From a virus (Duplodnaviria; Caudoviricetes): DNA of 64,000 bases. Positions within the stretch are counted from its first letter, which is position 1, and each line of letters starts with the position of its first letter. The notes below the pieces were generated by a model. It worked only from the letters and a program-made list of their open reading frames with translations. It made no database searches and was not told the origin of the DNA. Shown one piece after another: positions 1 through 64,000 of the stretch. Made by a program: the position numbers and the translations under genes. The stretch lies in IMG/VR virus record IMGVR_UViG_3300036045_000513, positions 1,201 to 65,200 of that record, one strand, 5' to 3'.

Positions 1-321
1 CCTGTAAGCCCTGAGGATGTCGGCCGCGGTCTTGTCGCGGCAGCACTCCAGCAATTTGGCAACAGCCTCGTCCCTTGATGGCGCATCGCAGCCGTTCATC
101 GCTAACCCGGTCTCGACGTTTGTGACGCGCCAACAATCCACGACGGTCCATATTGGCGGGAGCAGATGTACGGCAAAGGTTGCGACCATCGCCAGGTGTT
201 CCACAGGGACGATTTCCGCCTCTACGACGAAGCGCCACGGGTTTGGGCTCGTGTACAGGGGGAGGTCGATCGTCATGTCTTGCCCGGGCTTGCCGGCGGG
301 GCGCGTGTCGGTGATTGCCAT
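1..321 (-). CDS. hypothetical protein, runs off the window edge
   Basis: ATG at 321 abuts the stop of the upstream gene; open frame MAITDTRPAGKPGQDMTIDLPLY... continues to position 1. Confidence 0.55.
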   Translation of the reverse strand, partial: MAITDTRPAGKPGQDMTIDLPLYTSPNPWRFVVEAEIVPVEHLAMVATFAVHLLPPIWTVVDCWRVTNVETGLAMNGCDAPSRDEAVAKLLECCRDKTAADILRAYR

Positions 322-690
322 CTACTTCCTCCTCGCCGCGCGCTTCTTCGCCGTGTTGCGGGCGATGCGCGGCATGAACGACAGATCTGCGGCGCACGAT
401 CCGAAGCCGATGTGCAGCGTCCATACCTCGCGGCCGTGGAGCATCACGACCGGCGAGTATCGGTCGTCAACTGTGACCGCGAATTGCGCCGTGATGGCCC
501 TCACAACCTCGGCGGGCTCGCTCGGGTTCTCCACCCACGGCACGCAGATCAAATCGAGATCGCGAGCCAAGCTGCCGTGCACGGCGAGTGCGTAGCCGTG
601 CGCGCGGACTACCCCGGCGAGTTTGGGGTACAGCGCAGCGCAATAGAGCGGCGCGTAGTTCGGCGGCGGCTTCTTCGACAAGTCGCTCAC
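322..690 (-). CDS. phage protein with a minimal nucleotidyltransferase-like motif
   Basis: YALAVHGSLARDLDLICVPW resembles the pol-beta GS...DxD motif; GTG start overlaps the upstream TGA. Confidence 0.65.
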   Translation of the reverse strand: MSDLSKKPPPNYAPLYCAALYPKLAGVVRAHGYALAVHGSLARDLDLICVPWVENPSEPAEVVRAITAQFAVTVDDRYSPVVMLHGREVWTLHIGFGSCAADLSFMPRIARNTAKKRAARRK

Positions 691-851
691 GCCAATTCGT
701 CCTCTGCCGGATCGAAGTCATCTTCGCCGCAGCAATCGTGGGCGCCGCACCCATCGCAATTCATGTAGGCGTACTCCTCTGTCTCCACTTGGCAATCGTC
801 GATGTCGCCGTGGCAGTAGCAGGCTTGCCCGCAACGGTAGCAGTCGTGCAT
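687..851 (-). CDS. 54-aa Cys-rich acidic peptide
   Basis: Manual translation MHDCYRCGQACYCHGDIDDCQVETEEYAYMNCDGCGAHDCCGEDDFDPAEDELA; coupled to both neighbours. Confidence 0.6.
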   Translation of the reverse strand: MHDCYRCGQACYCHGDIDDCQVETEEYAYMNCDGCGAHDCCGEDDFDPAEDELA

Positions 852-1103
852 CTACTTCCCCTCCTCCCCGCCGGGCAGCGACAGCACGATCACGCGCTGC
901 CCGATACCTGCCGGCCGTAGTTCGATTACGCCGGGGCGCGGCTCGCACATGACAGCGGCGTGCCCACGCTCGAGCGCCTCGCGCAGCTCGCGGAGGGCGG
1001 CAGCATGCCGCTCTGCTTCGACATCGCCAAAGTGGCCGGCGAACTCATCGGCAATCTTCGCCGCTCGCGCCAGTGCCTCGATCCACCGCTGGACGGGAGT
1101 CAT
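852..1103 (-). CDS. hypothetical protein
   Basis: MTPVQRWIEALARAAK...; ATGA overlap with upstream gene. Confidence 0.55.
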   Translation of the reverse strand: MTPVQRWIEALARAAKIADEFAGHFGDVEAERHAAALRELREALERGHAAVMCEPRPGVIELRPAGIGQRVIVLSLPGGEEGK

Positions 1104-1321
1104 GGCGCATCCTTCACCAGCGAGTAGCCGCCGCGCTTGCCGTTGAAGCGCTTGAGCGCGGCCTTTGTGAGCGGGGCGTAGGGGAAAGCGGTATAGGGCG
1201 CGCAGAAATTGCACATAACAATTTGCGCCTTGCCATCCTTTGCGTGAACGCCGACCACGCGCACATGGCGGTTGGCCCTAGGATCGTTCTCTTTCCACAC
1301 CTGTCCGACTTTGACCGTCAT
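1100..1321 (-). CDS. hypothetical protein
   Basis: MTVKVGQVWKENDPR...; GGAGG RBS, ATGA coupling. Confidence 0.6.
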   Translation of the reverse strand: MTVKVGQVWKENDPRANRHVRVVGVHAKDGKAQIVMCNFCAPYTAFPYAPLTKAALKRFNGKRGGYSLVKDAP

Positions 1322-1743
1322 CCTCCTGCTCCTTCCTCGCCGCCCGGGGCCTTCACCAGCACAAGCCCAGTATCGAACCATTCTTGTGGCCAGCCGGGGA
1401 TGTGCTTCTCCACCCAAATGCTCTTCTCGCCGGGGCCTCGCTTGTGTGGGTAACTCACTCGCCATCCGGCGTTTGCCTCGAACGACTCGCGCCCAAACGA
1501 GTAGTGGGTCTCCCACTTGTCGGTGTGGTTGAGGTAGACCTTCGCGAACCCGGCGCCGTGGCAGGCGCGCTGCACTTCCGCGGACAAGCGAAAGTCGGGC
1601 GGCACGCCATGGATTTCGAGCGAGCTGTCGTACCAATCCCATCCGAGTCTTTCGTGAGGCACATCGGCCAGTAGATCCAGCAACTCGCACTCTGCGTCGT
1701 GCGCGTCGAATAGCCTGTCGGCGATGCTTTGGGGCTGTTCCAT
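1318..1743 (-). CDS. hypothetical protein
   Basis: 141-aa ORF in a tightly packed leftward operon. Confidence 0.65.
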   Translation of the reverse strand: MEQPQSIADRLFDAHDAECELLDLLADVPHERLGWDWYDSSLEIHGVPPDFRLSAEVQRACHGAGFAKVYLNHTDKWETHYSFGRESFEANAGWRVSYPHKRGPGEKSIWVEKHIPGWPQEWFDTGLVLVKAPGGEEGAGG

Positions 1744-2088
1744 TTATCCTTCCTCGCCGCCCAGGTGGGCGCGCTCCATCGCACGCAGTTTCGCTTCCTG
1801 AGCGAGCACATATTCGTCCGGCGTATCGGTGTGCCGGTAGCCGGATAGCGCGAGCCCGATGTTGCACGCCTCCCGCAGCAGCGCCCGTGCTGCGTCGCGC
1901 TCTGTCATAGCCGTGATGCACTCCTGTTCCTCGTTTGCTAGGCGCGTGTAGGCGGCATCTAGCTCTGCCTGTAGCCGGGCGATCTCGGCGCGGGCGGCTT
2001 TCAGTTGCTCGCGCAAGCGTTCGTTCTCCTTCTCCTCGGGAGAGTCATAGCCTGACCACATCCCCCGACCTACGTTCGTATCGCTCAT
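1744..2088 (-). CDS. hypothetical coiled-coil protein
   Basis: EKENERLREQLKAARAEIARLQAELD heptads. Confidence 0.6.
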   Translation of the reverse strand: MSDTNVGRGMWSGYDSPEEKENERLREQLKAARAEIARLQAELDAAYTRLANEEQECITAMTERDAARALLREACNIGLALSGYRHTDTPDEYVLAQEAKLRAMERAHLGGEEG

Positions 2089-2705
2089 TCTTCGACTCCA
2101 GGCTTGGGCCCAGCGGCGAGTAGCGCCGCATAGAAGGCGCGCACAGTCAGCTCAATATCGCGTCGCTCGCGCACGCCCCAGGCGTGTTCATCCCAGGCGG
2201 CGACCATCGCATCGATCATTACTTCCGTGGGTTCGGTCGGCACGAGCTTCCACCCCTCCGGCGCCTGCGCGCTCTCTGCGCGACCAGCGTAGTACGCGCT
2301 TGCCACAAGGGCGCGGACACGCTGCGCGGCGACGCCAGACACCGAGCCATCTCCAGCGACCGCGGCGATCCACCGCTCAGCGTCTCGTTGCAAATTTTCG
2401 AGTGCCATCGGCTCGCCAGCAGGGGCGGACGTTGCCTCGGTCGCGGTCGGGCCATCGCGGACGTTTGCGATTTCGGCACGACTAAACAACCTGTCGTCGG
2501 CATCGCGGAAGTCTCGCTCGTCCTTGGCCGCGACCGCGGAGAGCAGCAGCGCGAGGTCGGCCGCAAGTGCCGCCATGCTCTTTGCCTTGTACGATGCGAG
2601 TTGATCTCGTGCGATGAAATCTCCAGTCGCGGCAATTGAGACAAGGTTTGCGAAATTCCGCACCCGCTCCACTGCCGCTGCCAGCGCGTCACGGTGCGCA
2701 GTCAT
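2085..2705 (-). CDS. phage accessory protein (Eaa/DUF551-like C-terminal motif)
   Basis: APEGWKLVPTEPTEVMIDAM...ALLAAGPKP motif common in lambdoid early genes; start uncertain (frame is open back to 3050). Confidence 0.55.
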   Translation of the reverse strand: MTAHRDALAAAVERVRNFANLVSIAATGDFIARDQLASYKAKSMAALAADLALLLSAVAAKDERDFRDADDRLFSRAEIANVRDGPTATEATSAPAGEPMALENLQRDAERWIAAVAGDGSVSGVAAQRVRALVASAYYAGRAESAQAPEGWKLVPTEPTEVMIDAMVAAWDEHAWGVRERRDIELTVRAFYAALLAAGPKPGVEE

Positions 2706-2801
2706 TGTCGTAGTCCACTGAAGTTGAGACGTTCTCGAAAGCGGCTTGGCGCTCTGCGGCTTCCTTGAATATGCGAGTGTGTGCTGCTTGTGATGCTGAC
2801 C

Positions 2802-2839
2802 GCAGAGCCACTTGCCATTCGCAGAGCCACTTGCCATTC
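2802..2839. repeat. 19-bp perfect tandem duplication
   Basis: GCAGAGCCACTTGCCATTC x2. Confidence 0.9.
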
Positions 2840-3028
2840 GTATGGAAGCGAGCTTTGAACGGGCAGCGGTGCGAGCGTGCGTACCAGTTGGTTCTCGTTT
2901 TCCCCAAGGATGCCCGAACAGGTATCCGCATCGCCGACAATAGGCGTAGTGAATCTTCCCGTCGCTGTAGTTGCGGTCCTGATGCCAGAACACGCCGCAT
3001 AGCCACTGCACCAATCGCGGGCGCGCCT

Positions 3029-3787
3029 TCATGTGCATGGCGTTGCCCATTCATCCCCCCCTCCGGAGGCATCGCCTCCTGTCTCCCTCGTCGCGCACAT
3101 CGCCAGCAGCGCGGGGCCGTACTGCTTCCAGAACGCGAGCGCTTGGTCGTCCATCAACTTGATCCGCGAATCCTTGAACTTCCGCCACTCCTCGAACGAG
3201 TGCAGCTCGCACCCGATCTGCATGTGCGAGTCGAGGATGTAGACCTGCCAGTAGTTCGGGATGGAGATGGCGATCGGCGCCCGCTGGATGGTGAGCGGAC
3301 CCCACTTGCAATTCTTCAGGCTTGCGCCGACTAGCCTTGCGCCGTCGAGCCTTGCGCCGTCTAGCCTTGCGCCGTCGAGGATTGCGCCGACTAGCCTTGC
3401 GCCGTCGAGCCTTGCGCCGACTAGCCTTGCGCCGTCGAGGATTGCGCCGACTAGCTTTGCGCCGTCGAGCCTTGCGCCGTCTAGCCTTGCGCCGTCGAGG
3501 ATTGCGCCGACTAGCTTTGCGCCGTCGAGCCTTGCGCCGTCGAGGATTGCGCCGACTAGCCTTGCGCCGTCGAGCCTTGCGCCGTCTAGCCTTGCGCCGT
3601 CGAGGATTGCGCCGACTAGCCTTGCGCCGTCGAGGATTGCGCCGTCTAGCCTTGCGCCGTCGAGGATTGCGCCGTCGAGGATTGCGCCGCTCTTTACCGC
3701 CGCCTCAACGCACAGTTTCAGCGAGCCGCATTCCAGCGCAAACAGCACGCGGCCATCCCATCGGGACTTGATCTCGAACATCGGCAT
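3029..3787 (-). CDS. pentapeptide-repeat protein
   Basis: Many GA(R/I/K)L(D/V) pentapeptides (15-nt period, about 3320-3690); C-terminal IGCELHSFEEW. Confidence 0.9.
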   Translation of the reverse strand: MPMFEIKSRWDGRVLFALECGSLKLCVEAAVKSGAILDGAILDGARLDGAILDGARLVGAILDGARLDGARLDGARLVGAILDGARLDGAKLVGAILDGARLDGARLDGAKLVGAILDGARLVGARLDGARLVGAILDGARLDGARLDGARLVGASLKNCKWGPLTIQRAPIAISIPNYWQVYILDSHMQIGCELHSFEEWRKFKDSRIKLMDDQALAFWKQYGPALLAMCATRETGGDASGGGDEWATPCT

Positions 3788-4044
3788 CAGTCGTTGCCTC
3801 CTGGCTGCATGGCGGCGTCGATCAACTCATCGACGTGATTGCGGACGAAGTTGACGGCAGCGGCGATGAGGCGCACGTCGCCCTCAGTCAGTCGAGAGGT
3901 GAGCCCGACAACGATGGCGTCCTTGCTGTGCCCGCCGAGCACGCCCCAACGGCCGTCGTCGAGATACTGCGATTCGGCCCACGGCCCCGGCGTAGCTTTC
4001 TCCGCCAGCTTCACGAGCGATTCGAGGTCGGAAAGCATGGTCAT
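3787..4044 (-). CDS. Ead/Ea22-like protein
   Basis: LVKLAEKATPGPW...LIAAAVN motif. Confidence 0.7.
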   Translation of the reverse strand: MTMLSDLESLVKLAEKATPGPWAESQYLDDGRWGVLGGHSKDAIVVGLTSRLTEGDVRLIAAAVNFVRNHVDELIDAAMQPGGND

Positions 4045-5048
4045 GACGGGTAGTCCCTCACGCGCAAATCTTCGGGCCACTCGGAGGGGTCACCGCCCTT
4101 GCGATCGCGCAGGTACACGCGCCAGTAGCCGCGCCCGGTGTCCTCATGGCGCGGCACCTCGAAGTCCGGCCAGTGCTCCTCGGCGTTCTGGTGGCCGTCC
4201 CAGGCGACGTGGGAGCCGAGTTGCTTGACGAACGCCGCAACACCCGCCGCCTTGCACTGGCGCACGATGTCGCGCGCCCACCGAACATCGAACGGCCGCG
4301 CGCCGGGGCCGGACTCGCCTCCGACGATGATCCAGTCAAGGCGCGCCTCCTGCTGCACGCCGTAGCCGTCACGCGACTGGCCGCGCAGTGCGTCGATGTC
4401 ATGCCGGCCACGTCGGACTTTGGTGAAATCCACGAGCCAGAGTGCCGGCTCGTAGCTAACGAACCGCACCGCCGCCGGCGTCTGCAGCAGCAGCGGGATC
4501 CGCTCGTCGGCGCGCTCTTGGTCCTCTACCGACACGCCGAGCCAGACATGGGGCAGAGGCCCAAGCAAGACCTTGCCGGTCGGAAACTGCTTGCCGGTGC
4601 GCTCCGAGTACATCTGTCGCGCTCGGCCGTCGATGAAGCCCCATCGCCCGAAGTTGTCCTCGGTCATGTAGCGCAGCATCCGCTCTGGCCGCTTCGTGAG
4701 TATCTGGAAAGTGTGCTGCGGGGAGAGCGCGATTGCGGCGAAAACTCGGTCGATGAAGGCGTCCGGCACGTACTCATGGAACAGGTCGCTCATCGAGTTG
4801 ACGAACACCCGCCGCGGCTTCTTCCACCGCAGCGGCGTGTCGAGCAGCTCGGGCACCAGGCGCACCTTGCCGGTCCACACCGGCCCGCCGCGCGAGAGCT
4901 TCGTCAGCCCCTCGTAGGGGGCGTCCGGGCCGCTGAACCGATGCGCCTGCTTCATCGCGTAGCAGTTGGTGCAGCCGGGCGACACGATCGAGCAGCCGCG
5001 CACCGGATTCCAGACGGCATCGGTCCACTGGATCGACGTTTCAGCCAC
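4041..5048 (-). CDS. phage Gp37/Gp68 (DUF5131) family protein
   Basis: TSIQWTDAVWNPVRGCSIVSPGCTNCYA, VFVNSMSDLFH, LTKRPER, WIIVGGESG, FVKQLG. Confidence 0.92.
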   Translation of the reverse strand: MAETSIQWTDAVWNPVRGCSIVSPGCTNCYAMKQAHRFSGPDAPYEGLTKLSRGGPVWTGKVRLVPELLDTPLRWKKPRRVFVNSMSDLFHEYVPDAFIDRVFAAIALSPQHTFQILTKRPERMLRYMTEDNFGRWGFIDGRARQMYSERTGKQFPTGKVLLGPLPHVWLGVSVEDQERADERIPLLLQTPAAVRFVSYEPALWLVDFTKVRRGRHDIDALRGQSRDGYGVQQEARLDWIIVGGESGPGARPFDVRWARDIVRQCKAAGVAAFVKQLGSHVAWDGHQNAEEHWPDFEVPRHEDTGRGYWRVYLRDRKGGDPSEWPEDLRVRDYPS

Positions 5049-5331
5049 GGTTCATCGCCTCGATCGTTGCTGCGAGAAGGTCCATCTCATCGAGTTTCGT
5101 GCGCGCGTAGAAGCTTTTGAGGCGGTGGATGCCGAGGGGGCCTTGATGATGTTGCCAGCACAGAGGCGTACCAAGCCAATCCTCTGCGCGCTGCGCTGCC
5201 CCTTCACCTTCGCGTGGGTGATGTATCTCGACGCCACCGTTGTTCGCGAAGCACTCCGCCCCGAAACCGAGTCGCTCCATGATGCAGCCGAGTTCTCGGA
5301 CTCTTTCCCGGTAGCGCTGCCCGGCGCTCAT
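5041..5331 (-). CDS. Ref-like (RecA-dependent) HNH-type nuclease
   Basis: VRELGCI...VEIHH.REG.G..QRAEDW..TPLC..HHQG..GIH pattern of P1 Ref homologues. Confidence 0.75.
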   Translation of the reverse strand: MSAGQRYRERVRELGCIMERLGFGAECFANNGGVEIHHPREGEGAAQRAEDWLGTPLCWQHHQGPLGIHRLKSFYARTKLDEMDLLAATIEAMNRG

Positions 5332-5735
5332 CTCGCGAGATACCCCGGCACCAGGCGCTCGAGCGCCTCGATCCTCGCGATGATCTCGGCCCGCCTCGGG
5401 CGGCCGTGCGAGAGGGCGTGCACAGCATCGTGGAGCAGGCCACAGTCGTCGAGTACATCGCCAGCTTTCAGGAGGCCGCCGGCGATCGCCAACTGGCAGA
5501 GGAACGTGAGCGCGTGGATGGCGTCGAGCGCTTGGCGCTTCGTAGGGCTGCGCCGACGGAAGTGGGCCGACGCTGGCATCGTTGCTGTGCCGCGCGGGTT
5601 CGGCATGTTGGACCACAGACCCATCACCGTTTCGCCGAGGCCGCGGCGCTTTGCGATGCGCCGGGCATGGCTCCACGAGCGCCCCCACACCTGCGAGCTG
5701 TAGCCGTTCGCGTACTCGGTGAGGTACCAGGGCAT
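5328..5735 (-). CDS. hypothetical protein directly downstream of the tas-like gene
   Basis: MPWYLTEYANGYSSQVWGRSWSHARRIAKRRGLGETV...; starts 2 nt after the tas-like stop. Confidence 0.65.
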   Translation of the reverse strand: MPWYLTEYANGYSSQVWGRSWSHARRIAKRRGLGETVMGLWSNMPNPRGTATMPASAHFRRRSPTKRQALDAIHALTFLCQLAIAGGLLKAGDVLDDCGLLHDAVHALSHGRPRRAEIIARIEALERLVPGYLAR

Positions 5736-5737
5736 CG

Positions 5738-6562
5738 CTATTCGTCGGCGACCGCCGCAGGCGCCTCGATCAGATGCGCGTGGTTCATGATCGCGATCGC
5801 ATAGGGCAGCACGACGGGCAGGCCGGCAAGTTTTCGCCCCGTTTCGACGTAGTGAGCCAGGAACAGCTTGACCGCGTAGCGCTTCGCGCGACTGTGCAGA
5901 TGGCCGTCGGGGAGCCTGCCATCGCGGTACGTCTTTGCCTGCGCGTGAGTCGGTCGCGCCGCCAGCACGGCCTTTGCCTGCTCCGCGTACTCGCCGCGCT
6001 CGTTCTTCTGCCCCTCGAGCTCGCGGCGGGCTGCGTAGACCTTGCCGTACACGTCGTTCGGGTTGCCCTTCACCTTCACGAAGCTCTCGCCGATCTTCCA
6101 GCACAGCGTCTTGAGGCTCGCGTTGTGCGGGCGCTTCTGGCCGCGCTCCCACCGCGATGTCGGATCAAGCCCCGCGAAACGCCAAACATGCCCGGCAGTC
6201 GGCGCTCGCGTGACGTCGATGTGGGCGAGGAGGCCGGCGGCGATCACCGGGCCGATTCCCACGATCGAGCGCGCCCACTCGCCGAGAGGCTGCGATGCGC
6301 TGTACCTGTCGAGCGCGCGGGCAATCTGCCCTTCGAGTGAGTCCGACTGCGTCGCGAGCCACGCGATCACGGTATGCGGCTCCCCGGACTCCGAGAGGGC
6401 TCGGGCTTGATTGCCGGCGCGGATGCGGTCGCGCTGCATCATGTAGTAGGCGTCGACGAGGAATCGCGCTTCGTCGGCGCTCAACGACGTCGAGCTCGCA
6501 GCAAGGTCGCGCGTCAGGCGCTCGACCGAAACGAGTGCTTCCGGTTCAGTGCGGTCGTTCAT
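5738..6562 (-). CDS. TasA-like Nop/IS110-related RNA-binding protein without a nuclease domain
   Basis: Coiled coil (YYMMQRDRIRAGNQ...LEGQIARAL) then IVGIGPVIAAGLLAHID...AGHVWRFAGLDP, N..LKTLCWKIGESF, HLHSRAKRYAVKLFL; no DEDD RuvC or HNH domain; adjacent to a dual-repeat array. Confidence 0.85.
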   Translation of the reverse strand: MNDRTEPEALVSVERLTRDLAASSTSLSADEARFLVDAYYMMQRDRIRAGNQARALSESGEPHTVIAWLATQSDSLEGQIARALDRYSASQPLGEWARSIVGIGPVIAAGLLAHIDVTRAPTAGHVWRFAGLDPTSRWERGQKRPHNASLKTLCWKIGESFVKVKGNPNDVYGKVYAARRELEGQKNERGEYAEQAKAVLAARPTHAQAKTYRDGRLPDGHLHSRAKRYAVKLFLAHYVETGRKLAGLPVVLPYAIAIMNHAHLIEAPAAVADE

Positions 6563-6564
6563 TG

Positions 6565-6897
6565 TGGACGCTCCTGGTCTCTGGTTCTCTCGGCGCTGCG
6601 GGCTCGCTCATAGATCATGGTGCACTCCGTCACCCTGGCTCGCTCACCTATCGTGGCACTCTCTGCGGTCATGACTCGCTCGCGCTGTCTGGCTCTCTCA
6701 TGATCAGTGGCTCGCTCTCGCCGACTGGCTCTCTCGTACAGCATGGCTCGCTCACCATGGATGGTTCACTTCGCCGCTCTGGCTCGCTCGCGGGGATTGG
6801 CTCTCTCGCATGGAATGGCTCGCTCCCGAATCGTGGCGCTCTCTGAGCCTTTGGCTCGCTCCGCTGATATGGCGCCCTCACAGTCTTTGGCTACACC
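6565..6897 (-). ncRNA. TIGR-like dual-repeat guide-RNA array (about 9 units of 36 nt)
   Basis: Exact 18-nt period from 6582 to 6888; repeat A GAGCGAGCCA alternates with looser repeat B GAGAGAGCCA-like; 18 unique 8-nt spacers. Confidence 0.88.
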
Positions 6898-7268
6898 TTG
6901 AACCCCTCACGCTTCGTCCGTTCGACGTAGTCGTCGGTGAGCGGGTCGTGCACCGCCTCGTCCTCGCGGGCCCGCTGGATGACCTCGATGCGCCTCTCGA
7001 TCCCGCGGCGGATGGTTTCCTTCGTGACGTAGTTCAGGATCCACGTCGCCCGTGCGAGCCAGATGGGAGGGCCGTCGCCCGGGGCGACGAACAGGCCCTC
7101 GCCGGACTCGTAGGCTTTGCGCTTCGCGGCGCCCAACCCGCCGGGGAAGTAGATCAGCTGCACCAGCGCCTCGTTGCGGGCGACATCCCACCCGACGATC
7201 TCGCGCTCGCCGTTCTCGTAACTGATTTCGGAGAAGTCGACGATGACGTTCGGCCTGATGATTCCCAT
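6891..7268 (-). CDS. hypothetical protein immediately upstream of the array
   Basis: GAGGAG RBS then MGIIRPNVIVDFSEISY...; stop codon lies inside the first degenerate repeat; alternative GTG start at 7406. Confidence 0.7.
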   Translation of the reverse strand: MGIIRPNVIVDFSEISYENGEREIVGWDVARNEALVQLIYFPGGLGAAKRKAYESGEGLFVAPGDGPPIWLARATWILNYVTKETIRRGIERRIEVIQRAREDEAVHDPLTDDYVERTKREGFKV

Positions 7269-7402
7269 GCGCTCCTCGACGAGGTAGGTTGCGCGCGGCG
7301 CGCGCTCGATGCAGCCGCGGACGTACTGGCGTGGTTCCTCGGTCGACCATGCGACGACAGCTGCCGCGCCGACAACAGCGCCAACAGCGCGGTCGCCCCA
7401 GG

Positions 7403-7549
7403 TCACGCGCGGGCTCCGGTGAGCCACGCCGGCATCAGCCGGCGCACCGCCGCGGCACGGCGCAGCCGGCGCTTCGCGCGCGCCCGTCGACGGCGATCGC
7501 CATCGGGATTCGCGCGCCGCCAGCGGCGCATCTCCTCGGCCTTGGTCAC
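7403..7549 (-). CDS. 48-aa Arg-rich peptide, possibly an N-terminal remnant of an HNH gene
   Basis: VTKAEEMRRWRRANPDGDRRRRARAKRR...MPAWLT; GTGA coupling. Confidence 0.4.
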   Translation of the reverse strand: MTKAEEMRRWRRANPDGDRRRRARAKRRLRRAAAVRRLMPAWLTGARA

Positions 7550-7764
7550 ACGTCGTCCTGGCGGGTGCCCTTGTACTTCGCGCGAATTTCACGGGCGAAG
7601 AACGAGCCGATGCTCTCGGCGCCGCAGCACTTCTCGTGCAGGTCCTTCGGCACCCCGGGGTAGTGGTAGGTCCCGCCGCCCTTAAACGTCACGGCGAGCG
7701 TTTCGGTGGCCTCGTCATAGCCGACGTGGGACAGCATTTTCGAGTCGACCTTGCGCATTTCCAT
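7546..7764 (-). CDS. KTSC domain protein
   Basis: VDSKMLSHVGYDEATETLAVTFKGGGTYHYPGVP...AESIGSFFAREIR. Confidence 0.9.
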   Translation of the reverse strand: MEMRKVDSKMLSHVGYDEATETLAVTFKGGGTYHYPGVPKDLHEKCCGAESIGSFFAREIRAKYKGTRQDDV

Positions 7765-7765
7765 G

Positions 7766-8665
7766 TCACTTCCCTCCTGTGCTCTGGCCGATGGGCCGGT
7801 TGACGGCAACGAGCCCCGGCACGTTGAACGCGGTTTCCTGCGCCTTCGCAGTCCCGTTGATCGCCTTCCAGTCGAGCGCGAGGTAGGCGACAAGCTCCGG
7901 GCGCTCGGCGAGCGCAGCGGCGATCAGGCGGATCGCGGCCTTGTCGTCGACGACCCCTTGCGCCAGCTGCCCCACGAAGTTCTTGCGCTGCGAGTACCCG
8001 GCGACCTTGGGGGCCTCGATCGGTGCGACGATCGGCGCCGCGGCGGCGAGGATCGCGGTCTGCGCCTTCTGCTCGCCGCGCTCGAGCGCCTGGCGCTCCT
8101 TCTCGTTGAGCGCCGCGGCTTCGGCTGCGGCCTTTGCTGCCGCCTTGGCGTTGCCTTCCTCCTCGGCTTTGCGGCGCGCCGCTTCGGCGGCTTCGGCCTG
8201 CCGGCGCACCTCGGCGGCTTCGGCGTCGGCCTTGGCACGCGCGGCCGCGGCTTCCTGCTCGGCCTTCTCGCGCGCCTTGCGGTTCTCATCTTCGATCCGG
8301 CGGCGCTCCGCGTCGACCTTCGCCTGCTCGTCGGCGATGTACTTGTCGATCTTCTGGCCGTAGATCGTCGCGGCGCGCTCCGCCGACCGCGCGAAGGGGA
8401 CAAAGAAGCCGTTGGTGTTCCGCTCGGCCACCCGTAGCGGCTCGGTGATCGAGAGGCGCGTGGCATCGAGGTCCTTTGCGAGCTGCCGAGCCTCGCGGCG
8501 CTGCTGCTGCGCGAAGTCGGCCATCTCCTTGCAGTCGATCACGAAGCCTTCGGCCTCCTGGACCACCACGCCGGCGCGGGCGACCATGCGCGTGGCCTCG
8601 GGGGTCATCGCGACCCGCGCGACCTGGGGCTCGAAAGTAGTCGGAGCGGTGACGGTGTTGTTCAT
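7766..8665 (-). CDS. Ala/Glu/Lys-rich coiled-coil protein of the recombination module
   Basis: LDATRLSITEPL, long EAAA helix, C-terminal FNVPGL; AGGAGG RBS. Confidence 0.7.
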   Translation of the reverse strand: MNNTVTAPTTFEPQVARVAMTPEATRMVARAGVVVQEAEGFVIDCKEMADFAQQQRREARQLAKDLDATRLSITEPLRVAERNTNGFFVPFARSAERAATIYGQKIDKYIADEQAKVDAERRRIEDENRKAREKAEQEAAAARAKADAEAAEVRRQAEAAEAARRKAEEEGNAKAAAKAAAEAAALNEKERQALERGEQKAQTAILAAAAPIVAPIEAPKVAGYSQRKNFVGQLAQGVVDDKAAIRLIAAALAERPELVAYLALDWKAINGTAKAQETAFNVPGLVAVNRPIGQSTGGK

Positions 8666-8993
8666 GCTGTAGCCTCCTTGACGTGCGCCCATGCCTCCCC
8701 GCGCACAATTTTGCTGATCGTCGTTTGATAGACCCCGAATGCAGCAGCGAGGTCTACTTGCCTCTCGCCGGGCGCACGCAAAAGCCGACATCGCAGCGGT
8801 GCAGCACGTGCAGCCCGTCCGGTACATCGCCGTTCGCGATCTCCCAAGAAAGGCGGTGCGCCTTGTGCACGCGCCCCGCCAAGTTGAACGCGCCATAACG
8901 GTAGGCGGTGTCCTTGCCGATCCAGAGCCAGCACTCAAAGCCTGGCACTCTCTCCACGAACCGCCAGAAATCGTCAACCGTGTTTGGTCGCAT
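8662..8993 (-). pseudogene. HNH endonuclease remnant (internal deletion and frameshift)
   Basis: FWRFV..CWLWIG...AHRLSWEIANG.VPDGLHVLHRCD..CVRP stops early; HTH tail GERQVDLAAAFGVYQTTISKIVRG is in another frame. Confidence 0.75.
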
Positions 8994-9591
8994 GAAGTTC
9001 TATCCCGGCGTTGTGAATCGTGAGGCACGCCAGGAACACGGCCTCGTCGTTCGGATCGGTGAATTCGGGGAAGCGGTACGTCCCGTTGTCGTTGAGGACG
9101 AGCGCGTGCCGCCGGCGTATGCGTTGCAGCGGGAACTCGCGCTCCCACAGCATCTTGTACGCGGCTAATTGGTAGCCGATCGCCCGGCCGGCGTAGAGCG
9201 AGCGCTTCGCGTCGATCAGCCGGCGCTCGCCGTGCACGTACCCCACGATGTCGAGCGTCCCGCCGACCCGCAGCCGCGGGCAGGCCATGCGGTACTCGGC
9301 CACGATCGGCTCGAACTCGGTTTCCCGCTTGAACTTGCACCACGCCGCGTAGCGCGGGGCGAGCCACAGCGGCAGGCCGTCGACGTCGAGCTCGCCGCGG
9401 ATGTCGAGCTCCACCATCGCGTGAATCGCCCTGCCTTCGTCCTGGGCCCGCCGCAGCACCTCCTGCGGGATGTGGCTGTAGTCGGTGAGGCTCGACAGGA
9501 CGCCGGTCACGTGCGGGATGACACGACCGTCGAGGCGGTAGGTATGCGTGGCCTCGTCGAAGTCGAGGCGCGGGGCGGGGACGGCGCTCAT
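8974..9591 (-). CDS. PD-(D/E)XK exonuclease (recombination)
   Basis: FDEATHTY.LDG..IPHVT, GRAIH, GGTLDIV..LIDAK, YQLAAY; paired with the SSAP gene. Confidence 0.85.
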   Translation of the reverse strand: MSAVPAPRLDFDEATHTYRLDGRVIPHVTGVLSSLTDYSHIPQEVLRRAQDEGRAIHAMVELDIRGELDVDGLPLWLAPRYAAWCKFKRETEFEPIVAEYRMACPRLRVGGTLDIVGYVHGERRLIDAKRSLYAGRAIGYQLAAYKMLWEREFPLQRIRRRHALVLNDNGTYRFPEFTDPNDEAVFLACLTIHNAGIELHATKHG

Positions 9592-10484
9592 GCCGCCTTC
9601 CCGGGGTTCGCCTTGATCCAGTCGAGCACGTCGTTCACCTTGGCGAAGGTGATGTGGTCGATCTCGCCCCACTGCCCGGCGAGATCGAGTTCGGACAGCG
9701 CGGCGCGCTTGAGCGCTGCGCGGATCATCGACTTCGCGCCCTCGGTGATCGGTTTCCCGTTCCCGTTGGCACCCGCCGGCGCCTCGCCCGCCGGCGGGTG
9801 CTCTTGCTGCCCCGTCTTTGGAGCCGCCTCACCCGGGGAGGTCGGGCGCGACGGCGTTTGCGAGGAGGGCTCGGTGCGTTTCTGAGGCTGCTCCACCGTG
9901 ACCGTGGCGGTTGGCGTTACGTCGATCGGCTCGCCCGGCGCCATGTCGGCGACTTCCTCCGGGGTGTAGATGCCGGCCGCGCCAAGGCAGGCCGGGTAGA
10001 CGGTGCGCACGCCCTCGCTGATGCAGCGAGAGCGGAACATTTCGCGCGACCAGTAGCGGTAGTTCGCCTTGTCGGCGAGCGGCTCCCACGCCTCCTTCTT
10101 GCTGTTCCAGCTCTTGACCTTGTTCGCCCTCGCCATGTCCCACCTGACGCGGACCGAACCGCCAACCGGGTGAGAGAACGTCGCCTCGGATCCGTCATCA
10201 CCGTAGGCGTGCCACTCCACCTTGCCGCCAGCGCGCTGAAAGCGCGCGAGCATCGCCTCGGCCTTGCGGGCGGCGCGGCCTTGGATGATGTGGTACTCCT
10301 GCGCCGCGGTCGCTGGGTGCAGGCCCTCGGCCTGGGCGATCAGGCAGAGCGCGAGCGCCTGCTCTGGCGTTTCCATGCCGAAGAGCTTCGACTTCGCGAT
10401 CGCGAGCGCCATCTTCTCGAGCTCGGCGTACGAGAACTGCTGCGCCGGCAGCGCCGGCTGCGCGTAGACGACGGGCGCGTTCAC
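9588..10484 (-). CDS. RecT-like single-strand annealing protein
   Basis: MALAIAKSKLFG..TPEQALAL..IAQAEGLHP..YHIIQGR..KAEAMLARF, MFRSRCISEGVR, GIYTPEE. Confidence 0.85.
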   Translation of the reverse strand: MNAPVVYAQPALPAQQFSYAELEKMALAIAKSKLFGMETPEQALALCLIAQAEGLHPATAAQEYHIIQGRAARKAEAMLARFQRAGGKVEWHAYGDDGSEATFSHPVGGSVRVRWDMARANKVKSWNSKKEAWEPLADKANYRYWSREMFRSRCISEGVRTVYPACLGAAGIYTPEEVADMAPGEPIDVTPTATVTVEQPQKRTEPSSQTPSRPTSPGEAAPKTGQQEHPPAGEAPAGANGNGKPITEGAKSMIRAALKRAALSELDLAGQWGEIDHITFAKVNDVLDWIKANPGKAA

Positions 10485-10684
10485 GGCTTCACCTCCTTGG
10501 GCTTCCTGATGAGAGGCCGGACCTTCTCCGCGCGTTCTGCGGCATCGGCCTTCGCGATCGCAGCCAGGCGCCGCTTCTCGCGCGCGATGGTGTCGGCGAC
10601 GTTCGTGGCGGCGCTCGAGCGCCACTTGAACGCCCGGGACAGGATCGACACCCGGGGCTTGGGACGGCTGGTTTCGTCGGTCAT
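10481..10684 (-). CDS. first gene of the leftward operon, small basic protein
   Basis: SILSRAFKWRSSAATNVADT; directly follows the PL-like promoter. Confidence 0.65.
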   Translation of the reverse strand: MTDETSRPKPRVSILSRAFKWRSSAATNVADTIAREKRRLAAIAKADAAERAEKVRPLIRKPKEVKP

Positions 10685-10693
10685 GGTGCCACG

Positions 10694-10767
10694 ACGATAC
10701 CAAGCCACAAACGACTAGTCAAGCCACAGACGGCTATTTTCGAGCGGACAGTAGCCGCGACCGGCTT
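10694..10767 (-). promoter_or_regulatory. PL-like promoter with three operators
   Basis: TTGACT(10722-10717)-17 nt-TATCGT(10699-10694); AGCC-N6-G(G/A)CT palindromes at 10702, 10721, 10752. Confidence 0.75.
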
Positions 10768-10779
10768 GAACCTTGACGA

Positions 10780-10971
10780 CTACCTGACGATGCGGAGTTT
10801 CGGGCGGCGGGACGCCTGGCGGGGCGCCTTGGGCGCCGCGGCGGGGTCGATGGAGGCCACGAACCGGACGAAGTCGTGGACGACCGCGCGCTGCTCGGGG
10901 GTCATCCCGCGCAGGGTCGCGCAGATCGCTTCGGCTTCCTCCGAACCGAGCGGATCGAGTATTTCTTTCAT
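10780..10971 (-). CDS. small hypothetical protein downstream of the repressor
   Basis: 63 aa, ends ...PKLRIVR. Confidence 0.5.
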   Translation of the reverse strand: MKEILDPLGSEEAEAICATLRGMTPEQRAVVHDFVRFVASIDPAAAPKAPRQASRRPKLRIVR

Positions 10972-11007
10972 GTGCGCGTCAATCTAACACGCACCACCGG
11001 CCTATCG

Positions 11008-11028
11008 TTACCTGTCATGGACAGGTAA
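11008..11028. repeat. 9-bp inverted repeat
   Basis: TTACCTGTC-ATG-GACAGGTAA just after the repressor stop. Confidence 0.6.
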
Positions 11029-11036
11029 TGCGTGAC

Positions 11037-11420
11037 TTACTTCACGTTTCTCGGCGGCTTGGGTTTTCGCTGCGACGAGCTCGGTTCCTCTATGCCGAGG
11101 AGGCGGTCGACGCCTTCCAGGATTCGCAGCAGTTCGTCCAGCTTGTCCGTCGGCACCCGGTCGATGATTCCCCAGATGCGGTCCTCGAGCGCGGTGCGGC
11201 GGTTCTCCTCCGCGGGCTCGATCAACCGCCAGGGCGGAACGCCGAGGGCGCGCGCGATCGCGTCGAGCGTGTAGAGGGTGGGGTTCCCTTCGAGGCGGTA
11301 GAGGCGCCCCAAGGCGCCCTGACCGAGTTTCGACAGCCGGCCGAGCTCAGCTTGAGTCCGGCCACCGCTGTCGATCGCTGCCTTGATCCGCCGGTGTAGC
11401 AGCTCGAACGAGCTAGCCAT
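11037..11420 (-). CDS. CI-like XRE HTH repressor (no S24 peptidase domain)
   Basis: TQAELGRLSKLGQGALGRLYRLEGNPTLYTLDAIARALGVPPWRLI; divergent from a cro-like gene. Confidence 0.85.
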   Translation of the reverse strand: MASSFELLHRRIKAAIDSGGRTQAELGRLSKLGQGALGRLYRLEGNPTLYTLDAIARALGVPPWRLIEPAEENRRTALEDRIWGIIDRVPTDKLDELLRILEGVDRLLGIEEPSSSQRKPKPPRNVK

Positions 11421-11444
11421 AGGCAGCATTGTGTCGGGATCTAC

Positions 11445-11488
11445 CGGCCATGTGAGGCTTGCGCGTAGAAGCCGTCTATGGCTAGAAT
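11445..11488 (+). promoter_or_regulatory. PR-like promoter with two operators
   Basis: TTGCGC(11459)-18 nt-TAGAAT(11483); operators GGCC-ATGTGA-GGCT and AGCC-GTCTAT-GGCT. Confidence 0.7.
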
Positions 11489-11496
11489 GTCCCGCC

Positions 11497-11775
11497 ATGC
11501 AGACCGATTACGACTATGTGATGGAGCGGCTAGCTCAGAAGAAGGGGCAGTGGCCGTCGATCGCGGAAGCAAGCGGGGTTCCCAAGGACACGCTGGTCAA
11601 GGTCGCGCAGGGCAAGACCGACCCGCGGGCGTCCACGGTCGATCGCCTCGTTCGCTACTTTCGCGGCATCGAAGTACCCGCTGACGTTCCAGCCGGCGCC
11701 GGCGAGCAGCAGCCCGCAGCCGGCGGCGATCAGCCAGCGCCGCCCCGCGGGCAGGCGGTAGCCGAGCCGCGCTGA
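11497..11775 (+). CDS. Cro-like HTH protein
   Basis: WPSIAEASGVPKDTLVKVAQGKTDPRASTVDRLVRYF; probably a leaderless mRNA. Confidence 0.85.
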   Translation: MQTDYDYVMERLAQKKGQWPSIAEASGVPKDTLVKVAQGKTDPRASTVDRLVRYFRGIEVPADVPAGAGEQQPAAGGDQPAPPRGQAVAEPR

Positions 11776-11850
11776 ACCAAGGGTCACCGGCACGAAGCAG
11801 ACGGCGGTCGCCGCCAGCCAGAACCCGAAGAGGCCGAGCCAGGTGGACAT
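11530..11850 (-). CDS. possible two-TM membrane protein antisense to cro
   Basis: MSTWLGLFGFWLAATAVCFVPVTLG...WLIAAGCGLLLAGAGW. Confidence 0.35.
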   Translation of the reverse strand: MSTWLGLFGFWLAATAVCFVPVTLGSARLGYRLPAGRRWLIAAGCGLLLAGAGWNVSGYFDAAKVANEAIDRGRPRVGLALRDLDQRVLGNPACFRDRRPLPLLLS

Positions 11851-12040
11851 GGGAAACGGTCAGCGTAGCACGTCGAGGGGAACGCAGCCGATGTACGTCG
11901 GGCGCTCCCTCGCCTTGGAGAGCCGGACCTGATGGAGCCGCGCGCGGTCGCAGGCGGGCTTGTCCGGGTAGACGCCGAGGTTCACGCCGGTCGTGTCGGT
12001 CGGCGAGAGCACCACTAGGGCCACGAGGAGGTACGTCACG

Positions 12041-12355
12041 ATGACGACAGTCTCGATTGGTCAGTTGGAAAGGGCGCGCAAGAATTTCTCCGCGATCTTG
12101 TCTCGCCTTGCGAGTGTCGGACAATCCAACGTCGCCAAGGAGTTAGGCGTCGCCGAGTCGACGATCAGTCGGCTGAAATCTGAGGGCGACCTCGAGCAGT
12201 TCGCCAAGCTCCTCGCCGCGGTTGGCCTCAAGGCGGTGCCGGTCGAACTGCGCTGCTACGACCCGAAGGACATCGACCCGCTGCTTCAACTCGCCCGGCG
12301 CCATCTCGCCCAGGTGGCGAGCGCCGAGCAACTCGCGTTCGACGACCCGGAGTAG
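12041..12355 (+). CDS. CII-like transcription activator
   Basis: ERARKN..ILSRLASVGQSNVAKELGVAESTISRLK..LAAVGLKAVP; GAGGAGG RBS. Confidence 0.85.
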   Translation: MTTVSIGQLERARKNFSAILSRLASVGQSNVAKELGVAESTISRLKSEGDLEQFAKLLAAVGLKAVPVELRCYDPKDIDPLLQLARRHLAQVASAEQLAFDDPE

Positions 12356-12360
12356 GGCGT

Positions 12361-13263
12361 GTGCCGGGGGACTGGATGAAGGTCGAGCTCTCCACCATCG
12401 ACAAGCCCGAGGTCCTCGGTATCGCCCGGCGCCTCGGCGTCACGCGCGACGACGCGCTCGGCAAGGTGATCCGCCTGTGGGGGTGGTTCAACGCCCATTC
12501 TGTAGACGGTATTGTAGTCGGCGCTGTAGACGCTGATATAGACGCGCTCGTTCTACACGAAGGCTTCGCGACAGCGCTGCGCGAGGTCGGATGGCTCGGC
12601 GACGACCCCGCCGGCCGCGGCGTCGGCATCCCGAAGTTCGATCGCCACACCAGCGAAAGCGCGAAGAATCGGGCACTTAAGGCCGAACGACAGGCGCGTT
12701 GGCGCGACGGTCGTGTAGACGGTCCTGTAGACGATTCGGCGTCTACGCCTCTCTCTCTTAGTAGTTCTTCTTCCTTGAAGGGGGATGCAAGGGGGAAACA
12801 GCGCGCGACGGGCCCGCTGTTCGTCCCGCCGGGGTGGATCCCTGGTCCGGTGTGGGATGCCTTCGAGGCGATGCGCCGGAAGATCCGCAAGCCGATGACC
12901 GAGCGGGCGCGCGAGCTCGTCGTAATCGAGTTGGAGAAGCTACGCGCCGCCGGCGAGGATCCGGTCGCGGTGCTCGAGCAGTCGATCCGCAACGACTGGC
13001 AGGACGTCTACCCGGTGAAGCTGAAGGCCGGCAGCGGCGCGGCTATCGCGCCGCTCGACCGCGCGCAGTGGTGGCGCTCGCCGGAGGGGGTCCGCGTCAA
13101 GGCCGCCGAGTACGGCCTCGTGAGCAGCGGCGACATCGTGCCCCTTCGGGCGCGGGTGTACCTCCGCGCCGGCGACGGGCCGTGGCTGCACGACAGCCGG
13201 TTCTGCAACGCCACCGTGAAGCGGCTGATGGAGGAAATCGCGCGCGAGGAGGCCCCGGCGTGA
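12361..13263 (+). CDS. phage replication initiator protein
   Basis: MPGDWMKV..DKPEV..LGKVIRLWGWF, PKFDRH.SESAKNRA; C-terminal WDAFEAMRRKIRKPMT..VLEQSI.NDWQ. Confidence 0.8.
   Translation: MPGDWMKVELSTIDKPEVLGIARRLGVTRDDALGKVIRLWGWFNAHSVDGIVVGAVDADIDALVLHEGFATALREVGWLGDDPAGRGVGIPKFDRHTSESAKNRALKAERQARWRDGRVDGPVDDSASTPLSLSSSSSLKGDARGKQRATGPLFVPPGWIPGPVWDAFEAMRRKIRKPMTERARELVVIELEKLRAAGEDPVAVLEQSIRNDWQDVYPVKLKAGSGAAIAPLDRAQWWRSPEGVRVKAAEYGLVSSGDIVPLRARVYLRAGDGPWLHDSRFCNATVKRLMEEIAREEAPA
12501..12746 (+). repeat. putative origin iterons
   Basis: TGTAGACG-like octamers at 12501, 12513, 12525, 12537, 12714, 12726 (12-nt spacing), inverted copy near 12740, then a pyrimidine-rich tract. Confidence 0.6.
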
Positions 13264-13719
13264 CGCTGCGCATCGTCCCGATCGACCTCGCCGAAGCGAA
13301 CGACTTCGTGTTCCGCCTGCATCGCCACAACGATCCGGTGCCGGGCGCGAAGTTCTCGATCGGCGTCGAGGACGACGGCGGGTTGCGCGGCGTCGCGATC
13401 GTCGGGCGGCCGGTGGCGCCGGCCCTGCAGCGCAACCGCTTCGCGTGCGAAGTGCGCCGCGTCTGCACTGACGGCGCGCGCAATGCGTGCTCTGCGCTGT
13501 ACGGCGCAGCGCGGCGCGCAGCTCGCGCGATGGGCTTCCGTGAGATCTACACCTACACCCTACCGGAGGAGGGGGGGGGCGAGTCTAAGGGCGGCAGGCT
13601 TTCGGCTCGACAAGGAGGACGCCGGAGGTCCGGCGCACCTCTGGCACAACCGACCGGGGCGCACCGTGAAACCAGTCGGTGACGACCTCATCGGCGGGAA
13701 GTGGCGGTGGGTGGGGTGA
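13260..13719 (+). pseudogene. XF1762-family protein frameshifted at a G9 tract
   Basis: EANDFV.RLHRH..P, GVAIVGRPVA, NACSALYGAA, YTLPEEGG|ASLRAAG; G8 would restore the frame. Confidence 0.75.
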
Positions 13720-15113
13720 GCTACGCCGACTTTCTGGCGCGCAAGGCGCAGCGGGGCGCCGATACCGGCTTTGCCCCGGTCTGGATGCCGGGCTTCCTGT
13801 TCGACTTCCAAGCCGCGCTCGTGGAGTGGGCGATCCGCAAGGGGCGCGCCGCGCTGCTCGAGGACTGCGGTCTTGGCAAGACGCCGCAGCAGTTGGTGTG
13901 GGCGGAGAACGTCGTGCGCAAGACCGCGAAGCCGGTACTGGTTCTGACGCCGCTTGCCGTGTCCCATCAAACGATCGCCGAAGCGGAGAAGTTTGGCATC
14001 GAATGTGCCAGACCGCTTGGTGGTACGCCGAAGCTGGCCTGCATCAACGTGGTGAATTACGAGCGGCTGCATCACTTCAATGCTGCTGACTTCGCTGGCG
14101 TTGTGTGCGACGAGTCGAGTATCTTGAAGTCGTTCGACGGCGAGCGAAAAGCGCAGATAACGCAGTTCATGCGGGGCTTGCCGTATCGCCTACTCTGCAC
14201 CGCGACCGCAGCTCCGAACGATTACGTCGAGCTCGGCACGAGCAGCGAAGCCCTTGGCTACCTCGGCTACATGGACATGCTCTCGCGCTTCTTCAAGAAC
14301 GACCAGGGCAACACGATCAAGCCGCTGATGTACCGCCACCACGAACAGAACTTCGCCGCCAAGGACGATGGAGCGAAGTGGCGCTTCAAAGGACACGCCG
14401 AAGTGCCGTTCTGGCGCTGGGTGTGCTCGTGGGCGCGGGCGATCCGTAAGCCGTCCGACCTTGGGTTCACTGATGAGCGCTTCGTGTTGCCGCCGCTCAT
14501 TGAGCGCGACCATCTCGTGTCCGCCGAAACGCTCCCGGATGGCCTCCTCTTCGCTCTTCCGGCCGTCGGGTTGAAAGAACAGCGAGAGGAGCGACGCCGC
14601 ACGATCAAGGAGCGCTGCGAGAAAGCCGCAGAGTTGGCAGGCCGCGATGCCGGGCAGTCGCTTGTGTGGTGTCACTTGAACGAGGAGGGCGACCTTCTGG
14701 AGCGGCTGATTCCGTCTGCCGTTCAGGTGAGCGGCCAAGATTCCGACGAGGAAAAGGAGGCCAAGTTCATGGCCTTTGCTTCGGGCGAGGCGCGCGTTCT
14801 CGTCACGAAACCCAAGATCGGCGCATGGGGGCTCAACTTCCAGCGCTGCGCGCACGTCGTGTTTTTCCCATCGCACTCGTTTGAGCAGTATTACCAAGGC
14901 GTGCGGCGCTGCTGGAGGTTCGGACAGCAGCGCCCTGTCGTCGTGGACGTTGTGACGACGGAGGGCGAGAAGAGCGTCCTCGCTAACCTTCAGCGCAAGG
15001 CGATAGCAGCCTCACGCATGTTCGACAGCCTCGTCGCCCATATGGGCGCAGCGACCTCCATCGAGCGCGCGGCAACGTACACCAAGAAAGAGGAGTCCCC
15101 GGCGTGGCTGTAG
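13716..15113 (+). CDS. SF2 (SNF2-like) helicase
   Basis: LFDFQ, DCGLGKT, DESSILK, TATAAPND, QGVRRCWRFGQ. Confidence 0.9.
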   Translation: MSYADFLARKAQRGADTGFAPVWMPGFLFDFQAALVEWAIRKGRAALLEDCGLGKTPQQLVWAENVVRKTAKPVLVLTPLAVSHQTIAEAEKFGIECARPLGGTPKLACINVVNYERLHHFNAADFAGVVCDESSILKSFDGERKAQITQFMRGLPYRLLCTATAAPNDYVELGTSSEALGYLGYMDMLSRFFKNDQGNTIKPLMYRHHEQNFAAKDDGAKWRFKGHAEVPFWRWVCSWARAIRKPSDLGFTDERFVLPPLIERDHLVSAETLPDGLLFALPAVGLKEQREERRRTIKERCEKAAELAGRDAGQSLVWCHLNEEGDLLERLIPSAVQVSGQDSDEEKEAKFMAFASGEARVLVTKPKIGAWGLNFQRCAHVVFFPSHSFEQYYQGVRRCWRFGQQRPVVVDVVTTEGEKSVLANLQRKAIAASRMFDSLVAHMGAATSIERAATYTKKEESPAWL

Positions 15114-16081
15114 CAGCACAGAAGATCACCGATCGTTTCGCGATCTATCTCGGCGACTGCTGCGAAGTTCTTCCGGCGCTGCCGGCGCAGTCAGCGCATC
15201 TTTCGGTGTACTCGCCCCCTTTCGGCGGGCTGTTCCATTACAGCTCCAGCGACCGAGACTTGTCTAACGCCGACGACTACGACCAGTTCTTTGAGCACTA
15301 CGGCTTCGTGGTGCGCGAACTTCACCGACTCACGTTGCCGGGCCGCATGACGGCGGTGCATTGCATGGACGTGCCGAGCGGCAACAGCGGCATCGACTAC
15401 CTGATCGATTTCCCCGGAGACATCATTCGCCTGCACGAGCGCGAGGGCTGGCGCTACATCGCCCGCTACGCTATCTGGAAGGAGCCGCTCGGGGTGCGCA
15501 ATCGCACGATGGCGAAGAACCTAGCGCACAAGACTATCGTCGATGATTCTTCGCGGTGTAGCGTCGCGTCAGCCGATTACCTGCTCGTGTTCCGCCGCAA
15601 CGGCGAGAACGCGGTTCCGATCGCGCACCCCGCTGGGCTGCTCGACTACGCTGGAGAGCGGCAACCTCCGCGCGACGTGCTGGCGTTCCGAGGCTGGAAG
15701 GGCAACCAGATCGAGAACCGATACTCGCACTGGATCTGGCGGCAGTACGCCTCCGCCTTCTGGGACGACATCCGCATCAGCCGCGTCCTGCCGTTCAAGC
15801 AGGCGCGCGACGAGGAGGACGAGAAGCACGTCCATCCGCTACAGCTCGACGTGATCGACCGCGTGCTTACGCTTTGGTCGAACCCAGGCGAGACGGTCGT
15901 CACGCCGTTCATGGGTGTCGGATCGGAGGTTTATGCCTCGCTCCTCGCGGGCCGGAAGGCGATCGGCGTTGAACTCAAGCCGAGTTACTACCGGCAGGCG
16001 GAGAAGAACATCGCTGTTGCGGCCGCGGGGCGTCGCGAAGCCGAGCAGGACTTGTTGATTCACTCCGAAGAAACCGCATGA
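15104..16081 (+). CDS. N4-C/N6-A DNA methyltransferase (beta class)
   Basis: SVYSPPF precedes HVHPLQLDVI and PFMGVGSE. Confidence 0.9.
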   Translation: MAVAAQKITDRFAIYLGDCCEVLPALPAQSAHLSVYSPPFGGLFHYSSSDRDLSNADDYDQFFEHYGFVVRELHRLTLPGRMTAVHCMDVPSGNSGIDYLIDFPGDIIRLHEREGWRYIARYAIWKEPLGVRNRTMAKNLAHKTIVDDSSRCSVASADYLLVFRRNGENAVPIAHPAGLLDYAGERQPPRDVLAFRGWKGNQIENRYSHWIWRQYASAFWDDIRISRVLPFKQARDEEDEKHVHPLQLDVIDRVLTLWSNPGETVVTPFMGVGSEVYASLLAGRKAIGVELKPSYYRQAEKNIAVAAAGRREAEQDLLIHSEETA

Positions 16082-16110
16082 CCCCCGCCGAGCACATGGA
16101 GTCGGGCAGG

Positions 16111-16132
16111 CGCCCCCGCGCAAGCGGGGGCG
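16111..16132. terminator. GC hairpin at the end of the inverted gene
   Basis: CGCCCCCGC-GCAA-GCGGGGGCG; no clear U-tract. Confidence 0.45.
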
Positions 16133-16140
16133 TAGTCAGG

Positions 16141-16518
16141 TCAGATTTCCTCTGCCGGCAGGTCAGCGATGCAGTCTTGCACGAGCGCGCTGTGCTGACC
16201 GTCGTGGCCGAGAGACTCGGCGACGCGCCGGATTGCCGCGGGGATGTCGGCGCTTGGCGTGAGGAGTGCTCCGGCCTTGAGATCACGCTCGCCCTGCCAG
16301 TTGGTCGACGTGCCGCCGTAGACGAGCGCGCGACCGTCGGCGTGCTGGCGCACGCGCAAGAACGCGCTGCGGTTTGCACGACTCGGGTGCTCGCCGCCGT
16401 CGTGCCAGTCGGCGCGCGCGATGACCGGCCACTGATCCTCGCGGATCTTCACGGGCGGGCGGCCGGTCAGGGTGATGGTGCGTTGCTTGGGGGTGCTGCT
16501 GACGGTGGAGTCGGACAT
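16141..16518 (-). CDS. moron-like hypothetical protein in inverted orientation
   Basis: RTITLTGRPPVKIREDQWPVIARA...CIADLPAEEI; own AAGGAG RBS and TTGACT-16-CATCAT promoter (16612-16585). Confidence 0.75.
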   Translation of the reverse strand: MSDSTVSSTPKQRTITLTGRPPVKIREDQWPVIARADWHDGGEHPSRANRSAFLRVRQHADGRALVYGGTSTNWQGERDLKAGALLTPSADIPAAIRRVAESLGHDGQHSALVQDCIADLPAEEI

Positions 16519-16616
16519 TGCTTGGATCTCCTTGGTGCCCCTTGGCCCGGGGCGGGGTGCGGATCAAGGCGACCCGCAGGAGCAATGATGCACTTTTCTG
16601 CGCCGGAGTCAAGCGC

Positions 16617-16844
16617 GTGACGAGCGAGGAGCACATGGAGTCGGTCCTCGCGCGCTACGCCAAGACAGAGCCGCACCGACACGCCTGCGAGGTGCGCTGG
16701 CTCGTCGCATGGCGGGCCGAGCGTGGCCTCCAGGCGGCGATCGAGTACCTCGCAGGGGTCGAGGAGCACAGGGGCGCAGAGGCCGCGCTGCGGCTGCGGC
16801 TGGACGCCAATGCGGCGTGGGGGCAACGAAGGAGGGCTGCATGA
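16617..16844 (+). CDS. conserved phage hypothetical protein
   Basis: HRHACEVRWL...YLAGVEEHRGAEAALRLRLD. Confidence 0.65.
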   Translation: MTSEEHMESVLARYAKTEPHRHACEVRWLVAWRAERGLQAAIEYLAGVEEHRGAEAALRLRLDANAAWGQRRRAA

Positions 16845-17011
16845 ACCTGAAGGCTGCCGCGCTATCGACCGCGATCATCGGAGGCTTGTTCGCGGGGCTT
16901 ACCTTGCTGCCGGGCAAGTGGTTTCTGCTCTTGATCGTCGCGTGGCTGACCGTCGCTGCGTGGTGGAGCTTGTACTCGCTGCTCTCCGAGAAGTTGAAAG
17001 GACGGCCATGA
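16841..17011 (+). CDS. small membrane protein
   Basis: Two hydrophobic segments; ATGA coupling. Confidence 0.55.
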   Translation: MNLKAAALSTAIIGGLFAGLTLLPGKWFLLLIVAWLTVAAWWSLYSLLSEKLKGRP

Positions 17012-17271
17012 GCGACGCCCAACCCCGGTTCGTCGGCGACATCGAGCTGCGCGTTGTGCGGCGAAAGCAGTGGATCGTGATCGAGGGCCAGGCCGGGAAG
17101 TGGATGTCGGTCGACGCGCTCCAGTACCGGCGCGGGGAGATTGCGCTGCATCAGCACTACTGGACGCCGCACGAAATCGTGCCGCCGCATACACACGGTC
17201 CGGGCGGTCAGCCGACCATCGCCGCGGTGTGGGGCGAGTGGCAGGACGTGCCGATCGTGGACGCAGCGTAG
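17008..17271 (+). CDS. hypothetical protein
   Basis: MSDAQPRFVGDIELRVV...WGEWQDVPIVD. Confidence 0.6.
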   Translation: MSDAQPRFVGDIELRVVRRKQWIVIEGQAGKWMSVDALQYRRGEIALHQHYWTPHEIVPPHTHGPGGQPTIAAVWGEWQDVPIVDAA

Positions 17272-17275
17272 GCGC

Positions 17276-17659
17276 GTGCTCGACCTCGACCACGCCGCTC
17301 GAATTCGCACCGCGCTCGCCTTCGTCGCGGCGAAGCCCGACATTTTCGTCGACGGCTTTGCGGCCTGGCTCGAGCAGAACCCCGAGGTGTGGTTCGCTTT
17401 CGAGCGCGAGGCCGATCGGATCTGGCGCCGCGGTCGACGTCACTACAGCGCCCGCACGATCGTGGAGTGGCTTCGCCACGAGACGGCGATCGCCGAGAAA
17501 GGCCCCGACGCCGAGTACAAGGTGAACGGGAATTTCGTCCCATCGCTTGCCCGACTCTGGCTCTGCCATCACCCGAAGCGCGGCGGCTTTTTCGAGATCC
17601 GCCTCGGTGGCCGTACGACACCGGAGCAGTTCGTCGAGCGCGCCGCGCGCGCCGCCTGA
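17276..17659 (+). CDS. conserved phage hypothetical protein
   Basis: NPEVWFAFEREA...GRRHYSARTIVEWLRHET..YKVNGNF...FFEIR. Confidence 0.7.
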   Translation: MLDLDHAARIRTALAFVAAKPDIFVDGFAAWLEQNPEVWFAFEREADRIWRRGRRHYSARTIVEWLRHETAIAEKGPDAEYKVNGNFVPSLARLWLCHHPKRGGFFEIRLGGRTTPEQFVERAARAA

Positions 17660-17678
17660 ACACAACGAGGAGAACGAC

Positions 17679-18554
17679 ATGAACGCACCAACCGAACCGA
17701 CGCCGGCGCCCGAGAACGCCGATCCCGCCTTCACCGAGAAGTACCCGGAGCATCTCGCCCGCCAGTTCATCGCCGGCGAGCTGATGCGCGCGCTCCTGAA
17801 GCAGTGGAAGTCGCTCGACAAGCCCTGGTCCTGGCTCACGGAGAAAGAGCAGGGCGTCGCGCTGCGCGAGATCCGCGACGACGTCATGGCGACCGTGCGC
17901 ACCGCGACACGGCTGATCGTGTCCGACGCGCAGACCAACTTCAAGGCCGAGGTCGATTCCGTCACGTTCAAGGACGGCGTCAAGGTCGTCCTGAAGATGG
18001 GCCGATCGGACCTCTCGCACCTCATCGCCGACTACACCGGGACCAGCATCCTGATCGTGCTCGACAACGGCGAGCAGTACCTCGGGCTCGAGGACAAGAT
18101 CATGGAGACGCAGCCCGACCAGCTCGGCCTGCCGCTCGATGCGGCGGGTGCTGTAACGGATACACCCCCCCGAGAGGGCGCACCTGAAGCCGGCGGCGCG
18201 GAGCAGCCGTCGGTGGAGCCCACGGCGGCCGGCGGCTCCGAAACGGCGCCGGCCGAAGCCCCCGCGGAGACGCCGATCTCGCCCGCGGAGGAGGCGCTGC
18301 ACCTGCTGTCGCGCCTGGAAGTGCTGCCGCACAACCTCGTCAGCCCCCGCGATTGGGCGTTCATCGTCGCCTACAGCTGCGCGGTGCGCAGCCTCCCGGT
18401 CCCGAAGAAGGATCCGACCGACGAGTGGGTCACCGAGATGCACAAGCTCAAGGTCGTCGCCTCGCCAGAGCAGCTGGCGACGAAACTCGACGGCCTGCGC
18501 AAGATCGAGAAGCGCTACCGCCGCGAGCTCGGCGGCAGTCCAGAGGCGGCGTGA
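17679..18554 (+). CDS. hypothetical protein
   Basis: GAGGAG RBS; KPWSWLTEKEQ..VDSVTFKDGVK. Confidence 0.7.
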   Translation: MNAPTEPTPAPENADPAFTEKYPEHLARQFIAGELMRALLKQWKSLDKPWSWLTEKEQGVALREIRDDVMATVRTATRLIVSDAQTNFKAEVDSVTFKDGVKVVLKMGRSDLSHLIADYTGTSILIVLDNGEQYLGLEDKIMETQPDQLGLPLDAAGAVTDTPPREGAPEAGGAEQPSVEPTAAGGSETAPAEAPAETPISPAEEALHLLSRLEVLPHNLVSPRDWAFIVAYSCAVRSLPVPKKDPTDEWVTEMHKLKVVASPEQLATKLDGLRKIEKRYRRELGGSPEAA

Positions 18555-18826
18555 TGCTCGAGCAGTTCGACCGGGACCTCGAGCGCGTGCGACACGTGAT
18601 CCACGTTCGCATCGACAACCAGGCGCGCCTCGCGCAGCACGAGCTCCACCGCCTCGCCGTAAAGCACACCCTCGAAGTCGAACTCTGGTTCCGGCGGCAC
18701 TCGAACCTGCTGCGGCGGCGAGAACTAGTCCGCCAAGGGATCGACATCCAGCGCCACGACGTCGACGCCCGGGCCGAGGCGGTGTTCCGGGACCTCGTGA
18801 AACTAGCGGAACGGAGGTCGGCATGA
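18554..18826 (+). CDS. hypothetical protein
   Basis: TGATG coupling, MLEQFDRDLE... Confidence 0.55.
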   Translation: MLEQFDRDLERVRHVIHVRIDNQARLAQHELHRLAVKHTLEVELWFRRHSNLLRRRELVRQGIDIQRHDVDARAEAVFRDLVKLAERRSA

Positions 18827-19245
18827 GCGCCGCTCAACTGAGCGCGCAACGCCCCGAGGGAGCCAGCGCCTCTCGCAAGAAGAAACTCGCGATCGAGCAC
18901 CAGCATCAATCCGCCCTGTTCACGTGGGCGCGCGCACAGCGTGGGCGGATCCCGGCGCTGCTGAACCTCTACGCGGTCCCGAATGCTGCCCCAAGGACCG
19001 ACATCGGCCGGGTGTGGATGCACGCCGAGGGACTTGAGTCAGGAGTTTGGGACGTTGCGCTCGACTGGCCCTCTGGCGGGTACCACGGCCTGCGGATCGA
19101 GATGAAGGCGCCCGGGGAGGTCCTGAGCATCAAGCAGCGCGACTGGGGCGAGCGGTACGCGCGCGCCGGCTACAAGACCGCGATCTGTACCGATTGGTGG
19201 CAGGCGCGCAGCGCGATCTGCCAATACCTGGGAGTGCGCGAATGA
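18823..19245 (+). CDS. VRR-NUC domain nuclease
   Basis: EHQHQSALF.W, YAVPN, EGLESGVWD, GLRIEMK, LSIKQRDW. Confidence 0.85.
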   Translation: MSAAQLSAQRPEGASASRKKKLAIEHQHQSALFTWARAQRGRIPALLNLYAVPNAAPRTDIGRVWMHAEGLESGVWDVALDWPSGGYHGLRIEMKAPGEVLSIKQRDWGERYARAGYKTAICTDWWQARSAICQYLGVRE

Positions 19246-19787
19246 TCCGTGCCGCGCCCGTAGCTGGATGGGAAGGGTTCTACGAAGTCACTGACGCCGG
19301 CGAGGTGTACTCGGTCGCGCGCGCCATCTCGCGACGAAACGGCACCATCTATCACGTTAAGCGGAAGGTGTTGCGACTCCTGTCACACCCGGGCGGCTAC
19401 CTCAAGGTGTTCTTGACCGACACCACGGCGGGCCGCGTGGAGCAGCGACTCGTGCATCGCTTGGTGGCAGAGGCGTTCATCCCAAACGCCCAAGGCAAGC
19501 GCGCGGTGAATCACCTCGACGGCGATAAGACCAACAACGCCGCGACGAATCTGGAGTGGGTCACCGATACGGAAAATCAGCAGCACGCGCTGCGGACTGG
19601 CCTTCGATCTGCTCGCCCCGGTCCGCGAGGCGCGGCTTCACCGCGTGCGAAACTGTCGCAAGAGCAGGTGGACGAGATACGCCTTAGGTTGGCGCGAGGT
19701 GAGGCCGTTGCCGCCATCGCCCGCGTGTATCACATGGGATGGAGCGCGATCGACAACATCCGCTCCGGAGCAACGTGGCGAACGTGA
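19242..19787 (+). CDS. NUMOD4-HNH homing endonuclease
   Basis: GWEGFYEVTDAGEVYS, VHRLVAEAFIPN, VNHLDGDKTNNAATNLEW, C-terminal HTH. Confidence 0.9.
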   Translation: MIRAAPVAGWEGFYEVTDAGEVYSVARAISRRNGTIYHVKRKVLRLLSHPGGYLKVFLTDTTAGRVEQRLVHRLVAEAFIPNAQGKRAVNHLDGDKTNNAATNLEWVTDTENQQHALRTGLRSARPGPRGAASPRAKLSQEQVDEIRLRLARGEAVAAIARVYHMGWSAIDNIRSGATWRT

Positions 19788-19796
19788 GGTGCGACG

Positions 19797-20033
19797 ATGA
19801 TCCGGCTGTACATGAATTCCAACATCCGCAACCCCAAGAACCGCGAGCCGGTGATCGTGATCGACCGCGGTGAAGGCGCCCTGGTGTACGCGAACAACGT
19901 CGTCATCCGGGACGCCCTCGGGACTCCGATCGCGCAGGTCCGCTCCGACATGGCGGGCCTGAAGGACGCGCCGATCCACAAGGTTCGCGCGTGGGTCGAG
20001 CTGCCCGACGGCATCAGCGTGGAGCCGCGGTGA
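19797..20033 (+). CDS. hypothetical protein
   Basis: 78 aa, GAGG RBS. Confidence 0.55.
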   Translation: MIRLYMNSNIRNPKNREPVIVIDRGEGALVYANNVVIRDALGTPIAQVRSDMAGLKDAPIHKVRAWVELPDGISVEPR

Positions 20034-20284
20034 TGGGCGGCTACGTCCTGTCCACAGACGAGGCGTGTTACGCCGACCTGAAGCAACCCGGCCGCATCGT
20101 GATCGAGGCCGACCGCATGGGCAAGGTCAGGATCAAGGTCAGCGGCTTCGAGTTCAGCAACGCCGCGTCCTGCCGCGAGCACGCCACGAAGGCGATGGCG
20201 TGGGCGCGCGATGTCCTCGACACCGCGCACCGCGCCGACGTGCTGGTGCCGGGCGGGCATATCTCGAGCTCGATCGGCGATTGA
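20033..20284 (+). CDS. hypothetical protein
   Basis: TGATG coupling. Confidence 0.5.
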   Translation: MGGYVLSTDEACYADLKQPGRIVIEADRMGKVRIKVSGFEFSNAASCREHATKAMAWARDVLDTAHRADVLVPGGHISSSIGD

Positions 20285-20862
20285 CCGCCCGCTTCCTCTC
20301 CGTCCACACCGCCCTTCGATGGGCCTACGCCGTCATGGCGCAGCACCCCTCGGCGCGCAGCATCCTCGATCCGAGCGTGCGGGGCAGGGGAGCGGAGCTC
20401 GCCCGGGACGAGAGACTGGCCCAAGCGGCGCAGATCGTCGGGCACCTCGAGGCCGTATTCGATCCACGCCGCTGGCACGGCGCCGGCGCGCGGGCGAAGC
20501 GCCGCGGGAAGCAACTCCTCGTCGACTACAACCTGTGCATCTGCTTCGCCCGGTACTACTACGGCCGCGCCACCACCCCCGAGGAGTCCGCGGTGCTGCG
20601 CCGTCACGTCGCCGGCGGCCTCCCGGAGTGGGCCCGGGCTCGAGCGGGCTCCCGCGAGATTGACCTCCTCCTGCTGCGCTTCGCCGGCTACAAGCAAGTC
20701 GGGTGGCGACGAATCAAGACCGCGCTTCGCTGCCGGACCGAGCAGGCCCGGCAGGCAGTCAACGCGATCGCCGACCGGTTGCAGCCGATCAAGGACGACA
20801 TCGACGCCAAGCTCCACGAGCGCCTGGTCGACGCCGGGATCGTGATGGCGCGCACCGAGTAG
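20281..20862 (+). CDS. putative late regulator (Q-like position)
   Basis: RFLSVHTALRWAY..., ERLAQAAQI, C-terminal ERLVDAGIV; last gene before a promoter. Confidence 0.5.
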   Translation: MTARFLSVHTALRWAYAVMAQHPSARSILDPSVRGRGAELARDERLAQAAQIVGHLEAVFDPRRWHGAGARAKRRGKQLLVDYNLCICFARYYYGRATTPEESAVLRRHVAGGLPEWARARAGSREIDLLLLRFAGYKQVGWRRIKTALRCRTEQARQAVNAIADRLQPIKDDIDAKLHERLVDAGIVMARTE

Positions 20863-20906
20863 CCACAAAAGGCTTGACAACAGTCGGCAGTAGCCTAAGA
20901 TGGCTA
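20860..20906 (+). promoter_or_regulatory. promoter overlapped by two operators
   Basis: TTGACA(20874)-16-TAAGAT(20896); TAGCC-ACAAAA-GGCTT and TAGCC-TAAGAT-GGCTA; AAGGAGG RBS. Confidence 0.75.
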
Positions 20907-20923
20907 CAAGGAGGGACGCCGAC

Positions 20924-22037
20924 ATGACAAGACCGCTCGACTGGCCCGAGATCCGCCGCGAGGTCAGCATCGCCGTCGCCTGCATCAAGGCGAGCGCGGT
21001 CGTCGCGGCGCAGTTCGCCGAGCAGGCGCAGCAGGTGGCGGCATGACCCACACCCCCGTCATCGTCGCCACCCCGCCGGACGGCCTCGCCGCGGACTCGC
21101 TCGAGCAGCTGTTCCGCGCCGGGAAGGTGACCGCCGAGGAGGCCCGCATCGTCGCCGTCACCCCGATGGGGCGCTGGATCGACATCGGCGCCGAGCCCAA
21201 GACCCTACTGCCGCGGCTTTCCGTGGTCCGCGTCGGCCCCACCACAGGAGGTAAGCCATGACCGACTTCGCCCGCCGTGACCGACTGCGCCTGATCCGGT
21301 CGACGCCCGATCAATCCTCGCTCGAGGTTGAGCAGGAGCGTCAGGATCTCCGCGACGAGCGCACCCGCATGGAGGCCGCCGTGATCTGGCTGTTCGCGCT
21401 GGCCTTCATCGCGGCCGCTCTGCTGCTCTGGCTGCTGCCGCGGCTGTTCCTGCCGGCATGAAGGGCGTTGCCGGCTTCCGCCGCGCCGGCGGGATCAGTA
21501 TCGCGGCGTTCGTCGCCGCCCTGGTCGGCCCGCCGCAGCCTGCTGCGGTCGCGGCGAAGCGCGGCATCCTCGCCTCTGCGCCGAACGGCGGCCGCCGGCG
21601 CACCGTCGCGCAGGACAAGCGCGAGGCGATCAAGCGGCGCAACCGCGCTCGCCACCGCGCGGCCTGCCGATGAGCGAGGACTTCTGGCTGCTGGTCTTGA
21701 TCGTCCTGCTCGTCATCCTCTTCGCTGGCGACCCCGACCTCATGGACGGCATTATCGACTGGATGCGGTGCCGCTGATGCGCTGCCGCTCCGGACGCCAC
21801 GAATGGCTCGACCCGGTCAGCGCATACCGCTGCTGCTCGTTCCGGTTCGATCGAATCTTGGTCAAGCCCGGCGGTACGCCACCAGCCCGGGCGCTGCCCG
21901 ACGGCCGCGTCAGGTGGGACGGCGGCACATGGGTGTGGGTGCCCCGCTCGCCACCGCTCACGATCAAGCCGCAGCGCGACCTCGGCGGCATCCCGGAGCG
22001 CATCCTCCGCGTGATCCGCCCGCTCACGATCACCTGA
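20924..22037 (+). CDS. cassette of six small coupled ORFs (20924-21046, 21043-21261, 21258-21461, 21458-21673, 21670-21777, 21777-22037)
   Basis: Continuous ATGA/TGATG coupling; two have TM segments. Confidence 0.55.
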
Positions 22038-22101
22038 GCAAACGGGCCGGCGACCGCGGGGACTCCCGCGTCCATGCCGAAAGGCGTCGCCGGCCCGACC
22101 A

Positions 22102-22117
22102 CGTTCCACGTGAAACC
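22102..22117. promoter_or_regulatory. parS-like palindrome
   Basis: cGTTCCACGTGAAACc matches the 14-nt core of the canonical TGTTNCACGTGAAACA; intergenic. Confidence 0.65.
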
Positions 22118-22179
22118 GTGCACGGCTACCGCAGTAGCCATATTCGGCTATTGACGGATCAACGGGACACGCGAATCAT
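22113..22179 (+). promoter_or_regulatory. late promoter candidate with operators
   Basis: AACC-GTGCAC-GGCT, TAGCC-ATATTC-GGCTA, then TTGACG-17-AATCAT. Confidence 0.5.
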
Positions 22180-22271
22180 CGCGTTTCGTTACGGTGGACA
22201 GCTGTCCCCGTAGCCTTTTCTCCTCCATTGACCCTCCCCTTCGCGGCGCTCTCGGGCGCCGCAATTTTTTC

Positions 22272-22898
22272 ATGGCGACGAAACGCACTCCACCGGATTG
22301 GGAAGCCATCGAGCGCGAGTACCGCGTCGGGCAGACGTCCGTCGCGCAGCTGTCGCGGCAGTACAAGGTCAGCCGCGCAGCGATCGACAAGCACATGGCG
22401 AAGCGCGGGATCAAGCGCGACCTCAGCGATCAAGTCCGAGCGGCGACCAACGCGACGGTCCAGAGGGGAATCGCCAGTCAAAGCGCACAGGATGCAGACG
22501 CGGTTGCAGGCGCAACCTCGCGCGTAACCGACGCGGACCTCGTCGCCGCCGCTGCCGCTCGCGGAGCGGATGTCGTGCTCGGCCACATCCGCGAGCTGAC
22601 CGACCTCGAGCAGGAACTCGCGCAGCTCAAGCGCCTGATTCGCGGCTGGCTCGGGATCGACGGCGCGCCGCGCGACATCGACGTCGGCACACCGGAGGTC
22701 CCGCGGCCGATCAGCCTCGACTCGATCAGCTTCGGCAAGGGCGACGGCCTCGCCAACATCCTGCGGGCGCGGATGGACGTGCTCGAGCGGAAGATTCGGC
22801 TGCAGCGCCAGGCCCTCAACCTCGACAACGAGGACAAGGACAAGGGCAAGCGGGCGCCGGATCTCATCATCGACGTGGATCCGGACCTCCTCAAGTGA
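22272..22898 (+). CDS. terminase small subunit
   Basis: PDWEAIEREYRVG..SVAQLSRQYKVSRAAI HTH; RLQRQALNLD. Confidence 0.75.
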   Translation: MATKRTPPDWEAIEREYRVGQTSVAQLSRQYKVSRAAIDKHMAKRGIKRDLSDQVRAATNATVQRGIASQSAQDADAVAGATSRVTDADLVAAAAARGADVVLGHIRELTDLEQELAQLKRLIRGWLGIDGAPRDIDVGTPEVPRPISLDSISFGKGDGLANILRARMDVLERKIRLQRQALNLDNEDKDKGKRAPDLIIDVDPDLLK

Positions 22899-24469
22899 GC
22901 GATCTCCTCTTCGCCAAGGACCGGTCGACCGACCGGCCGACGGCGCTCGGGAGCATCGGCGACCTGCAAGCGGTCGCGAACTTCGTCTACGACTCCGGGA
23001 GCCTGACCTTCGTCCCGGAGGAGCAGGGCGGCGGTGGCGGCGGCGGCGGCGCGGTCACAGTGGCCGACGGCGCCGATGTCGCGCAGGGCGCAACGACCGA
23101 CGCCGAGGCGACCGGCAACGGCACCGTCGTCGGGATCCTGAAGCGACTGCGGACGCTCCTCGCCGGGGGCCTCCCGAGCGCGCTGGTGGGCGGCCGCCTC
23201 GACGTGAACGTCGGCAACACGCCGGCGGTGAGTCAGTCCGGCGCGTGGACCGTCACCGCGAACGCGGGCAGCGGCACCCAGGCCACCGACCCGAGCGATC
23301 GCGACGCACGGTTACTTGGCCGGGTCAAGCTGCACGACGGGACCGACGTGGCCCTCGTCAGTGCGGCGGGCGAGCTCGCCGTGCAGTTTCTCTCGGCGCA
23401 GGCGGTCACGCAGTCGGGCGCCTGGTCGGCGGGGCGCACGTGGAGCCTCTCGAGCGGCTCGGACAGCGTCGCGGTGACCGGCACGGTCAGCCTCTCCGGC
23501 GCGGTCGACACCGAGCTCCCGGCGGCCGCAGCGCTCGCTGACGGCGCCTCCAACCCGACGACGCCGCTCGTGGGCGCCGCGGCGATCCTCTTCAACGGCA
23601 CGACTTGGGACCGGGCCCGCGGCGACACCACGAACGGCTTGGATGTCGATGTCACCCGGGTGCAGGGCACAGTGACCGTTGCTGGCACGGTCACGGCGAA
23701 CGCCGGCACGAACCTGAACACCTCGCTGCTCGCGCTGGAGTCCGGCGGGAACCTCGCCTCGGCTGTGACGGCTCTGCAGATCATCGACGATTGGGACGAG
23801 TCTGACCGGGCGAAGGTCAACCCGATCGCTGGCCAAGCGGGCGTGCAGGGCGGCTCGGGGGCGGTGAACTCGCTGACGCAGCGCGTGGTGCTCGCGACAG
23901 ATGTGGCGCTGCCGACCGGTGCCAATGTGATCGGGGCGGTGACGCAGTCCGGCACCTGGAACATCGGCACGGTCACGACCCTGACCGGGATCACCAACGC
24001 TCTGCCAGCTGGTTCGAACAACATCGGCGACGTCGACGTACTGACCCTGCCGGCGCTGCCCGCGGGCGCGAACACGATCGGCGCGGTCAACCTCGCGCAG
24101 TACACGCCGGAGTCGGCTCGCCTGCCGACGCAGGCCGACATGCGCCGGGGCCTCGCTGTTGCGTTCGCTTCGATCGACGCGGCGAGCTCGGGCGACAACA
24201 CCGTCGTCGCCGCCGATGCGACGCGCAAGATCAAGGTCCTCTCGTATCTGGCGGTGGCCGACGCAGCGGTGACGGTACGCTGGAAATCAGGAGCCTCAAC
24301 GAACCTCTCCGGCGCGATGAGCTTCGCCGCGACCGGGGGCTGTGTGGCCCCGCCGGTGCCGCCGGGCGGTGGGCACTGGCTCGAAACGGCAGTGAACCAA
24401 GCGCTCGTGCTCAACCTCGGCGGTGCCGTGGGGGTGCGCGGGCATCTCTCCTACGTCTTGGAGGCGTGA
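22895..24469 (+). CDS. beta-rich fibre-like virion protein
   Basis: Recurrent VTQSG.W, FNGTTWDR.RG, LPAG.N.IG.V motifs. Confidence 0.65.
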   Translation: MSDLLFAKDRSTDRPTALGSIGDLQAVANFVYDSGSLTFVPEEQGGGGGGGGAVTVADGADVAQGATTDAEATGNGTVVGILKRLRTLLAGGLPSALVGGRLDVNVGNTPAVSQSGAWTVTANAGSGTQATDPSDRDARLLGRVKLHDGTDVALVSAAGELAVQFLSAQAVTQSGAWSAGRTWSLSSGSDSVAVTGTVSLSGAVDTELPAAAALADGASNPTTPLVGAAAILFNGTTWDRARGDTTNGLDVDVTRVQGTVTVAGTVTANAGTNLNTSLLALESGGNLASAVTALQIIDDWDESDRAKVNPIAGQAGVQGGSGAVNSLTQRVVLATDVALPTGANVIGAVTQSGTWNIGTVTTLTGITNALPAGSNNIGDVDVLTLPALPAGANTIGAVNLAQYTPESARLPTQADMRRGLAVAFASIDAASSGDNTVVAADATRKIKVLSYLAVADAAVTVRWKSGASTNLSGAMSFAATGGCVAPPVPPGGGHWLETAVNQALVLNLGGAVGVRGHLSYVLEA

Positions 24470-24738
24470 TGGGTGCGCAGGGCACGGCGACACTCGACTT
24501 CGGGTCGTCTCCGACGAGCGAGGGCAGTGTCGCCGTCACCGGGCAGTCGGGAATCGTCGCTGGCTCGCACGCCGAGGCGTTCCTGATGCGCGAGGACGCC
24601 ACAGAGCAGTACGACATGGGGCCCGTGCTGTTGCGGTTCGCTTGCGGGAGCGTCATCGCCGGGACGGGCTTCACGATCTACGCGCACTCGCTGTTCCCGG
24701 CGACCGGGCCGATCAGCGTGCGATGGGTCTGGAACTGA
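24469..24738 (+). CDS. small structural/accessory protein
   Basis: GAQGTATLDFG...GTGFTIYA...VRWVWN. Confidence 0.6.
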   Translation: MGAQGTATLDFGSSPTSEGSVAVTGQSGIVAGSHAEAFLMREDATEQYDMGPVLLRFACGSVIAGTGFTIYAHSLFPATGPISVRWVWN

Positions 24739-24753
24739 CGTGCTGGAACTGAC

Positions 24754-25440
24754 GTGAACTGGCTCTTCAAGCTGCTTGGCAAGGACGGCTCGTCGCAGCA
24801 GATCGTCGATCCCGTCCACTTCGCCGCGAGGGTGTCGTCGTACCCGATGCATGTCGGCGCCCGCGGCGCCTACAGCGCGTCGTTCTACACCGGCGTCATA
24901 GCGGCGGGGCTCGGGGCGAACAGCGAGCTCTTCCAGTTCCGCTTCGTGCACGCATCGCTCTTTGCCTTGCTTCGCTCGGTGAAGGTGTCAGCGGCAGTGT
25001 CGACGACCGCCTTTGCGGCCGGCGTACCGATTACGCTGGAAGGGCGCATTGCGCGGTCATGGACCGCGGTTGGCACAGGCGGAACCGGCATCACGTGGGG
25101 CACGAACGACGGGAAGAAGCGAACCGACTTCGCGACGACCGCCCTAGGTGCGAACGATGTCCGCATCGCAACGACCGCGGCTCTCGGCGCGGGGACCAAG
25201 ACGCTCGATGGCGTGCCCTTCGGCACGGTGACGGGGCAAGTCGGGACGAGCGTCGCAACGATCATCCAGAATGCGATGCTGTGGCAGCGCGGAACGGCTG
25301 ACGAGTGGCCCTACGTGTTCGAGAACCAAGAGGGTTTCGTGGTCCGGGCGGTCGAGGTGCCGGGGACTGGAACCTGGAAGGCTGCGGTCCACGTGGAATG
25401 GGAGGAAGTGGATCCGAGCGTTATCGAGGGTTGGGTCTGA
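24754..25440 (+). CDS. hypothetical virion-associated protein
   Basis: 228 aa, beta-rich, ENQEGFVVR..GTW...VEWEEV. Confidence 0.65.
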   Translation: MNWLFKLLGKDGSSQQIVDPVHFAARVSSYPMHVGARGAYSASFYTGVIAAGLGANSELFQFRFVHASLFALLRSVKVSAAVSTTAFAAGVPITLEGRIARSWTAVGTGGTGITWGTNDGKKRTDFATTALGANDVRIATTAALGAGTKTLDGVPFGTVTGQVGTSVATIIQNAMLWQRGTADEWPYVFENQEGFVVRAVEVPGTGTWKAAVHVEWEEVDPSVIEGWV

Positions 25441-25555
25441 TGAGCCTCCTCCTCTCGCAGATCGGCGAGCCGCCCGCCGCGCCAGCGCTGCGGCTTCGTT
25501 CGTTGATGGGCGTCGGCCTACAGATCGCCCTCGTTGCCGGCTTGGTCGCGCTGCT

Positions 25556-25822
25556 GTGAAACGGGCAGTGACCATCTTCAAGCCCGCCGGCCCGATGACC
25601 GCGGCGCCGCTCGTGATGTTCGTCTCCGACAAGGAGATGCGCCTCGAGATGGAGCTCGACAGCTTCCTCGCCGCGGTAGCGGCCCGCGTCGGCAACCCGA
25701 CGATGATGGTGACGAAGGGGCAACTCGAGCGGGCGCTGCGCGCCGCCGGCGACGCGGTGCTCGACGAGATGAAAGGCGCGAGCGGCACCCTGATCGCTTC
25801 CGCCCTGCGGTCCCCAGAGTAA
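25556..25822 (+). CDS. hypothetical protein
   Basis: Abuts the TerL start. Confidence 0.5.
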   Translation: MKRAVTIFKPAGPMTAAPLVMFVSDKEMRLEMELDSFLAAVAARVGNPTMMVTKGQLERALRAAGDAVLDEMKGASGTLIASALRSPE

Positions 25823-27400
25823 GTGCTCGGAGTCGAACCGGCCAAGCCGGCGAAGCTCCGGTTTCGCCCGTCGGAAGATGCGCCGACGGTTCACGCCTTC
25901 CTGAAGTCGAAGGCGATCATCCGCGGGATCCGCGGGCCAGTCGGGTCAGGCAAGTCAGTCGGGTGTTGCTGGGGGCCGTTCCTGCTGGGGCAGTTGCAGG
26001 CGCCGGACTCGCAAGGGGTGCGGCGGGTGCGCAGCGCGATCCTGCGCAACACCTACCCCGAACTGCTCTCCACGTCGATCGAGACGTGGAATCAGTGGTT
26101 CGGGCCGTTGACGAAGTGGACCTACAGCGCGCCGATCCGTGGGCTGATGCGGTTCCGGTTGCGCGACGGGACGATGTACGAGCACCAGCTCATCGCGGTG
26201 TCGGCCGACCGCGACCAGGACATCGCGAAGCTGAAGTCCCTCGAGCTCACCTTCGCATGGGTGAACGAGGCGAGCGAGATCCCGCGCTCGATCATCGACA
26301 TGCTGGCCGCGCGGATCTGGCGCTACCCGCCAACGAAGGACGGCGCCGGGGCGAGCTACTCCTGCATCTTCATGGACACCAACGCGCCGCCGACGACGCA
26401 CTGGTGGTACCGCCTCGCCGAGGAGAAGAACAGCGAGGAGCAGAAGGCGATCCTCGCCGCGATGGAGGACGCGCTGCGCAAGGAGGGGTTCGACTACCCG
26501 GTGTTCGAGTTCTTCGCGCAGCCGCCGGCGATCCTCGAGCACCCGGAGCGCCCGGGCGCGTACCTGCCGAACCCGGCGGCCGAGAACGTGAAGCACCAGA
26601 AACTCGGCGCCGCCTACTGGCTGATGCAGGTGCCAGAGAAAAAGAAGGAGTGGATCCGCGTGTTCCTGCAAGGCCAGTACGGCTCGATCGCCACCGGGCG
26701 TGTCGTCTACCCGGAATACCGCGACGAGGTGCACTGCGCGGCGAAAGACAACGAGCCCGACCCGACGCTCCCGCTCCTCCTCGGCTGGGACTTCTGGCAC
26801 AACCCGGCGCTCGCGATCGCGCAGGTGATGCGAAACGGGCAGCTCAGGATCTACGACGAGGTGATCGGGACCTCGATCGGTGTCCGGACCTTCGTGCGCG
26901 AGATCGCGGTGCCGTTCCTCAAGACCTTCTACGGCGGCATGGCGGTGCAGTCCTGGGGCGACCCGAGTGGGTCGAGTCGGCACGAGAACATGGAGACGAC
27001 CTCCATTCGCGAGGTCGAGGAGGCCGGCATCCCGATCAAGCCGGCGTGGACGAACGAGTTTCTGGCCCGCAAGGAGGCCGTCAGCGGGTTCCTGCTGCGG
27101 ATGACCTCCGACGGGGAACCAGCCTTCCAGTTGAACCCGCGGTGCAAGACGCTGCGCACCGGGTTCATCAGCGGCTACCAGGTGGAGAAACTGCAGGTCA
27201 TCGCACGGTCGGACGAAGAGGAACGCTACCGAGATGAGCCGGTGAAGAACATGTGGTCGCACATCCACGAGGCGCTGCAGTACGGCGTGCTGGATTACGA
27301 CCGTAGGTTCGAGCGCGCCCGTCGTGACCTCGCGCGCAAGAAGTCCGGCATCCCGGCGCGCGCGCCGGGGGGGCCCGCGGACAAGGCGGCGGGGTACTGA
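25823..27400 (+). CDS. terL: terminase large subunit
   Basis: Walker A GPVGSGKS, RNTYPEL, Walker B WVNEASE, DTNAP, nuclease GWDF...WGDPSG...SHIHEALQY. Confidence 0.93.
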   Translation: MLGVEPAKPAKLRFRPSEDAPTVHAFLKSKAIIRGIRGPVGSGKSVGCCWGPFLLGQLQAPDSQGVRRVRSAILRNTYPELLSTSIETWNQWFGPLTKWTYSAPIRGLMRFRLRDGTMYEHQLIAVSADRDQDIAKLKSLELTFAWVNEASEIPRSIIDMLAARIWRYPPTKDGAGASYSCIFMDTNAPPTTHWWYRLAEEKNSEEQKAILAAMEDALRKEGFDYPVFEFFAQPPAILEHPERPGAYLPNPAAENVKHQKLGAAYWLMQVPEKKKEWIRVFLQGQYGSIATGRVVYPEYRDEVHCAAKDNEPDPTLPLLLGWDFWHNPALAIAQVMRNGQLRIYDEVIGTSIGVRTFVREIAVPFLKTFYGGMAVQSWGDPSGSSRHENMETTSIREVEEAGIPIKPAWTNEFLARKEAVSGFLLRMTSDGEPAFQLNPRCKTLRTGFISGYQVEKLQVIARSDEEERYRDEPVKNMWSHIHEALQYGVLDYDRRFERARRDLARKKSGIPARAPGGPADKAAGY

Positions 27401-29514
27401 TGGACGGCGGGAACTTCACCGAATCCGCCGAGAAAACCGAGGCGCTGCGCAACCTCGAAGTCCGGCTCGAGCAGGAGTGGGAAACCGCACGCTCGATGCG
27501 GCAGACGCAGGAGCAGGTGTGGCTCGAGGACCTCCGGCTCTACAAGGGGCACTACGACCCCGAGGTGCAGAGCCGATTCCACCCGAAGCGGTCACAGGCG
27601 TTCATCCGGTTGATCCGGGCGAAAACGAAATCGTGGACCTCGCGGACCCACAAACTGCTGTTCCCCGCCGGCGACAAGAACTGGACGATCCGGGCAACCT
27701 CGGTCCCGGAGATCGACGCAGCCAAGCACCGCGTCATCATCGAGCAGCTCGCCATTCAGCGGGCGCAAGTGATGGCCGCGCAGCTCCGGCCGGGCGGGCA
27801 GAGCCCGGAAGCGATGATGGGTGCCCCGCCGGCGGTGACGCCGCAACTGCTGATGCAGGCGGCGCAGACGTTGACCCCGGACGAGATCCGCCAGGCGATC
27901 AAGCTCGTCGCCGACGAAGCCGCGACCAAGATGGAGCAGCAGATCGACGACGACCTCGCGCTGCTCGAGGGCGTCGGCTACTCCGGGGTGGCCCGGAGCG
28001 TGATGCACAACGGCCACCTCTACGGCACCGGGATCCTGAAGGGCCCGATCCGCGAGGTGGTCAGCGAGGAGCGGTGGGATCAGGAGGTGACCGCGGGCTC
28101 GCCGGAACCGCAGTACGTCATCGCGCCGCGCGTCGTGCAGCGACCGCACGGCGCCGCGGTGCCGTGCTGGTCGGTGTACCCGGACCCGTACGCGAACTGG
28201 ATCTCGGAGTGCCAGCACCTCTACCAGCGGCACGTCATGAACCCGGTCGAGCTCTCCGCGCTGCGCCATCGGGCCGGGTTCCGGGCAGACCTCATCGCGC
28301 AGTACCTCACGGACAACAAGGAGGACGGCGACGCGCAGCCGCAGCCGTGGGAGTCCGAGCTGCAGAGCATGGCGGCAAGCCAGCAGGGAAAGCAGGTCAG
28401 CGGATGGCGCCATCGCTTCCAGGTGCTGGAACGCTGGGGCTGGTTGATGGGGTGGGAGATGCGGGAGTGCGGCATCGCGATCCCCGAGGAGTCTCTCGCC
28501 GAAGCGTTCATGGTGTGCCTGTTCAAACTCGGCCCGCACATCATCCGCGTCCGCCGCTACCCGATGCGGCAGCGGATCCCCTACAACTTCTACTACTACG
28601 ACAAGGATGACACATCGATTTGGGGTGAGGGCATCCCACGTGTTGGGCGCGACCCGCAGCGGCTCTTCAACGCCGCGATCCGGGCCTCGGTCGACAACGC
28701 CGCGGCGAGCTCGGGCCCGCAGGTCGAGGTCAACAAGGACCTCCTCGAAGATGACGAGGACGTCAGCACCGTCGTGCCGTGGCGGGTGTGGGTGCGCGGA
28801 GGGAAGGGGATCGAGGCGCAGTTCCCGGCGGTGCGGGTCTATCAGGTCGCCTCAAACGTCGAGCGCACCGTGGCGCTGTCGGCCGTGTTCCGCGAGCAGA
28901 TCGACGAGTCGACGGCGAACCCGAGCTACACCTACGGCCAGCCGCAGCGCGGCCTGACGAAAACCGTCGGTGGCCTCTCGATGATGATGGGGAACTCCAA
29001 CATCACGCTCGAGGACGCCGCGAAGTCCTGGGACGAAGGCGTCACGAAGCCCTTCATCGGCGGGCTGTACGACTACCACATGGTCTACACGCCGCGGCCC
29101 GAGATCAAAGGCGACTTCGATGTGGTCGCGACCGGCTCCTCGAGCCTGATGGCGAAGGAACTTCGATCGCAGGCGGTGCGGGAGTACCGCATGTCTACGG
29201 CGAACCCACTCGACGCGCCGTTCACGAACCGCGTTTATCTGCTCCGCGAGGAGGCGAAGGCGCTCGACCTCGATCCGAAGGAGGCCGTCATCACCGACGA
29301 CCAGATGCGGATCCAGGCCGGAATGATGCAGGCGGCCGCGGCGCAGGAAGTCGCTCTCGGCGGGCAACCGGGCGCTGGGCCTCCGGGTCAGCCAGGCGGG
29401 GAGGGCGGAACGAGCGCGACCTCGCCAGGCGGGTCCGGGGGCTTCGGCGCCATGCGGACCCCGGACGTCGCCGGTCAAGGCATCGAACCGCAGCAGAGCA
29501 CGGGGATGGTCTAG
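27400..29514 (+). CDS. portal protein
   Basis: 704 aa after TerL; YGTGILKGP, YPDP, IWGEGIP, NAAIRASVDNAA.SSGPQVEVN, IKGDFDVVATG. Confidence 0.9.
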   Translation: MDGGNFTESAEKTEALRNLEVRLEQEWETARSMRQTQEQVWLEDLRLYKGHYDPEVQSRFHPKRSQAFIRLIRAKTKSWTSRTHKLLFPAGDKNWTIRATSVPEIDAAKHRVIIEQLAIQRAQVMAAQLRPGGQSPEAMMGAPPAVTPQLLMQAAQTLTPDEIRQAIKLVADEAATKMEQQIDDDLALLEGVGYSGVARSVMHNGHLYGTGILKGPIREVVSEERWDQEVTAGSPEPQYVIAPRVVQRPHGAAVPCWSVYPDPYANWISECQHLYQRHVMNPVELSALRHRAGFRADLIAQYLTDNKEDGDAQPQPWESELQSMAASQQGKQVSGWRHRFQVLERWGWLMGWEMRECGIAIPEESLAEAFMVCLFKLGPHIIRVRRYPMRQRIPYNFYYYDKDDTSIWGEGIPRVGRDPQRLFNAAIRASVDNAAASSGPQVEVNKDLLEDDEDVSTVVPWRVWVRGGKGIEAQFPAVRVYQVASNVERTVALSAVFREQIDESTANPSYTYGQPQRGLTKTVGGLSMMMGNSNITLEDAAKSWDEGVTKPFIGGLYDYHMVYTPRPEIKGDFDVVATGSSSLMAKELRSQAVREYRMSTANPLDAPFTNRVYLLREEAKALDLDPKEAVITDDQMRIQAGMMQAAAAQEVALGGQPGAGPPGQPGGEGGTSATSPGGSGGFGAMRTPDVAGQGIEPQQSTGMV

Positions 29515-29814
29515 ATGCAGACCACAAAGGCGTACGCCCGCGACATGAACGCGCACGTGCGGGAAACCCTCGGCGTCGCGCGCGAGCTCGCCGAGACGCC
29601 GGGCGCCAAGGCGCTCTCAATCTACCTGCTCGCGACGGTCGAGCAGCTGAAAGAGCAACTCGTCGTGGCGGAACCCGCCGACCGCGAGGCGATCGCCGGC
29701 GGCATCCAGACGATCCGCACGGCGCTCGACCAGGTCTACACGCCGCCCAAACCGGCGCCCGACGAGAACCCGAAACCAGAGCGGCCGCCACCACTCGGTG
29801 GCGCGATCTACTGA
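29515..29814 (+). CDS. hypothetical protein
   Basis: Abuts the portal gene. Confidence 0.6.
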   Translation: MQTTKAYARDMNAHVRETLGVARELAETPGAKALSIYLLATVEQLKEQLVVAEPADREAIAGGIQTIRTALDQVYTPPKPAPDENPKPERPPPLGGAIY

Positions 29815-29821
29815 GGACGAC

Positions 29822-30247
29822 ATGCCTATCGAGCAGACCTACGAGATCGGCGTTGGCGCGAACATCGCCGTGCCGAACAGCATCACCATGCTTGCGCAGA
29901 TCCGTTTCCCGCGCGGCGCGGCCAAGCAAGACGCGAACGACGCCCCCTCGGAGATTGCGATCGAGGTGAAGAACTCCGGCGCCACGGCGTTCAACGCCTT
30001 CCAAGTGCGTCACCGTCCGCATCCGGGCGCGCAGTCCTACATTTACGTCGATTCCACGTCCGAGTTCGCCGACGGCACGCTCATCGGCTGCGTCAAAACC
30101 GACGGCACCGTTGGCGATCCGACCGTTCTCGCCGCCGGCGCAACCGTGCTGCTGATGATCCCGCGCATCGGCAACTACGCGATCGAGCTCTACGCGAGCG
30201 TCGCCTCCGGCTCGACCACCGCCGAGCTTCGGTGGGGCGGCGCCTGA
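29822..30247 (+). CDS. hypothetical beta-rich protein
   Basis: GAGGA RBS, 141 aa. Confidence 0.6.
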   Translation: MPIEQTYEIGVGANIAVPNSITMLAQIRFPRGAAKQDANDAPSEIAIEVKNSGATAFNAFQVRHRPHPGAQSYIYVDSTSEFADGTLIGCVKTDGTVGDPTVLAAGATVLLMIPRIGNYAIELYASVASGSTTAELRWGGA

Positions 30248-30266
30248 TTCAACCCCAGGAGAACCG

Positions 30267-30485
30267 ATGAAGAACGTCATGACGAAGGATGGCCCGCGGC
30301 CGCGGGACTCGCTCGAGGTCTACGAGGTCGCCGAGGAAGGCGATCAGGAGAACGCGCGCCGCGTGTTCTCGGTTTGGCGCGACAAGACGACCGGGGAAGT
30401 GATGCGCAAGGACGGCTGCATCAACATCCTCATGCCCCACGAAATGGGTGCCGAGCAAGGCGCGCTCGGCGACCCGCAACCGTAA
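30267..30485 (+). CDS. hypothetical protein
   Basis: AGGAG RBS. Confidence 0.5.
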   Translation: MKNVMTKDGPRPRDSLEVYEVAEEGDQENARRVFSVWRDKTTGEVMRKDGCINILMPHEMGAEQGALGDPQP

Positions 30486-30503
30486 CCACCACAAGGACCC
30501 GCC

Positions 30504-31004
30504 GTGAACATCCTTCGCTTGCTCAAGAGCTACTTCCTGTTCTTTTTCTTCTTCGCCAACAGCCAGGCGATCGCGACCTCGTTCAAGGTCGAGCTGATGC
30601 AGGGCTATCACGCGCTCGGAACACCTCCGACGCGGGGCTCGACGGCCAAGGACACCATCAAGGCGGCGCTCTACACCACCTCGGCCTCAATCGGCGCAGG
30701 CACAACGGCCTACAGCGCGACGAACGAAGCCTCGGGGTCCGGTTACTCGGCCGGCGGTGCGACGGTGACCAACGGTACCGAGCCAAGCTCGAGCGGCACC
30801 ACTGGGTTTTGGACGCCATCGGCCGCGGTGAGCTGGGCGACCGTGACGTTCTCGAACGTCGACTGCGTGCTGTTCTATAACAGCTCGCAGGGCAACCGAG
30901 CGATCTGCGGGAACACGTTCGGCTCGACGTCGATCACCGCCGGCACCTTCACGATCAACATGCCGGCGAACGATGCGACGAACGCGCTGATCCGGCTGGC
31001 GTAA
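30504..31004 (+). CDS. conserved phage structural protein
   Basis: TSFKVELM..DTIKAALY..TTAYSATNE.SG.GY.AGG...AGTFTI.MP...ALIRLA. Confidence 0.75.
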   Translation: MNILRLLKSYFLFFFFFANSQAIATSFKVELMQGYHALGTPPTRGSTAKDTIKAALYTTSASIGAGTTAYSATNEASGSGYSAGGATVTNGTEPSSSGTTGFWTPSAAVSWATVTFSNVDCVLFYNSSQGNRAICGNTFGSTSITAGTFTINMPANDATNALIRLA

Positions 31005-31017
31005 CTAGGAGCAAGCG

Positions 31018-31959
31018 ATGCCTGGTCACCAGATCGCGACGTCGCAGGGGGGTGTCCTTGCTGGCGTCGCGGTCATCGCGCGGTCGAACAAGACCGCGCA
31101 GGGGCCAGCAAACAGCCCGCCGGTGTGGCCGACCACGATGCCGACGCCACAGTTCAATGCCGGGACCCCGGGCCTCTACCCGCCAAGTGGCACGTATCAG
31201 TCGAACGGCATCCCGAACGACGTCGATGGCGACATCCTCATCCTAACGAAGAACACCGTGGTGATGCAGGGGTTGTCATGGGATGGCGGCCGGTTCGTCT
31301 ACGACGGTTCCGGCTCTGGGCAGACGCTTGGCGGTCACATCCTCACCGCCGACGATCAGCACGGGCATATCGTGCCGTCGCCGGCGTTCTCGATCGTCAT
31401 CGCAACCACCGCGCCCTATTGGGCCGGACAACCGACGCCGCTGTTCATCGCCGGCTCCACGCAGCCATACGATCTCGCTTGGGCCATCGGGAACTTCAAT
31501 CCGGCCACCGACACTGTCGTGATTATCTCCGGGGGCGTGCCGTGGTTGGCTGCTTTCGGCACGCAACTCGTCCCCGATGGCACGCAGACGACGTCGAGCG
31601 GGTTTACCGGCCTCGTGGTCGGGGTTCAGCGCAGCGGATCGGTGTTCGCGGAGATCAACCTGACGGTGACGGTGGTCGCGGCCGGCTCCGGCGTCGCGAC
31701 GTGGATGGACTGGGGCGAGTTCACCTATGGCTACAGCGCCGAGCAGGCTGCGGTTGGTAATCCGGTCGTAGCCAACGCGCTCGGGACGTGGACCTATCCG
31801 GCGCAGCCATCGCTCGCAAACGAAGCCGAGTGGCAGACAAACAACGCACGGCAGAGCGATCTCTCGCAACCAGTGCGGCTGATCACTCCCGTTTGGGGCG
31901 GGTTCTATATGAACGTGTGGGATGAAGAGGCCCCGCTCATCTGCGTGGTGCCGGGATGA
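31018..31959 (+). CDS. Ig-like/fibre accessory protein
   Basis: NSPPVW, DVDGD.L, TADD cadherin/He_PIG-like motifs. Confidence 0.6.
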   Translation: MPGHQIATSQGGVLAGVAVIARSNKTAQGPANSPPVWPTTMPTPQFNAGTPGLYPPSGTYQSNGIPNDVDGDILILTKNTVVMQGLSWDGGRFVYDGSGSGQTLGGHILTADDQHGHIVPSPAFSIVIATTAPYWAGQPTPLFIAGSTQPYDLAWAIGNFNPATDTVVIISGGVPWLAAFGTQLVPDGTQTTSSGFTGLVVGVQRSGSVFAEINLTVTVVAAGSGVATWMDWGEFTYGYSAEQAAVGNPVVANALGTWTYPAQPSLANEAEWQTNNARQSDLSQPVRLITPVWGGFYMNVWDEEAPLICVVPG

Positions 31960-34415
31960 CGGTCAGCGCCAGACATTCTGCGGTCGCGATCATCCTGCAT
32001 GACGCGGTGTTCCAGCGCGAGTTCCCGTATGCGTTCACGCTTGCCGATCCAGGAGTCGGGTCCGGTGGAAGCGCCTCCGTTGCACTTGAAACCAGCGCCG
32101 GTGTCCGCGCTTTGGCCTGGCCGAGTTATGGCAATCCCTCCGTCGCCTCGGGACACTTTCCGCCTGCTGGAGATCCGGCGCAGCCATCCGCCTCTGCGAT
32201 CCAGAACGCGCTGAAGTGGTGGCCGCAGGGGTTCCATCACTACGTTGGCACGAGCTGGTCGCGAAACTTCGGGTTCGTGGCAAGCCTCTCCTACGGCCCG
32301 AGCCCGAACGGTGACATCGTCCCGATTGTCGCGTGCTACCAGGGCACTCCTCGGGGTACGTACACCTGGCGGTTTCTCGCCTACTCGTCGCTGAACAACC
32401 CGTCGAATCCCTACGCGGCCAACGCGAACGCGATCTGGCAGCACCTCGGTTACGACGTCGCTCGCAGGAAGGATCTGGCGCTGCTGGAGGACACCCCGGC
32501 CGGCGGCTCGGACTTCCTGCAGGTGTACGAGATCAGCGCCGCGATCCCGACCGTCCGCGGCGTCAAGGTGTGGCAAGGCACGAACGGCGACCGCGCGCTA
32601 GGCCGCACGTTCAAAACCGAGGGTGGGCAGCAGCGGATTCAGCTGCCCTGGCTGGGGCAGTGGTGGGTGATCCAGTACAGCCAGTCCCAGTCGTCCATCG
32701 ATCAGGTCTGGGCGTTCGCACCGACGGCATCGCCAGCGAGCAGCTCGTCGAGCACGCCGGCCGGGTTCGCGGTGACCGTCCCGGCCAATGTGCGCTCGAT
32801 CGCGCAGGCGAACGGCGGCGAACTGCATTTCGTGGTCGATCAGATGAACCGTCGCGTCTTCGCCTATCAGGCCGACACGACGCAGCCGGTGCAGGTCATC
32901 GGTGGCGTGAACAAATACCCGTTGGCGCTGTACGAGGTCAACCCCGCGACTTACGCCTGGGCGCCGGTCACGCTGGCAACCGTTCTGCGTGTCGCGATCG
33001 GGACCAAGATCAATCTCGCGCCGATGGCGTACTTCGGTGGCGCGATCTTCAAGTATTTCGATCAACGCACGAACAACAACATCTATTACGGCGAGGATCT
33101 CGATCTCTCCGGCGTGCCGCCGGATGTCTCCACGATCCCAGGACAGCCGAAGAAGACGGGCGGCTTCTACGTCCGGGAAATCTTCATTCCGAAGGCGACG
33201 ATGCCGCGCACGATGACGTGGACGCAGCGCTCGTGGTCCGGGGTCGCGGCCAACACCCTCTGGACAAGTCAAAAGCACGTCGAGATGACGTTCCGGCCGG
33301 CCGACGGGAAGATGTATTGCTTCGGGGGCGATCACGGCGCCTTCACGCTGTTCGGCGACGCAACTCTCAGCGAGGGCTCGTACACCAATCAGGTCTTGAG
33401 CTTCACGCCCGAGTCCGGGAGCGATCTCGCGCTGCTCGAGAACGCCTGCCCCGCGCAACTCGCGACAAACCACCCGATTCGCGTGGACGAGAACGGCTGG
33501 CAGTACCGGGCCGCATCGGACGACTTCTGGATGATGATCGGCTACACCGCCGGCAATTGGACCAATCAGTGCGGCTGGGCCACCCGCGCGGATTGGGAGG
33601 CGGCCGGCGGCGGCGACGGGATGCCTTACAGGTGGACCGATGCCGGCGGGTGGACGAAGAGCCCGCGCTCTCTCGTAACGCCCAAGCCTGGGTTCGTTGA
33701 TCGCGTCTGGGTGAACGGCGAGAGCCACTGCCGGCGCTGGTACTACGACTCGGGCGCAGACAAGATGATCGCTGCCCCATATGGGAACGGGGCGCCGCCT
33801 TTTTTCGACGCCTTGGCGGTCGCAGTGCAGATCATGGACTGCTCGGGCGTGGATCAGTACAAGTTCGTCAAGTACCGCGCCGATCGTTGCTCGAACGGAC
33901 AAGGCGGCAACACAGCGCTCACCCCGGATGGCCGCCCGATCATCGACACGACGATGGGGGCAATCGGGATGTGGAATAACGATCGCTGCGCGATCGACCC
34001 GGCGACCGGGCACCTGTACGTCTTTCAGGCCGCGACAGGAGACGTGTACCGCGTCTACACGCGCTCCGACTTCTGGACGTTCGATGGCCTACCGGCTGCG
34101 CGCGTCGATTGGGTCTGCCGCATCGTCCCGACGCACACCCGCAGCTTGAATCTCGTTCACATGATCTGGGCGAAGAACGCGCTGTGGATGTTCGCTCAAT
34201 CGCACATGGGCCGGCTCCGTGCGTTCTCTTGGGCGAACGGCGAGACCGCGCCGACCGAGCACCCGACGCCGCCCGGGGCGGTCGCAACCGCATTCGCGCT
34301 GTACACAGTGGGCGGGGACGAGCGGATCTGCCTCATCGGGAACCAGTCCCACAACTCCTGGGGCTCGACGTTCCAGGCCCACAAACTAAGCTACTGGACG
34401 GTGACGCTCTCATGA
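31956..34415 (+). CDS. large beta-propeller-like protein, receptor-binding candidate
   Basis: 819 aa Trp/Gly-rich; Kelch-like DGKMYCFGGD. Confidence 0.6.
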   Translation: MTVSARHSAVAIILHDAVFQREFPYAFTLADPGVGSGGSASVALETSAGVRALAWPSYGNPSVASGHFPPAGDPAQPSASAIQNALKWWPQGFHHYVGTSWSRNFGFVASLSYGPSPNGDIVPIVACYQGTPRGTYTWRFLAYSSLNNPSNPYAANANAIWQHLGYDVARRKDLALLEDTPAGGSDFLQVYEISAAIPTVRGVKVWQGTNGDRALGRTFKTEGGQQRIQLPWLGQWWVIQYSQSQSSIDQVWAFAPTASPASSSSSTPAGFAVTVPANVRSIAQANGGELHFVVDQMNRRVFAYQADTTQPVQVIGGVNKYPLALYEVNPATYAWAPVTLATVLRVAIGTKINLAPMAYFGGAIFKYFDQRTNNNIYYGEDLDLSGVPPDVSTIPGQPKKTGGFYVREIFIPKATMPRTMTWTQRSWSGVAANTLWTSQKHVEMTFRPADGKMYCFGGDHGAFTLFGDATLSEGSYTNQVLSFTPESGSDLALLENACPAQLATNHPIRVDENGWQYRAASDDFWMMIGYTAGNWTNQCGWATRADWEAAGGGDGMPYRWTDAGGWTKSPRSLVTPKPGFVDRVWVNGESHCRRWYYDSGADKMIAAPYGNGAPPFFDALAVAVQIMDCSGVDQYKFVKYRADRCSNGQGGNTALTPDGRPIIDTTMGAIGMWNNDRCAIDPATGHLYVFQAATGDVYRVYTRSDFWTFDGLPAARVDWVCRIVPTHTRSLNLVHMIWAKNALWMFAQSHMGRLRAFSWANGETAPTEHPTPPGAVATAFALYTVGGDERICLIGNQSHNSWGSTFQAHKLSYWTVTLS

Positions 34416-35260
34416 GCTTCAAGATCGTTCGCGGCAGCGGCGAGACGAAGTATCTCCAGACAACGAGTTTCCCGACCTCGGCTGTCACGACGACCACCGA
34501 TATCACGCTCTTCGGCTGGATCAAGGCGCCGAACAACAAGTGGAACCGGATCTGCTCGCTGTGGAGTGAGGACGGCGGCTCGCCGCTCGACACGAACTGG
34601 CTGGGCGTGGAGAACAACGGCGTCGGGCGGGCGGCGCTGTTCCCCTATTCGCAGGATGGGTCGTCCCTTGCAACCGGGAACGGACTCTCCTCAAATACAT
34701 GGACGCCGCTGATCGCGCGATCACTTCTCGGCGGCAACGGCTCCCTCAAGATGGGGGCCGGGACTGAAGTCACCGATGCGATGGGCAGCCCGTGGAACCT
34801 GAACAACAACACCACGAAGTTTTCGCACTTCCGAATCGGCGCCATCTATAACGGGACGGACGACGACTCGCAGACGGTCTACTTCGCGCACCTGTGTGTC
34901 TGGAAAGCTCGCCTGTCGGACGGCAACCGGGACTCCCTGCTCGGAGGGGCGCACCCACTGGCGATCGACGCCAGCAACATCCTCGAGTACTGGAGCGGCG
35001 CGTCGCTGACGGGTTACAACGGCACGGTTCTTTCCGAACAGGGTACGGGGACGTTCACCGCGAACGACGCGGACAACCCGACTGTCGATGACCCACCGAG
35101 CGACTTCCCGACGCTCACTGGCCACCAGGTCGTCATCGGCCAAGGCACAGTCAAGTCCGCCGTGACGATCCAACTTCGCGAGATGCTAAAACGTAGCCGA
35201 CGGCTGATCTCGCTGCCGAGCGGCGTCATCGTTCCGCGGCTCGGCTTCATCGCCCCGTAG
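34412..35260 (+). CDS. LamG/ConA-like lectin-domain protein
   Basis: ITLFGWIK, FRIGA, FAHLCVWKARLSD, GAHPL.I. Confidence 0.65.
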   Translation: MSFKIVRGSGETKYLQTTSFPTSAVTTTTDITLFGWIKAPNNKWNRICSLWSEDGGSPLDTNWLGVENNGVGRAALFPYSQDGSSLATGNGLSSNTWTPLIARSLLGGNGSLKMGAGTEVTDAMGSPWNLNNNTTKFSHFRIGAIYNGTDDDSQTVYFAHLCVWKARLSDGNRDSLLGGAHPLAIDASNILEYWSGASLTGYNGTVLSEQGTGTFTANDADNPTVDDPPSDFPTLTGHQVVIGQGTVKSAVTIQLREMLKRSRRLISLPSGVIVPRLGFIAP

Positions 35261-35263
35261 TCG

Positions 35264-36178
35264 ATGGCCGGACATCAGATCACGACCGGGCAGGGGGCGG
35301 TCGGGCCGGCCATTGCGGTCACGCTGACCGGCCAGCAGATCAGCGTCCAGCAGGGTGTTGTCGGCGGCGGGTCCGGCATGTTTAGCCCGAGTATTTCCGG
35401 TCAGGGGATGGTTGCGCAGCAAGGCAACGTGTCGCCTGGCGTTGCTGTCGGCATCACCGGCTCGATGATTCAGTCCCTACTCGGATCGGTGACAGCCGTT
35501 AACAGCAACGACCTCATCGACACGTTCATCCAGACGCAGCAGGGCACTGTCAGGTCCGACATCAAGGTGAACCTGACCGGCCATCAGATCGCGGTATCGA
35601 CCGGCAACGTAGTGCCCAGCGGCGGCACTGGCGGCAACCAGACCGTCGTGCTGACCGGCCAGCAGATCGCGGTCCAGCAGGGCTCCGTCTCGCTGGCGCC
35701 GATTGCGCGGGCGATCACTGGCCAGCAGATCGCGGTTCAGCAGGGTAGCGTGACGTCGGGCGCTGCGGTCGCGGTGACCGGCAGTGCGATCGCAACGGGG
35801 CAGGGCAGCGTATCCGGTGTTGCCGCAGCGCCGCCAACCGGGAACTTCACCGGGAACCCGCTCTCCGGCAACGAGCCACTCATCGCCACGTTCACGGACT
35901 CGTCGACCGGAACGCCGGCGATCACGGCTTGGCTCTGGGAGAAGAACGGCGGTGCTGGATGGGAACCCTTCGCGACGAATCAGAATCCAGCGTTCGCGTT
36001 CGCGCAGGGGACGTGGTCGATTCGCCTGACAGTCACGAATCTCGGCGGGTCGCACAGCTTCACGCGCAACAACTACGTCGTGGTCGGCGCCGGGACGACC
36101 AGCGAGTACGGCGGCAGCGGATGGCCGCGTGGCATGCTCAAGCGGCATCGCAAGCGCGATACCAGCAGATGGAACTGA
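35264..36178 (+). CDS. repeat and PKD-domain virion protein
   Basis: TG(H/Q)QI.VQQG repeats; P.SG.EPL..TFTDSSTG..WLW..QNP..GTW.IRLTVTN.GG. Confidence 0.75.
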   Translation: MAGHQITTGQGAVGPAIAVTLTGQQISVQQGVVGGGSGMFSPSISGQGMVAQQGNVSPGVAVGITGSMIQSLLGSVTAVNSNDLIDTFIQTQQGTVRSDIKVNLTGHQIAVSTGNVVPSGGTGGNQTVVLTGQQIAVQQGSVSLAPIARAITGQQIAVQQGSVTSGAAVAVTGSAIATGQGSVSGVAAAPPTGNFTGNPLSGNEPLIATFTDSSTGTPAITAWLWEKNGGAGWEPFATNQNPAFAFAQGTWSIRLTVTNLGGSHSFTRNNYVVVGAGTTSEYGGSGWPRGMLKRHRKRDTSRWN

Positions 36179-36200
36179 CCTCTTACGAAAGGAGCACGAG

Positions 36201-36788
36201 ATGGACGACCAGCGCATGATCCCGCTCACCTACGCGGCCGACGCGAGTCTCAACTACGAGCCAACGGCGCCGCACGACGTCGTCATCTTGTCCGGCACGC
36301 TCACCGCCAACCGCGACTTCGGACTTCGTGTCGGCGGTGCCCGCGAGGGCCAGGAACTCAAGATCGTGCGCACCGGCGGCGGCGCGTTCACGTGGTCAAT
36401 GCGCAACGGCAGCACCACCGGCACCGTGATCGCAACCTTCCCGGCAAGCCAGATCGGCATCGCGATCGTGAAGTTCAACGGATCGGCCTGGGTCCTCCTC
36501 GGCGGAACGAATCTCGAGGAGACGGACCTCGAGATCCACGGCACCTTCGCGTGGGATCCGGGCAACCTCGCCGACGGTGCCGGCGAGACGAAGGCTGACA
36601 TCGCGGCGACCGGCGCGGCGTTCGGCGACTACGTCGAAGTCGCGGCCCCCTACACCTTGCAGGGGATCACGCTGACCTCGTACGTGCACGCAACCGATAC
36701 CCTTGCCGCGCGGCTCCAAAACGAGAGCGGCGGCGCCGTCGACCTCGCATCGGGGACCTGGAAGTACAAGGTGCGCAAGGCGCGATAG
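36201..36788 (+). CDS. structural protein
   Basis: AAGGAG RBS; WDPGNLADGAGET..GAAFGDYV..VDLASGT. Confidence 0.7.
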   Translation: MDDQRMIPLTYAADASLNYEPTAPHDVVILSGTLTANRDFGLRVGGAREGQELKIVRTGGGAFTWSMRNGSTTGTVIATFPASQIGIAIVKFNGSAWVLLGGTNLEETDLEIHGTFAWDPGNLADGAGETKADIAATGAAFGDYVEVAAPYTLQGITLTSYVHATDTLAARLQNESGGAVDLASGTWKYKVRKAR

Positions 36789-36846
36789 CGAGCGCTTCAG
36801 CCGCAGTCGCCCCAATCTTGGCGGCTGCGACGGACGTGCTCTAGGA

Positions 36847-36887
36847 AAGGCCGGGCCCCGGCAACGGGACACCCGGCCTTTTTCTTT
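36847..36887 (+). terminator. Rho-independent terminator
   Basis: AAGGCCGGG...CCCGGCCTT followed by TTTCTTT. Confidence 0.65.
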
Positions 36888-36949
36888 CCACGCGCGGACT
36901 CCAAGGCCCCGAGAGGGATACCGGAAGGAGCGCACACCGAGGAGCTGTC

Positions 36950-37765
36950 ATGGCAGCAGAAGCAGAAGTAAGCGGCGAGAACGATTTCGCCGCGGGATTC
37001 GGCGTACCCGCAACCACACAGGACGGGGGAACCGACCCAGACGATCCCGAGAAGGATGCAACGGCGCTCGACACCGGGACGACGACAGAAACTTCCCCCA
37101 AGGGCGAGAAGTCCGAGGCCCATCTCGAGCAGGAGCTCTCGACCCTTCGCGGGAAGTACGACGCCGAGGTCCCGCGGCTGCACGACGAGGTCAAGGCCGC
37201 CAACGAGCGCGCCGCGAAAGCGGAAGCGGCGCTGAAGGCCAAGGACGAAGCTGAGGCGCAAGCCAGGGCCGACGCCGACTACAGGGACCCCGACTCGTTC
37301 GTGGCGCTTCGCGACCCGGAAGCGGCGCCGATCATCGCCAAGGCCGTCGAGGAGTTCGTGGAAGCGCGGCTGTCGCGCGCGATCGCGAAGCTCCCGAAAG
37401 CAGCGGCGCCGGCGGCAGTCGACAAGGACGAGATCGTCGACACCGCGGTTCGTAGAGCGATGCACTTCTCCGCGATCGCAGCTCGGCATCCGGACTTCGA
37501 CAACGTCGTCGGGTCCGCGAAGTTCAAGCAACACCTGTCGGCGCTTCCTGCCGTCGACCGCGAGAAAGCTCAAGCCGTCGTGGCGAAGGGCACGGCCACC
37601 GAAGTGATCGGCCTGCTCGACACCTACAAGAAGGCAAACGGCATCGCGATCTACGACAGCGACGTCGTCACCAGCCGCAGCACCGCCCCGAAGCTAGGAG
37701 GCGGCGCGCCGGACGCGGGCAAGGACGACTTCAACGCCGGTTTCAACCTGAAAGACCGCAAGTAG
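36950..37765 (+). CDS. scaffolding protein
   Basis: Acidic/Ala-rich; LRGKYDAEVPRL, IAARHPDF; precedes the capsid gene. Confidence 0.75.
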   Translation: MAAEAEVSGENDFAAGFGVPATTQDGGTDPDDPEKDATALDTGTTTETSPKGEKSEAHLEQELSTLRGKYDAEVPRLHDEVKAANERAAKAEAALKAKDEAEAQARADADYRDPDSFVALRDPEAAPIIAKAVEEFVEARLSRAIAKLPKAAAPAAVDKDEIVDTAVRRAMHFSAIAARHPDFDNVVGSAKFKQHLSALPAVDREKAQAVVAKGTATEVIGLLDTYKKANGIAIYDSDVVTSRSTAPKLGGGAPDAGKDDFNAGFNLKDRK

Positions 37766-37839
37766 CACGCGTGTGACGGGGCCAGTCAACTCCCCGCTCA
37801 CACGAACACCCCTGTTCATGTGAACGAAAGGAGCAACAA

Positions 37840-38829
37840 ATGGCCGGTCCCACCCTCTTCGGAGACATTTCGCCGCGCACAGCGGGTTACGTCGTCCGCG
37901 AGCTCCTCGAGCGCGGCTTCCCCTACCTCGTTTTCGAGAAGTGGGGCCAGTCGAAGCCGCTGCCCGGGCGCTCCACCATGACCATGATCTTCCGGCGCTA
38001 CCTCGCGCTCGACTCGACGCCGAACACCCTGCAGGAAGGCGTCACGCCGAAAACGAAGCAGCTGAAGAAGGTCGACCTTCAGGTCACGCTACAGCAGTAC
38101 GGCGACGGCCTGACGACAACCGATATCGTGGAGGACACCCACGAGGATCCGGTGCTCTCGGAGATGCAGGACGTGCTCTCCGAGCAGGCCGCGATCATGA
38201 TCGAAAAGGTCCGGTTCAACGTCGTCAAGGCCGGTACCACCGTGTTCTACGCGAACGGCACCACGCGCTCGGCGGTGAACACGAAGATCACCACCAGCCT
38301 GCAACGCCGGGTCACCCGGTTCCTGAAACGGAAGTTCGCGCGGAAGGTCACCAAGATCATCCGCTCGACCGCCGCGTTCGGGACGGTCAACGTCGACGGC
38401 GCATTCATGTGCGCGGTGCACTCCGATGCGGAGGGCGACGTTCGCGACATGTTCGGCTTCAAGGCGCGCGAGGACTACGGTTCCCTCCCGGCGATGGAGA
38501 ACGAGATCGGGAAGGTCGAGGACGTGCGCTACGTCGAGAGCCAGATCATCGAGCCCTGGGCGGATGCCGGCGGGACCGCCGGCGGCGCGGTCCTTTCGAC
38601 CCTCGGCACCTCGGCCGACGTCTACCCCGCGCTCTACTTCGCGCGCGACGCCTACGCGATCACCGCGCTCAAGGGCCAGTTCGCGATCACCCCGATGGTC
38701 GTGAATCGGAAGCCCTCCGACAGCGACCCCTGGGCGCAGCGCACCCACGTGACGTGGAAAACGATGCAGGGCGCGATCATCCTCAACGACGAGTGGATGG
38801 GACGCTCTGAAATCGCCGTGTCGGCGTAA
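37840..38829 (+). CDS. major capsid protein, N4-gp56 family
   Basis: FGDISPRTA, FRRY, L.EGVTP, QYG, DTHEDPVL, EIGKVEDVRYV, DVYP, SDPWAQR. Confidence 0.92.
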   Translation: MAGPTLFGDISPRTAGYVVRELLERGFPYLVFEKWGQSKPLPGRSTMTMIFRRYLALDSTPNTLQEGVTPKTKQLKKVDLQVTLQQYGDGLTTTDIVEDTHEDPVLSEMQDVLSEQAAIMIEKVRFNVVKAGTTVFYANGTTRSAVNTKITTSLQRRVTRFLKRKFARKVTKIIRSTAAFGTVNVDGAFMCAVHSDAEGDVRDMFGFKAREDYGSLPAMENEIGKVEDVRYVESQIIEPWADAGGTAGGAVLSTLGTSADVYPALYFARDAYAITALKGQFAITPMVVNRKPSDSDPWAQRTHVTWKTMQGAIILNDEWMGRSEIAVSA

Positions 38830-38862
38830 CCCGGCTGACTCACTGAAAGGAGACACAAGACC

Positions 38863-39558
38863 ATGCGTACCTACGCCGACGTACTGCGGCAACCCGAGCG
38901 CGACATCGGGCTCGACAACCTGTTCGCGTACCTCAACCTCGCCCTCACCGCGGGCGCGACGACCGTCAACAACCAGAACGTTCTCCACGGCATGGTGGAC
39001 GGCATCCTGGTGACGAAGGCCGCCGGCGCGACCGCGGTGGCGACCGCCGGCCCTGCGTTCAGCGCGTTCGCCGACGGGCAGACGATCTACGGGAACCTGC
39101 TCCTCGGTTCCGATGCGGCCTGGCTGATCCAGCAGGGCGCCGTCGGGCTCGGCGTGCCGGACCCGAACGACCTCCACACCGCGCTCGCCGGCGTCATCAC
39201 GGCGGTCAACACCGCCAACCCGGTGCAGATCACGAGCTCGGCGCACGGCCTCAAGACGGGAGACCAGATCCTCGTCGACGGCCTCCCGGCGCTCACGATC
39301 AACGGCAAGCGGTTCAAGGTGACCCGCGTTGACGCGAACAACGTGACGCTGAACGGCGTCAACGGCGCGACGATCGGGACCTACACCTCCGGCGGGTTCT
39401 GGCGTTCGCAGCGCCTCGCGCGGATCTTCTGCGCGGTCCTCAAGGTGGTGCTGTCCGGTTCCTCGGGCTTCACCTTCGGCACCACGAACTGGAACGCGAC
39501 GGGGGTGACCGCGAGCGCGCTCCACTACGCGGTGGCGCCGGCGGGCGAGAAGCCGTAA
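38863..39558 (+). CDS. capsid decoration-like protein with an E1-FCCH-like beta domain
   Basis: ITAVNTANPVQITSSAHGLKTGDQI..INGKRFKVT..YTSGG. Confidence 0.65.
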   Translation: MRTYADVLRQPERDIGLDNLFAYLNLALTAGATTVNNQNVLHGMVDGILVTKAAGATAVATAGPAFSAFADGQTIYGNLLLGSDAAWLIQQGAVGLGVPDPNDLHTALAGVITAVNTANPVQITSSAHGLKTGDQILVDGLPALTINGKRFKVTRVDANNVTLNGVNGATIGTYTSGGFWRSQRLARIFCAVLKVVLSGSSGFTFGTTNWNATGVTASALHYAVAPAGEKP

Positions 39559-39581
39559 CCGTCTCTTCGCTGCCATCCTGT

Positions 39582-39610
39582 GCGGGGGCCTTCGGGCCCC
39601 CGCTTCTTTT
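39582..39610 (+). terminator. Rho-independent terminator
   Basis: GCGGGGGCC-TTCG-GGCCCCCGC-TTCTTTT. Confidence 0.85.
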
Positions 39611-39633
39611 CACCCCAACCCAAGGAGTCGGAC

Positions 39634-40155
39634 ATGAACATCGCCCGCATGGACCGCGCGGCGCTCCTCACGCTGTGCGACGAGGCCAACATCCGCGTCG
39701 ACAACCCGGAGGCGATCACCCGCGAGGAGCTCATGAAGCTGCTCCGCCGGCGCGAGCAGCAGATCACCGCCCAGGACAAGACCTTCACCGTGCCGGACTC
39801 CAAGACCGCGATCATGGTCGACGTGTTCGTCCCGGCCGAGAAGGATCCCGCTCGCAACACGCCGGTCGTGCAGACCGTGAACGGGAACGACTGGCGGATC
39901 CCGCGCGGGGTCAAGGTCAAGGTCCCGGACTACATCGCGATCGCGCTCGAGGACGGCGCGGTGGAAACATCGTTCGTCGACACCGGTCGTCGCAACGACG
40001 ACGGCGGCACGATCTACAGCGAGATCCACACCAACCGCTTCGGCACGCAGGTCTACTGGCCGCCGGATCACCCGTTCGTGAAGGACCGCGAGGCCCGCGC
40101 GAACCAAGCCGCGGAACGCGCCGGCCTGACGCAGCGAATCGCCGTCCCGGCGTAA
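39634..40155 (+). CDS. conserved phage protein
   Basis: VNG..W.IPRGVKVKVP..I...LEDG motif. Confidence 0.7.
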   Translation: MNIARMDRAALLTLCDEANIRVDNPEAITREELMKLLRRREQQITAQDKTFTVPDSKTAIMVDVFVPAEKDPARNTPVVQTVNGNDWRIPRGVKVKVPDYIAIALEDGAVETSFVDTGRRNDDGGTIYSEIHTNRFGTQVYWPPDHPFVKDREARANQAAERAGLTQRIAVPA

Positions 40156-40161
40156 GCGGTC

Positions 40162-40494
40162 GTGGCGATCACCAACCAGTCGATCGTCGACATGGCAAGG
40201 GTCGACGTGAACGACGCGGCGAAGGATCGCCACTCGGACGCGAACGGGATGGCGTACCTGAACGACTTCATCCAGCTCGCCTACTCGGTGCGGCCGGATC
40301 TTCGCTTCGGGTCCGGATGGCCGGCGGTGACCGACCTCGCCATCGGCGCCAACTTCCCGCTGTCCGAGAAGTACCGGCAGGCCGCCGCGGCCTACGTCGT
40401 TGCCAGGTGGGAAGCGAAGGATGACGAGCACAGCATCACGGCGCGCTTCGCCACGATGCTGAAACTCGGAATCGACGGGGTCAGGGGCCTGTGA
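40162..40494 (+). CDS. head-tail adaptor-like protein
   Basis: ARVDVND...RHSD..YLND...VRPD, YVVARWE.KDDE. Confidence 0.65.
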   Translation: MAITNQSIVDMARVDVNDAAKDRHSDANGMAYLNDFIQLAYSVRPDLRFGSGWPAVTDLAIGANFPLSEKYRQAAAAYVVARWEAKDDEHSITARFATMLKLGIDGVRGL

Positions 40495-41363
40495 CCGCGC
40501 TCACCGCGTTCTACGACAAGGTCGTCAGCGACCTCGCGGGATGTGAGCCGGCGTTCGCCCTGAGCTACATCCGCGACGCCGCGATCGAGTTCTTCCAGCG
40601 TTCTAGGACCTGGCGCGAACCGAGCGCGCCGATCACCCTGAAGTACGCCGCAATCAGCGGGATCACGAAGGCGAACCCCGGCGTCGTCACCGCGACCGGG
40701 CACCCGTTCGCGAACGGGGAGAGCGTGCTGCTCGCCAACGTCGGCGGCATGGTGCAGGTGAACGGGTACCTTTTCACTGTTGCGAGCGCGGCCGCAAACA
40801 CGTTCGCGCTCGGCGTCGACACCTCCACCTTCGGCACCTTCACGAGTGGCGGTGACGCGGCGCAGGCCGCTGTGCTCGTCGCCTCCCCGACTGCCGGCGC
40901 CGTCATCTCGGACGTCACCGACGGCGCCAACTACTACGGCCGGCAGGTCGATCCGCTTGCGGTGCTCGAGCTCAAGGAGCGCTACGGCGCGATGTGGCGC
41001 CACCTCATCGGCGAGCCGCGGACTGTCCACATGACCGACGAGGCCGGCACTTGCCGCTTCGTGCCGGCGCCAGGCGAGACGCTGCGCAACTTCGTGCAGC
41101 TAGAGCTGGCGCTGAAGCCCGCGCAGGACGCGACCACGCTCCCGGACGCGATCTACGACCGTTACCGCGAGGACATCGAGTTCGGCGCCCGGGCCAAGCT
41201 CCGGGCCCTTCCCGACAAGCCGTGGTCGAACGCGGAAGTCGCGATGGCGCTGGAAGCCGAGTTCAATCGGCGGATCAGTCTCGCCCGCAACCGCGTGATG
41301 CGCTCCCGCACCCGGGGGCCGATCACCGCGGTTCCGGTGTCGTTTGAAACCCCCGACTGGTGA
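40491..41363 (+). CDS. adaptor/tail protein with an inserted FCCH-like domain
   Basis: IRDAAIEFF.RS..WR, ITKANPGVVTATGH, LALKP, I.FGA.A.L..PDKPWSN. Confidence 0.7.
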   Translation: MTALTAFYDKVVSDLAGCEPAFALSYIRDAAIEFFQRSRTWREPSAPITLKYAAISGITKANPGVVTATGHPFANGESVLLANVGGMVQVNGYLFTVASAAANTFALGVDTSTFGTFTSGGDAAQAAVLVASPTAGAVISDVTDGANYYGRQVDPLAVLELKERYGAMWRHLIGEPRTVHMTDEAGTCRFVPAPGETLRNFVQLELALKPAQDATTLPDAIYDRYREDIEFGARAKLRALPDKPWSNAEVAMALEAEFNRRISLARNRVMRSRTRGPITAVPVSFETPDW

Positions 41364-41375
41364 AAGGAGGGTGTC

Positions 41376-42071
41376 GTGCTGGAGAGCCTCGATCCCGTCA
41401 CCGACGCGGAAGCTCGCCGGTTCACCACGATCGTGAAACTCGTGTCGTGGGGCGCTTGGTTCCTCGTCGTGGCGCTCGTCATCTTGCTGCCGGCGCTGTT
41501 CTTCTTCGCCGGCAAAGCACGCGCCGACGACACGGCGATCATGCTGGTGGCCTCGGCCGACCTCGATCAGCCGCAGTGGCAGCGCACCGTGGTCGTGGTG
41601 ACGCGGATGCCATCCGGCGGACACCTCGGCCTCATCGTGAACCGGCCGACGAAGATGACGATGGCGAAGCTCTTCCCGGACTTCGCCCCCGCCCGGAACG
41701 TCCGCGAGCCCATCTACTTCGGCGGGCCGCACCACACCGACATGGTCGCGATGGTGGCGAAGCGCGAGCCGAACGGGCCGCATCAGATCCGGCTGATGCC
41801 GGGCGCCACGCTCACCTTCCGCGCCGACACGATAGACGAGCAACTCACGCGCGCTCCGAACGAGGCCCGGTACTTCGTCGGGGTCGTGGTCTGGATGCCA
41901 GGCGAGATGGAGTCCGAGGTCGATCGAGGGTTCTGGCTGCAGGCGCCGGCACCATCCAACGCCCTGTTCGTGCGCGACACCTCACGGATGTGGGAGGACA
42001 TGCACCGCGCGGCGCGAGGAACGAAGGTCGAGGCACCGACGTTCGCGCCGCTCCTCGGTATCCGGGGGTGA
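41376..42071 (+). CDS. YqgE/AlgH (DUF179) family protein with an N-terminal TM/signal segment
   Basis: LVAS..L..P.WQRTVV..GLIVNRP, PIYFGGP, RYFVG...W.PGE.ESEV..G.W. Confidence 0.8.
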   Translation: MLESLDPVTDAEARRFTTIVKLVSWGAWFLVVALVILLPALFFFAGKARADDTAIMLVASADLDQPQWQRTVVVVTRMPSGGHLGLIVNRPTKMTMAKLFPDFAPARNVREPIYFGGPHHTDMVAMVAKREPNGPHQIRLMPGATLTFRADTIDEQLTRAPNEARYFVGVVVWMPGEMESEVDRGFWLQAPAPSNALFVRDTSRMWEDMHRAARGTKVEAPTFAPLLGIRG

Positions 42072-42072
42072 C

Positions 42073-42732
42073 GTGCTCACCGTCGAAGTCCTGCTCTCGG
42101 TCATGCCCAGGGCGGGGCGGGCGGCTGACCGCTTCGTAGAACCGCTCAACGTCGCCGCGGCGCGCTACGAGATCGCGAACCCGGCAAGGCTCGCAATGTG
42201 GCTCGCCATCATCGGGCACGAGTCCGCAGACCTGACGACGCTCGAGGAGAACCTGAACTACTCGGCCGAGGGGCTCGCGAACACCTGGCCAGGCCGGTTC
42301 CGCGAGCAGCACTTCGACGATCTCCGCGGCGAGCTGCGCGCGCGGCCGACGGCGGTGGCGCAGGCGATCGCGCGCAACCCCGAGCGCATCGCGAACCTCG
42401 TCTACGCCGACCGGATGGGCAACGGCGCGGAGACATCCGGGGATGGATGGCTCTACCGCGGCCGCGGCCCGATCCAGATCACCGGCCGTGACCTCTACCG
42501 CAAGGCAGGCGAGGCGACCGGCTACAACCTCGAGACGAGCCCCGAGCTCGCCCTCGAGCCGATGGTCGGAGCGCTCGTAGCCGGATGGGTGTTCGCGGTC
42601 GAGAAGGACTGCTGCGGCCCTTCGGACCAGCAGGACATCGTGACGGTGACACGGCGAATCAATGGCGGTCTGACCGGACTCGAGGACCGACGACTGCGCT
42701 ACGCCCGTGCGAAACGGGTGCTGGCTGTGTGA
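42073..42732 (+). CDS. endolysin, GH19 family
   Basis: GHES, EENLNYSA, IANLVYADRMGNG, DGWLYRGRGPIQITGR, RRINGGLTGLEDR. Confidence 0.93.
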   Translation: MLTVEVLLSVMPRAGRAADRFVEPLNVAAARYEIANPARLAMWLAIIGHESADLTTLEENLNYSAEGLANTWPGRFREQHFDDLRGELRARPTAVAQAIARNPERIANLVYADRMGNGAETSGDGWLYRGRGPIQITGRDLYRKAGEATGYNLETSPELALEPMVGALVAGWVFAVEKDCCGPSDQQDIVTVTRRINGGLTGLEDRRLRYARAKRVLAV

Positions 42733-42881
42733 CCTCGGCGACGCGCTTCTGCGCGCGCTGATCCGCTTCGTCATCTTCGTCGGGTGCTGTCTCTGGCTGC
42801 TCGGGAATCTTCTCGTGCAGCCGCCCGATGACGACGACGTCGACCCGCCCCGGTAGGGGTATCACGCGAAAGGAGATGCAC

Positions 42882-43052
42882 ATGGACTTCCTCACCCGCT
42901 TCAAGGAACCGTCGACCTACGCGGCGCTCGCCGCGGCCTTCGTCGCCCTCGGCGTCGCCCTCCCGCCGGGCCTGCTCGAGACGCTGACGCAGATCGGCAC
43001 CGGTATCGCCGTGCTGCTCGGCATGTTCATCCCCGAAGGCTCGAAGGATTAG
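42882..43052 (+). CDS. holin candidate
   Basis: RFKEPSTYAAL plus two TM segments. Confidence 0.7.
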   Translation: MDFLTRFKEPSTYAALAAAFVALGVALPPGLLETLTQIGTGIAVLLGMFIPEGSKD

Positions 43053-43057
43053 CGCCC

Positions 43058-43384
43058 GTGGGCCGGCTCATTCGTGCCGGGATCGTGGTGCTGGCGGTGT
43101 TCATCGCCGCCTGCGCCACGACACCCACCACGCCCCGCCAGGGCGTCGCGGCCTGCTACTCGTCCGTGGCGGCCAGTTTCAACTCGGCCGCCGACGTGAA
43201 AGCAAGAGGCGCTTTGCCCAAAGACGTCGAGGACAAGGTGCTCAAGGCCGGCGACGAGGCGCTGAGGGCGTGCGACGCCGCCCGCATCGCTCTGGCCGGC
43301 GGTGACCTATCCACCACGAACGGGAAACTCAAGGCCGCCGAATCGGCCCTGCTCATTCTCGAATCGCAACTGAAAGGACGCTGA
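43058..43384 (+). CDS. lipoprotein in the lysis region
   Basis: Signal peptide with lipobox IAAC. Confidence 0.65.
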   Translation: MGRLIRAGIVVLAVFIAACATTPTTPRQGVAACYSSVAASFNSAADVKARGALPKDVEDKVLKAGDEALRACDAARIALAGGDLSTTNGKLKAAESALLILESQLKGR

Positions 43385-43385
43385 C

Positions 43386-43577
43386 ATGGGCGGAGTACTC
43401 GAAGCGGTGAGCATCATCCTGTCGCTCGTCCAGGTCGGGCGCAACGCCTACGAGGAGGCCGAGAAGATCGGCGCTCTCATCAAGCAGGCGCAGGCCGAGA
43501 ACCGCGACCTCACCAACGCCGAGCTCGACGCGGTACGGCACTCAGCCGAGCTGGCAAGGGCGCGGCTGGTCGGGTAA
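43386..43577 (+). CDS. hypothetical protein
   Basis: AQAENRDLTNAELD. Confidence 0.55.
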   Translation: MGGVLEAVSIILSLVQVGRNAYEEAEKIGALIKQAQAENRDLTNAELDAVRHSAELARARLVG

Positions 43578-43580
43578 GCC

Positions 43581-43859
43581 GTGTCCCTCGAGCTCGCGCT
43601 GTCGTTCATCGCCGCCGGCTTCGGTGCCCTCGCCATGTTCATGGTCGCCGCGTTCTGGCGCCGCCTTGAGCAAGGCGAGGCCCGATTCTCCGAGGTCGAG
43701 CGGGCGCTGAACGACTTCCGGGTGCATGTCGCCAGCACCTACGTCCGCGCGCCGGACCTCGCCATCGCGATGGACGGCGTGCGGCGCGAACTCGCCCGGT
43801 TCGAGATTCACCTCGAGCGCATCGAGGGCAAGATCGACGGCGTCAACAGGCAGGGGTAA
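43581..43859 (+). CDS. TM plus coiled-coil protein
   Basis: N-terminal TM segment, YVR..D..LERIEGKID. Confidence 0.6.
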   Translation: MSLELALSFIAAGFGALAMFMVAAFWRRLEQGEARFSEVERALNDFRVHVASTYVRAPDLAIAMDGVRRELARFEIHLERIEGKIDGVNRQG

Positions 43860-43862
43860 GCG

Positions 43863-44780
43863 ATGTCCTACGTCGCCTCCAACAACTCCACCGCTAAACT
43901 CGCGAGCTCGATCAACAACACGACCGACTTCTCGTTCACGGTCGAGAGCGGGAAGGGGGCGCTGTTCCCGACGCTCTCCGGGGCCGATCACACGCTGGTG
44001 ACCTTGGAGAAGCCGGACGGGACCAAGGAAATCTGGAAGATCACCAGCATCACCGGGGACACCCTCTCCGCTGGCTCGACGGCGAACCGCGCGCAAGAAG
44101 GCACCTCGATGCAGGCATTCTCGGTCGGGGATGTCGTTGAGGGCCGGCCGACCAAATCAGTCGTCGAGGAAGCGCTCGCCCTGTCGGGCAAGGCTGCGAT
44201 CAGCGCGATCAAGGACCTCACGCCGGCGGCAGATCGGGTGGCGTACTACACCGGCGCCTCGGCTGCGGCGCTTGCGGTGTTCACCGCGTTCGCGCGCTCG
44301 ATCCTAGACGACGTCGATGCGCCTACCGCGCGCACGACGCTCGGGGTGGAACCAGCCTTCGCGTCAGGTACGCGATGGGTGTTCCAGCAGACATCGGCCC
44401 CGACCGGCTACGTGAAGGAAACGAACGCGACCTACAACGACGCCGCGCTGCGCTTCACGACTGGCACGGTCGGGACCGGCGGGGCCGATGCGTTCAACAC
44501 GCTGTTCGGGACGAGCAAGACGACAGCCGGGCATTCGCTCGCAACGAGTGAGATTCCATCCCACGTTCACGTAGTCGGCCCGCACACGCATCCAGACGGC
44601 GCGCCGAACCCCTCGTTAGCTGGCGGCGGCGCCCCAATCAACGTCAACGGCGGCGGCGCTGCTACGGGAGCCAGCACTTCGTTCGACACATCCCCGACAG
44701 GTGGCGGCGGCGCCCACAGCCACACCCTGAACAACATGAACCTGAAGTTCGTCGACTGCATCGTGGCGGCGAAGGCGTAG
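43863..44780 (+). CDS. tail fibre/baseplate-like protein
   Basis: RAQEGT...F..GD.VE.R.T; FARSILDD.DA..ARTTLG; FQQTSAPTGY; L..SEIPSH.H. Confidence 0.75.
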   Translation: MSYVASNNSTAKLASSINNTTDFSFTVESGKGALFPTLSGADHTLVTLEKPDGTKEIWKITSITGDTLSAGSTANRAQEGTSMQAFSVGDVVEGRPTKSVVEEALALSGKAAISAIKDLTPAADRVAYYTGASAAALAVFTAFARSILDDVDAPTARTTLGVEPAFASGTRWVFQQTSAPTGYVKETNATYNDAALRFTTGTVGTGGADAFNTLFGTSKTTAGHSLATSEIPSHVHVVGPHTHPDGAPNPSLAGGGAPINVNGGGAATGASTSFDTSPTGGGGAHSHTLNNMNLKFVDCIVAAKA

Positions 44781-44782
44781 CG

Positions 44783-45136
44783 ATGAAGAAGAAGCCGCTT
44801 TGCCCGGAGTTCAAGACCCCGTGCAAGGAATATGGGTGCGTCGCGTGGCAGAACGCGCCGGTCGAGGCGGTCGACGAGTTCACCGGCGCGCGCACGACCA
44901 AGATGCACGGCGGCTGCACCCTGTATTTCTGGATCCCGCTCTACCTGAAAGGTATCGCCAATCGCGCCGACGGCACGCAGCGGGCCGTCGAGGAGCACCG
45001 CAATCAGGCGCGCGAGGCCAATGTCGCCACCATCGCCGCGCTCGGCAGGCTCCGCAACGCCGCGGAGATTGCCGCGCTGCGCCAGTTGCCGGCGTTCGAG
45101 GTCACTGCCCTGCCGCAGAAGGAACCACCGACATGA
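44783..45136 (+). CDS. Cys-containing tail-associated protein
   Basis: CP...C....C.W...GC...W.P...AVEEHRN. Confidence 0.65.
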   Translation: MKKKPLCPEFKTPCKEYGCVAWQNAPVEAVDEFTGARTTKMHGGCTLYFWIPLYLKGIANRADGTQRAVEEHRNQAREANVATIAALGRLRNAAEIAALRQLPAFEVTALPQKEPPT

Positions 45137-45336
45137 CCGAAATCGACGTCCGCAGCGCCGTGAACCTGGACCAGGTGCGGATCCGCTTCGCCGACAACCT
45201 GTACCTCACCGGGACGAAGGATGATCCGCGTCTCGCGCTGATGCAGGACGGCAACGCGAGCCCGCTGCTACGGATCCCGAAGGCTCAGGTCGACGCGTTC
45301 GGCGCCGCGCTCCTGATGGCGATGCGCGTCTGGTAG
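45133..45336 (+). CDS. hypothetical protein
   Basis: ATGA coupling. Confidence 0.5.
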   Translation: MTEIDVRSAVNLDQVRIRFADNLYLTGTKDDPRLALMQDGNASPLLRIPKAQVDAFGAALLMAMRVW

Positions 45337-47784
45337 ATGGATCAGCTGCCGCTCTCCGTCACCGCCTTCGCCGGCGGCGTGCCGCGGCTGGATCCGCGCC
45401 TCCTCACGCACGGCAACGCGGCGCTCGCCAACAACGGGCGCTACAACTCCGGCGCGATCGAGGCGCTTCGCGAGCCGAAGTACGTCACGAACCCCACCAA
45501 GAGCGGGACGCAACTCGCGCTCTACCGGTTGGTGAAGAGCGCGCTCGAGGCGTGGCTGACCTGGGATCGTGACGTCGATTCCAGCCCGGGCCCGATCGCG
45601 CAGGAAACCACCGGACGGACCTACTTCACCGGCGACGGCGAACCGCGGGTCACGAACTACGATCTTGCCACCACCGGCGGGACCGACCACCCGATGGCGT
45701 CCTATGTCCTCGGGGTGTTCGCGCCGACCACAGCGCCGACGGTGACCCCATCGGGCGGGGTCGGTGCAGCGACCTCGCGCAGCTACCGCTACACGTTCCT
45801 GACGCAATGGGGCGAGGAGTCCGCTCCGAGTCCGGTGTCGGCGCTCACCGCCGGAAAGGTCGACGACACCTGGGCGCTGACCTCGATGCAGACCGCGCCG
45901 GCGAACAGTTTCAGCATCACCGCCGCGTCGTGGTCGAGCGGAACCGCCACGGTGACCGTGGCGAGCACCTTCGGCCTGCGCGTCGGCGAGGAGGTCAACG
46001 TCACCGGCGTCAGCCCATCGGGCTACAACGGGACCCGCCTCGCGATTACCGCGCTGACCTCCACGCAGATCAGCTATGCCGTCGCCTCGAACCCGGGCGC
46101 TTACTCAAGCGGCGGTACGGTGGCGCGCGTCGCCCCTCACAACACGACCGGCTGGAAGCAGCGCATCTACAGGCTGTCGACTGCAGGGCCCTACAAACTC
46201 GTCGTCGAGCAGACCGCTGCGGCGACCTACAACGACACCGTCGCCGAAACGCTGCTCGGCGCGGATCTCGCGACCGGCGATTGGGAAATGCCGCCGGTCG
46301 ACATGAAGGGCCTCGTCGACGGCTGGAACGGCATGATGTTCGGCTTCAGCAAGAACGACGTCTACGTTTGCATCCCCTACCAGCCGCACGCCTGGCCGTC
46401 ACGCTGGCGACACACGCTCACCGATCAGGTCGTCGGAATCGGGGTCAGCGGGCAGACTCTCGTTGTCGGCACGAGCGGGCCGCCGCGGCGGATCGTCGGC
46501 TCGAGCTCGGAATCGCTCTCCGAGATCAACTCGAAGATCCCGTGGCCGTGCCTGTCGAAACGGGGGCTCGCGAGCGGAGCGCTCGGCGTGTTCTACCCGA
46601 CCAAGGAGGGCCTCGTCCGCGGCACTCCGGAAGGCTTCGAGCTCGTCACGCGGGAACTCTACTCGCCGGAGGCGTGGCGGCGGATGCACCCCGAAACATT
46701 CGTCGCCGCGATCGCCATTGACACCTACCACGCCTCTTACGACAGCGCCGGCGAAGCCCTGCCGAAGCCATCGCAGGGCGCGCTGATGATCCCGCTCATC
46801 GAGCTCACGCTCGGCGAGGTGACGACGTCCGAAATCCTGAAGGACCTCTGGACCGATCACCGCACCGGCAAACTCTACGTGCTGCGCGACAACAAGGTAC
46901 ACGAGTGGGACGCCAGCACCTCGATCAAGCTGCTGGTCGAGCACCGCAGCAAAACCTTCGCTCTGGCGAAGCCGACGAATCCTGGTGCAGCCAAGGTCGA
47001 CGCCGACTGGACGCAGACCGATGCCGAAATCGCGACGCTCGCTGCGGCCAAGGACCTCGTCATCTTCGCGAACCACGTCCGCCTCGGCACCAGCTACACC
47101 CGCAACGTTACCGCCTCGGTCGGCTCCGCGGTCGTGACCCCGGTGAGCACGGCGGACCTCGTCGCCGGGATGCTGGTGACCGGAACCGGCGTGCCAGCAG
47201 GCACCACGATCCTATCCATCATCGCCGGCGCGGTGACGCTGTCCGCTGCGATCACGAGCGGGCCACCGACCTCGCTCACCTTCGCCGGCGCGATCTACCG
47301 CGTCGGCTCGACGACGAACGGTTCAGCTGTCGTCACCGGCCTCTCGGCGACCCTGGACCTCTACCGCGGCCTCAAGGTCACCGGTACCGGGATCCCGGCG
47401 AACACCTTCATCCGCCAGGTCGACAGCAACTCGCAGATCACGCTGCACCAGAACGCGACCGGGACAGCCTCGGTCGGACTCACGTTCACCGGCCACGAAG
47501 GCTTGGTGTGCGGGGCCTACAACTCGATGCCGTACAACGCGGTGCCGATCAACGGCTCGTGTTTCATCCCGATCCCTGCGGTGACCTACGACGTCGTGCA
47601 GTTCCTCTTCTATGATGCCATCAGCAATCAGCTGAAGTTCTCGAAAAGCATTCTGCCCCCCGGCCCCGGGTTCCAGATGCCGGGTGGGTATCAGACCGAC
47701 GCTTTCTACTTCGCGGTGGTGACCAACCTGAAGGTGAGGAAGGTCGCGATCGCGCAGAACATGAAGCAGCTCGAGCGGGTATGA
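45337..47784 (+). CDS. tail tube/nozzle (stabilisation) protein
   Basis: FAGGVPRL.PRLL, Y.YTFLT.WGEESAPSP, PY.PHAWP, PCLSKR, WRRMHPET. Confidence 0.8.
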   Translation: MDQLPLSVTAFAGGVPRLDPRLLTHGNAALANNGRYNSGAIEALREPKYVTNPTKSGTQLALYRLVKSALEAWLTWDRDVDSSPGPIAQETTGRTYFTGDGEPRVTNYDLATTGGTDHPMASYVLGVFAPTTAPTVTPSGGVGAATSRSYRYTFLTQWGEESAPSPVSALTAGKVDDTWALTSMQTAPANSFSITAASWSSGTATVTVASTFGLRVGEEVNVTGVSPSGYNGTRLAITALTSTQISYAVASNPGAYSSGGTVARVAPHNTTGWKQRIYRLSTAGPYKLVVEQTAAATYNDTVAETLLGADLATGDWEMPPVDMKGLVDGWNGMMFGFSKNDVYVCIPYQPHAWPSRWRHTLTDQVVGIGVSGQTLVVGTSGPPRRIVGSSSESLSEINSKIPWPCLSKRGLASGALGVFYPTKEGLVRGTPEGFELVTRELYSPEAWRRMHPETFVAAIAIDTYHASYDSAGEALPKPSQGALMIPLIELTLGEVTTSEILKDLWTDHRTGKLYVLRDNKVHEWDASTSIKLLVEHRSKTFALAKPTNPGAAKVDADWTQTDAEIATLAAAKDLVIFANHVRLGTSYTRNVTASVGSAVVTPVSTADLVAGMLVTGTGVPAGTTILSIIAGAVTLSAAITSGPPTSLTFAGAIYRVGSTTNGSAVVTGLSATLDLYRGLKVTGTGIPANTFIRQVDSNSQITLHQNATGTASVGLTFTGHEGLVCGAYNSMPYNAVPINGSCFIPIPAVTYDVVQFLFYDAISNQLKFSKSILPPGPGFQMPGGYQTDAFYFAVVTNLKVRKVAIAQNMKQLERV

Positions 47785-47978
47785 GCCTCAAGACGCCAGC
47801 GATTCCCGAACCGACTGCGCGCAATCTCGTTGAGGCGGTGAGCGCGCTGAAGGAGGCCGTCGAGGTAACTAAGGGCCGCCGCGGGCAGGCAAAGCCGATC
47901 GCGACGCTTGCGTCTACGGCAACGCTGGCCGAGGTCATCGCGAAAGTGAATGAACTGATTTCGAGGCTGCAGGCGTGA
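47781..47978 (+). CDS. small tail-associated protein
   Basis: PAIP...ALKEAVEV..GRRG. Confidence 0.6.
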   Translation: MSLKTPAIPEPTARNLVEAVSALKEAVEVTKGRRGQAKPIATLASTATLAEVIAKVNELISRLQA

Positions 47979-48409
47979 AAGTCTGCGGCGAGCAGCGCCC
48001 GGAGTTCTTCGACTTTGCCGCGCGCGTGCTCGAGGTCGAGCTCCGGCACGACGCCGGAGCGCGCGTGATCGCCAACCTCGATGGCGACCGCATCGCCGCG
48101 GTGACAGCGTTCACGCGCTTCGATGCCCGCAACGCGGAAATGTCGATCGCGAGCGACGGCTCGAAGAAGTGGATGACGCGGGCGTTCCTGTACGAGTCGT
48201 TCGCCTACCCGTTCATCACGCTCAACCTCGAGCGGGTGACCGGCGTGGTCGACAGCCGCAACCGCGCGGCGCTCACGCTCGACCTGAAGCTCGGTTTCGT
48301 GCCGGAGGGCGTCCTCCGGCGCTGGTTCGGTGAAGCCGACGGCATCTTGCTCGGCATGTTGCGGTCAGAGTGCCGTTGGCTGCAAATCAAGGATGTCCCG
48401 AAAGGATAG
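47975..48409 (+). CDS. GNAT-family acetyltransferase-like protein
   Basis: FAYPF..L...RVTG.V...N..AL....KLGF..EG.LR...GMLRSEC. Confidence 0.85.
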   Translation: MKVCGEQRPEFFDFAARVLEVELRHDAGARVIANLDGDRIAAVTAFTRFDARNAEMSIASDGSKKWMTRAFLYESFAYPFITLNLERVTGVVDSRNRAALTLDLKLGFVPEGVLRRWFGEADGILLGMLRSECRWLQIKDVPKG

Positions 48410-48411
48410 AA

Positions 48412-49311
48412 ATGACGACCCGTAATCCGTTGATGGACCCGGTGTGGTTCACGCCGCCGGATGGCAGCTCGCGCTCGCTCTGGAAGAGCAAGCCGAGTCC
48501 GCCGCAACAAGATCCCGCCGTCGGTCAGGCCGCGCAGGCAAACGCCGAGGTCAGCCGGGAAGCGCTCGCGTTCTCGAAGGAGCAGTGGGAGGAAGGCAAG
48601 GAGCGCCGCGATTGGGAGTTCGAGACGGCCAAGACCTCTACCGACTTCGCGCTGCGCTCGCTCGAGAAACAGGAAGGGATCAGCGACGACTACTACAAGT
48701 ACCTGACCGATACGTTCTGGCCGCTCGAAAAGGACATCGTCGGGCAGGCGCAAGCCTACGACACGCCGGAGCGCCGCGAAGAGGAAGCCGGGCGTGCCGC
48801 CGGCGAGGTTCGCACGCAGTTCGGCGTCACCCGCGCGCAGTCGGAGCGCGAGGCCGGCCGGTACGGCGTCTCGCCGAACCAGCTCAACGCGCGCTACGGG
48901 GTCGAGATGGACGCTGCCGAGGCGGCGGCCGCCGGCAAGGCGTCGAACGATGCCCGCCGCACGGTCGAGCAGATCGGCTTTGCCCGGAAGATGGACGCCG
49001 CCTCGCTCGGCCGCAACCTGCCTTCCAGCCAGGCGACGGCCGCACAGATCGGCCTGCAATCGGGCAACGCCGCCACCGGCAACGCGATGGCCTCGGGGGC
49101 GAGCTCGCGCGCCGATGCAGCGCTCAACCTCTCCGGCTACGGCACCGCCATCAGCGGGAACACAGCCGCCGGCAACCTGCTGAACAGCCAGTACAACGCC
49201 AACCTCCAAGGATGGGGCGTCGGCCAGCAGGCGGCAGCGGCACAAGCTGCTGGCACCGGGCAGATGGTCGGCACCGCCGCCGGCATCGGCATCGCGGCGA
49301 TCGCGCTGTGA
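48412..49311 (+). CDS. internal virion/ejection protein
   Basis: Ala/Gln/Gly-rich; follows the GNAT gene as in P22 gp14-gp7. Confidence 0.7.
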   Translation: MTTRNPLMDPVWFTPPDGSSRSLWKSKPSPPQQDPAVGQAAQANAEVSREALAFSKEQWEEGKERRDWEFETAKTSTDFALRSLEKQEGISDDYYKYLTDTFWPLEKDIVGQAQAYDTPERREEEAGRAAGEVRTQFGVTRAQSEREAGRYGVSPNQLNARYGVEMDAAEAAAAGKASNDARRTVEQIGFARKMDAASLGRNLPSSQATAAQIGLQSGNAATGNAMASGASSRADAALNLSGYGTAISGNTAAGNLLNSQYNANLQGWGVGQQAAAAQAAGTGQMVGTAAGIGIAAIAL

Positions 49312-50042
49312 CCGTGCCCTGGACGAACGACGACAAGGTCGTCCTGCACTTCAGCGGCGGGAAGGACTCTCTCGCCTGCCTGTGGCTCTACCGCGACCGA
49401 TGGGACGAGATCACCGTCCTGTGGTGCAACACCGGTGCCGCGTATCCGGAAACGGTCGCCTACATGCGCAAGATCGACAGCCTCGTGCCGTACTTCGACG
49501 AGGTGCGCAGCGACCAGCCGGCCTACATCGCGGCGAACGGCTGGCCGGTGGATATCCTGCCGATGCGCGCGAGTCCGGTTGGCCGGCTGATCCACGGCGA
49601 CGACGGCCAGAAGTTCACCGGCTACATGGCCTGCTGCGCCGAGAATATCTGGCAACCGCTCGCGGCACGGACGCGCGAACTCGGCGCGACCGTGGTCCTG
49701 CGAGGGCAGAAACTCGCGGACCAGCGCAAGGCCCCGGTGCGAAGCGGCTTCATCGAGGACGGCATCCGCTACGTGTTCCCGCTCGAGGACTGGACCGACG
49801 AGATGGTGTTCGAGTACCTCGAACGGGAGCGGGCGCCGATCCCCGACTACTACCGCAACGGTGAGGTGTCGAGCCATGACTGCGCGGACTGTTCGGCATA
49901 CCTGGACGAGAACATCACGCGGCTTGCAAACCTCCCGCCGGAGAGGCGCGTGGTGGTGTTCGAGCGGCTGGCAACGATTCGCGCCGCCGCGCGGCGGGAG
50001 ATGAAGCTGCTCGACGAGGCGATCGAGCGCATCAGCGACTAG
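49308..50042 (+). CDS. PAPS-reductase-family (PP-loop) protein
   Basis: FSGGKDS, W.NTG.AYPET, CC..NIW.P, RGQK..D, PL.DWT, DC.DC. Confidence 0.88.
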   Translation: MTVPWTNDDKVVLHFSGGKDSLACLWLYRDRWDEITVLWCNTGAAYPETVAYMRKIDSLVPYFDEVRSDQPAYIAANGWPVDILPMRASPVGRLIHGDDGQKFTGYMACCAENIWQPLAARTRELGATVVLRGQKLADQRKAPVRSGFIEDGIRYVFPLEDWTDEMVFEYLERERAPIPDYYRNGEVSSHDCADCSAYLDENITRLANLPPERRVVVFERLATIRAAARREMKLLDEAIERISD

Positions 50043-50050
50043 GAGACGAT

Positions 50051-51781
50051 ATGGCTTGGGGTTCGTTCGGTGGCGGCTTCGCCGGTGGCTTGGCGGTCGG
50101 CTTCGGGGTCGGGAAGGGCGCGTACGACCTCTACGAAGCGAGCGAGAAGAACGAGCGCGAGAAGGCGTATCAGAACGAGCTCAAGGGGCTCGGCAGCTGG
50201 CCGCCGGCCGGGCCGGACCAGTCGTTCAAGAGCGATACCGGTGCCGCGCCGATCGCGCAGGCGAGCGATCCCGCCACCGCAGCCGCAGCGACCGGCGGGG
50301 CCGAGAACGCTGGCGCCATCATGCCGAGCCGCTTGATGGACGACGGGGGGCAGGCCGGCGCCGCCGGCGGAAGCATCGACCCAGAGGCCGCGCGCAAAGC
50401 CCAACGCAAGGCCACGCTCTCGAACCCCGCCGCGGCGATCGACTACGTGAACCGTCGCGCCGCGATCGACCTCAAGTACGGGAAGATGCACGGCGAGGGC
50501 CTCCTCCGGCTCACGCAGACGATCGACAACATGAAGAAGGAGGGCTACGTCGAGGCGATCAGTCTCTTCGACCGCGGGCAGGTGCAGGAGGGCCTTTCGA
50601 AGCTGAACGGCTCCGGGCAGGACACCGGCTACGAGCTCGTGTCGTGGGACCGCGGGACCTCGAAGGTCGGTGATCAGGACGTCCCGACGATGAAGGTCAC
50701 GCTGCGCGACCGCGAGGGGAACCTCGTGAACCTCGACACGGCGCAGACGAAGTTCGGCCTGATGGGGATGAAGGACCAGCTCCACGCCTACGGCGAGGCA
50801 CGGCGCGCGCGCGCCGCGGAGCGTACCGCCGACGCGGACACGAAGCTCAAAGCCGAGCAGACGCGGGTGCAAAAGGCGTTCGCCGACAATCTCGAGGAGG
50901 GTCTGTCGCGCGAAGGACGTGATCCGACCGCGCCAGGCGGGAAAGGCGGCAAGCAGCCCGACGACGGCAAGTGGACCAAGGACCACCAGGCGGTGCTCGA
51001 CGACATCCGCAAGGGCATCGTCGACGACCACGGCGACAAGAACCCCGACCCGTTGAAATCGGACAAGGTGCCGAACGACCAGACCCGGCGCATGGGCGCG
51101 ATGGGCGAGTCGATGTATCGCCACTCGGTCAAGACCGGCGAGCCGATGGGGCCGGCCGAGGTGCGCGAGGTGCTCAAGAGCGGCCAGTTCCGCACCGACA
51201 TCGTGGCGCGCGACGAGTCCGGCGCGCTGGTGCGACGCGCCGGGTTCGTGGTCAAGGATCCTGTCAGCGGCCAGCCGCGGGCGTACTTCACCGATCACCG
51301 GCCGGTCGCGCTCACCGCGGAGGAGCAGCAGCGGTTCGAGGGGCGGCAGACCGCCGGGGGCCAGCCGGCCGCGGCGCCCGCCAGCGCCGCGCCGGCGCAG
51401 CGCCCGCCGGCGCCAGCGCCGCGCCCGGGCGGCGCGCAAGGCGCGCCAGCGCCGGTTCAGGCTGGCGCGGAACCGCCGCGCGCGCCGCGCGCGCAGCCGC
51501 CGGCCTCCCCGCAGCGCCAAGGGAACGAGCGGGCGCCGCTCGCCGGCGCCGGCCAGGCGATCACCGACACGGTCAGCCGGTGGGGGCAGGCGATCGCCGA
51601 CGCCTTCCGCTCCGGCAACGAGCGGGCGATGGCGAACATCATGCAGAACCCGCAGCTTCCCGAAGCCGAGCGCCGCGCGATGGCGGAACGGATCCTCGCC
51701 GACCCGCAGGCCCGCTCGCCCGAGCTCGTCGCCGCGGCGCGCGCAGTGCTGAACCCGCAGACCGCCACCGAAGGCCGGTAG
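50051..51781 (+). CDS. internal virion/ejection protein
   Basis: Gly-rich N-terminus FGGGFAGGLAVGFG; 576 aa. Confidence 0.7.
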   Translation: MAWGSFGGGFAGGLAVGFGVGKGAYDLYEASEKNEREKAYQNELKGLGSWPPAGPDQSFKSDTGAAPIAQASDPATAAAATGGAENAGAIMPSRLMDDGGQAGAAGGSIDPEAARKAQRKATLSNPAAAIDYVNRRAAIDLKYGKMHGEGLLRLTQTIDNMKKEGYVEAISLFDRGQVQEGLSKLNGSGQDTGYELVSWDRGTSKVGDQDVPTMKVTLRDREGNLVNLDTAQTKFGLMGMKDQLHAYGEARRARAAERTADADTKLKAEQTRVQKAFADNLEEGLSREGRDPTAPGGKGGKQPDDGKWTKDHQAVLDDIRKGIVDDHGDKNPDPLKSDKVPNDQTRRMGAMGESMYRHSVKTGEPMGPAEVREVLKSGQFRTDIVARDESGALVRRAGFVVKDPVSGQPRAYFTDHRPVALTAEEQQRFEGRQTAGGQPAAAPASAAPAQRPPAPAPRPGGAQGAPAPVQAGAEPPRAPRAQPPASPQRQGNERAPLAGAGQAITDTVSRWGQAIADAFRSGNERAMANIMQNPQLPEAERRAMAERILADPQARSPELVAAARAVLNPQTATEGR

Positions 51782-51784
51782 CCG

Positions 51785-54700
51785 ATGGCAGAGCAGTTCC
51801 TCGGGTTCCTCGACGAGCCCGGCGGCCCCGCTTCGCCTGCTGCGGCACCGGAGCGCCCGGCGCCAGCGCGCGACCGCGCCTCGGCCGCCGAGCGCGACCT
51901 CCGCTCGCGGATGTTCACCCCGGAGGAGAGCGACCAGATCCTCGCGCGCGAGGTGCAACCCGACGCCCGCGCGGCGTTCCGGCGCGCGATCGACGCCGAG
52001 CGCGACCCGAAGGCCAAGGCCATCCTGCTGTCCGAGTACGAGCGCGACGCCGAGCGGGCGACCCGACTTGCCGGGCAGACGCCAGCCGCCACCGGTGACC
52101 AGCCCATCGAAGAACCAACCGCCGAAACCATGCCGGTCCGCGCGCCGCGCGCGCGCCGCGTCGCTGCGCCGGCAACGCGCCACGTCCCCGAGCTCGTCGG
52201 TTTCCTCGACGACCGCCCGCTCGAGGAGCCCGCCGCCGCGAAGCCGAAGCCCGCCGGGGCCGGTCTCGGTACTCGGATGGCCGACCTCGGCGTGTCGGCC
52301 GCCGCCGGCGTCGGCTCGCTGGTCGAGATGGGCGGGACGATCGCCCGCCTCGCCACCGGCGAGGACAACTTCGTCAGGCAGTTCGGCGAGGAGGTCCGGG
52401 AGTATTGGGAGGGCCGGAAGTCCGAGGACCTGAAGGCCCGTGAGCAGACCCGGCGCCAGCGGATCGACTCGACAGAGGGCGAGTTCGGGAAGGCCATCGC
52501 CGCGATCAGCGCCACGATCAGCGATCCGCCGCTCTTCGCGGCGTTCCTCGCGGAGCAGATCCCGCAGTTCATCCCCGGCATGGCGGTCGGAAGGGCGCTG
52601 ACGGGCGTCGCCACGGCACTGAAAGCCGGCGAAGCGGCTACCCGCGCGGCTGGCATCGGCGGCGCTGTAGCGGCCGGCGCAGCCTTCCAGGGCGCTGACA
52701 TCGCCGGCGACACGATCGAGCGGCTGCTGAAACTCCCGGACCACGTGTGGGCGCAGCACCCCGGCTTCGCCGCGGCGGTTGCCGCCGGCGAGGATCCCGC
52801 CGCGGCGAAGCAGCGCATCGCCACGCAGGAGGGCCGGCAGGCGTTCGCGCTCGCCGGCGCGGTGTCCGCGCTCGCGCAGGCGATCCCCGGCGGGACGACG
52901 ATCGAGCGCGTCCTAGCGGGAGTCGGCGGCCGCGGCGGCGGGTTCCTCCGCGGTGCCATCAAGGGGCTCGTCGGCGAGGGGATCTCGGAAGGGGTCGAGG
53001 AGGGCAGCGGGCAGGCGATCGCCAACCTCGGCGTCCAGTCGGTCGACCCGTCGCAGTCGCTCACGCAGGGTGTCGGCGAGGCCACTGGCCTTGGAACTCT
53101 CATGGGCGGCACGTTCGGCGGTGCGCTGGGTGGCTTCCAGCGCCCGGGAGAACCGCCGCGGGCGAAGCCGAAGGACGAGGATGGCGCGGTCCCGGTCGAG
53201 GAGGTGCTCGGCCCGCAGCCCGGTCAATCGGGTGGTGGCGCGACTGTCGACCGGAATCAAGCCGCTACGGTCGCCAGCAACCTCATGCCGGTGCCGGTGC
53301 AGGTCTCGCAGCCGACGCAGGAGGAGCAGCAGCGTCAAGCGGTTGACCGGCTGACCGAAATCGAGGCTCGCGAGCGCGAGCTCAGTCAACTCGTCGCCGA
53401 GGGCAACACCGACACCTCGGACGACATGGCAAAGCTCCGCGCGGCGAACGCCAAGGTGGAGTTCCGCGTGCTCGAGCGGGAGCGCCGGCAGATCGTCACC
53501 GCGATGGGCGGCGAGAACGCCGCGCGCGACGTGATGGCCGGTTCACGGCCGGTGATGCAAGTGAGCGCTGACGGCGAGGCGAGCCCGGTGGAGGCGGCTG
53601 GCCCGGTAGGAGCCGGGACTTCGCTCAGTTCACCCCCAGGATCGCTCAGTACGCCGCCGGCGGCCGTCGAAACCCCCGAGGACGCCCCCACACCGGCCGA
53701 GCTCAAGGCCGAGGCGCTGAGCCAGAAGCGTTCGGAGATTGCCAAGCGCGAGGCCGCGAAGCGAGCCAAGATCGACATCGGCAAGGACTCGCTCCTCACC
53801 GCCATCGCCAAGCTGGGCGGCCTGAAGCGCGACCAGGCGATCGGAGAATGGGGCCTCGATCCGAAGGGCATCCCGAAGTCCGGCCTGTTCGGCCGGCCGA
53901 TCCTGCGGGCGACCGGCGGCAACACTCTCGACGCGATGGGCGAGAAACTCGCCGAGCTCGGCTACCTGCCGGTCGACGAGCACGGGAAGCACGACCTCGC
54001 CTCGTTCGAGGCCCTGCTGGACCGCGAGCTCCGCGGCGAGCCGCAGTACACCCCCGAGGGGTGGGAAGCGCGCGCGCGCGCCGAGCGTGAGGCCGAGGTG
54101 CCGGAGGCAGAAGCCGCGGCGATCGCGCCGCCGCCCGACGTTGCCGCGCTGCCGGCGCCGCAGAGCGAGGAGATCGACGCGCTCGAGCTCAGCCCCGAGG
54201 ACATCGCCGAGTTCGAGCGCCACGACGCTGGCGAGCAGGCGAGCGCCGAGGCGCTGGTCGAGGGCCTGCGCGGCCGATTCGACGGCACCGAGGCCGAGTC
54301 CTTGGTCGACAAACTCATCGAGCGCGCCGCCATCGAAACGCAGGACCAGCCGGCGAGTGCGTTCCATGCTGCTATCATCCGCGGCGTACGAGAGGTCAAG
54401 GCCCGTGCTCAAGATCCCCAAGGACAACCCGCACCGCAAGAGCGCGGTACGGATCGCGAAGCTGGCGAAGCGCCTCCTGCGCGCGGGCCGCCCAAAGGTG
54501 GCCCCGCCGAGCGACCCGCTCAAGAAGAAGCCCCGGCCCTCGAGCTAGCCCCGCAGTCCCCGGACGACCTCCGGCGCCGCGACGACGAATCGAAGGCGCG
54601 CGCCGAAGCGATCCGCAAGGAGCAGGAGCGCGCCGCCGCCCCGCCGCCGGCGGACTTCACGCTCACCGGCTCCGATCGCCCCGCCGATCAGGCGGCCGCG

Positions 54701-57700
54701 CGCGGGCAGGGCGGGCTGTTCGAGAAACCCGAACCCGCAGCACCGGCGACGGATCAGGCTGGACCCCGGGGCGAGGCCGGCCCGTCGTCGGTGCCGGGCC
54801 AAGCAACTGCAACACCGGCGCAAGCCCAGGTCCGCCCGTCGGCACCGCCCGAGTCTGTCGGACAGGTGCCCGCGCCGGCGGTTGCGGCCCCGGAGGAATC
54901 TGCAACGCCAGCCGCGAAGGTCAAGGCCGAGGCCGAGCGCGCGAAGCAGCCGCGGAAGGGCAAGGCGGCTGACTCGAAGCCAACGAAACCGCCGGCCAAA
55001 CAGAAGCCCATCGCCGCCGAGATCGACCGCGCGAAAGAGAAGCAGGCCCGCGCTGACCTCGATGCTGCCCTCGGCGAACTCGGCGAGCTGCTCGGGAAGA
55101 ACGTCAAGAAGAACATCACGCCCGAGCAGGAGCAGAAACTCCTCCCGATCCTCACGCGCGTATTCGATGCGGCGTTCCGCCTCGGCTACCTGAAGTTCAA
55201 GCAGGCCGCGCGCTTCGTATTGGAAACGATCCGCGCGAAGTTCGGCAACGACATTGCCGACAAGATCACGATTGACCATCTGCAGGGCGCCTACATCGCT
55301 CTCGGGCGTGACGGCAAAAGCAGTAAGTCAGAGGTGATCTCTTACGACTCGCTGGCTTCGCTTGTTGCCGAGTCCGATGCGGGTGTCGAATCCAGCGCGT
55401 CGGAGGTGAGTGCGAACGGTCTCGTGGCTAACCCCGAGGCGCTCACCAATCTCAGTGCAGTTCAGCCCGGAGCGAAAGAGCGCCGCAGCCGCGGCGATGT
55501 CGAGCCGCTGCGGAGCGTGTATCGCTTGATGCGCCGAATCGCTGAGGACCGCGAGGTTCTCGATTCTGTTGTCCGTTCGATCCCCGTTGATGTGGTGAAC
55601 GTGCTCCGTCGGGAGGAGTTTTCTCCCGAGAGCCTGTTCCATAACCCATCGGTGCTCGAAAACTTGGCCGGACTCCGAGGCAACGCGCCTGTATCCGGCG
55701 GCGTCAGTGCAGCCCGTGCGGTGATAGAGGCCACTGCAGCGTTTGCTGCAAAACCGGCCGGGGCGGAGCATCTTCGAGGCGCTTCGTTTGACCTCGACGC
55801 CGCATTGAATGCAATTGAAGGCGGGCGTAGTGGCTCTCCTAGTGGAGAGCGGATTGTACCAACGGAATCGACCGCTCTTGAAGCCGCCGCCGCCGAAGCC
55901 GACACCTCGCCGAGCGAAGCGCAGAAGGACGCGAACAACTACCGCCACGGCCACCTCACGGTCGCCGGACTCGACGTGTCGATCGAGAACCCCGCTGGCT
56001 CGACGCGCTCCGGTACCGGCACCGACGGCAAACCGTGGTCGGTAGTGCTCCGCTCTCACTATGGTTATCTTCGCGGCACCGAGGGCGCAGACGGCGACCA
56101 CGTCGACATCTTCATCAAGCCCGGCACGCCCCAGGACTACGACGGCCCCGTGTTCATCGTCGACCAGACGAAGCGCAACGGCCATTTCGACGAGCACAAG
56201 CTCCTTCTCGGCTGGCCGACCATCAACGAGGCATCCGGCGCCTTCCTCGAGAACTACGACGACCCAGAAGCGGCGAAGAAGCGCATCCGCAAGGTGACCG
56301 AGTGGACGCTGCCCGAGCTGAAGGCGTGGCTCGAGAGCGGCAAGCGGGAGAGGCCCGCTGCCGAGAGTACAATTCCCACTGAGGCTCCCAATGCTACAAG
56401 TCGCGACCCCGATCTGGAACGCGATCGCAGCGAACCAGATCCTCAAGAACGAGTGGGCGAGGGCGCTTTTCTCCCTACCGCCGGGCGAGATGATCGCGGA
56501 GATGGACAGACAGGCGACCTCTTTGGCGAAGCGCGGGATCCCGAATCCGGTCATCCTCGCCTACCAGACCGTCGCACCACTCCTCGCGGAGAACCTGGCG
56601 ATCAGCCGATTCATCGCGGAGACGGAGAACTTGGGACTGAGAGCGGCACTGCCGGAAGTGACCAGCGTCGCGGAAGCGCTCCTGTACGCTATCCCGGAGT
56701 ACAACCTGACGCAGCCGCAGGCGGCGCAGCTGAGAGAACTGCTCGAACGCTTGTAGGGCTCGAGCAGAAGCGCCTCGCCCAGCGCGCCGCCGAGAAGATC
56801 CCGGTCCAGACCGGCGACCTCGACAACATCCGGGCGACGCTCCCCTACCTCCTCGAAGGCCAGCAGGACGACGTCAAGTTCGCCGAGGACCGGTTCGCCG
56901 CCGGCGGGTACGGCGTGCTGTTCACGAACGGCACCGGTACTGGCAAGACCCTGGTTGGCCTCGGCATCATCAAGCGCGAGGCCCGTCGCGGCAACGAGGA
57001 CATCCTCATCGTCGCGCCGTCAGACACGATCCTGAAGGCGTGGATCGACTCCGGGTCGGAGCTCGGCCTGAAGATCCAGCAGCTCGCCGACACGCAGACG
57101 AACGGCGGCCGCGGGATCACCGCGACGACCTACGCCAACTTCCAGCAGAACGCCTCCTTGGTGAAGCGCCAGTGGGGCCTCGTCGTGTTCGACGAGGCGC
57201 ACAACCTCAACCAGAACAAGACCGGCGAAACCACCGAGGCGATGCGTGCCATGCACGCCGTCGCGAAGCACCCGAATCGTGGCAGCTATGACTTCGCCAA
57301 ACGCCTGTACCCGGAGGAGTGGGCGGCCTACGAGCGGGCAAGCGAGCTCGCCGAGAGCTACGTGCGCCGGCGCGCGCCGGTGCCGCCGGAGATCCGCGCC
57401 GAGCTCGAGCGCGCCCGCGCGGCGTGGCAGGCCGCCGAAGCGAAGGCGAAACCGGCGTGGGAGGCTCGCCCGCGGTCGCGCGCGGTGTTCCTCTCCGCGA
57501 CCCCGTTCGCCTACCACAAGACCACCGATTGGGCCGAGGGCTATCTCTTCGACTACGCGCCAGTGGAGGACGCCGGCTACAACAAGCGAAGCGGCGGACA
57601 GGACGCCTTCCTCATCGAGAAGTTCGGCTACCGCTTGCGGACGAACAAGCTCACCGAGCCCGAGGCGGGCGTCGACGTCTCGCTCATGGAGATCCAGTTC

Positions 57701-60700
57701 AACCAGTGGTTGAAGGATCAGAAGGTGCTTTCCGCTCGGGTGCTGGACGTCGACGCCGACTACGACCGCCGGTTCATCCTCACCGAGTCGGCCCTCGGGC
57801 GCCTGGTCGACGACGGCATCGACTTCCTGCGCGACGGCGGCGACTACAAGAGCGGCCACAAGTGGGAGCCGCTGTGGGCGAACCTGAAGGCCAACTGGCA
57901 GTACCACGATCGCCTCTATCTGCTTGAGGCGCTGAAGGCGCGCGCCGCCGTGCCGATGGTGAAGAAGCACCTCGAGCTGGGCCGCAAGGTCGTGGTGTTC
58001 CACGGCTTCAACAAGGGCGGCGGCTTCCATCCGTTCCGGTTCACGAAGTCGCCGGGCCGCACGGTCACCTATACGGTGAATCAGCGGCCGGTCACGGTGA
58101 AGTGGGACGACCTCGTCGACGAGTTCGAGAAGGCGCGCCCGGACCTCGCGAAAGCCGACTTCGACGGCCTCGGCTCGCCGCTCACCACGTTCAAGAAGGC
58201 GTTTCCCGACGACGCGGTGTTCTTCAACGGCACCGTGAGCCCGAAGGAGCGGCTGCGCGCGAAGAACGGTTTCCAGATCGACAACGATCCCGCCGTCATC
58301 ATCGTCGTGCAGCAGGATGCAGGTGGTGCTGGCGTGAGCCTCCACGACCAGACCGGGAAGCACCCGCGCGTGCTGATCAACCTCGGCCTGCCGATCAAGC
58401 CGACGCAGACGATCCAGACCGAGGGGCGGATCTACCGCGTAGGGCAGGCGTCGGACGCGATGTTCCGCTACCTCAACACCGGGACCAACTTCGAGCGCTG
58501 GACGTTCGCGTCCGTCATCAGCGAGCGCGCCGGCACCGCGGAAAACCTCGCCCTCGGCGCCGAGGCCCGCCGCCTCAAGGACTCGTTTGTCGAGGCGTTC
58601 CAGGACTCCGGTGACGCGAACATCGGCCCCGACGAAGGGACCGGCGGCAAGGCGAGGGACCGCGCCGACCGTCGCACGATCACCGATTTCGACAAGGCGA
58701 TCACCTACTACTACGCGAAGCAGAAACGCGCCGAGCGGCGCGACAACCGCCAGGGCGTCGACTACTTCGCCACCCCGGAGCCGCTCGCGCTGAAGATGGT
58801 GGAGTGGGCCGGGATCCGTCCCGGCGACGAGCTGCTCGAGCCCTCGGCCGGCCACGGCGCCATTGCGCGCTGGTTCCCGCGGCTGAACAAGGCGAAGATG
58901 GTCGAGCCCTCGTTCGAGCTCGGCACGCAGGCCGCGCTCGTCTCCGGCGCCGAGCTCGTCGGTGGCCGATTCGAGGACCACAACATCGTCAACAAGTACG
59001 ACGCCATCGTGATGAACCCGCCGTTCGGGCACGGCGGTTCGACGGCGATGGAGCACTTGAACAAGGCGGCCGGACACCTGCGCGACGGCGGGCGGATCGT
59101 CGCGCTGATCCCGACAGGACCCGCGGCCGACAAGGCGTTCGAGAAGTGGCTCTACGGCGACGAGAAGGACAAGGGCCTCAACTACGCCGCCGGGATGTAC
59201 CTCGCCGCGGACATCAACCTGCCGCGCGTGACGTTCGAGCGCGCCGGCACGAGCGTTGCCGCGCGCATCGTGGTGCTCGACCGCATCAACGACGTCAAGA
59301 CCGCCGAGAAGGTCCCGCAGCAGGTGTCGCGCGACTGGCGCGAGTTCGAGTCGATCAAGGACTTCTTCGAGCGGATCCGCGAGGCCGAGATGCCCGGCCG
59401 GCCGGAAGTCACGAAGGTCCAGGCGGCGACCGCGAAGGAGAAAGCCCGCGGCGCGACGGTGAAAGCCGGCAAGTGGTCGTTCGTGCTCGCGCCGGACAAG
59501 ACCGCGAGCGGCCGGGAAACCTTCACCGCGAAGCCAACCGAGCGCGTCGGCGACGAGTTCAGGTCGATGGCCAGCAAGGCGAAGTCGGCCGGCGGGTACT
59601 ACGTCCGCGGGTTCGGCAAGTTCGCGTTCTACAGCGAGGCCGACCGGCAGAAGTTCCTCGATAGCCTCGGCGGCGCGTTGTCGATCGACGATGCTACACT
59701 GCCCCGCGATGACGACCCTACGCCAGAAGAAGGCGCGCCGCTGGAGAGCCTTCGAGCGCTCTTTGCGGCAAAAAGCGGCCTCGCTATCCCGGAAGGGTCA
59801 ATCACTCGGGCCCCAATTCCTCCCGCACTCCAACCGCTCGCCGAGTGGGTCCGTGTACGTTTCGGCACCGAGGTTGTCGCCTACCGAGTGGGTGAAGGTG
59901 CTCCGCGCCCGATCGCATCTATCGCTGGAGCGAATCTTGGCGGACGCCTTTACATCCGAGCGAACGAGCGGGGACGAGCACACCTAACCGTCCTCGGGCA
60001 CGAGTTCCTGCATCAGCTGCGTCGCGACGACGAGGCGCTGTACCAGGAATTCATCCGCCTCGTCCGGCCCTACATCGACGCCGGCCGCTACGTCGACTTC
60101 TTCGCCGCAGCGAAAGAGAAGGGCTACGCGGAAGGCGAGATCTTCGAGGAGTTCATGGCGGACGTCCTCGGCGATGCGTTCACCAGCGAGTCGTTCTGGC
60201 AGACGCTCGGCCGCCAGAATCCCACGCTCCTCGAGCGCGTGTATGCCGTCCTGCGCTCGCTGGTACAGGCTGCGCGCCAGGCGCTCGGCGGACAGACGCG
60301 GATGGGCCCCTACCTCACCGACTACGACCGCGTCATGCGGATGGCTGGCGTCGTCGTCGCGAAGTACGCGGTCCGCGCCGAGGCCCAACGTGCTGGGCGC
60401 AAGGGCGAAGGGAAGCTGCACCGCGCCTACCACGGTTCGCCGCACGACTTCGATAAGTTCTCGTTGCAGAAGATCGGCATCGGCGAGGGCGCGCAGGCTT
60501 ACGGGTGGGGGATGTACTTCTCCAGCAAGAAAGAGGTGGCGGAATGGTACAAGCGCGAGCTGAAAGGCCGCAGTCCCGAGGCTGTTCGTCGCGCCGAGCT
60601 ACAGCAGCAGATCGACAGTCTGTTGGCTAAGGAGTCGCGCGCGCGAGGCGAGGCTCGACATGACCGCGCCGACGAACTGCTGCGTCAGGCCGGCGCCCTT

Positions 60701-63700
60701 TCAGACGAGCGCGATGCGATTCCCGAACCGAAAGGCCGCCTCTACACCGTCGATCTCGCGCCGCCCGAGGATTCGTATCTCGATTGGGACCGCCCGCTGT
60801 CAGAGCAGAGCGAGAGGGTCAAGGCGGCGCTTGCAACAGCCGGTCTTGCCGGTCCTACTCCGACGCCGAAATGGTCGCCGCGCGCCGACGGCGGGCAGGA
60901 GTACCGCGACTGGCGCGGCAATCGCCTGGGCGAATTCATTCCGAACAAGGCCGGCGGTTACGATTTCTACCACACGGCAAGCGGAAACCTGAAGTTTGAC
61001 TATCGTGGATGGGCAAAGACGCAAGAGGCGGCGCGCGCTGAAATTGAGCGCGGCAGTCAGCAGGAGTGGATCAACGCGCCGATGCTCGGCCGCGACCTGT
61101 ACGGCAACCTCGCCAAGAGCCTGATGCGGCGTTTGAGCGGCGAGGAGTTGCTCGATTTCAAGAACCAGATCGGCGCGTTTGATAGCAGTCAAGAGGCCGC
61201 CTCGAAGTACCTCCTCTCCCTCGGCATCCCCGGCCTGACCTACAAGGGCGCAACGAGCGGCGAGCGGAACTACGTGATCTTCGACGACAGTCTCGTGCGC
61301 ATCGAAGGAAAACTGTCCGTCGACGCGACCACAGACGACATCCTCGCCCCGCGCGCCCGCGTGGCGCCCCTCGACGCGATCGCCCGCGGTGTGTCCACCG
61401 CCACCGGCCTCACCCCGGCCTCGAAGTGGATCATCGACCAGCTGCTCACCAAGATCGGCGACCGCGTGCCGGAATCTGTGAAAGCCGGCGTCGTCGACAA
61501 GTACGGCCTGGACGAGCCCTACAAGCAACGTCGTGCTCTTGCTTTCGCTTCGATCCGCGGCCACTACCGCGATGGTCAGCGCTTCATCGACGCCCTCGGC
61601 CAGATCACCCGCGCCGAGGCGCGGATCATGCACGAGTGGATGACCAATCCGGAGGCGCGCACCGACGAACTCGAGCGCCAGCTCAAGCCCGAGCAGCTCG
61701 AGCGCCTGAAGGCGATGCGCGAGCACGTCGACAAGATCGGCTTGGAGGCCGTCCGCCTCGGGGATCTATCGAACGAGGTCTACGAGCGCCACAAGGGCGC
61801 CTACCTGCATCGCAGCTACCTGCGCCACGAGGTCGAAGCGACCGAAGGCGAGCAGCGCGCGCGCGCACGCGCGGTGCGGATCCTTGGCGACCAGTACAAC
61901 CTGCGCGGCATCAAGCACGAAGTCTCGCCGGACCAGGTGCTCTCGGTGCTCCCCAAGGAGTGGGGACTTCGCGCGAAGAAGCGCGGCGTCGAGGCGACGT
62001 TCCTCGGCAAGAAGTTCATCCGCTTCGAGCGCTACCAGAACCGTGGTGAAGGCACCGCCACGCTCGATGGGATGCCGGACCCCGCCGGCAAGGGGAAGTT
62101 GCTCGAGGTCGCCTACTGGCCCGAGGGCGAGGCCGTTCCGGCGCGCCTCGGCGACTGGTACCGCGAGCAGACCTGGGAGGCCCGTTGGGCGAAGGGCGAC
62201 AAGATCGTGATGCACCGCGACTTCACGCCCGACGAGCAGCAGAAGATGGGCGTCATCGACGAGGTCCGGTTCGCGGTCGCTCGCACGCTGCAGAAGATGG
62301 GCCACGACATCGAGATCAGCCGGTTCCTTGAGTGGATCGCTGATACCCATGCCAAGCCGGACGGCAAACTCCCCGCCGGCGCGATCCGCGTCCCGGCGAA
62401 GGAGGGCCTGTGGCGCGCGTTCGGCAAGGACGAGTGGGTGCAGGTGCCCGACACCGAGATCGGCAAGACCGGGGTGAAGAAGTACGGGAAGCTCTCCGGC
62501 CTGTGGGTGCCGGGCCCGATCTGGAACGATGTCCGCCAGCTTCGCACGATGGGCGCGTTCGGCCCGGAGTGGTTCCAGTCGATGATGCGCAGCTGGAAAC
62601 TCATGAAAACGGCCCTCAGCCCGGCCGTCCACATGAACAACACGATGGGCAACGTGTTCATGGCCGACTGGCACGACGTCGGGGCCCGCGCGATCAAGGA
62701 CGCGCTCGAGGTCATGGCGAAGCCCGAGGCGCCGGCGCACAAGCAGCTCATCGAGGAGTTCGAGGACGACGGCGGCACGCAGGGCATGTACGTGCTGTCC
62801 GAGTTGCAGAAGAACCAGCTGAAGCCGCTCCTCGACCAGCTTCGCGCGGAGATCGCCGAGAACGGCGAGACGATCCAGACGCAGGTCAGCGCCGCGCACG
62901 TCGCGACGCTGCTCGGTGAGCGCCGGTTTGCCGACGCCTGGGCGGCCGCGAAGCTATCGAAGCCCGGCAACTTCATCCGCCGCGGCGGGCAGTTCATGAT
63001 CGACCTGTACCAAGACGAGGACACGGTGTTTCGCCTCGCCGCCTACATCCAGGCGCGCCGCGACGGCAAGAGCAGGCTGGAAGCCGGGAAGTTCGCCCGG
63101 GAGTCGTTCCTCGACTACGACATCAATGCTCCCTGGGTCCAGATGGCGCGGCAGACCATCTTCCCGTTCATCAGCTTCGTCTACCGGGCGGTCCCCATGA
63201 TCGTGCGGACGGCGCGCGATCGCCCGTGGAAGCTCCTCAAGCTCGCCGCGGTCGCCGGCGCGCTGAACGCGCTCGCCTACGCCGCCACCGGCGCCGATGA
63301 GGACGACGAGCGCGAGGCCCTGCCGGACGAGAAGCGCGGGAAGGTGCTCGGGTTCCTCGTACCGAAGTTGCTGCGGATGCCGTGGAACCGCGACGGCAAT
63401 CCAGTGTTCCTCGACATCCGCAGGTTCGTGCCGGTGGGCGACATCATCGACTTCGAGCAGACCCACACCGCGATCCCGGTGCCGCCGCCGATGGTGCCCT
63501 CAGGGCCGATCGCGATCCTCTTTGAACTCGTCCTGAACCGCTCCGCGTTCACCGGCCAGCCGATCGTGAAGGAGACCGACACGCTCGCCGAGGCCGCGCA
63601 GAAGGTGCTGAACCACGCCTACAAGTCGTTCACCCCGAACCTGCCGGGCCTGCCGGCGACCTACTCGACCGAGCGGCTCATGAAGGCCGCGCGCGGTGAA

Positions 63701-64000
63701 ACCGATGCCCTCGGGCGCGAGTACGGCGTGCTCGAGGCCCTAGCGAGCTCGGTCGGGGTGAAGTTCGATCGCTTCCCGCCGGATGCGACGATGCTGCGCC
63801 TGGCGATCGAGCGCCGGCGGGCCGCCGAGGAGATCGAGCTCAACATCCGGCGCGCAGCACGGCGCGTTGCCACAGGCGGGATGGACCGGGACGACTTCGA
63901 CGAGCTCCGCGATCGCGAGATGGCGAAGCTGCGGGCGATCAACGAGAAGCTGGCGACGCGGCTCGCGGCGGCGAGGCGGCTGCAGGAGGCCGCGCGGTAG
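51785..64000 (+). CDS. 4071-aa DarB-like large polyvalent virion protein
   Basis: InPase-like (SIENP.GS.RSG..HYGY..G.DGD.VD, about 55940-56340); SF2 helicase (GTGTGKT, DEAHN, SAT); adenine MTase (LEPSAGHG, NPPF); zincin HEFLH near 60000; YHGSPHDFDKF domain near 60420; helical C-terminal region. Confidence 0.9.
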   Translation: MAEQFLGFLDEPGGPASPAAAPERPAPARDRASAAERDLRSRMFTPEESDQILAREVQPDARAAFRRAIDAERDPKAKAILLSEYERDAERATRLAGQTPAATGDQPIEEPTAETMPVRAPRARRVAAPATRHVPELVGFLDDRPLEEPAAAKPKPAGAGLGTRMADLGVSAAAGVGSLVEMGGTIARLATGEDNFVRQFGEEVREYWEGRKSEDLKAREQTRRQRIDSTEGEFGKAIAAISATISDPPLFAAFLAEQIPQFIPGMAVGRALTGVATALKAGEAATRAAGIGGAVAAGAAFQGADIAGDTIERLLKLPDHVWAQHPGFAAAVAAGEDPAAAKQRIATQEGRQAFALAGAVSALAQAIPGGTTIERVLAGVGGRGGGFLRGAIKGLVGEGISEGVEEGSGQAIANLGVQSVDPSQSLTQGVGEATGLGTLMGGTFGGALGGFQRPGEPPRAKPKDEDGAVPVEEVLGPQPGQSGGGATVDRNQAATVASNLMPVPVQVSQPTQEEQQRQAVDRLTEIEARERELSQLVAEGNTDTSDDMAKLRAANAKVEFRVLERERRQIVTAMGGENAARDVMAGSRPVMQVSADGEASPVEAAGPVGAGTSLSSPPGSLSTPPAAVETPEDAPTPAELKAEALSQKRSEIAKREAAKRAKIDIGKDSLLTAIAKLGGLKRDQAIGEWGLDPKGIPKSGLFGRPILRATGGNTLDAMGEKLAELGYLPVDEHGKHDLASFEALLDRELRGEPQYTPEGWEARARAEREAEVPEAEAAAIAPPPDVAALPAPQSEEIDALELSPEDIAEFERHDAGEQASAEALVEGLRGRFDGTEAESLVDKLIERAAIETQDQPASAFHAAIIRGVREVKARAQDPQGQPAPQERGTDREAGEAPPARGPPKGGPAERPAQEEAPALELAPQSPDDLRRRDDESKARAEAIRKEQERAAAPPPADFTLTGSDRPADQAAARGQGGLFEKPEPAAPATDQAGPRGEAGPSSVPGQATATPAQAQVRPSAPPESVGQVPAPAVAAPEESATPAAKVKAEAERAKQPRKGKAADSKPTKPPAKQKPIAAEIDRAKEKQARADLDAALGELGELLGKNVKKNITPEQEQKLLPILTRVFDAAFRLGYLKFKQAARFVLETIRAKFGNDIADKITIDHLQGAYIALGRDGKSSKSEVISYDSLASLVAESDAGVESSASEVSANGLVANPEALTNLSAVQPGAKERRSRGDVEPLRSVYRLMRRIAEDREVLDSVVRSIPVDVVNVLRREEFSPESLFHNPSVLENLAGLRGNAPVSGGVSAARAVIEATAAFAAKPAGAEHLRGASFDLDAALNAIEGGRSGSPSGERIVPTESTALEAAAAEADTSPSEAQKDANNYRHGHLTVAGLDVSIENPAGSTRSGTGTDGKPWSVVLRSHYGYLRGTEGADGDHVDIFIKPGTPQDYDGPVFIVDQTKRNGHFDEHKLLLGWPTINEASGAFLENYDDPEAAKKRIRKVTEWTLPELKAWLESGKRERPAAESTIPTEAPNATSRDPDLERDRSEPDPQERVGEGAFLPTAGRDDRGDGQTGDLFGEARDPESGHPRLPDRRTTPRGEPGDQPIHRGDGELGTESGTAGSDQRRGSAPVRYPGVQPDAAAGGAAERTARTLVGLEQKRLAQRAAEKIPVQTGDLDNIRATLPYLLEGQQDDVKFAEDRFAAGGYGVLFTNGTGTGKTLVGLGIIKREARRGNEDILIVAPSDTILKAWIDSGSELGLKIQQLADTQTNGGRGITATTYANFQQNASLVKRQWGLVVFDEAHNLNQNKTGETTEAMRAMHAVAKHPNRGSYDFAKRLYPEEWAAYERASELAESYVRRRAPVPPEIRAELERARAAWQAAEAKAKPAWEARPRSRAVFLSATPFAYHKTTDWAEGYLFDYAPVEDAGYNKRSGGQDAFLIEKFGYRLRTNKLTEPEAGVDVSLMEIQFNQWLKDQKVLSARVLDVDADYDRRFILTESALGRLVDDGIDFLRDGGDYKSGHKWEPLWANLKANWQYHDRLYLLEALKARAAVPMVKKHLELGRKVVVFHGFNKGGGFHPFRFTKSPGRTVTYTVNQRPVTVKWDDLVDEFEKARPDLAKADFDGLGSPLTTFKKAFPDDAVFFNGTVSPKERLRAKNGFQIDNDPAVIIVVQQDAGGAGVSLHDQTGKHPRVLINLGLPIKPTQTIQTEGRIYRVGQASDAMFRYLNTGTNFERWTFASVISERAGTAENLALGAEARRLKDSFVEAFQDSGDANIGPDEGTGGKARDRADRRTITDFDKAITYYYAKQKRAERRDNRQGVDYFATPEPLALKMVEWAGIRPGDELLEPSAGHGAIARWFPRLNKAKMVEPSFELGTQAALVSGAELVGGRFEDHNIVNKYDAIVMNPPFGHGGSTAMEHLNKAAGHLRDGGRIVALIPTGPAADKAFEKWLYGDEKDKGLNYAAGMYLAADINLPRVTFERAGTSVAARIVVLDRINDVKTAEKVPQQVSRDWREFESIKDFFERIREAEMPGRPEVTKVQAATAKEKARGATVKAGKWSFVLAPDKTASGRETFTAKPTERVGDEFRSMASKAKSAGGYYVRGFGKFAFYSEADRQKFLDSLGGALSIDDATLPRDDDPTPEEGAPLESLRALFAAKSGLAIPEGSITRAPIPPALQPLAEWVRVRFGTEVVAYRVGEGAPRPIASIAGANLGGRLYIRANERGRAHLTVLGHEFLHQLRRDDEALYQEFIRLVRPYIDAGRYVDFFAAAKEKGYAEGEIFEEFMADVLGDAFTSESFWQTLGRQNPTLLERVYAVLRSLVQAARQALGGQTRMGPYLTDYDRVMRMAGVVVAKYAVRAEAQRAGRKGEGKLHRAYHGSPHDFDKFSLQKIGIGEGAQAYGWGMYFSSKKEVAEWYKRELKGRSPEAVRRAELQQQIDSLLAKESRARGEARHDRADELLRQAGALSDERDAIPEPKGRLYTVDLAPPEDSYLDWDRPLSEQSERVKAALATAGLAGPTPTPKWSPRADGGQEYRDWRGNRLGEFIPNKAGGYDFYHTASGNLKFDYRGWAKTQEAARAEIERGSQQEWINAPMLGRDLYGNLAKSLMRRLSGEELLDFKNQIGAFDSSQEAASKYLLSLGIPGLTYKGATSGERNYVIFDDSLVRIEGKLSVDATTDDILAPRARVAPLDAIARGVSTATGLTPASKWIIDQLLTKIGDRVPESVKAGVVDKYGLDEPYKQRRALAFASIRGHYRDGQRFIDALGQITRAEARIMHEWMTNPEARTDELERQLKPEQLERLKAMREHVDKIGLEAVRLGDLSNEVYERHKGAYLHRSYLRHEVEATEGEQRARARAVRILGDQYNLRGIKHEVSPDQVLSVLPKEWGLRAKKRGVEATFLGKKFIRFERYQNRGEGTATLDGMPDPAGKGKLLEVAYWPEGEAVPARLGDWYREQTWEARWAKGDKIVMHRDFTPDEQQKMGVIDEVRFAVARTLQKMGHDIEISRFLEWIADTHAKPDGKLPAGAIRVPAKEGLWRAFGKDEWVQVPDTEIGKTGVKKYGKLSGLWVPGPIWNDVRQLRTMGAFGPEWFQSMMRSWKLMKTALSPAVHMNNTMGNVFMADWHDVGARAIKDALEVMAKPEAPAHKQLIEEFEDDGGTQGMYVLSELQKNQLKPLLDQLRAEIAENGETIQTQVSAAHVATLLGERRFADAWAAAKLSKPGNFIRRGGQFMIDLYQDEDTVFRLAAYIQARRDGKSRLEAGKFARESFLDYDINAPWVQMARQTIFPFISFVYRAVPMIVRTARDRPWKLLKLAAVAGALNALAYAATGADEDDEREALPDEKRGKVLGFLVPKLLRMPWNRDGNPVFLDIRRFVPVGDIIDFEQTHTAIPVPPPMVPSGPIAILFELVLNRSAFTGQPIVKETDTLAEAAQKVLNHAYKSFTPNLPGLPATYSTERLMKAARGETDALGREYGVLEALASSVGVKFDRFPPDATMLRLAIERRRAAEEIELNIRRAARRVATGGMDRDDFDELRDREMAKLRAINEKLATRLAAARRLQEAAR
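54405..54548 (+). CDS. nested +1-frame basic peptide (47 aa)
   Basis: TGC-TATCAT extended -10, GAGG RBS, VLKIPKDNPHRKSAVRIAKLAKRLL... Confidence 0.4.
   Translation: MLKIPKDNPHRKSAVRIAKLAKRLLRAGRPKVAPPSDPLKKKPRPSS
55328..55828 (-). CDS. HNH endonuclease nested antisense in the giant gene
   Basis: C..CG, FCSKRC, GYRR, EHRWVMEQALGRKL..EHVHHINGDRTDNRIENL, C-terminal HTH; RBS AGGAGA precedes ACG (55828); next ATG at 55771. Confidence 0.85.
   Translation of the reverse strand, partial: TPAFNCIQCGVEVKRSASKMLRPGRFCSKRCSGLYHRTGCTDAAGYRRVASESGQVFEHRWVMEQALGRKLLPTEHVHHINGDRTDNRIENLAVLSDSAHQAIHAPQRLDIAAAAALFRSGLNCTEIGERLGVSHETVRTHLRRAGFDTRIGLGNKRSQRVVRDHL
56391..56756 (+). CDS. nested +1-frame helical protein (121 aa)
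   Basis: TACAAT, GAGG RBS, ATG; globular-looking sequence where the main frame is linker-like. Confidence 0.6.
   Translation: MLQVATPIWNAIAANQILKNEWARALFSLPPGEMIAEMDRQATSLAKRGIPNPVILAYQTVAPLLAENLAISRFIAETENLGLRAALPEVTSVAEALLYAIPEYNLTQPQAAQLRELLERL
59709..59987 (+). CDS. nested +1-frame basic ORF (92 aa)
   Basis: TGC-TACACT extended -10 ending 8 nt before ATG (leaderless geometry). Confidence 0.35.
   Translation: MTTLRQKKARRWRAFERSLRQKAASLSRKGQSLGPQFLPHSNRSPSGSVYVSAPRLSPTEWVKVLRARSHLSLERILADAFTSERTSGDEHT

Follow-up and report, generated by a model that had tools for sequence, protein, structure and literature searches.

A provirus of 65.2 kb, from which the window analyzed here (a stretch of 64,000 nt) is taken, very probably carries a complete module of the dual-repeat TIGR-TasA type. 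The provirus is that of a temperate podophage of lambdoid organization, and the module lies in its leftward early operon. An earlier note, made from the nucleotide sequence, had proposed a TIGR dual-repeat array beside a TasA-like gene. The protein family model NF052498.1, the PDB, Foldseek, the identity of the repeats and the arrays at 72/101 homologous loci agree with this identification, which is supported by all sequence- and structure-level tests that we ran. The module is composed of two parts:

6564..6897, minus strand: dual-repeat TIGR array with 19 ten-nucleotide repeats, 18 distinct 8 nt spacers and nine units of 36 nt
5738..6562, minus strand: tasA, encoding a 274 aa nuclease-less TIGR-associated protein with a coiled coil and a Nop domain

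When printed in an 18 nt register, the minus-strand array is a strict lattice of 10 nt repeats and unique 8 nt spacers, in which every repeat listed in the earlier note was present. On the plus strand, repeat A (TGGCTCGCTC) is found at 6600, 6636, 6672, 6708, 6744, 6780, 6816 and 6852, with one mismatch each in the copies at 6600 and 6672, and the looser repeat B recurs every 36 nt between 6582 and 6870. Read on the minus strand, an edge-type repeat, GAGCGAGCCA (exact in 6/10 copies), alternates with a loop-type repeat, GAGAGAGCCA (exact in 3/9 copies), which gives nine of the proposed 36 nt units with two spacers each. Our parse returned the same 18 spacers in the same order, all of them distinct. 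This structure corresponds to the dual-repeat TIGR array described by Faure et al., 2025, in which two repeats alternate with short spacers. The array extends one truncated repeat beyond the previous list at each end:

6888..6897, minus strand: first edge repeat GGTGTAGCCA, truncated on its 5′ side, with only the 3′ half AGCCA kept
6564..6573, minus strand: last edge repeat GAGCGTCCAC, degenerate in its 3′ half, with only the 5′ half GAGCG kept

Half-repeats are thus present at both ends, as in the terminal repeats of TIGR arrays. The upstream ORF terminates inside the first edge repeat with the stop codon TAG (6891-6893), and the array ends 1 nt before the ATG of the adjoining tasA gene. The minus-strand repeats carry CCA at the 3′ end in 16/19 copies and GAG at the 5′ start in 17/19 copies, corresponding to box C (CCA) and box D, both of which are identical in the edge and loop types. 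Box D of the array is GAG/AG, which is close to the AAG of SpTIGR and unlike the UG of TasR. The statement that every spacer sits in a CCA-N8-GAG context on the minus strand was exact for 15/18 spacers, as counted from the parsed spacer list, but not for the other three.

The 18 nt pattern is beyond chance. Self-identity at a lag of 18 nt was 0.528 in the 334 nt array, compared with a mean of 0.312 (sd 0.032, maximum 0.411) in 1260 other 334 nt tiles of the window. Tandem Repeats Finder reported periods of 36 and 18 at the array, and the column entropy was 0.35 bits in repeat columns versus 1.75 bits in spacer columns. No second array of this kind was found elsewhere in the 65.2-kb provirus, and Rfam gave no match over 5000-8000.

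The product of tasA matched the curated Tas-family model NF052498.1 (TIGR_Tas_endo) over residues 32-238 with a score of 214.7 bits (E 1.5e-63), where the cut-off is 100. In a phmmer search of the PDB, TasA matched TasH (E 3.3e-16) and TasR (9mty; E 1.2e-15), and the alignment to TasH begins at TasH residue 123, past its HNH domain. In a tblastn search of 50,697 phage records, the top match was TasH of Salicola phage CGphi29 (E 3e-14), so that this protein (SpTasH) is the best match of TasA in both the phage collection and the PDB. The AlphaFold model of TasA (pLDDT 88.6, pTM 0.85) consists of helices throughout and begins with a long helical hairpin; a coiled coil had been noted from the sequence. 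The Foldseek comparison that the earlier note had suggested placed TasH and TasR chains at all of ranks 1-10 (E 3.7e-08 to 6e-07, TMq 0.56-0.65); the next ranks went to ISCro4 and IS621, recombinases of the IS110 family. As judged from the model, TasA is predicted to share the coiled-coil and Nop fold of the solved TasR and TasH.

The sole Pfam match of TasA was PF02371 (residues 98-137, E 4.3e-06), which covers the GIGP...WRFAGL segment already recognized by eye as GIGP...W.FAGL. Because there is no other Pfam match and the protein is all-helical and 274 aa long, we conclude that TasA has no nuclease domain. Neither HNH nor RuvC is fused to its Nop domain, which is the mark of the TasA subtype, and the reported lack of a RuvC/DEDD or HNH domain is borne out. 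Residues Y254 and H261 align with Y289 and H296 of SpTasH, which the section of PMC13421893 on this point names as catalytic for pre-tigRNA processing. Among 52 homologues, H261 was invariant and Y254 was conserved in at least 90%; the loop carrying both residues had low pLDDT, as expected of a flexible loop. TasA has the Y/H dyad for tigRNA processing as a catalytic pair predicted from this alignment. The exact TasA protein had no match in the searched part of Table S1 of Faure et al., 2025, and the same part contained the signature words of the TasA clade, WRFAGLDPT and LCWKIGESFVK, at least 1279 and at least 568 times, respectively.

The synthetic SpTasH tigRNAs listed in Table S3 of Faure et al., 2025 (PMC12045711) have the structure AGCCA-8-loop-8-AAGCG, i.e. 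5+8+10+8+5 nt. Placing the cuts by analogy with these RNAs, we predicted nine guides spanning 6569..6892:

6892-6857, minus strand: predicted tigRNA 1, 36 nt
6856-6821, minus strand: predicted tigRNA 2, 36 nt
6820-6785, minus strand: predicted tigRNA 3, 36 nt
6784-6749, minus strand: predicted tigRNA 4, 36 nt
6748-6713, minus strand: predicted tigRNA 5, 36 nt
6712-6677, minus strand: predicted tigRNA 6, 36 nt
6676-6641, minus strand: predicted tigRNA 7, 36 nt
6640-6605, minus strand: predicted tigRNA 8, 36 nt
6604-6569, minus strand: predicted tigRNA 9, 36 nt

The predicted tigRNAs end in 3′ GAGCG in 9/9 cases and begin with 5′ AGCCA except for two one-letter variants, and their ends mirror those of the published synthetic SpTasH tigRNAs.

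The closest known system is SpTIGR-TasH of Salicola phage CGphi29 (Faure et al., 2025, PMC12045711; PDB 9w03, 9w04, 21kl), which likewise has 10 nt repeats and 8 nt spacers. According to the same article, dual-repeat TIGR arrays have two distinct repeats of 8-12 nt and spacers typically of 9 nt, with 8 nt in SpTIGR (16 variable nt) and up to 12 nt elsewhere. The idea that 8 nt spacers mark a distinct subtype does not stand in view of SpTIGR. The edge repeat of SpTIGR, which is experimentally processed, is AAGCGAGCCA and is identical to GAGCGAGCCA at 9/10 positions; both repeat types end in CCA in the two arrays, and both arrays lie on the tas strand. Over 194 residues, the Nop domain of SpTasH shares 30% identity with that of TasA, and both proteins have the Y/H processing dyad. 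In contrast, SpTasH is a DNA-cutting enzyme with an HNH nuclease at its N terminus, a part that is absent from TasA, whose sequence begins with the coiled coil. The Sp array follows its gene and ends in a terminator, while the present array is located upstream, between the stop codon of the preceding ORF and the start of tasA, and the loop repeats are unlike (AAGACAACCA in SpTIGR and GAGAGAGCCA here). The edge-repeat core GCGAGCCA is common to the present array and to the TaTasR and ParTasR entries of Table S1 (Faure et al., 2025).

FpTasA of Flavonifractor plautii is, like TasA of the present locus, a solo coiled-coil and Nop protein with a dual-repeat array, and is described as binding 36 nt RNAs (Faure et al., 2025, PMC12045711); its FpTIGR array is given in Table S1 with 9 nt spacers and other repeats than those of the present locus. 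MbTasA, which was introduced alongside stem-loop TasR proteins, is reported to carry out RNA-guided transcription repression and to bind target DNA in EMSA (Xu et al., 2026, bioRxiv 10.64898/2026.09.09.750476). In that preprint, MbTasA and catalytically dead TasR exert a nuclease-free, RNA-guided and reversible block of transcription, which is the mode that we infer here. The IS110 bridge-RNA recombinases IS621 and ISCro4 share the Nop-like RNA-binding domain (PF02371) with TasA, but they possess a DEDD catalytic domain and a single two-loop bridge RNA; the present locus lacks both and has many short guides.

We compared the homologous loci, taking up to 3 kb on each side of the tas gene. With an array finder tuned to the present repeat family, arrays on the tas strand were detected in 72/101 loci (61/80 viral loci and 11/21 genome loci) and on the opposite strand in 0/101, while no array was detected in the remaining 29/101. 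The 55 non-redundant arrays contain 1408 spacers, of which 1341 are distinct, and none of the spacers of the present locus is found in them or in any array of the 103 related loci used for the target search below. Most of the homologous loci carry arrays of the same kind with conserved repeats and variable spacers, a point that the earlier note had proposed to check. The neighbouring genes are not retained: each of five was conserved in 0/101 loci, against 101/101 for tasA. No covariation was detected between spacers A and B: over 512 pairs, complementarity or identity was 21-30% at each of the 64 position pairs, as it was in 479 cross-edge pairs.

Relatives of TasA in genome contigs, at up to 63% identity, come from Acidobacteriota, Halomonas, Propionivibrio, Gemmatimonadota and other groups. 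The large terminase of the provirus is at most 37% identical to those of Burkholderia podophages. A search for sister phages with the 299 aa upstream protein gave no relative in IMG/VR, and blastn of 5000-8000 gave no match in the phage collection. The two ORFs flanking tasA and the array (6891-7268 and 5328-5735) matched nothing in Pfam, PHROG or NCBIfam. A Pfam scan of 50 window ORFs revealed no ParB family member, and at this level of similarity the locus has no parB-like gene of the kind that accompanies tasA in TasParB-TasA operons (Faure et al., 2025, fig. S14). Scanning for promoters and terminators gave no such candidate on either side of the array. Transcription of the array therefore depends on read-through from upstream, and the terminator typical after TIGR arrays is absent here because the array lies upstream of tasA. 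One promoter-like site was found further upstream in the region, where the number of such sites was not above that in shuffled sequences:

10722-10694, minus strand: promoter-like site before a RecT-like gene

To look for DNA recognized by the guides, we used the target geometry of spacer A followed by the reverse complement of spacer B, which was taken from TaTasR tigRNA1 and its target oligonucleotides in Table S3 (PMC12045711). The provirus was searched in both pairing geometries, with gaps of 0-2 and the array masked, and 289 mispaired pairs served as controls. The 17 adjacent spacer pairs had no match in the 65.2-kb provirus at 0 or 1 mismatch. At two mismatches there were 6 matches, fewer than the 240 of the 289 control pairs, and 0/6 had the published geometry in the correct register. 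Against their own array, the guides gave 2 matches at three mismatches versus 48 for the 289 controls, and against the 103 related loci (616 kb) one match at one mismatch versus 43. The search for adjacent spacer A and reverse-complemented spacer B proposed in the earlier note thus yielded nothing above controls in the provirus, the array itself or the related loci. At the family level, 591 guide pairs of related arrays were compared with 1.25 million 16-mers from tas neighbourhoods and the provirus; the one exact and five one-mismatch matches were within the range of re-paired controls (6-17). When IMG/VR was scanned with guide 1, 36 stretches were obtained, in which the gap was 0 in 20 cases, 1 in 2 cases and 2 in 14 cases. 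Many of these were duplicates of the same phages, their GC content ranged from 0.25 to 0.72 and their contexts were unrelated, and we judged them to be at chance level rather than real targets. With a specificity of 16 bp, chance dominates database-wide matching, so that the host and its co-resident mobile elements are needed for this search.

Could the repeats act as DNA, as iteron- or centromere-like sites for a phage DNA-binding protein, with the Tas-like gene a coincidental neighbour? Iterons typically have an 18 bp period with a conserved 10 bp core, which the array resembles, and the phage encodes a candidate initiator:

12361-13263: O-like replication initiator

However, a pure DNA site needs no fixed orientation relative to tas, to which the arrays of the family are strand-locked. 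The two alternating repeat types and terminal half-repeats are exactly as in processed TIGR arrays, the repeat differs at a single position from one that is processed into tigRNA, and array and tasA travel together while the neighbouring genes vary. We consider such a DNA site highly improbable. A decaying relic, in which array and tasA are present but functional guides are no longer made, also appears quite unlikely. The deviations from consensus (4/10 edge and 6/9 loop repeats), the lack of a target in the provirus, own array or related loci, and the lack of a promoter or terminator at the array would fit decay. Yet the tasA ORF is intact, with a coding-type GC3 of 0.84, and TasA keeps (by definition) all columns without variation among the 52 aligned sequences, H261 included. 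The CCA and GAG boxes are mostly spared by the deviations (16/19 and 17/19), and DNA contigs of four runs from two sediment samples all show the array without a single difference.

The earlier note had set against its own reading a translated hexapeptide-repeat ORF with synonymous variation, for example in a plus-strand GSLxxx frame (6295-6846). An 18 nt period does equal six codons, and this 183 aa ORF spans most of the array; on the other hand, all six frames have stop codons within 6564-6897, variation falls in contiguous 8 nt blocks with no third-position pattern (entropy by codon phase 0.83/0.98/1.10), and the ORF is antisense to tasA over half its length. The six-frame stops and block variation already refute it, leaving it practically no probability. 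A truncated IS110-family transposase beside an unrelated satellite repeat is suggested by the matches to PF02371, to phrog_4285 'transposase' (1.9e-48) and to the IS110 model NF033542 (1.6e-06). The last of these scored 27.5 bits, below its cut-off of 140, whereas the cut-off of the TIGR-Tas model was exceeded by more than twofold (214.7 versus 100). In Foldseek, the E-values of Tas structures were better than those of IS110 recombinases by roughly five orders of magnitude, TasA has no DEDD/RuvC-like domain, and the gene is associated with arrays family-wide. The family scores and the missing N-terminal catalytic domain refute an IS110 transposase, whose chance of being correct is vanishingly small.

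For the TIGR-TasA module, work on relatives suggests the following course. The array would be transcribed together with the operon, and TasA would bind the transcript and cut in the middle of each edge repeat, between GAGCG and AGCCA. These cuts would release nine tigRNAs of the form AGCCA-spacerA-GAGAGAGCCA-spacerB-GAGCG. A TasA dimer with one tigRNA may then unwind a 16 bp DNA site consisting of 5′-spacerA and the reverse complement of spacerB-3′, with spacer A pairing with one target strand and spacer B with the other. The nuclease-less complex would remain on the DNA as a road-block, for instance repressing a competitor element or a host gene. By this analogy, 36 nt RNAs, DNA binding and repression are expected at the present locus, and binding without cleavage as the putative mode of action agrees with the TasA studied by Xu et al., 2026.

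The array also overlaps the putative ribosome-binding site of tasA, as read from the sequence:

6571..6575, minus strand: Shine-Dalgarno-like AGGAG, 8 nt before the tasA ATG

This AGGAG, the only Shine-Dalgarno sequence of tasA, straddles a spacer-repeat boundary: spacer 18 contributes its final 2 nt and the last edge repeat its first 3 nt. Two or more other array lineages, among them the L046 group and L065, have a similar layout with GGAGCG 6-8 nt before the ATG. If TasA cut the last repeat between GAGCG and TCCAC, AGGAG would be placed on tigRNA 9 and the tasA message would keep a 6 nt leader devoid of a ribosome-binding site. Synthesis of TasA would in this case become self-limiting as soon as enough of the protein is available for array processing, and the upstream early mRNA would be severed by the same cuts. 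In such a scheme, the nine guides would silence DNA outside the phage; the GC content of the guides in the array is 59%, versus 67% for the provirus. That guide maturation is coupled to TasA translation in this way, with the nine guides silencing DNA outside the present phage, is a tentative proposal that we regard as possible but rather doubtful.

The locus is a real further member of the known TIGR-Tas kind, to which the overlap with the ribosome-binding site adds one small new point. A TIGR-Tas locus can be recognized by a reader from raw sequence, whereas the usual annotation labels mislead: Pfam and PHROGs indicate a transposase, and NCBIfam an endonuclease despite the lack of a nuclease domain. 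As a self-contained cassette of array and tasA that a temperate phage carries in its leftward early operon, with the array located 5′ of the gene, it is a well-placed example, and the ribosome-binding site that overlaps the last repeat offers a cheap, testable idea of how TasA may limit its own synthesis.

The locus described by the earlier note comprises two adjoining features:
6564-6897, minus strand: TIGR array, 19 repeats of 10 nt with 18 spacers of 8 nt between them
5738-6562, minus strand: tasA, ORF of 274 aa that begins 1 nt past the last repeat

The 18-nt lattice of 10-nt repeats and 8-nt spacers noticed in the intergenic sequence was confirmed both by the sequence and by its self-identity at lag 18, which was 0.528 in the array vs 0.312 ± 0.032 (maximum 0.411) in 1260 other tiles of the window. 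The 18 spacers are mutually distinct. The conserved repeat type, GAGCGAGCCA, is exact in six of its ten copies in the array and the looser type, GAGAGAGCCA, in three of nine, while GAG starts 17 and CCA ends 16 of the 19 repeats on the minus strand. As the two types alternate, the true unit is 36 nt. A second such array is absent from the 65.2-kb record, and the array recurs with zero differences in contigs from two sediment samples, covered by four public runs in two studies.

Periodicity of this kind was also considered as a translated hexapeptide-repeat ORF. Column entropy is 1.75 bits in the spacers vs 0.35 in the repeats, the variation falls in contiguous 8-nt blocks without a codon-phase pattern, and stop codons interrupt all six frames; this alternative is therefore rejected. 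The first repeat retains AGCCA alone and the last GAGCG alone, on which we based the assignment of edge repeats, which would be cut to give the tigRNA ends, and loop repeats, which would lie in the middle of each tigRNA. Truncated edge repeats at array ends have been described (Faure et al., 2025, PMC12045711). Cutting after letter 5 of each edge repeat yields nine predicted 36-nt RNAs; all end in GAGCG, and all but two one-letter variants start with AGCCA.

The sole Pfam match of the 274-aa protein is the IS110 C-terminal domain (PF02371, residues 98-137, E 4.3e-06), and PHROGs labels it transposase (phrog_4285, 1.9e-48). With NF052498.1 ("TIGR-Tas system RNA-guided endonuclease"), a curated NCBI model, the protein reaches 214.7 bits (cut-off 100), and with the IS110 transposase model 27.5 (cut-off 140); thus, an IS110 transposase identity was rejected. 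Among solved chains, the sequence matches SpTasH of Salicola phage CGphi29 (E 3.3e-16) and TasR 9mty (E 1.2e-15), and the former TasH is also the best relative in the phage collection. Modelled by AlphaFold from an alignment of 52 homologues (pLDDT 88.6, pTM 0.85), the protein is all-helical with a long helical hairpin at the N-terminus. TasH and TasR chains fill the first ten places among the PDB matches of this model, with IS110-family recombinases next, about five orders of magnitude behind. TasA is without a nuclease domain, for which there is neither room nor any sign, so that the nuclease-less Nop/IS110-domain protein of the earlier note holds. The database names are misleading in this respect, as the nuclease-free protein is called "transposase" by Pfam and PHROGs and "endonuclease" by the NCBIfam equivalog. 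In the alignment to SpTasH, Y254 and H261 of TasA fall on Y289 and H296, reported as the catalytic residues of metal-independent pre-tigRNA processing (PMC13421893); among the 52 homologues H261 is invariant and Y254 is at least 90% conserved. [quoted passage not shown]

TasA has more than 5000 matches (E ≤ 0.001) in a large protein collection; the closest relative other than itself is 77% identical. We scanned 80 viral and 21 genome loci using an array finder tuned to the present repeat type and detected tas-strand arrays in 61 and 11 of them, respectively, and opposite-strand arrays in none of the 101. The 73 array loci (window included) comprise 22 with the array only upstream of tas, 39 with it only downstream and 11 with arrays flanking the gene. 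After loci with common spacers were merged, 55 arrays held 1408 spacers (1341 distinct), none in common with the window array. The genes adjoining tasA here were found in 0 of 101 related loci, and thus the array and tasA behave as a self-contained cassette; these neighbour counts covered the flanking genes other than the HNH ORF listed below. Signature peptides of the clade are abundant in Table S1 of Faure et al. (PMC12045711), but the exact 274-aa protein was not found in the portion of that table searched.

The proposal that 8-nt spacers mark a distinct subtype did not stand. The SpTIGR array lies past the tasH gene on the tasH strand; there, spacers of 8 nt separate alternating AAGCGAGCCA and AAGACAACCA repeats, and synthetic SpTasH guides are built as AGCCA + 8 + AAGACAACCA + 8 + AAGCG (Table S3, PMC12045711); this spacer length is therefore already described. 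The edge repeats of the window and Sp arrays agree at 9/10 positions, and the window repeat has as its core GCGAGCCA, which also serves as edge repeat in the TaTasR and ParTasR arrays (Table S1, PMC12045711).

The record carries a provirus classification. The locus lies in a leftward early operon, and genes for a CII-like regulator and an O-like replication initiator run divergently from it on the opposite strand. The operon reads in order (all minus strand):
RecT-like gene, then exonuclease
8754-8993: small free-standing HNH endonuclease ORF within the recombination module, 79 aa (PF13392, E 1.4e-07), 1.9 kb from the array
299-aa protein, KTSC-domain protein, then 125-aa ORF, whose stop codon sits within the first half-repeat
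TIGR array, then tasA
135-aa ORF, beginning 2 nt past the tasA stop codon, then phrog_1588 protein
4041-5048: DUF5131 protein (E 1.7e-81), about 0.7 kb downstream of tasA
3029-3787: pentapeptide-repeat protein (PF00805, E 7.8e-34)

A scan of 4800-12400 found no promoter-like or terminator-like site at the array; the sole promoter-like match precedes the RecT-like gene, and the count was not above shuffles. From this and the operon layout, we infer that the array is co-transcribed with the early operon. Of the 101 related loci, five (L054, L075, L026, L043, L091) have a DUF5131 homologue no more than 3 kb from tasA, which may simply reflect common early-region placement. Pentapeptide-repeat proteins can mimic DNA, so the one here may have an accessory role in anti-restriction or gyrase protection.

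Elsewhere in the window, other unusual genes were observed:
40491-42071, plus strand: protein with a ubiquitin-E1 FCCH-like domain (E 7.7e-10), directly followed by an AlgH-like DUF179 protein (E 1.7e-27), unusual passengers among late structural genes
51785-64000, plus strand, open at the window end: giant ORF (4071 aa or more) matching InPase (E 4.7e-44), ResIII and DEAD helicases, the Strawberry-notch helicase C-terminal domain and an ADP-ribosyltransferase of 'polyvalent protein' type
The latter resembles phage polyvalent proteins and may be injected to counter defences.

The putative tasA Shine-Dalgarno sequence, AGGAG (6571-6575, minus strand), lies 8 nt before the ATG and spans the junction of spacer 18 with the last edge repeat. 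This layout, in which the GAGCG half-repeat and the preceding spacer end provide the site, recurs in two or more further array lineages:
L046, L047, L049 and L050: about 2981-3001
L065: about 2975-3001
If TasA cut the last edge repeat at its usual site, the tasA message would lose AGGAG, which hints at self-limitation. It is nevertheless unlikely that guide processing clips the ribosome-binding site and so limits TasA itself: the last edge repeat has a degenerate 3′ half, which counts against the idea, and full edge repeats were needed for minimal-array processing (Faure et al., 2025, PMC12045711).

Following the geometry of published TaTasR oligos (Table S3, PMC12045711), the target strand would read spacer A and then the reverse complement of spacer B, the first and second spacers of each tigRNA. 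The search suggested earlier yielded no target above chance: in the provirus, matches with fewer than two mismatches were absent and those with two fell below the control rate, no target was found in the array itself or in 103 fetched loci, and IMG/VR matches for one guide were chance-like. A family-level target search of related arrays found none, and spacers A and B showed no covariation in this clade. Spacer GC is 59% vs 67% in the provirus, a value as low in 1.9% of random draws of 18 8-mers from the provirus, which is a weak hint of targets in other DNA.

Apart from the subtype claim, these results support the interpretation of the earlier note, and the locus is a further member of the known, curated TIGR-Tas family. 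TasA proteins bind 36-nt RNAs (Faure et al., 2025, PMC12045711) and pre-tigRNA processing uses a Y/H dyad (PMC13421893). By analogy with these relatives, TasA would bind the array transcript and cut the edge repeats, and a TasA dimer carrying one tigRNA would open a 16-bp site. One TasA gives reversible guide-dependent repression and binding in EMSA (Xu et al., 2026, 10.64898/2026.09.09.750476). Without a nuclease, the TasA-tigRNA complex should act as a road-block on DNA.

Follow-up and report, generated by a model that had tools for sequence, protein, structure and literature searches.

The locus

Within the window, the whole 64,000-nucleotide stretch of viral DNA that was analysed, a complete HNH endonuclease gene lies on the minus strand inside an open plus-strand gene for a giant polyvalent protein (Table 1). 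This nested layout, proposed in an earlier sequence-only reading of the same DNA, is confirmed: every element of the gene lies where that reading had placed it, and the 12-kb host frame runs through the insert free of stops. The minus-strand frame is open across 55328..56554 and closes with a TGA stop (55330-55328); its final ~12 HNH codons and the stop extend into host-derived sequence. The two frames are codon-aligned. For example, the codons of EHVHHINGDR, when reverse-complemented, spell the plus-strand peptide SIPVDVVNVL. A search of the 65.2-kb record against itself showed the HNH gene to be present as a single copy.

Homologues of the host protein bear the name 'PLxRFG domain-containing protein'. 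A Pfam-type search of its 4,071 residues identified InPase (4.7e-44) and ResIII (1e-09) domains and an ART-PolyVal match (5.5e-07) just under cut-off; a ResIII/Sno-type helicase and an MTase domain are also present. Giant and multidomain (InPase, ART-PolyVal, helicase, methylase-type), it belongs with the polyvalent proteins of phages (Iyer et al. 2017, PMC5512222). The cassette occupies the linker between the conserved 'LGYLKFK' domain and the InPase domain. The upstream host domain is conserved in many polyvalent proteins that have no cassette adjoining it.

Table 1. Coordinates of the nested nuclease gene, its host gene and the associated signals (window positions)
Feature	Position	Strand	Remarks
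Host gene, polyvalent (DarB-like, 'PLxRFG') protein	51785..64000	+	4,071 codons, 12.2 kb, stop-free
Upstream host domain ('LPILTRVFDAAFRLGYLKFK...HLQGAYIAL...SYDSLASL')	55046..55363	+	aa ~1088-1193
Inserted cassette	55364..55868		~500 nt / 165 codons; edges +/-15 nt, set from the insert-less architecture of P0009
InPase domain of host protein	55916..56335	+	aa 1378-1517; immediately 3' of cassette
HNH ORF	55328..55828	-	ACG to TGA, 166 residues
Zn knuckle CxxC...CxxxC	55736..55813	-	C6, C9, C27, C31; invariant in 14/14 sequences
HNH core	55517..55657	-	E58 H59 R60 ... V77 H78 H79 ... N87 N91 L92 ... H100; H104
C-terminal helix-turn-helix	55391..55504	-	residues ~109-146
ACG at the relatives' start-codon position	55826..55828	-
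AGGAG, Shine-Dalgarno-like	55836..55840	-	7 nt before ACG
Hairpin GCTCTCC-ACTA-GGAGAGC	55833..55850	-	7-bp stem, 4-nt loop; 3' arm is the AGGAGAGC site
TGGTACAAT, extended -10-like motif	55853..55861	-	matches TGnTAnnnT
Two in-frame GTG codons	55954-55952, 55948-55946	-	~40 codons upstream, outside cassette

The minus-strand product

In an HMM scan, the minus-strand product (55328-55882), for which a zinc knuckle, HNH core and helix-turn-helix had been predicted, has a match to HNH_3 of Pfam with an E of 7.3e-13 (48.4 bits vs a curated cut-off of 24.8). PHROG HNH families are matched down to 1e-20 and HTH families below cut-off. H59, H78, H79, N87, N91 and H100 are invariant in all 14 sequences compared, as are the four cysteines of the knuckle, and H104 is nearly so. 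These histidines and asparagines presumably have the catalytic and metal-binding roles of the beta-beta-alpha-metal core.

With equal alignment depth (14 sequences), the AlphaFold model of the HNH frame has a mean pLDDT of 81.8, while that of the host frame across this DNA reaches 50.5. Among 48,161 chains, the HNH model is matched best by I-HmuI (1u3e), with a Z of 7.8 and an rmsd of 2.7 A for 69 residues (model residues 39-108), 2.3 Z ahead of the next match. Foldseek also ranks I-HmuI first in the PDB, but at a non-significant E of 0.16, and returns nothing there at E <= 0.001. Taken together, the profile, residue and fold comparisons support an I-HmuI-like HNH_3 endonuclease, with a predicted nicking or cutting activity.

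Nested relatives and mobility

The same nested, codon-aligned antisense arrangement is found in all 13 closest relatives with readable DNA, a set made up of the top four of 80 IMG/VR loci, the top eight of 80 GTDB loci and locus L108. HNH_3 scores above cut-off in each of the ten that were tested. These relatives span diverse phyla and GC contents of 0.43-0.65, and the shortest of their host ORFs has 606 codons, the longest more than 3,135; in L097, the frame is open through its entire 1.8-kb contig. The nested loci are only 30-46% identical and so are not near-copies of one recent ancestor. In a quick tree built on 126 columns, the nested sequences cluster, falling in a set of 26 rows of which 12 are non-nested, and are not cleanly monophyletic (6 changes).

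A profile built on the host frame, which matches the window at aa 1196-1346, retrieves 2,631 representative proteins at E <= 0.001, of which 471 remain when the limit is lowered to 1e-10; 129 of the 150 best matches are at least 1,000 aa long. The module is sporadic, occurring in 8 of 119 polyvalent homologues at positions from aa 265 to 2,381, and similarity between loci is mostly confined to it, with the exceptions of the pairs L098/L103 and L108/window.

The sequence-only reading had the HNH gene invading a linker of a virion-type gene. Alignment with an insert-less homologue agrees with such a homing-type cassette between the 'LGYLKFK' and InPase domains: in P0009, the same two flanking domains (~49% identical to those of the window) are separated by ~12 residues and no cassette. 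A DNA search with 54300-57300 gave no plasmid matches, and its phage matches were short, distant and began past the cassette. Viral and metagenome scans yielded no close cassette-less allele (the InPase part alone was matched, at 38-58% identity), and no joint skipping the cassette was seen in four DNA runs from two samples. No near-identical cassette-less allele came to light in these data, so recent homing of the window copy is at most a possibility.

It is highly probable, in our judgement, that a free-standing-type, I-HmuI-like HNH cassette comprising a promoter-like site, a Shine-Dalgarno (SD) sequence and an ORF was inserted backwards, and codon-aligned, in the linker of a polyvalent gene. 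The nuclease would be made from its own antisense transcript and would nick or cut cassette-less host alleles during co-infection or prophage encounter, whereupon repair would copy the cassette in (homing). The host ribosome would read straight through, adding ~165 mostly unstructured residues to a tolerant modular protein, so that neither RNA nor protein splicing would be needed.

Start codon and upstream signals

The window copy has ACG where ATG had been expected from the letters alone, and alignment with the relatives upholds this: in 12 of 13, an ATG, GTG or TTG is located 2-8 codons before the first cysteine, vs none within 30 codons before it in the window HNH frame. The M-P-T-V-Q-C of L104, for example, aligns with T-P-A-F-N-C of the window. 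ACG is unchanged in the contigs of four of four sequencing runs (two samples, possibly the source of this DNA itself); the sole other letter difference in those runs is T>C at 55940, in one run. Among sequencing runs listed as containing the stretch, none was of RNA.

The window cassette could be a recently dead relic which lost its start from ATG to ACG, makes no nuclease and persists as a harmless read-through linker. We give this somewhat less than even weight. In its favour are the lack of a conventional start near the first cysteine, the fixation of ACG across the runs and the failure to see any cassette-less allele or variant. However, the ORF is intact and retains all 17 family-invariant columns, the terminal branch of the window in the quick tree (0.59) is below the median of 1.04, and both the AGGAG, at ideal spacing, and the -10-like motif have been kept. 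ACG supports weak initiation in bacteria. Moreover, two in-frame GTG codons lie upstream, the second of them (55948-55946) preceded at 5 nt by GAGG; this pair is a possible, though unsupported, candidate for an alternative start. With an inserted HNH cassette as the preferred reading, expression of the window copy would have been throttled or lost, with ACG at the start position.

An extended -10 motif, a hairpin hiding the ribosome binding site and AGGAG had also been proposed, and all three sequence elements are present at the positions given for them. The hairpin occurs in both the minimum free energy and the centroid fold. A 52-nt segment containing it folds at -15.7 kcal/mol (z -3.1 vs mononucleotide shuffles), but a 91-nt segment reaches only z -1.55, with 16 of 200 dinucleotide shuffles folding equally well. 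No conservation of the hairpin was detected in the 13 relatives (z -1.7 to +1.5), among which comparable pairing of the SD is seen in L104 only.

The pattern TGnTAnnnT occurs seven times on the two strands of the 64-kb window, vs 14.4 expected. One occurrence, TGGTACAAT, lies 33 nt before the ACG and is the sole one on the minus strand of the 12.2-kb gene. The pattern appears enriched upstream, in regions that are also lower in GC. A simple scan of 55000-56300 revealed no full sigma-70 promoter. Three terminator-like sites are located within the same interval.

A transcript starting ~7 nt past TGGTACAAT would begin within the 5' arm of the hairpin. With the SD of the window paired in the hairpin, only a transcript begun at the adjacent TGGTACAAT would then escape, a situation comparable to that of T4 I-TevI. 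Of the elements of I-TevI-type control suggested by the sequence-only reading, the hairpin and the -10-like motif do exist in the sequence; the sigma-70 scan is empty and the hairpin is unconserved.

Two frames on the same DNA

The two frames were compared over 148 ungapped codon columns of 14 sequences. Differences per site at HNH codon positions 1, 2 and 3 are 0.51, 0.42 and 0.62, respectively, and in the host frame the first codon position is more variable than the third. Identity is 38.4% in the HNH frame vs 26.1% in the host frame. Seventeen columns are invariant in the former, including the four Zn-binding cysteines and the HNH histidines and asparagines, vs two in the latter. As judged from these substitution patterns, the HNH frame is shown to be under the stronger purifying selection.

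This bears on a point raised by the sequence-only reading, namely whether the plus-frame segment is conserved in homologues with no intact antisense HNH. The first part stood, since other polyvalent proteins do have a segment like it; the second did not, the antisense HNH being intact in 13 of 13 readable relatives. The plus-frame similarity is the weaker of the two, a shadow of the HNH gene. That the plus-frame segment is instead a genuine polyvalent domain, with the antisense HNH similarity a by-product or ancient fossil, seems to us very improbable. Its recurrence in polyvalent proteins (in P0027, 47% over 278 columns at E 4e-69, in an alignment that includes the upstream domain), its freedom from stops and cysteines and the helical middle of its AlphaFold model (pLDDT ~70) could be read in this way. 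Nevertheless, it is the less conserved frame by both identity and invariant columns, with the excess variation at first codon positions noted above; 104 of 180 residues of its low-confidence model are under pLDDT 50, no Pfam or PHROG family is matched, and the distribution is sporadic, at shifting positions. The HNH ORFs, for their part, retain start codons, SD sites and catalytic residues.

The preferred reading, a cassette read through in the host frame, agrees with the composition of that frame. Cysteine is absent from 2,742 codons of cassette host frame, where the antisense frames of free-standing relatives (1.89%) predict ~52; for the 14 cassettes combined the count is 0 in 2,948 codons. 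Outside the cassette, the host proteins have 7 cysteines in 29,714 residues, and the window protein has 0 in 4,071. The comparison shows, on compositional grounds, that the cassette host frame has been kept without stops and without cysteine and is enriched in hydrophilic residues. Since in lacking both it resembles the near-cysteine-free host proteins, the host frame is most likely translated across the cassette. Through the insert, the host frame shows signs of selection of its own.

Could the cassette be spliced out, either from the RNA, being an intron that carries a nuclease gene in antisense, or from the protein, being an intein whose nuclease is read from the opposite strand? One HNH relative (L014) does lie within a terminase-gene intein in antisense orientation, and a preprint (10.1101/2025.01.02.630785) reports inteins that have antisense nucleases. 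For the window, we regard splicing as scarcely credible, as the sequence-only reading did. Among described families, no RNA of Rfam, introns included, matched 54800-56400 at E <= 1, and no intein domain, including Intein_splicing and Hint, was matched at E <= 0.01 in the 4,071-aa host protein. The lack of cysteine in the cassette host frame excludes cysteine-dependent intein junctions. The HNH ORF takes up all but < ~40 nt of the cassette, so that neither a ribozyme core nor splicing domains would fit. Were the RNA spliced, moreover, there would be no point in keeping the host frame clear of stops and cysteines. The HNH gene, mobile and probably selfish, appears to reside within coding sequence and to do so with neither intron nor intein.

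Free-standing relatives have 0.0305 antisense stops per codon where GC is 0.44-0.55 (n=24) and 0.0085 where it is 0.55-0.72 (n=42); the 13 nested loci have zero. The rate of 0.0085 gives P ~0.23 for 170 codons, so that an open frame is unremarkable for the window copy alone. The least probable explanation by our reckoning, that the open host frame is a chance outcome of GC-rich DNA, can draw on this value, on the 19 of 42 free ORFs at GC 0.55-0.72 without an antisense stop and on the many long spurious antisense ORFs of the window, but it is rejected for the family, though not for the window copy alone, because seven nested relatives of lower GC (L108 at 0.43, six at 0.46-0.54; expected P ~0.006 or less) are also stop-free, because cysteine is likewise absent, which chance does not predict, and because the frame is codon-aligned every time, in 13 of 13 relatives. 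The family-wide open host frame is far beyond chance.

A probable class of nested genes and its implications

The window is probably one member of an unpublished class, represented by at least 471 protein clusters, in which ~500 nt encode an HNH homing gene on one strand and, codon for codon, part of a giant injected phage protein on the other. Both frames would be selected, the HNH gene retaining its catalytic core while its codon choice is bent to the host frame (no stop, no cysteine, hydrophilic and linker-like).

In the usual view, a homing endonuclease can spare its host gene only by occupying an intron, an intein or an intergenic site. The nested layout would need none of these, the reverse complement of the nuclease gene serving as a harmless piece of protein. 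If true, this would be a splicing-free way for mobile genes to colonise coding DNA, and few long antisense gene overlaps of prokaryotic viruses would be as well supported as the pairs described here. To our knowledge, solid prokaryotic examples of selection on fully overlapping antisense genes are few, and the class may offer a natural and widespread test case.

There are also practical consequences. Segments of ~165 residues annotated as 'unknown' in giant phage proteins can shadow a gene on the opposite strand. The near-total lack of cysteine in the host proteins, obeyed by the cassette, may be a separate clue to the travel of injected proteins. The window copy, in which ACG is accompanied by SD, hairpin and promoter-like site, all of them intact, is a directly testable case of attenuation or decay.

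Comparison with known systems

A literature search, in which subscription journals were thinly covered, found no earlier description of an antisense HNH gene in polyvalent or giant phage genes. HNH comes up a single time in the accessible text of PMC5512222, in a different context, whereas homing and inteins do not come up at all.

The closest parallel is the ShiLan domain, a hidden out-of-frame HNH insertion element in DNA methylase genes of mycobacteriophages (Arsenault, Gosselin, Gogarten 2025, PMC11855218). According to the accessible part of that paper, ShiLan and the window share an HNH gene within an open host ORF, no detectable intron or intein signature, a host-frame product thought to be a tolerated loop and a sporadic distribution like that of homing elements. 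However, the ShiLan HNH is encoded on the same strand in another frame and carried by a methylase, whereas that of the window is on the opposite strand, codon-aligned, and carried by a giant polyvalent protein; the words antisense, reverse, opposite, complement and polyvalent are absent from its text. Two further relatives of the window HNH (L120 and L013) lie in methylase genes in the ShiLan layout. Related nucleases thus have other hiding places, antisense in an intein or same-strand and out-of-frame in methylases.

Inteins with antisense-encoded homing endonucleases are the subject of the preprint cited above, and a cyanobacterial dnaX intein with an out-of-frame endonuclease of another (bioRxiv 10.64898/2026.09.14.751524). 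As far as their accessible text goes, these cases resemble the window in that the host ORF stays open although a nuclease is encoded in another of its frames or opposite to it. They differ in that intein carriers splice themselves from the protein, whereas the window host is without an intein domain, and the antisense intein nucleases reported there are LAGLIDADG or VSR-like rather than HNH.

For the control signals, the T4-type homing endonucleases I-TevI, segB, mobE of Aeh1 and segD (Edgell et al. 2010, PMC2988022, in the portions available) offer a scheme in which a hairpin sequesters an SD located ~7-8 nt ahead of the start codon and a promoter is placed so that the enzyme's own transcript lacks the inhibitory arm. 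In the window, both features have predicted counterparts, which are not conserved in relatives. The layout of the nested gene also resembles that of mobE, which is embedded in a host gene region, and of segD, which is antisense to its neighbours. However, the T4 elements lie in introns, between genes or where they split the host (Aeh1 nrdA), and none is described in those portions as overlapping an uninterrupted ORF.

I-HmuI (PDB 1u3e), an HNH nicking homing endonuclease of Bacillus phage SPO1, shares with the window protein the HNH_3 family and the order of a nuclease core followed by a helix-turn-helix. It differs in being encoded in a group I intron, and its identity to the window HNH is 17%. 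The N-terminal CxxC...CxxxC knuckle of the window lineage is an addition relative to I-HmuI.

An antisense HNH gene within a giant polyvalent gene

The minus strand of the giant gene encodes an HNH protein, while the plus-strand ORF runs through it without a stop (table below). The sequence-only reading had described this arrangement; a sequence check recovered all the elements it named, at the same positions, and the observation is confirmed. The HNH_3 core of the minus-strand product is above the Pfam cut-off (E 7.3e-13), and PHROG HNH families are matched down to 1e-20. The two frames are codon-aligned: reverse-complementing the codons of EHVHHINGDR yields SIPVDVVNVL in the host frame.

The source record is a 65.2-kb IMG/VR provirus, of which the window covers bases 1201-65200. 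The giant protein includes InPase, ResIII/Sno-type helicase, methylase-like and ART-PolyVal domains, and it has giant 'PLxRFG' or polyvalent proteins as homologues. The stop codon of its gene (63998-64000) is the final codon of both the window and the provirus record.

Coordinates of the features in the window and in three loci of HNH relatives
Sequence	Feature	Position	Strand	Remarks
Window	ORF with PAPS_reduct domain (E 1.4e-11)	48444-50042	+	two genes upstream of giant gene
Window	576-codon ORF	50051-51781		no Pfam match; between PAPS_reduct ORF and giant gene
Window	giant host ORF	51785..64000	+	4,071 residues, stop-free
Window	HNH ORF, 166-residue product	55328-55828	-	CxxC...CxxxC knuckle, HNH_3 core, helix-turn-helix
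Window	cassette	about 55364-55868		~165 codons; inter-domain linker of host gene
Window	TGGTACAAT, -10-like motif	55861-55853	-	TGnTAnnnT match
L014	terminase large-subunit ORF with intein	2124-4631	-	Intein_splicing, E 7e-12; open 836 codons
L014	HNH_3 relative	3950-4447	+	antisense within terminase intein
L120	N6_N4 methylase ORF	5340-7139	+	stays open, 599 codons
L120	HNH_3 relative	5896-6468	+	other frame, within methylase ORF
L013	N6_N4 methylase ORF	2242-4545	+	open 768 codons; holds same-strand out-of-frame HNH_3

Nested relatives and the conservation of the two frames

DNA of HNH relatives was collected by search from 80 IMG/VR and 80 GTDB loci. In each of the four closest IMG/VR loci (36-49% identity), the HNH gene is nested antisense and codon-aligned within a host ORF, the lengths of which run from 1,879 to >2,801 codons; the remainder are open over about the match only (12) or not open (64). 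The same antisense nesting is seen in the eight closest GTDB loci and in a further locus, L108 (host ORFs of 1,113 to >3,135 codons), and L097 is open across its entire 1.8-kb contig. Host labels include Smithella, Opitutia, Phycisphaerales, Janthinobacterium, Burkholderiales and Herminiimonas, the GC content of nested loci ranges from 0.43 to 0.65, and HNH_3 was above cut-off in all ten antisense ORFs tested.

Conservation of the plus frame in other giant proteins could have argued against an antisense insertion. Segments resembling the cassette's plus frame are indeed present in the polyvalent proteins P0027, P0048, P0005, P0004 and P0056, but the motif they share, DREVLDSVV..IPVDVVN.L....LFHNPS.LE, corresponds exactly to the antisense of FEHRWVMEQ and EHVHHINGD..DNR.ENL, both motifs of the HNH. 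The host-frame similarity among polyvalent proteins is evidently a shadow of the antisense HNH.

Over 148 ungapped codon columns in 14 sequences (13 nested relatives and the window), mean amino-acid identity is 38.4% in the HNH frame versus 26.1% in the host frame, with 17 and 2 invariant columns, respectively. In the HNH frame, invariance falls on the four Zn-binding cysteines and the His and Asn residues of the HNH motif. Differences per site are 0.51, 0.42 and 0.62 at positions 1, 2 and 3 of the HNH codons, so that position 1 of the host frame is more variable than its position 3. AlphaFold models at equal alignment depth (14 rows) gave a mean pLDDT of 81.8 for the HNH frame (66 residues at ≥90) and of 50.5 for the host frame (none at ≥90; 104 of 180 residues <50). 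The top match of the HNH model among 48,161 chains was the homing endonuclease I-HmuI (Z 7.8, rmsd 2.7 Å, 69 residues), which also headed the Foldseek ranking, although its E-value there was 0.16; numerous HTH domains resemble the C-terminal part of the model.

Constraint on the host frame

Antisense-stop codons occur in free-standing relatives at 0.0305 per codon (24 loci, GC 0.44-0.55) or 0.0085 per codon (42 loci, GC 0.55-0.72), and are absent from the 13 nested loci. The chance of an open host frame is about 0.23 for the window alone and about 0.006 or less for each nested locus in the GC range 0.43-0.54 (seven loci). Cysteine follows the same trend: the antisense translation of free relatives contains 1.89% Cys, so that ~52 would be expected in 2,742 cassette codons (12 loci and the window; L108 lies outside the GC filter), where none is found. 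Pooling all 14 cassettes gives 0 Cys in 2,948 codons. Residues W, Y, H, F and M are also scarcer in the cassette's host frame, whose content of D, E, K, N, G, S and A is raised. Selection thus acts on this frame as well. Since the frame follows the odd composition of the host protein, it would most simply be translated as part of that protein.

Cysteine is strongly avoided in these giant polyvalent or injected phage proteins: outside the cassettes, the 14 host ORFs (those of the window, L017-L020, L097-L104 and L108) contain 7 Cys in 29,714 residues, the window's giant protein has none in 4,071, and the best 150 module-bearing proteins of a large library average 0.033%, 93 of them having no Cys at all.

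In low-GC relatives (0.29-0.35), the codon-aligned antisense frame stays open over a stretch that closely matches the HNH ORF in length: 203 versus 211 codons in L058, 246 versus 268 in L072, 181 versus 179 in L077/L081 and 205 versus 194 in L044. Chance is an unlikely explanation at this GC content.

Cassette boundaries, splicing and spread

Many polyvalent proteins have both flanking domains, the one 5' of the cassette (aa ~1088-1193) and the InPase 3' of it. One of them, P0009, represents an insert-less version of this architecture, in which only ~12 residues separate the two domains: P0009 963-1112 aligns with window aa 1032-1193, and 1125-1292 with window aa 1359-1526. The cassette limits were placed accordingly. 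The HNH ORF fills the cassette almost completely, and its final ~12 codons and stop extend into host-derived sequence. No close cassette-less allele of the window's host gene was found in viral and metagenome scans or in contigs of four runs.

An Rfam scan of 54800-56400 gave no match at E <= 1, and no intein family was found in the giant protein. The proposal of a homing-type gene lodged in a linker without intron or intein splicing is supported.

Similarity between loci is mostly confined to the cassette, only the pairs L098/L103 and L108/window sharing downstream sequence. Eight segments scanned differ in their flanking domains, with 2'-5' RNA ligase, ART-PolyVal and RadC in some and none in others. 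When searched with a host-frame segment profile, 8 of the 119 polyvalent homologues matched, between aa 265 and aa 2,381; among 1.84 billion representative proteins there were 2,631 matches at E <= 0.001, of which 471 reached 1e-10 and 113 reached 1e-30. The best 150 matches have a median length of 2,324 residues (129 of at least 1,000 aa, 9 of <600). In a quick HNH tree of 150 rows, from which duplicates and ORFs <90 aa had been removed, nested rows are clustered (6 changes versus 13.6 in shuffles; 0 of 500 shuffles as low) and sit in a 26-row set together with 12 non-nested rows, a pattern compatible with a single origin or with several.

Relation to known hidden nucleases

Among published cases, the ShiLan 'hidden HNH' of mycobacteriophage methylase genes comes nearest; it lies on the same strand in another frame (PMC11855218). 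There, as in the window's cassette, the host ORF remains open and no splicing signature was found; the window's HNH, in contrast, is on the opposite strand and codon-aligned. The words antisense, reverse, opposite, complement and polyvalent are absent from that paper (PMC11855218). Two preprints describe antisense-strand LAGLIDADG and VSR-like nucleases of inteins (2025, 10.1101/2025.01.02.630785) and an out-of-frame nuclease in a dnaX intein (2026, 10.64898/2026.09.14.751524). The literature searched contained no description of an antisense, intein-free HNH in polyvalent genes. Judged by its sequence, the window's element is a hidden, splicing-free HNH of homing type, a kind already known, whose antisense form in polyvalent genes appears to be new.

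Relatives of the window's HNH are also found in both other layouts, antisense within an intein (L014) and same strand out of frame (L120, L013). The latter, ShiLan-like, layout was found in a Pseudonocardia MAG and a viral contig.

Start region of the window's copy

In 12 of the 13 relatives a start codon lies 2-8 codons before the first Cys (ATG in 7, GTG in 2, TTG in 3), accompanied in several by good SD sites; L100 has an additional upstream finger and no ATG/GTG/TTG at that position. In the window, none of the 30 codons preceding the first Cys is a canonical start. Instead, AGGAG stands 7 nt 5' of an ACG located five codons before that Cys, and the M of L104 (M-P-T-V-Q-C) aligns with the ACG-coded T of the window (T-P-A-F-N-C), in agreement with the earlier view that ACG occupies the place of ATG. 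Contigs of four runs all show this ACG unchanged; the two samples sequenced are possibly this DNA's own source. Two in-frame GTG codons ~40 codons upstream could serve as an alternative start. Attenuation or recent inactivation at the start codon is possible for the window's copy. The sole variant over 54600-56600 is a T>C at 55940 in the contig of one run (X3) of the four.

The hairpin GCTCTCC-ACTA-GGAGAGC pairs the SD (-15.7 kcal/mol; z -3.1 for a 52-nt segment, -1.55 for 91 nt), and no conserved equivalent was seen among relatives. TGnTAnnnT has seven matches on both strands of the window, TGGTACAAT being the only one on the minus strand of the giant gene. Across the 14 loci it occurs 9 times in 1,400 nt before starts (7 loci) and elsewhere in host genes at 0.02 per 100 nt, a comparison uncorrected for the lower GC of the regions before starts. 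A simple sigma-70 scan of 55000-56300 gave no full promoter. Transcription starting ~7 nt past the -10 would begin within the hairpin's 5' arm, as has been described for I-TevI, segB and mobE (PMC2988022, section 12).

Among the relatives, only L104 has a Shine-Dalgarno site (GGAGGG) paired with an upstream CUCCC, and this CUCCC overlaps a -10-like site, TGATAAACT, ~60 nt 5' of the HNH start. The window's combination of promoter and anti-SD pairing may recur in L104.
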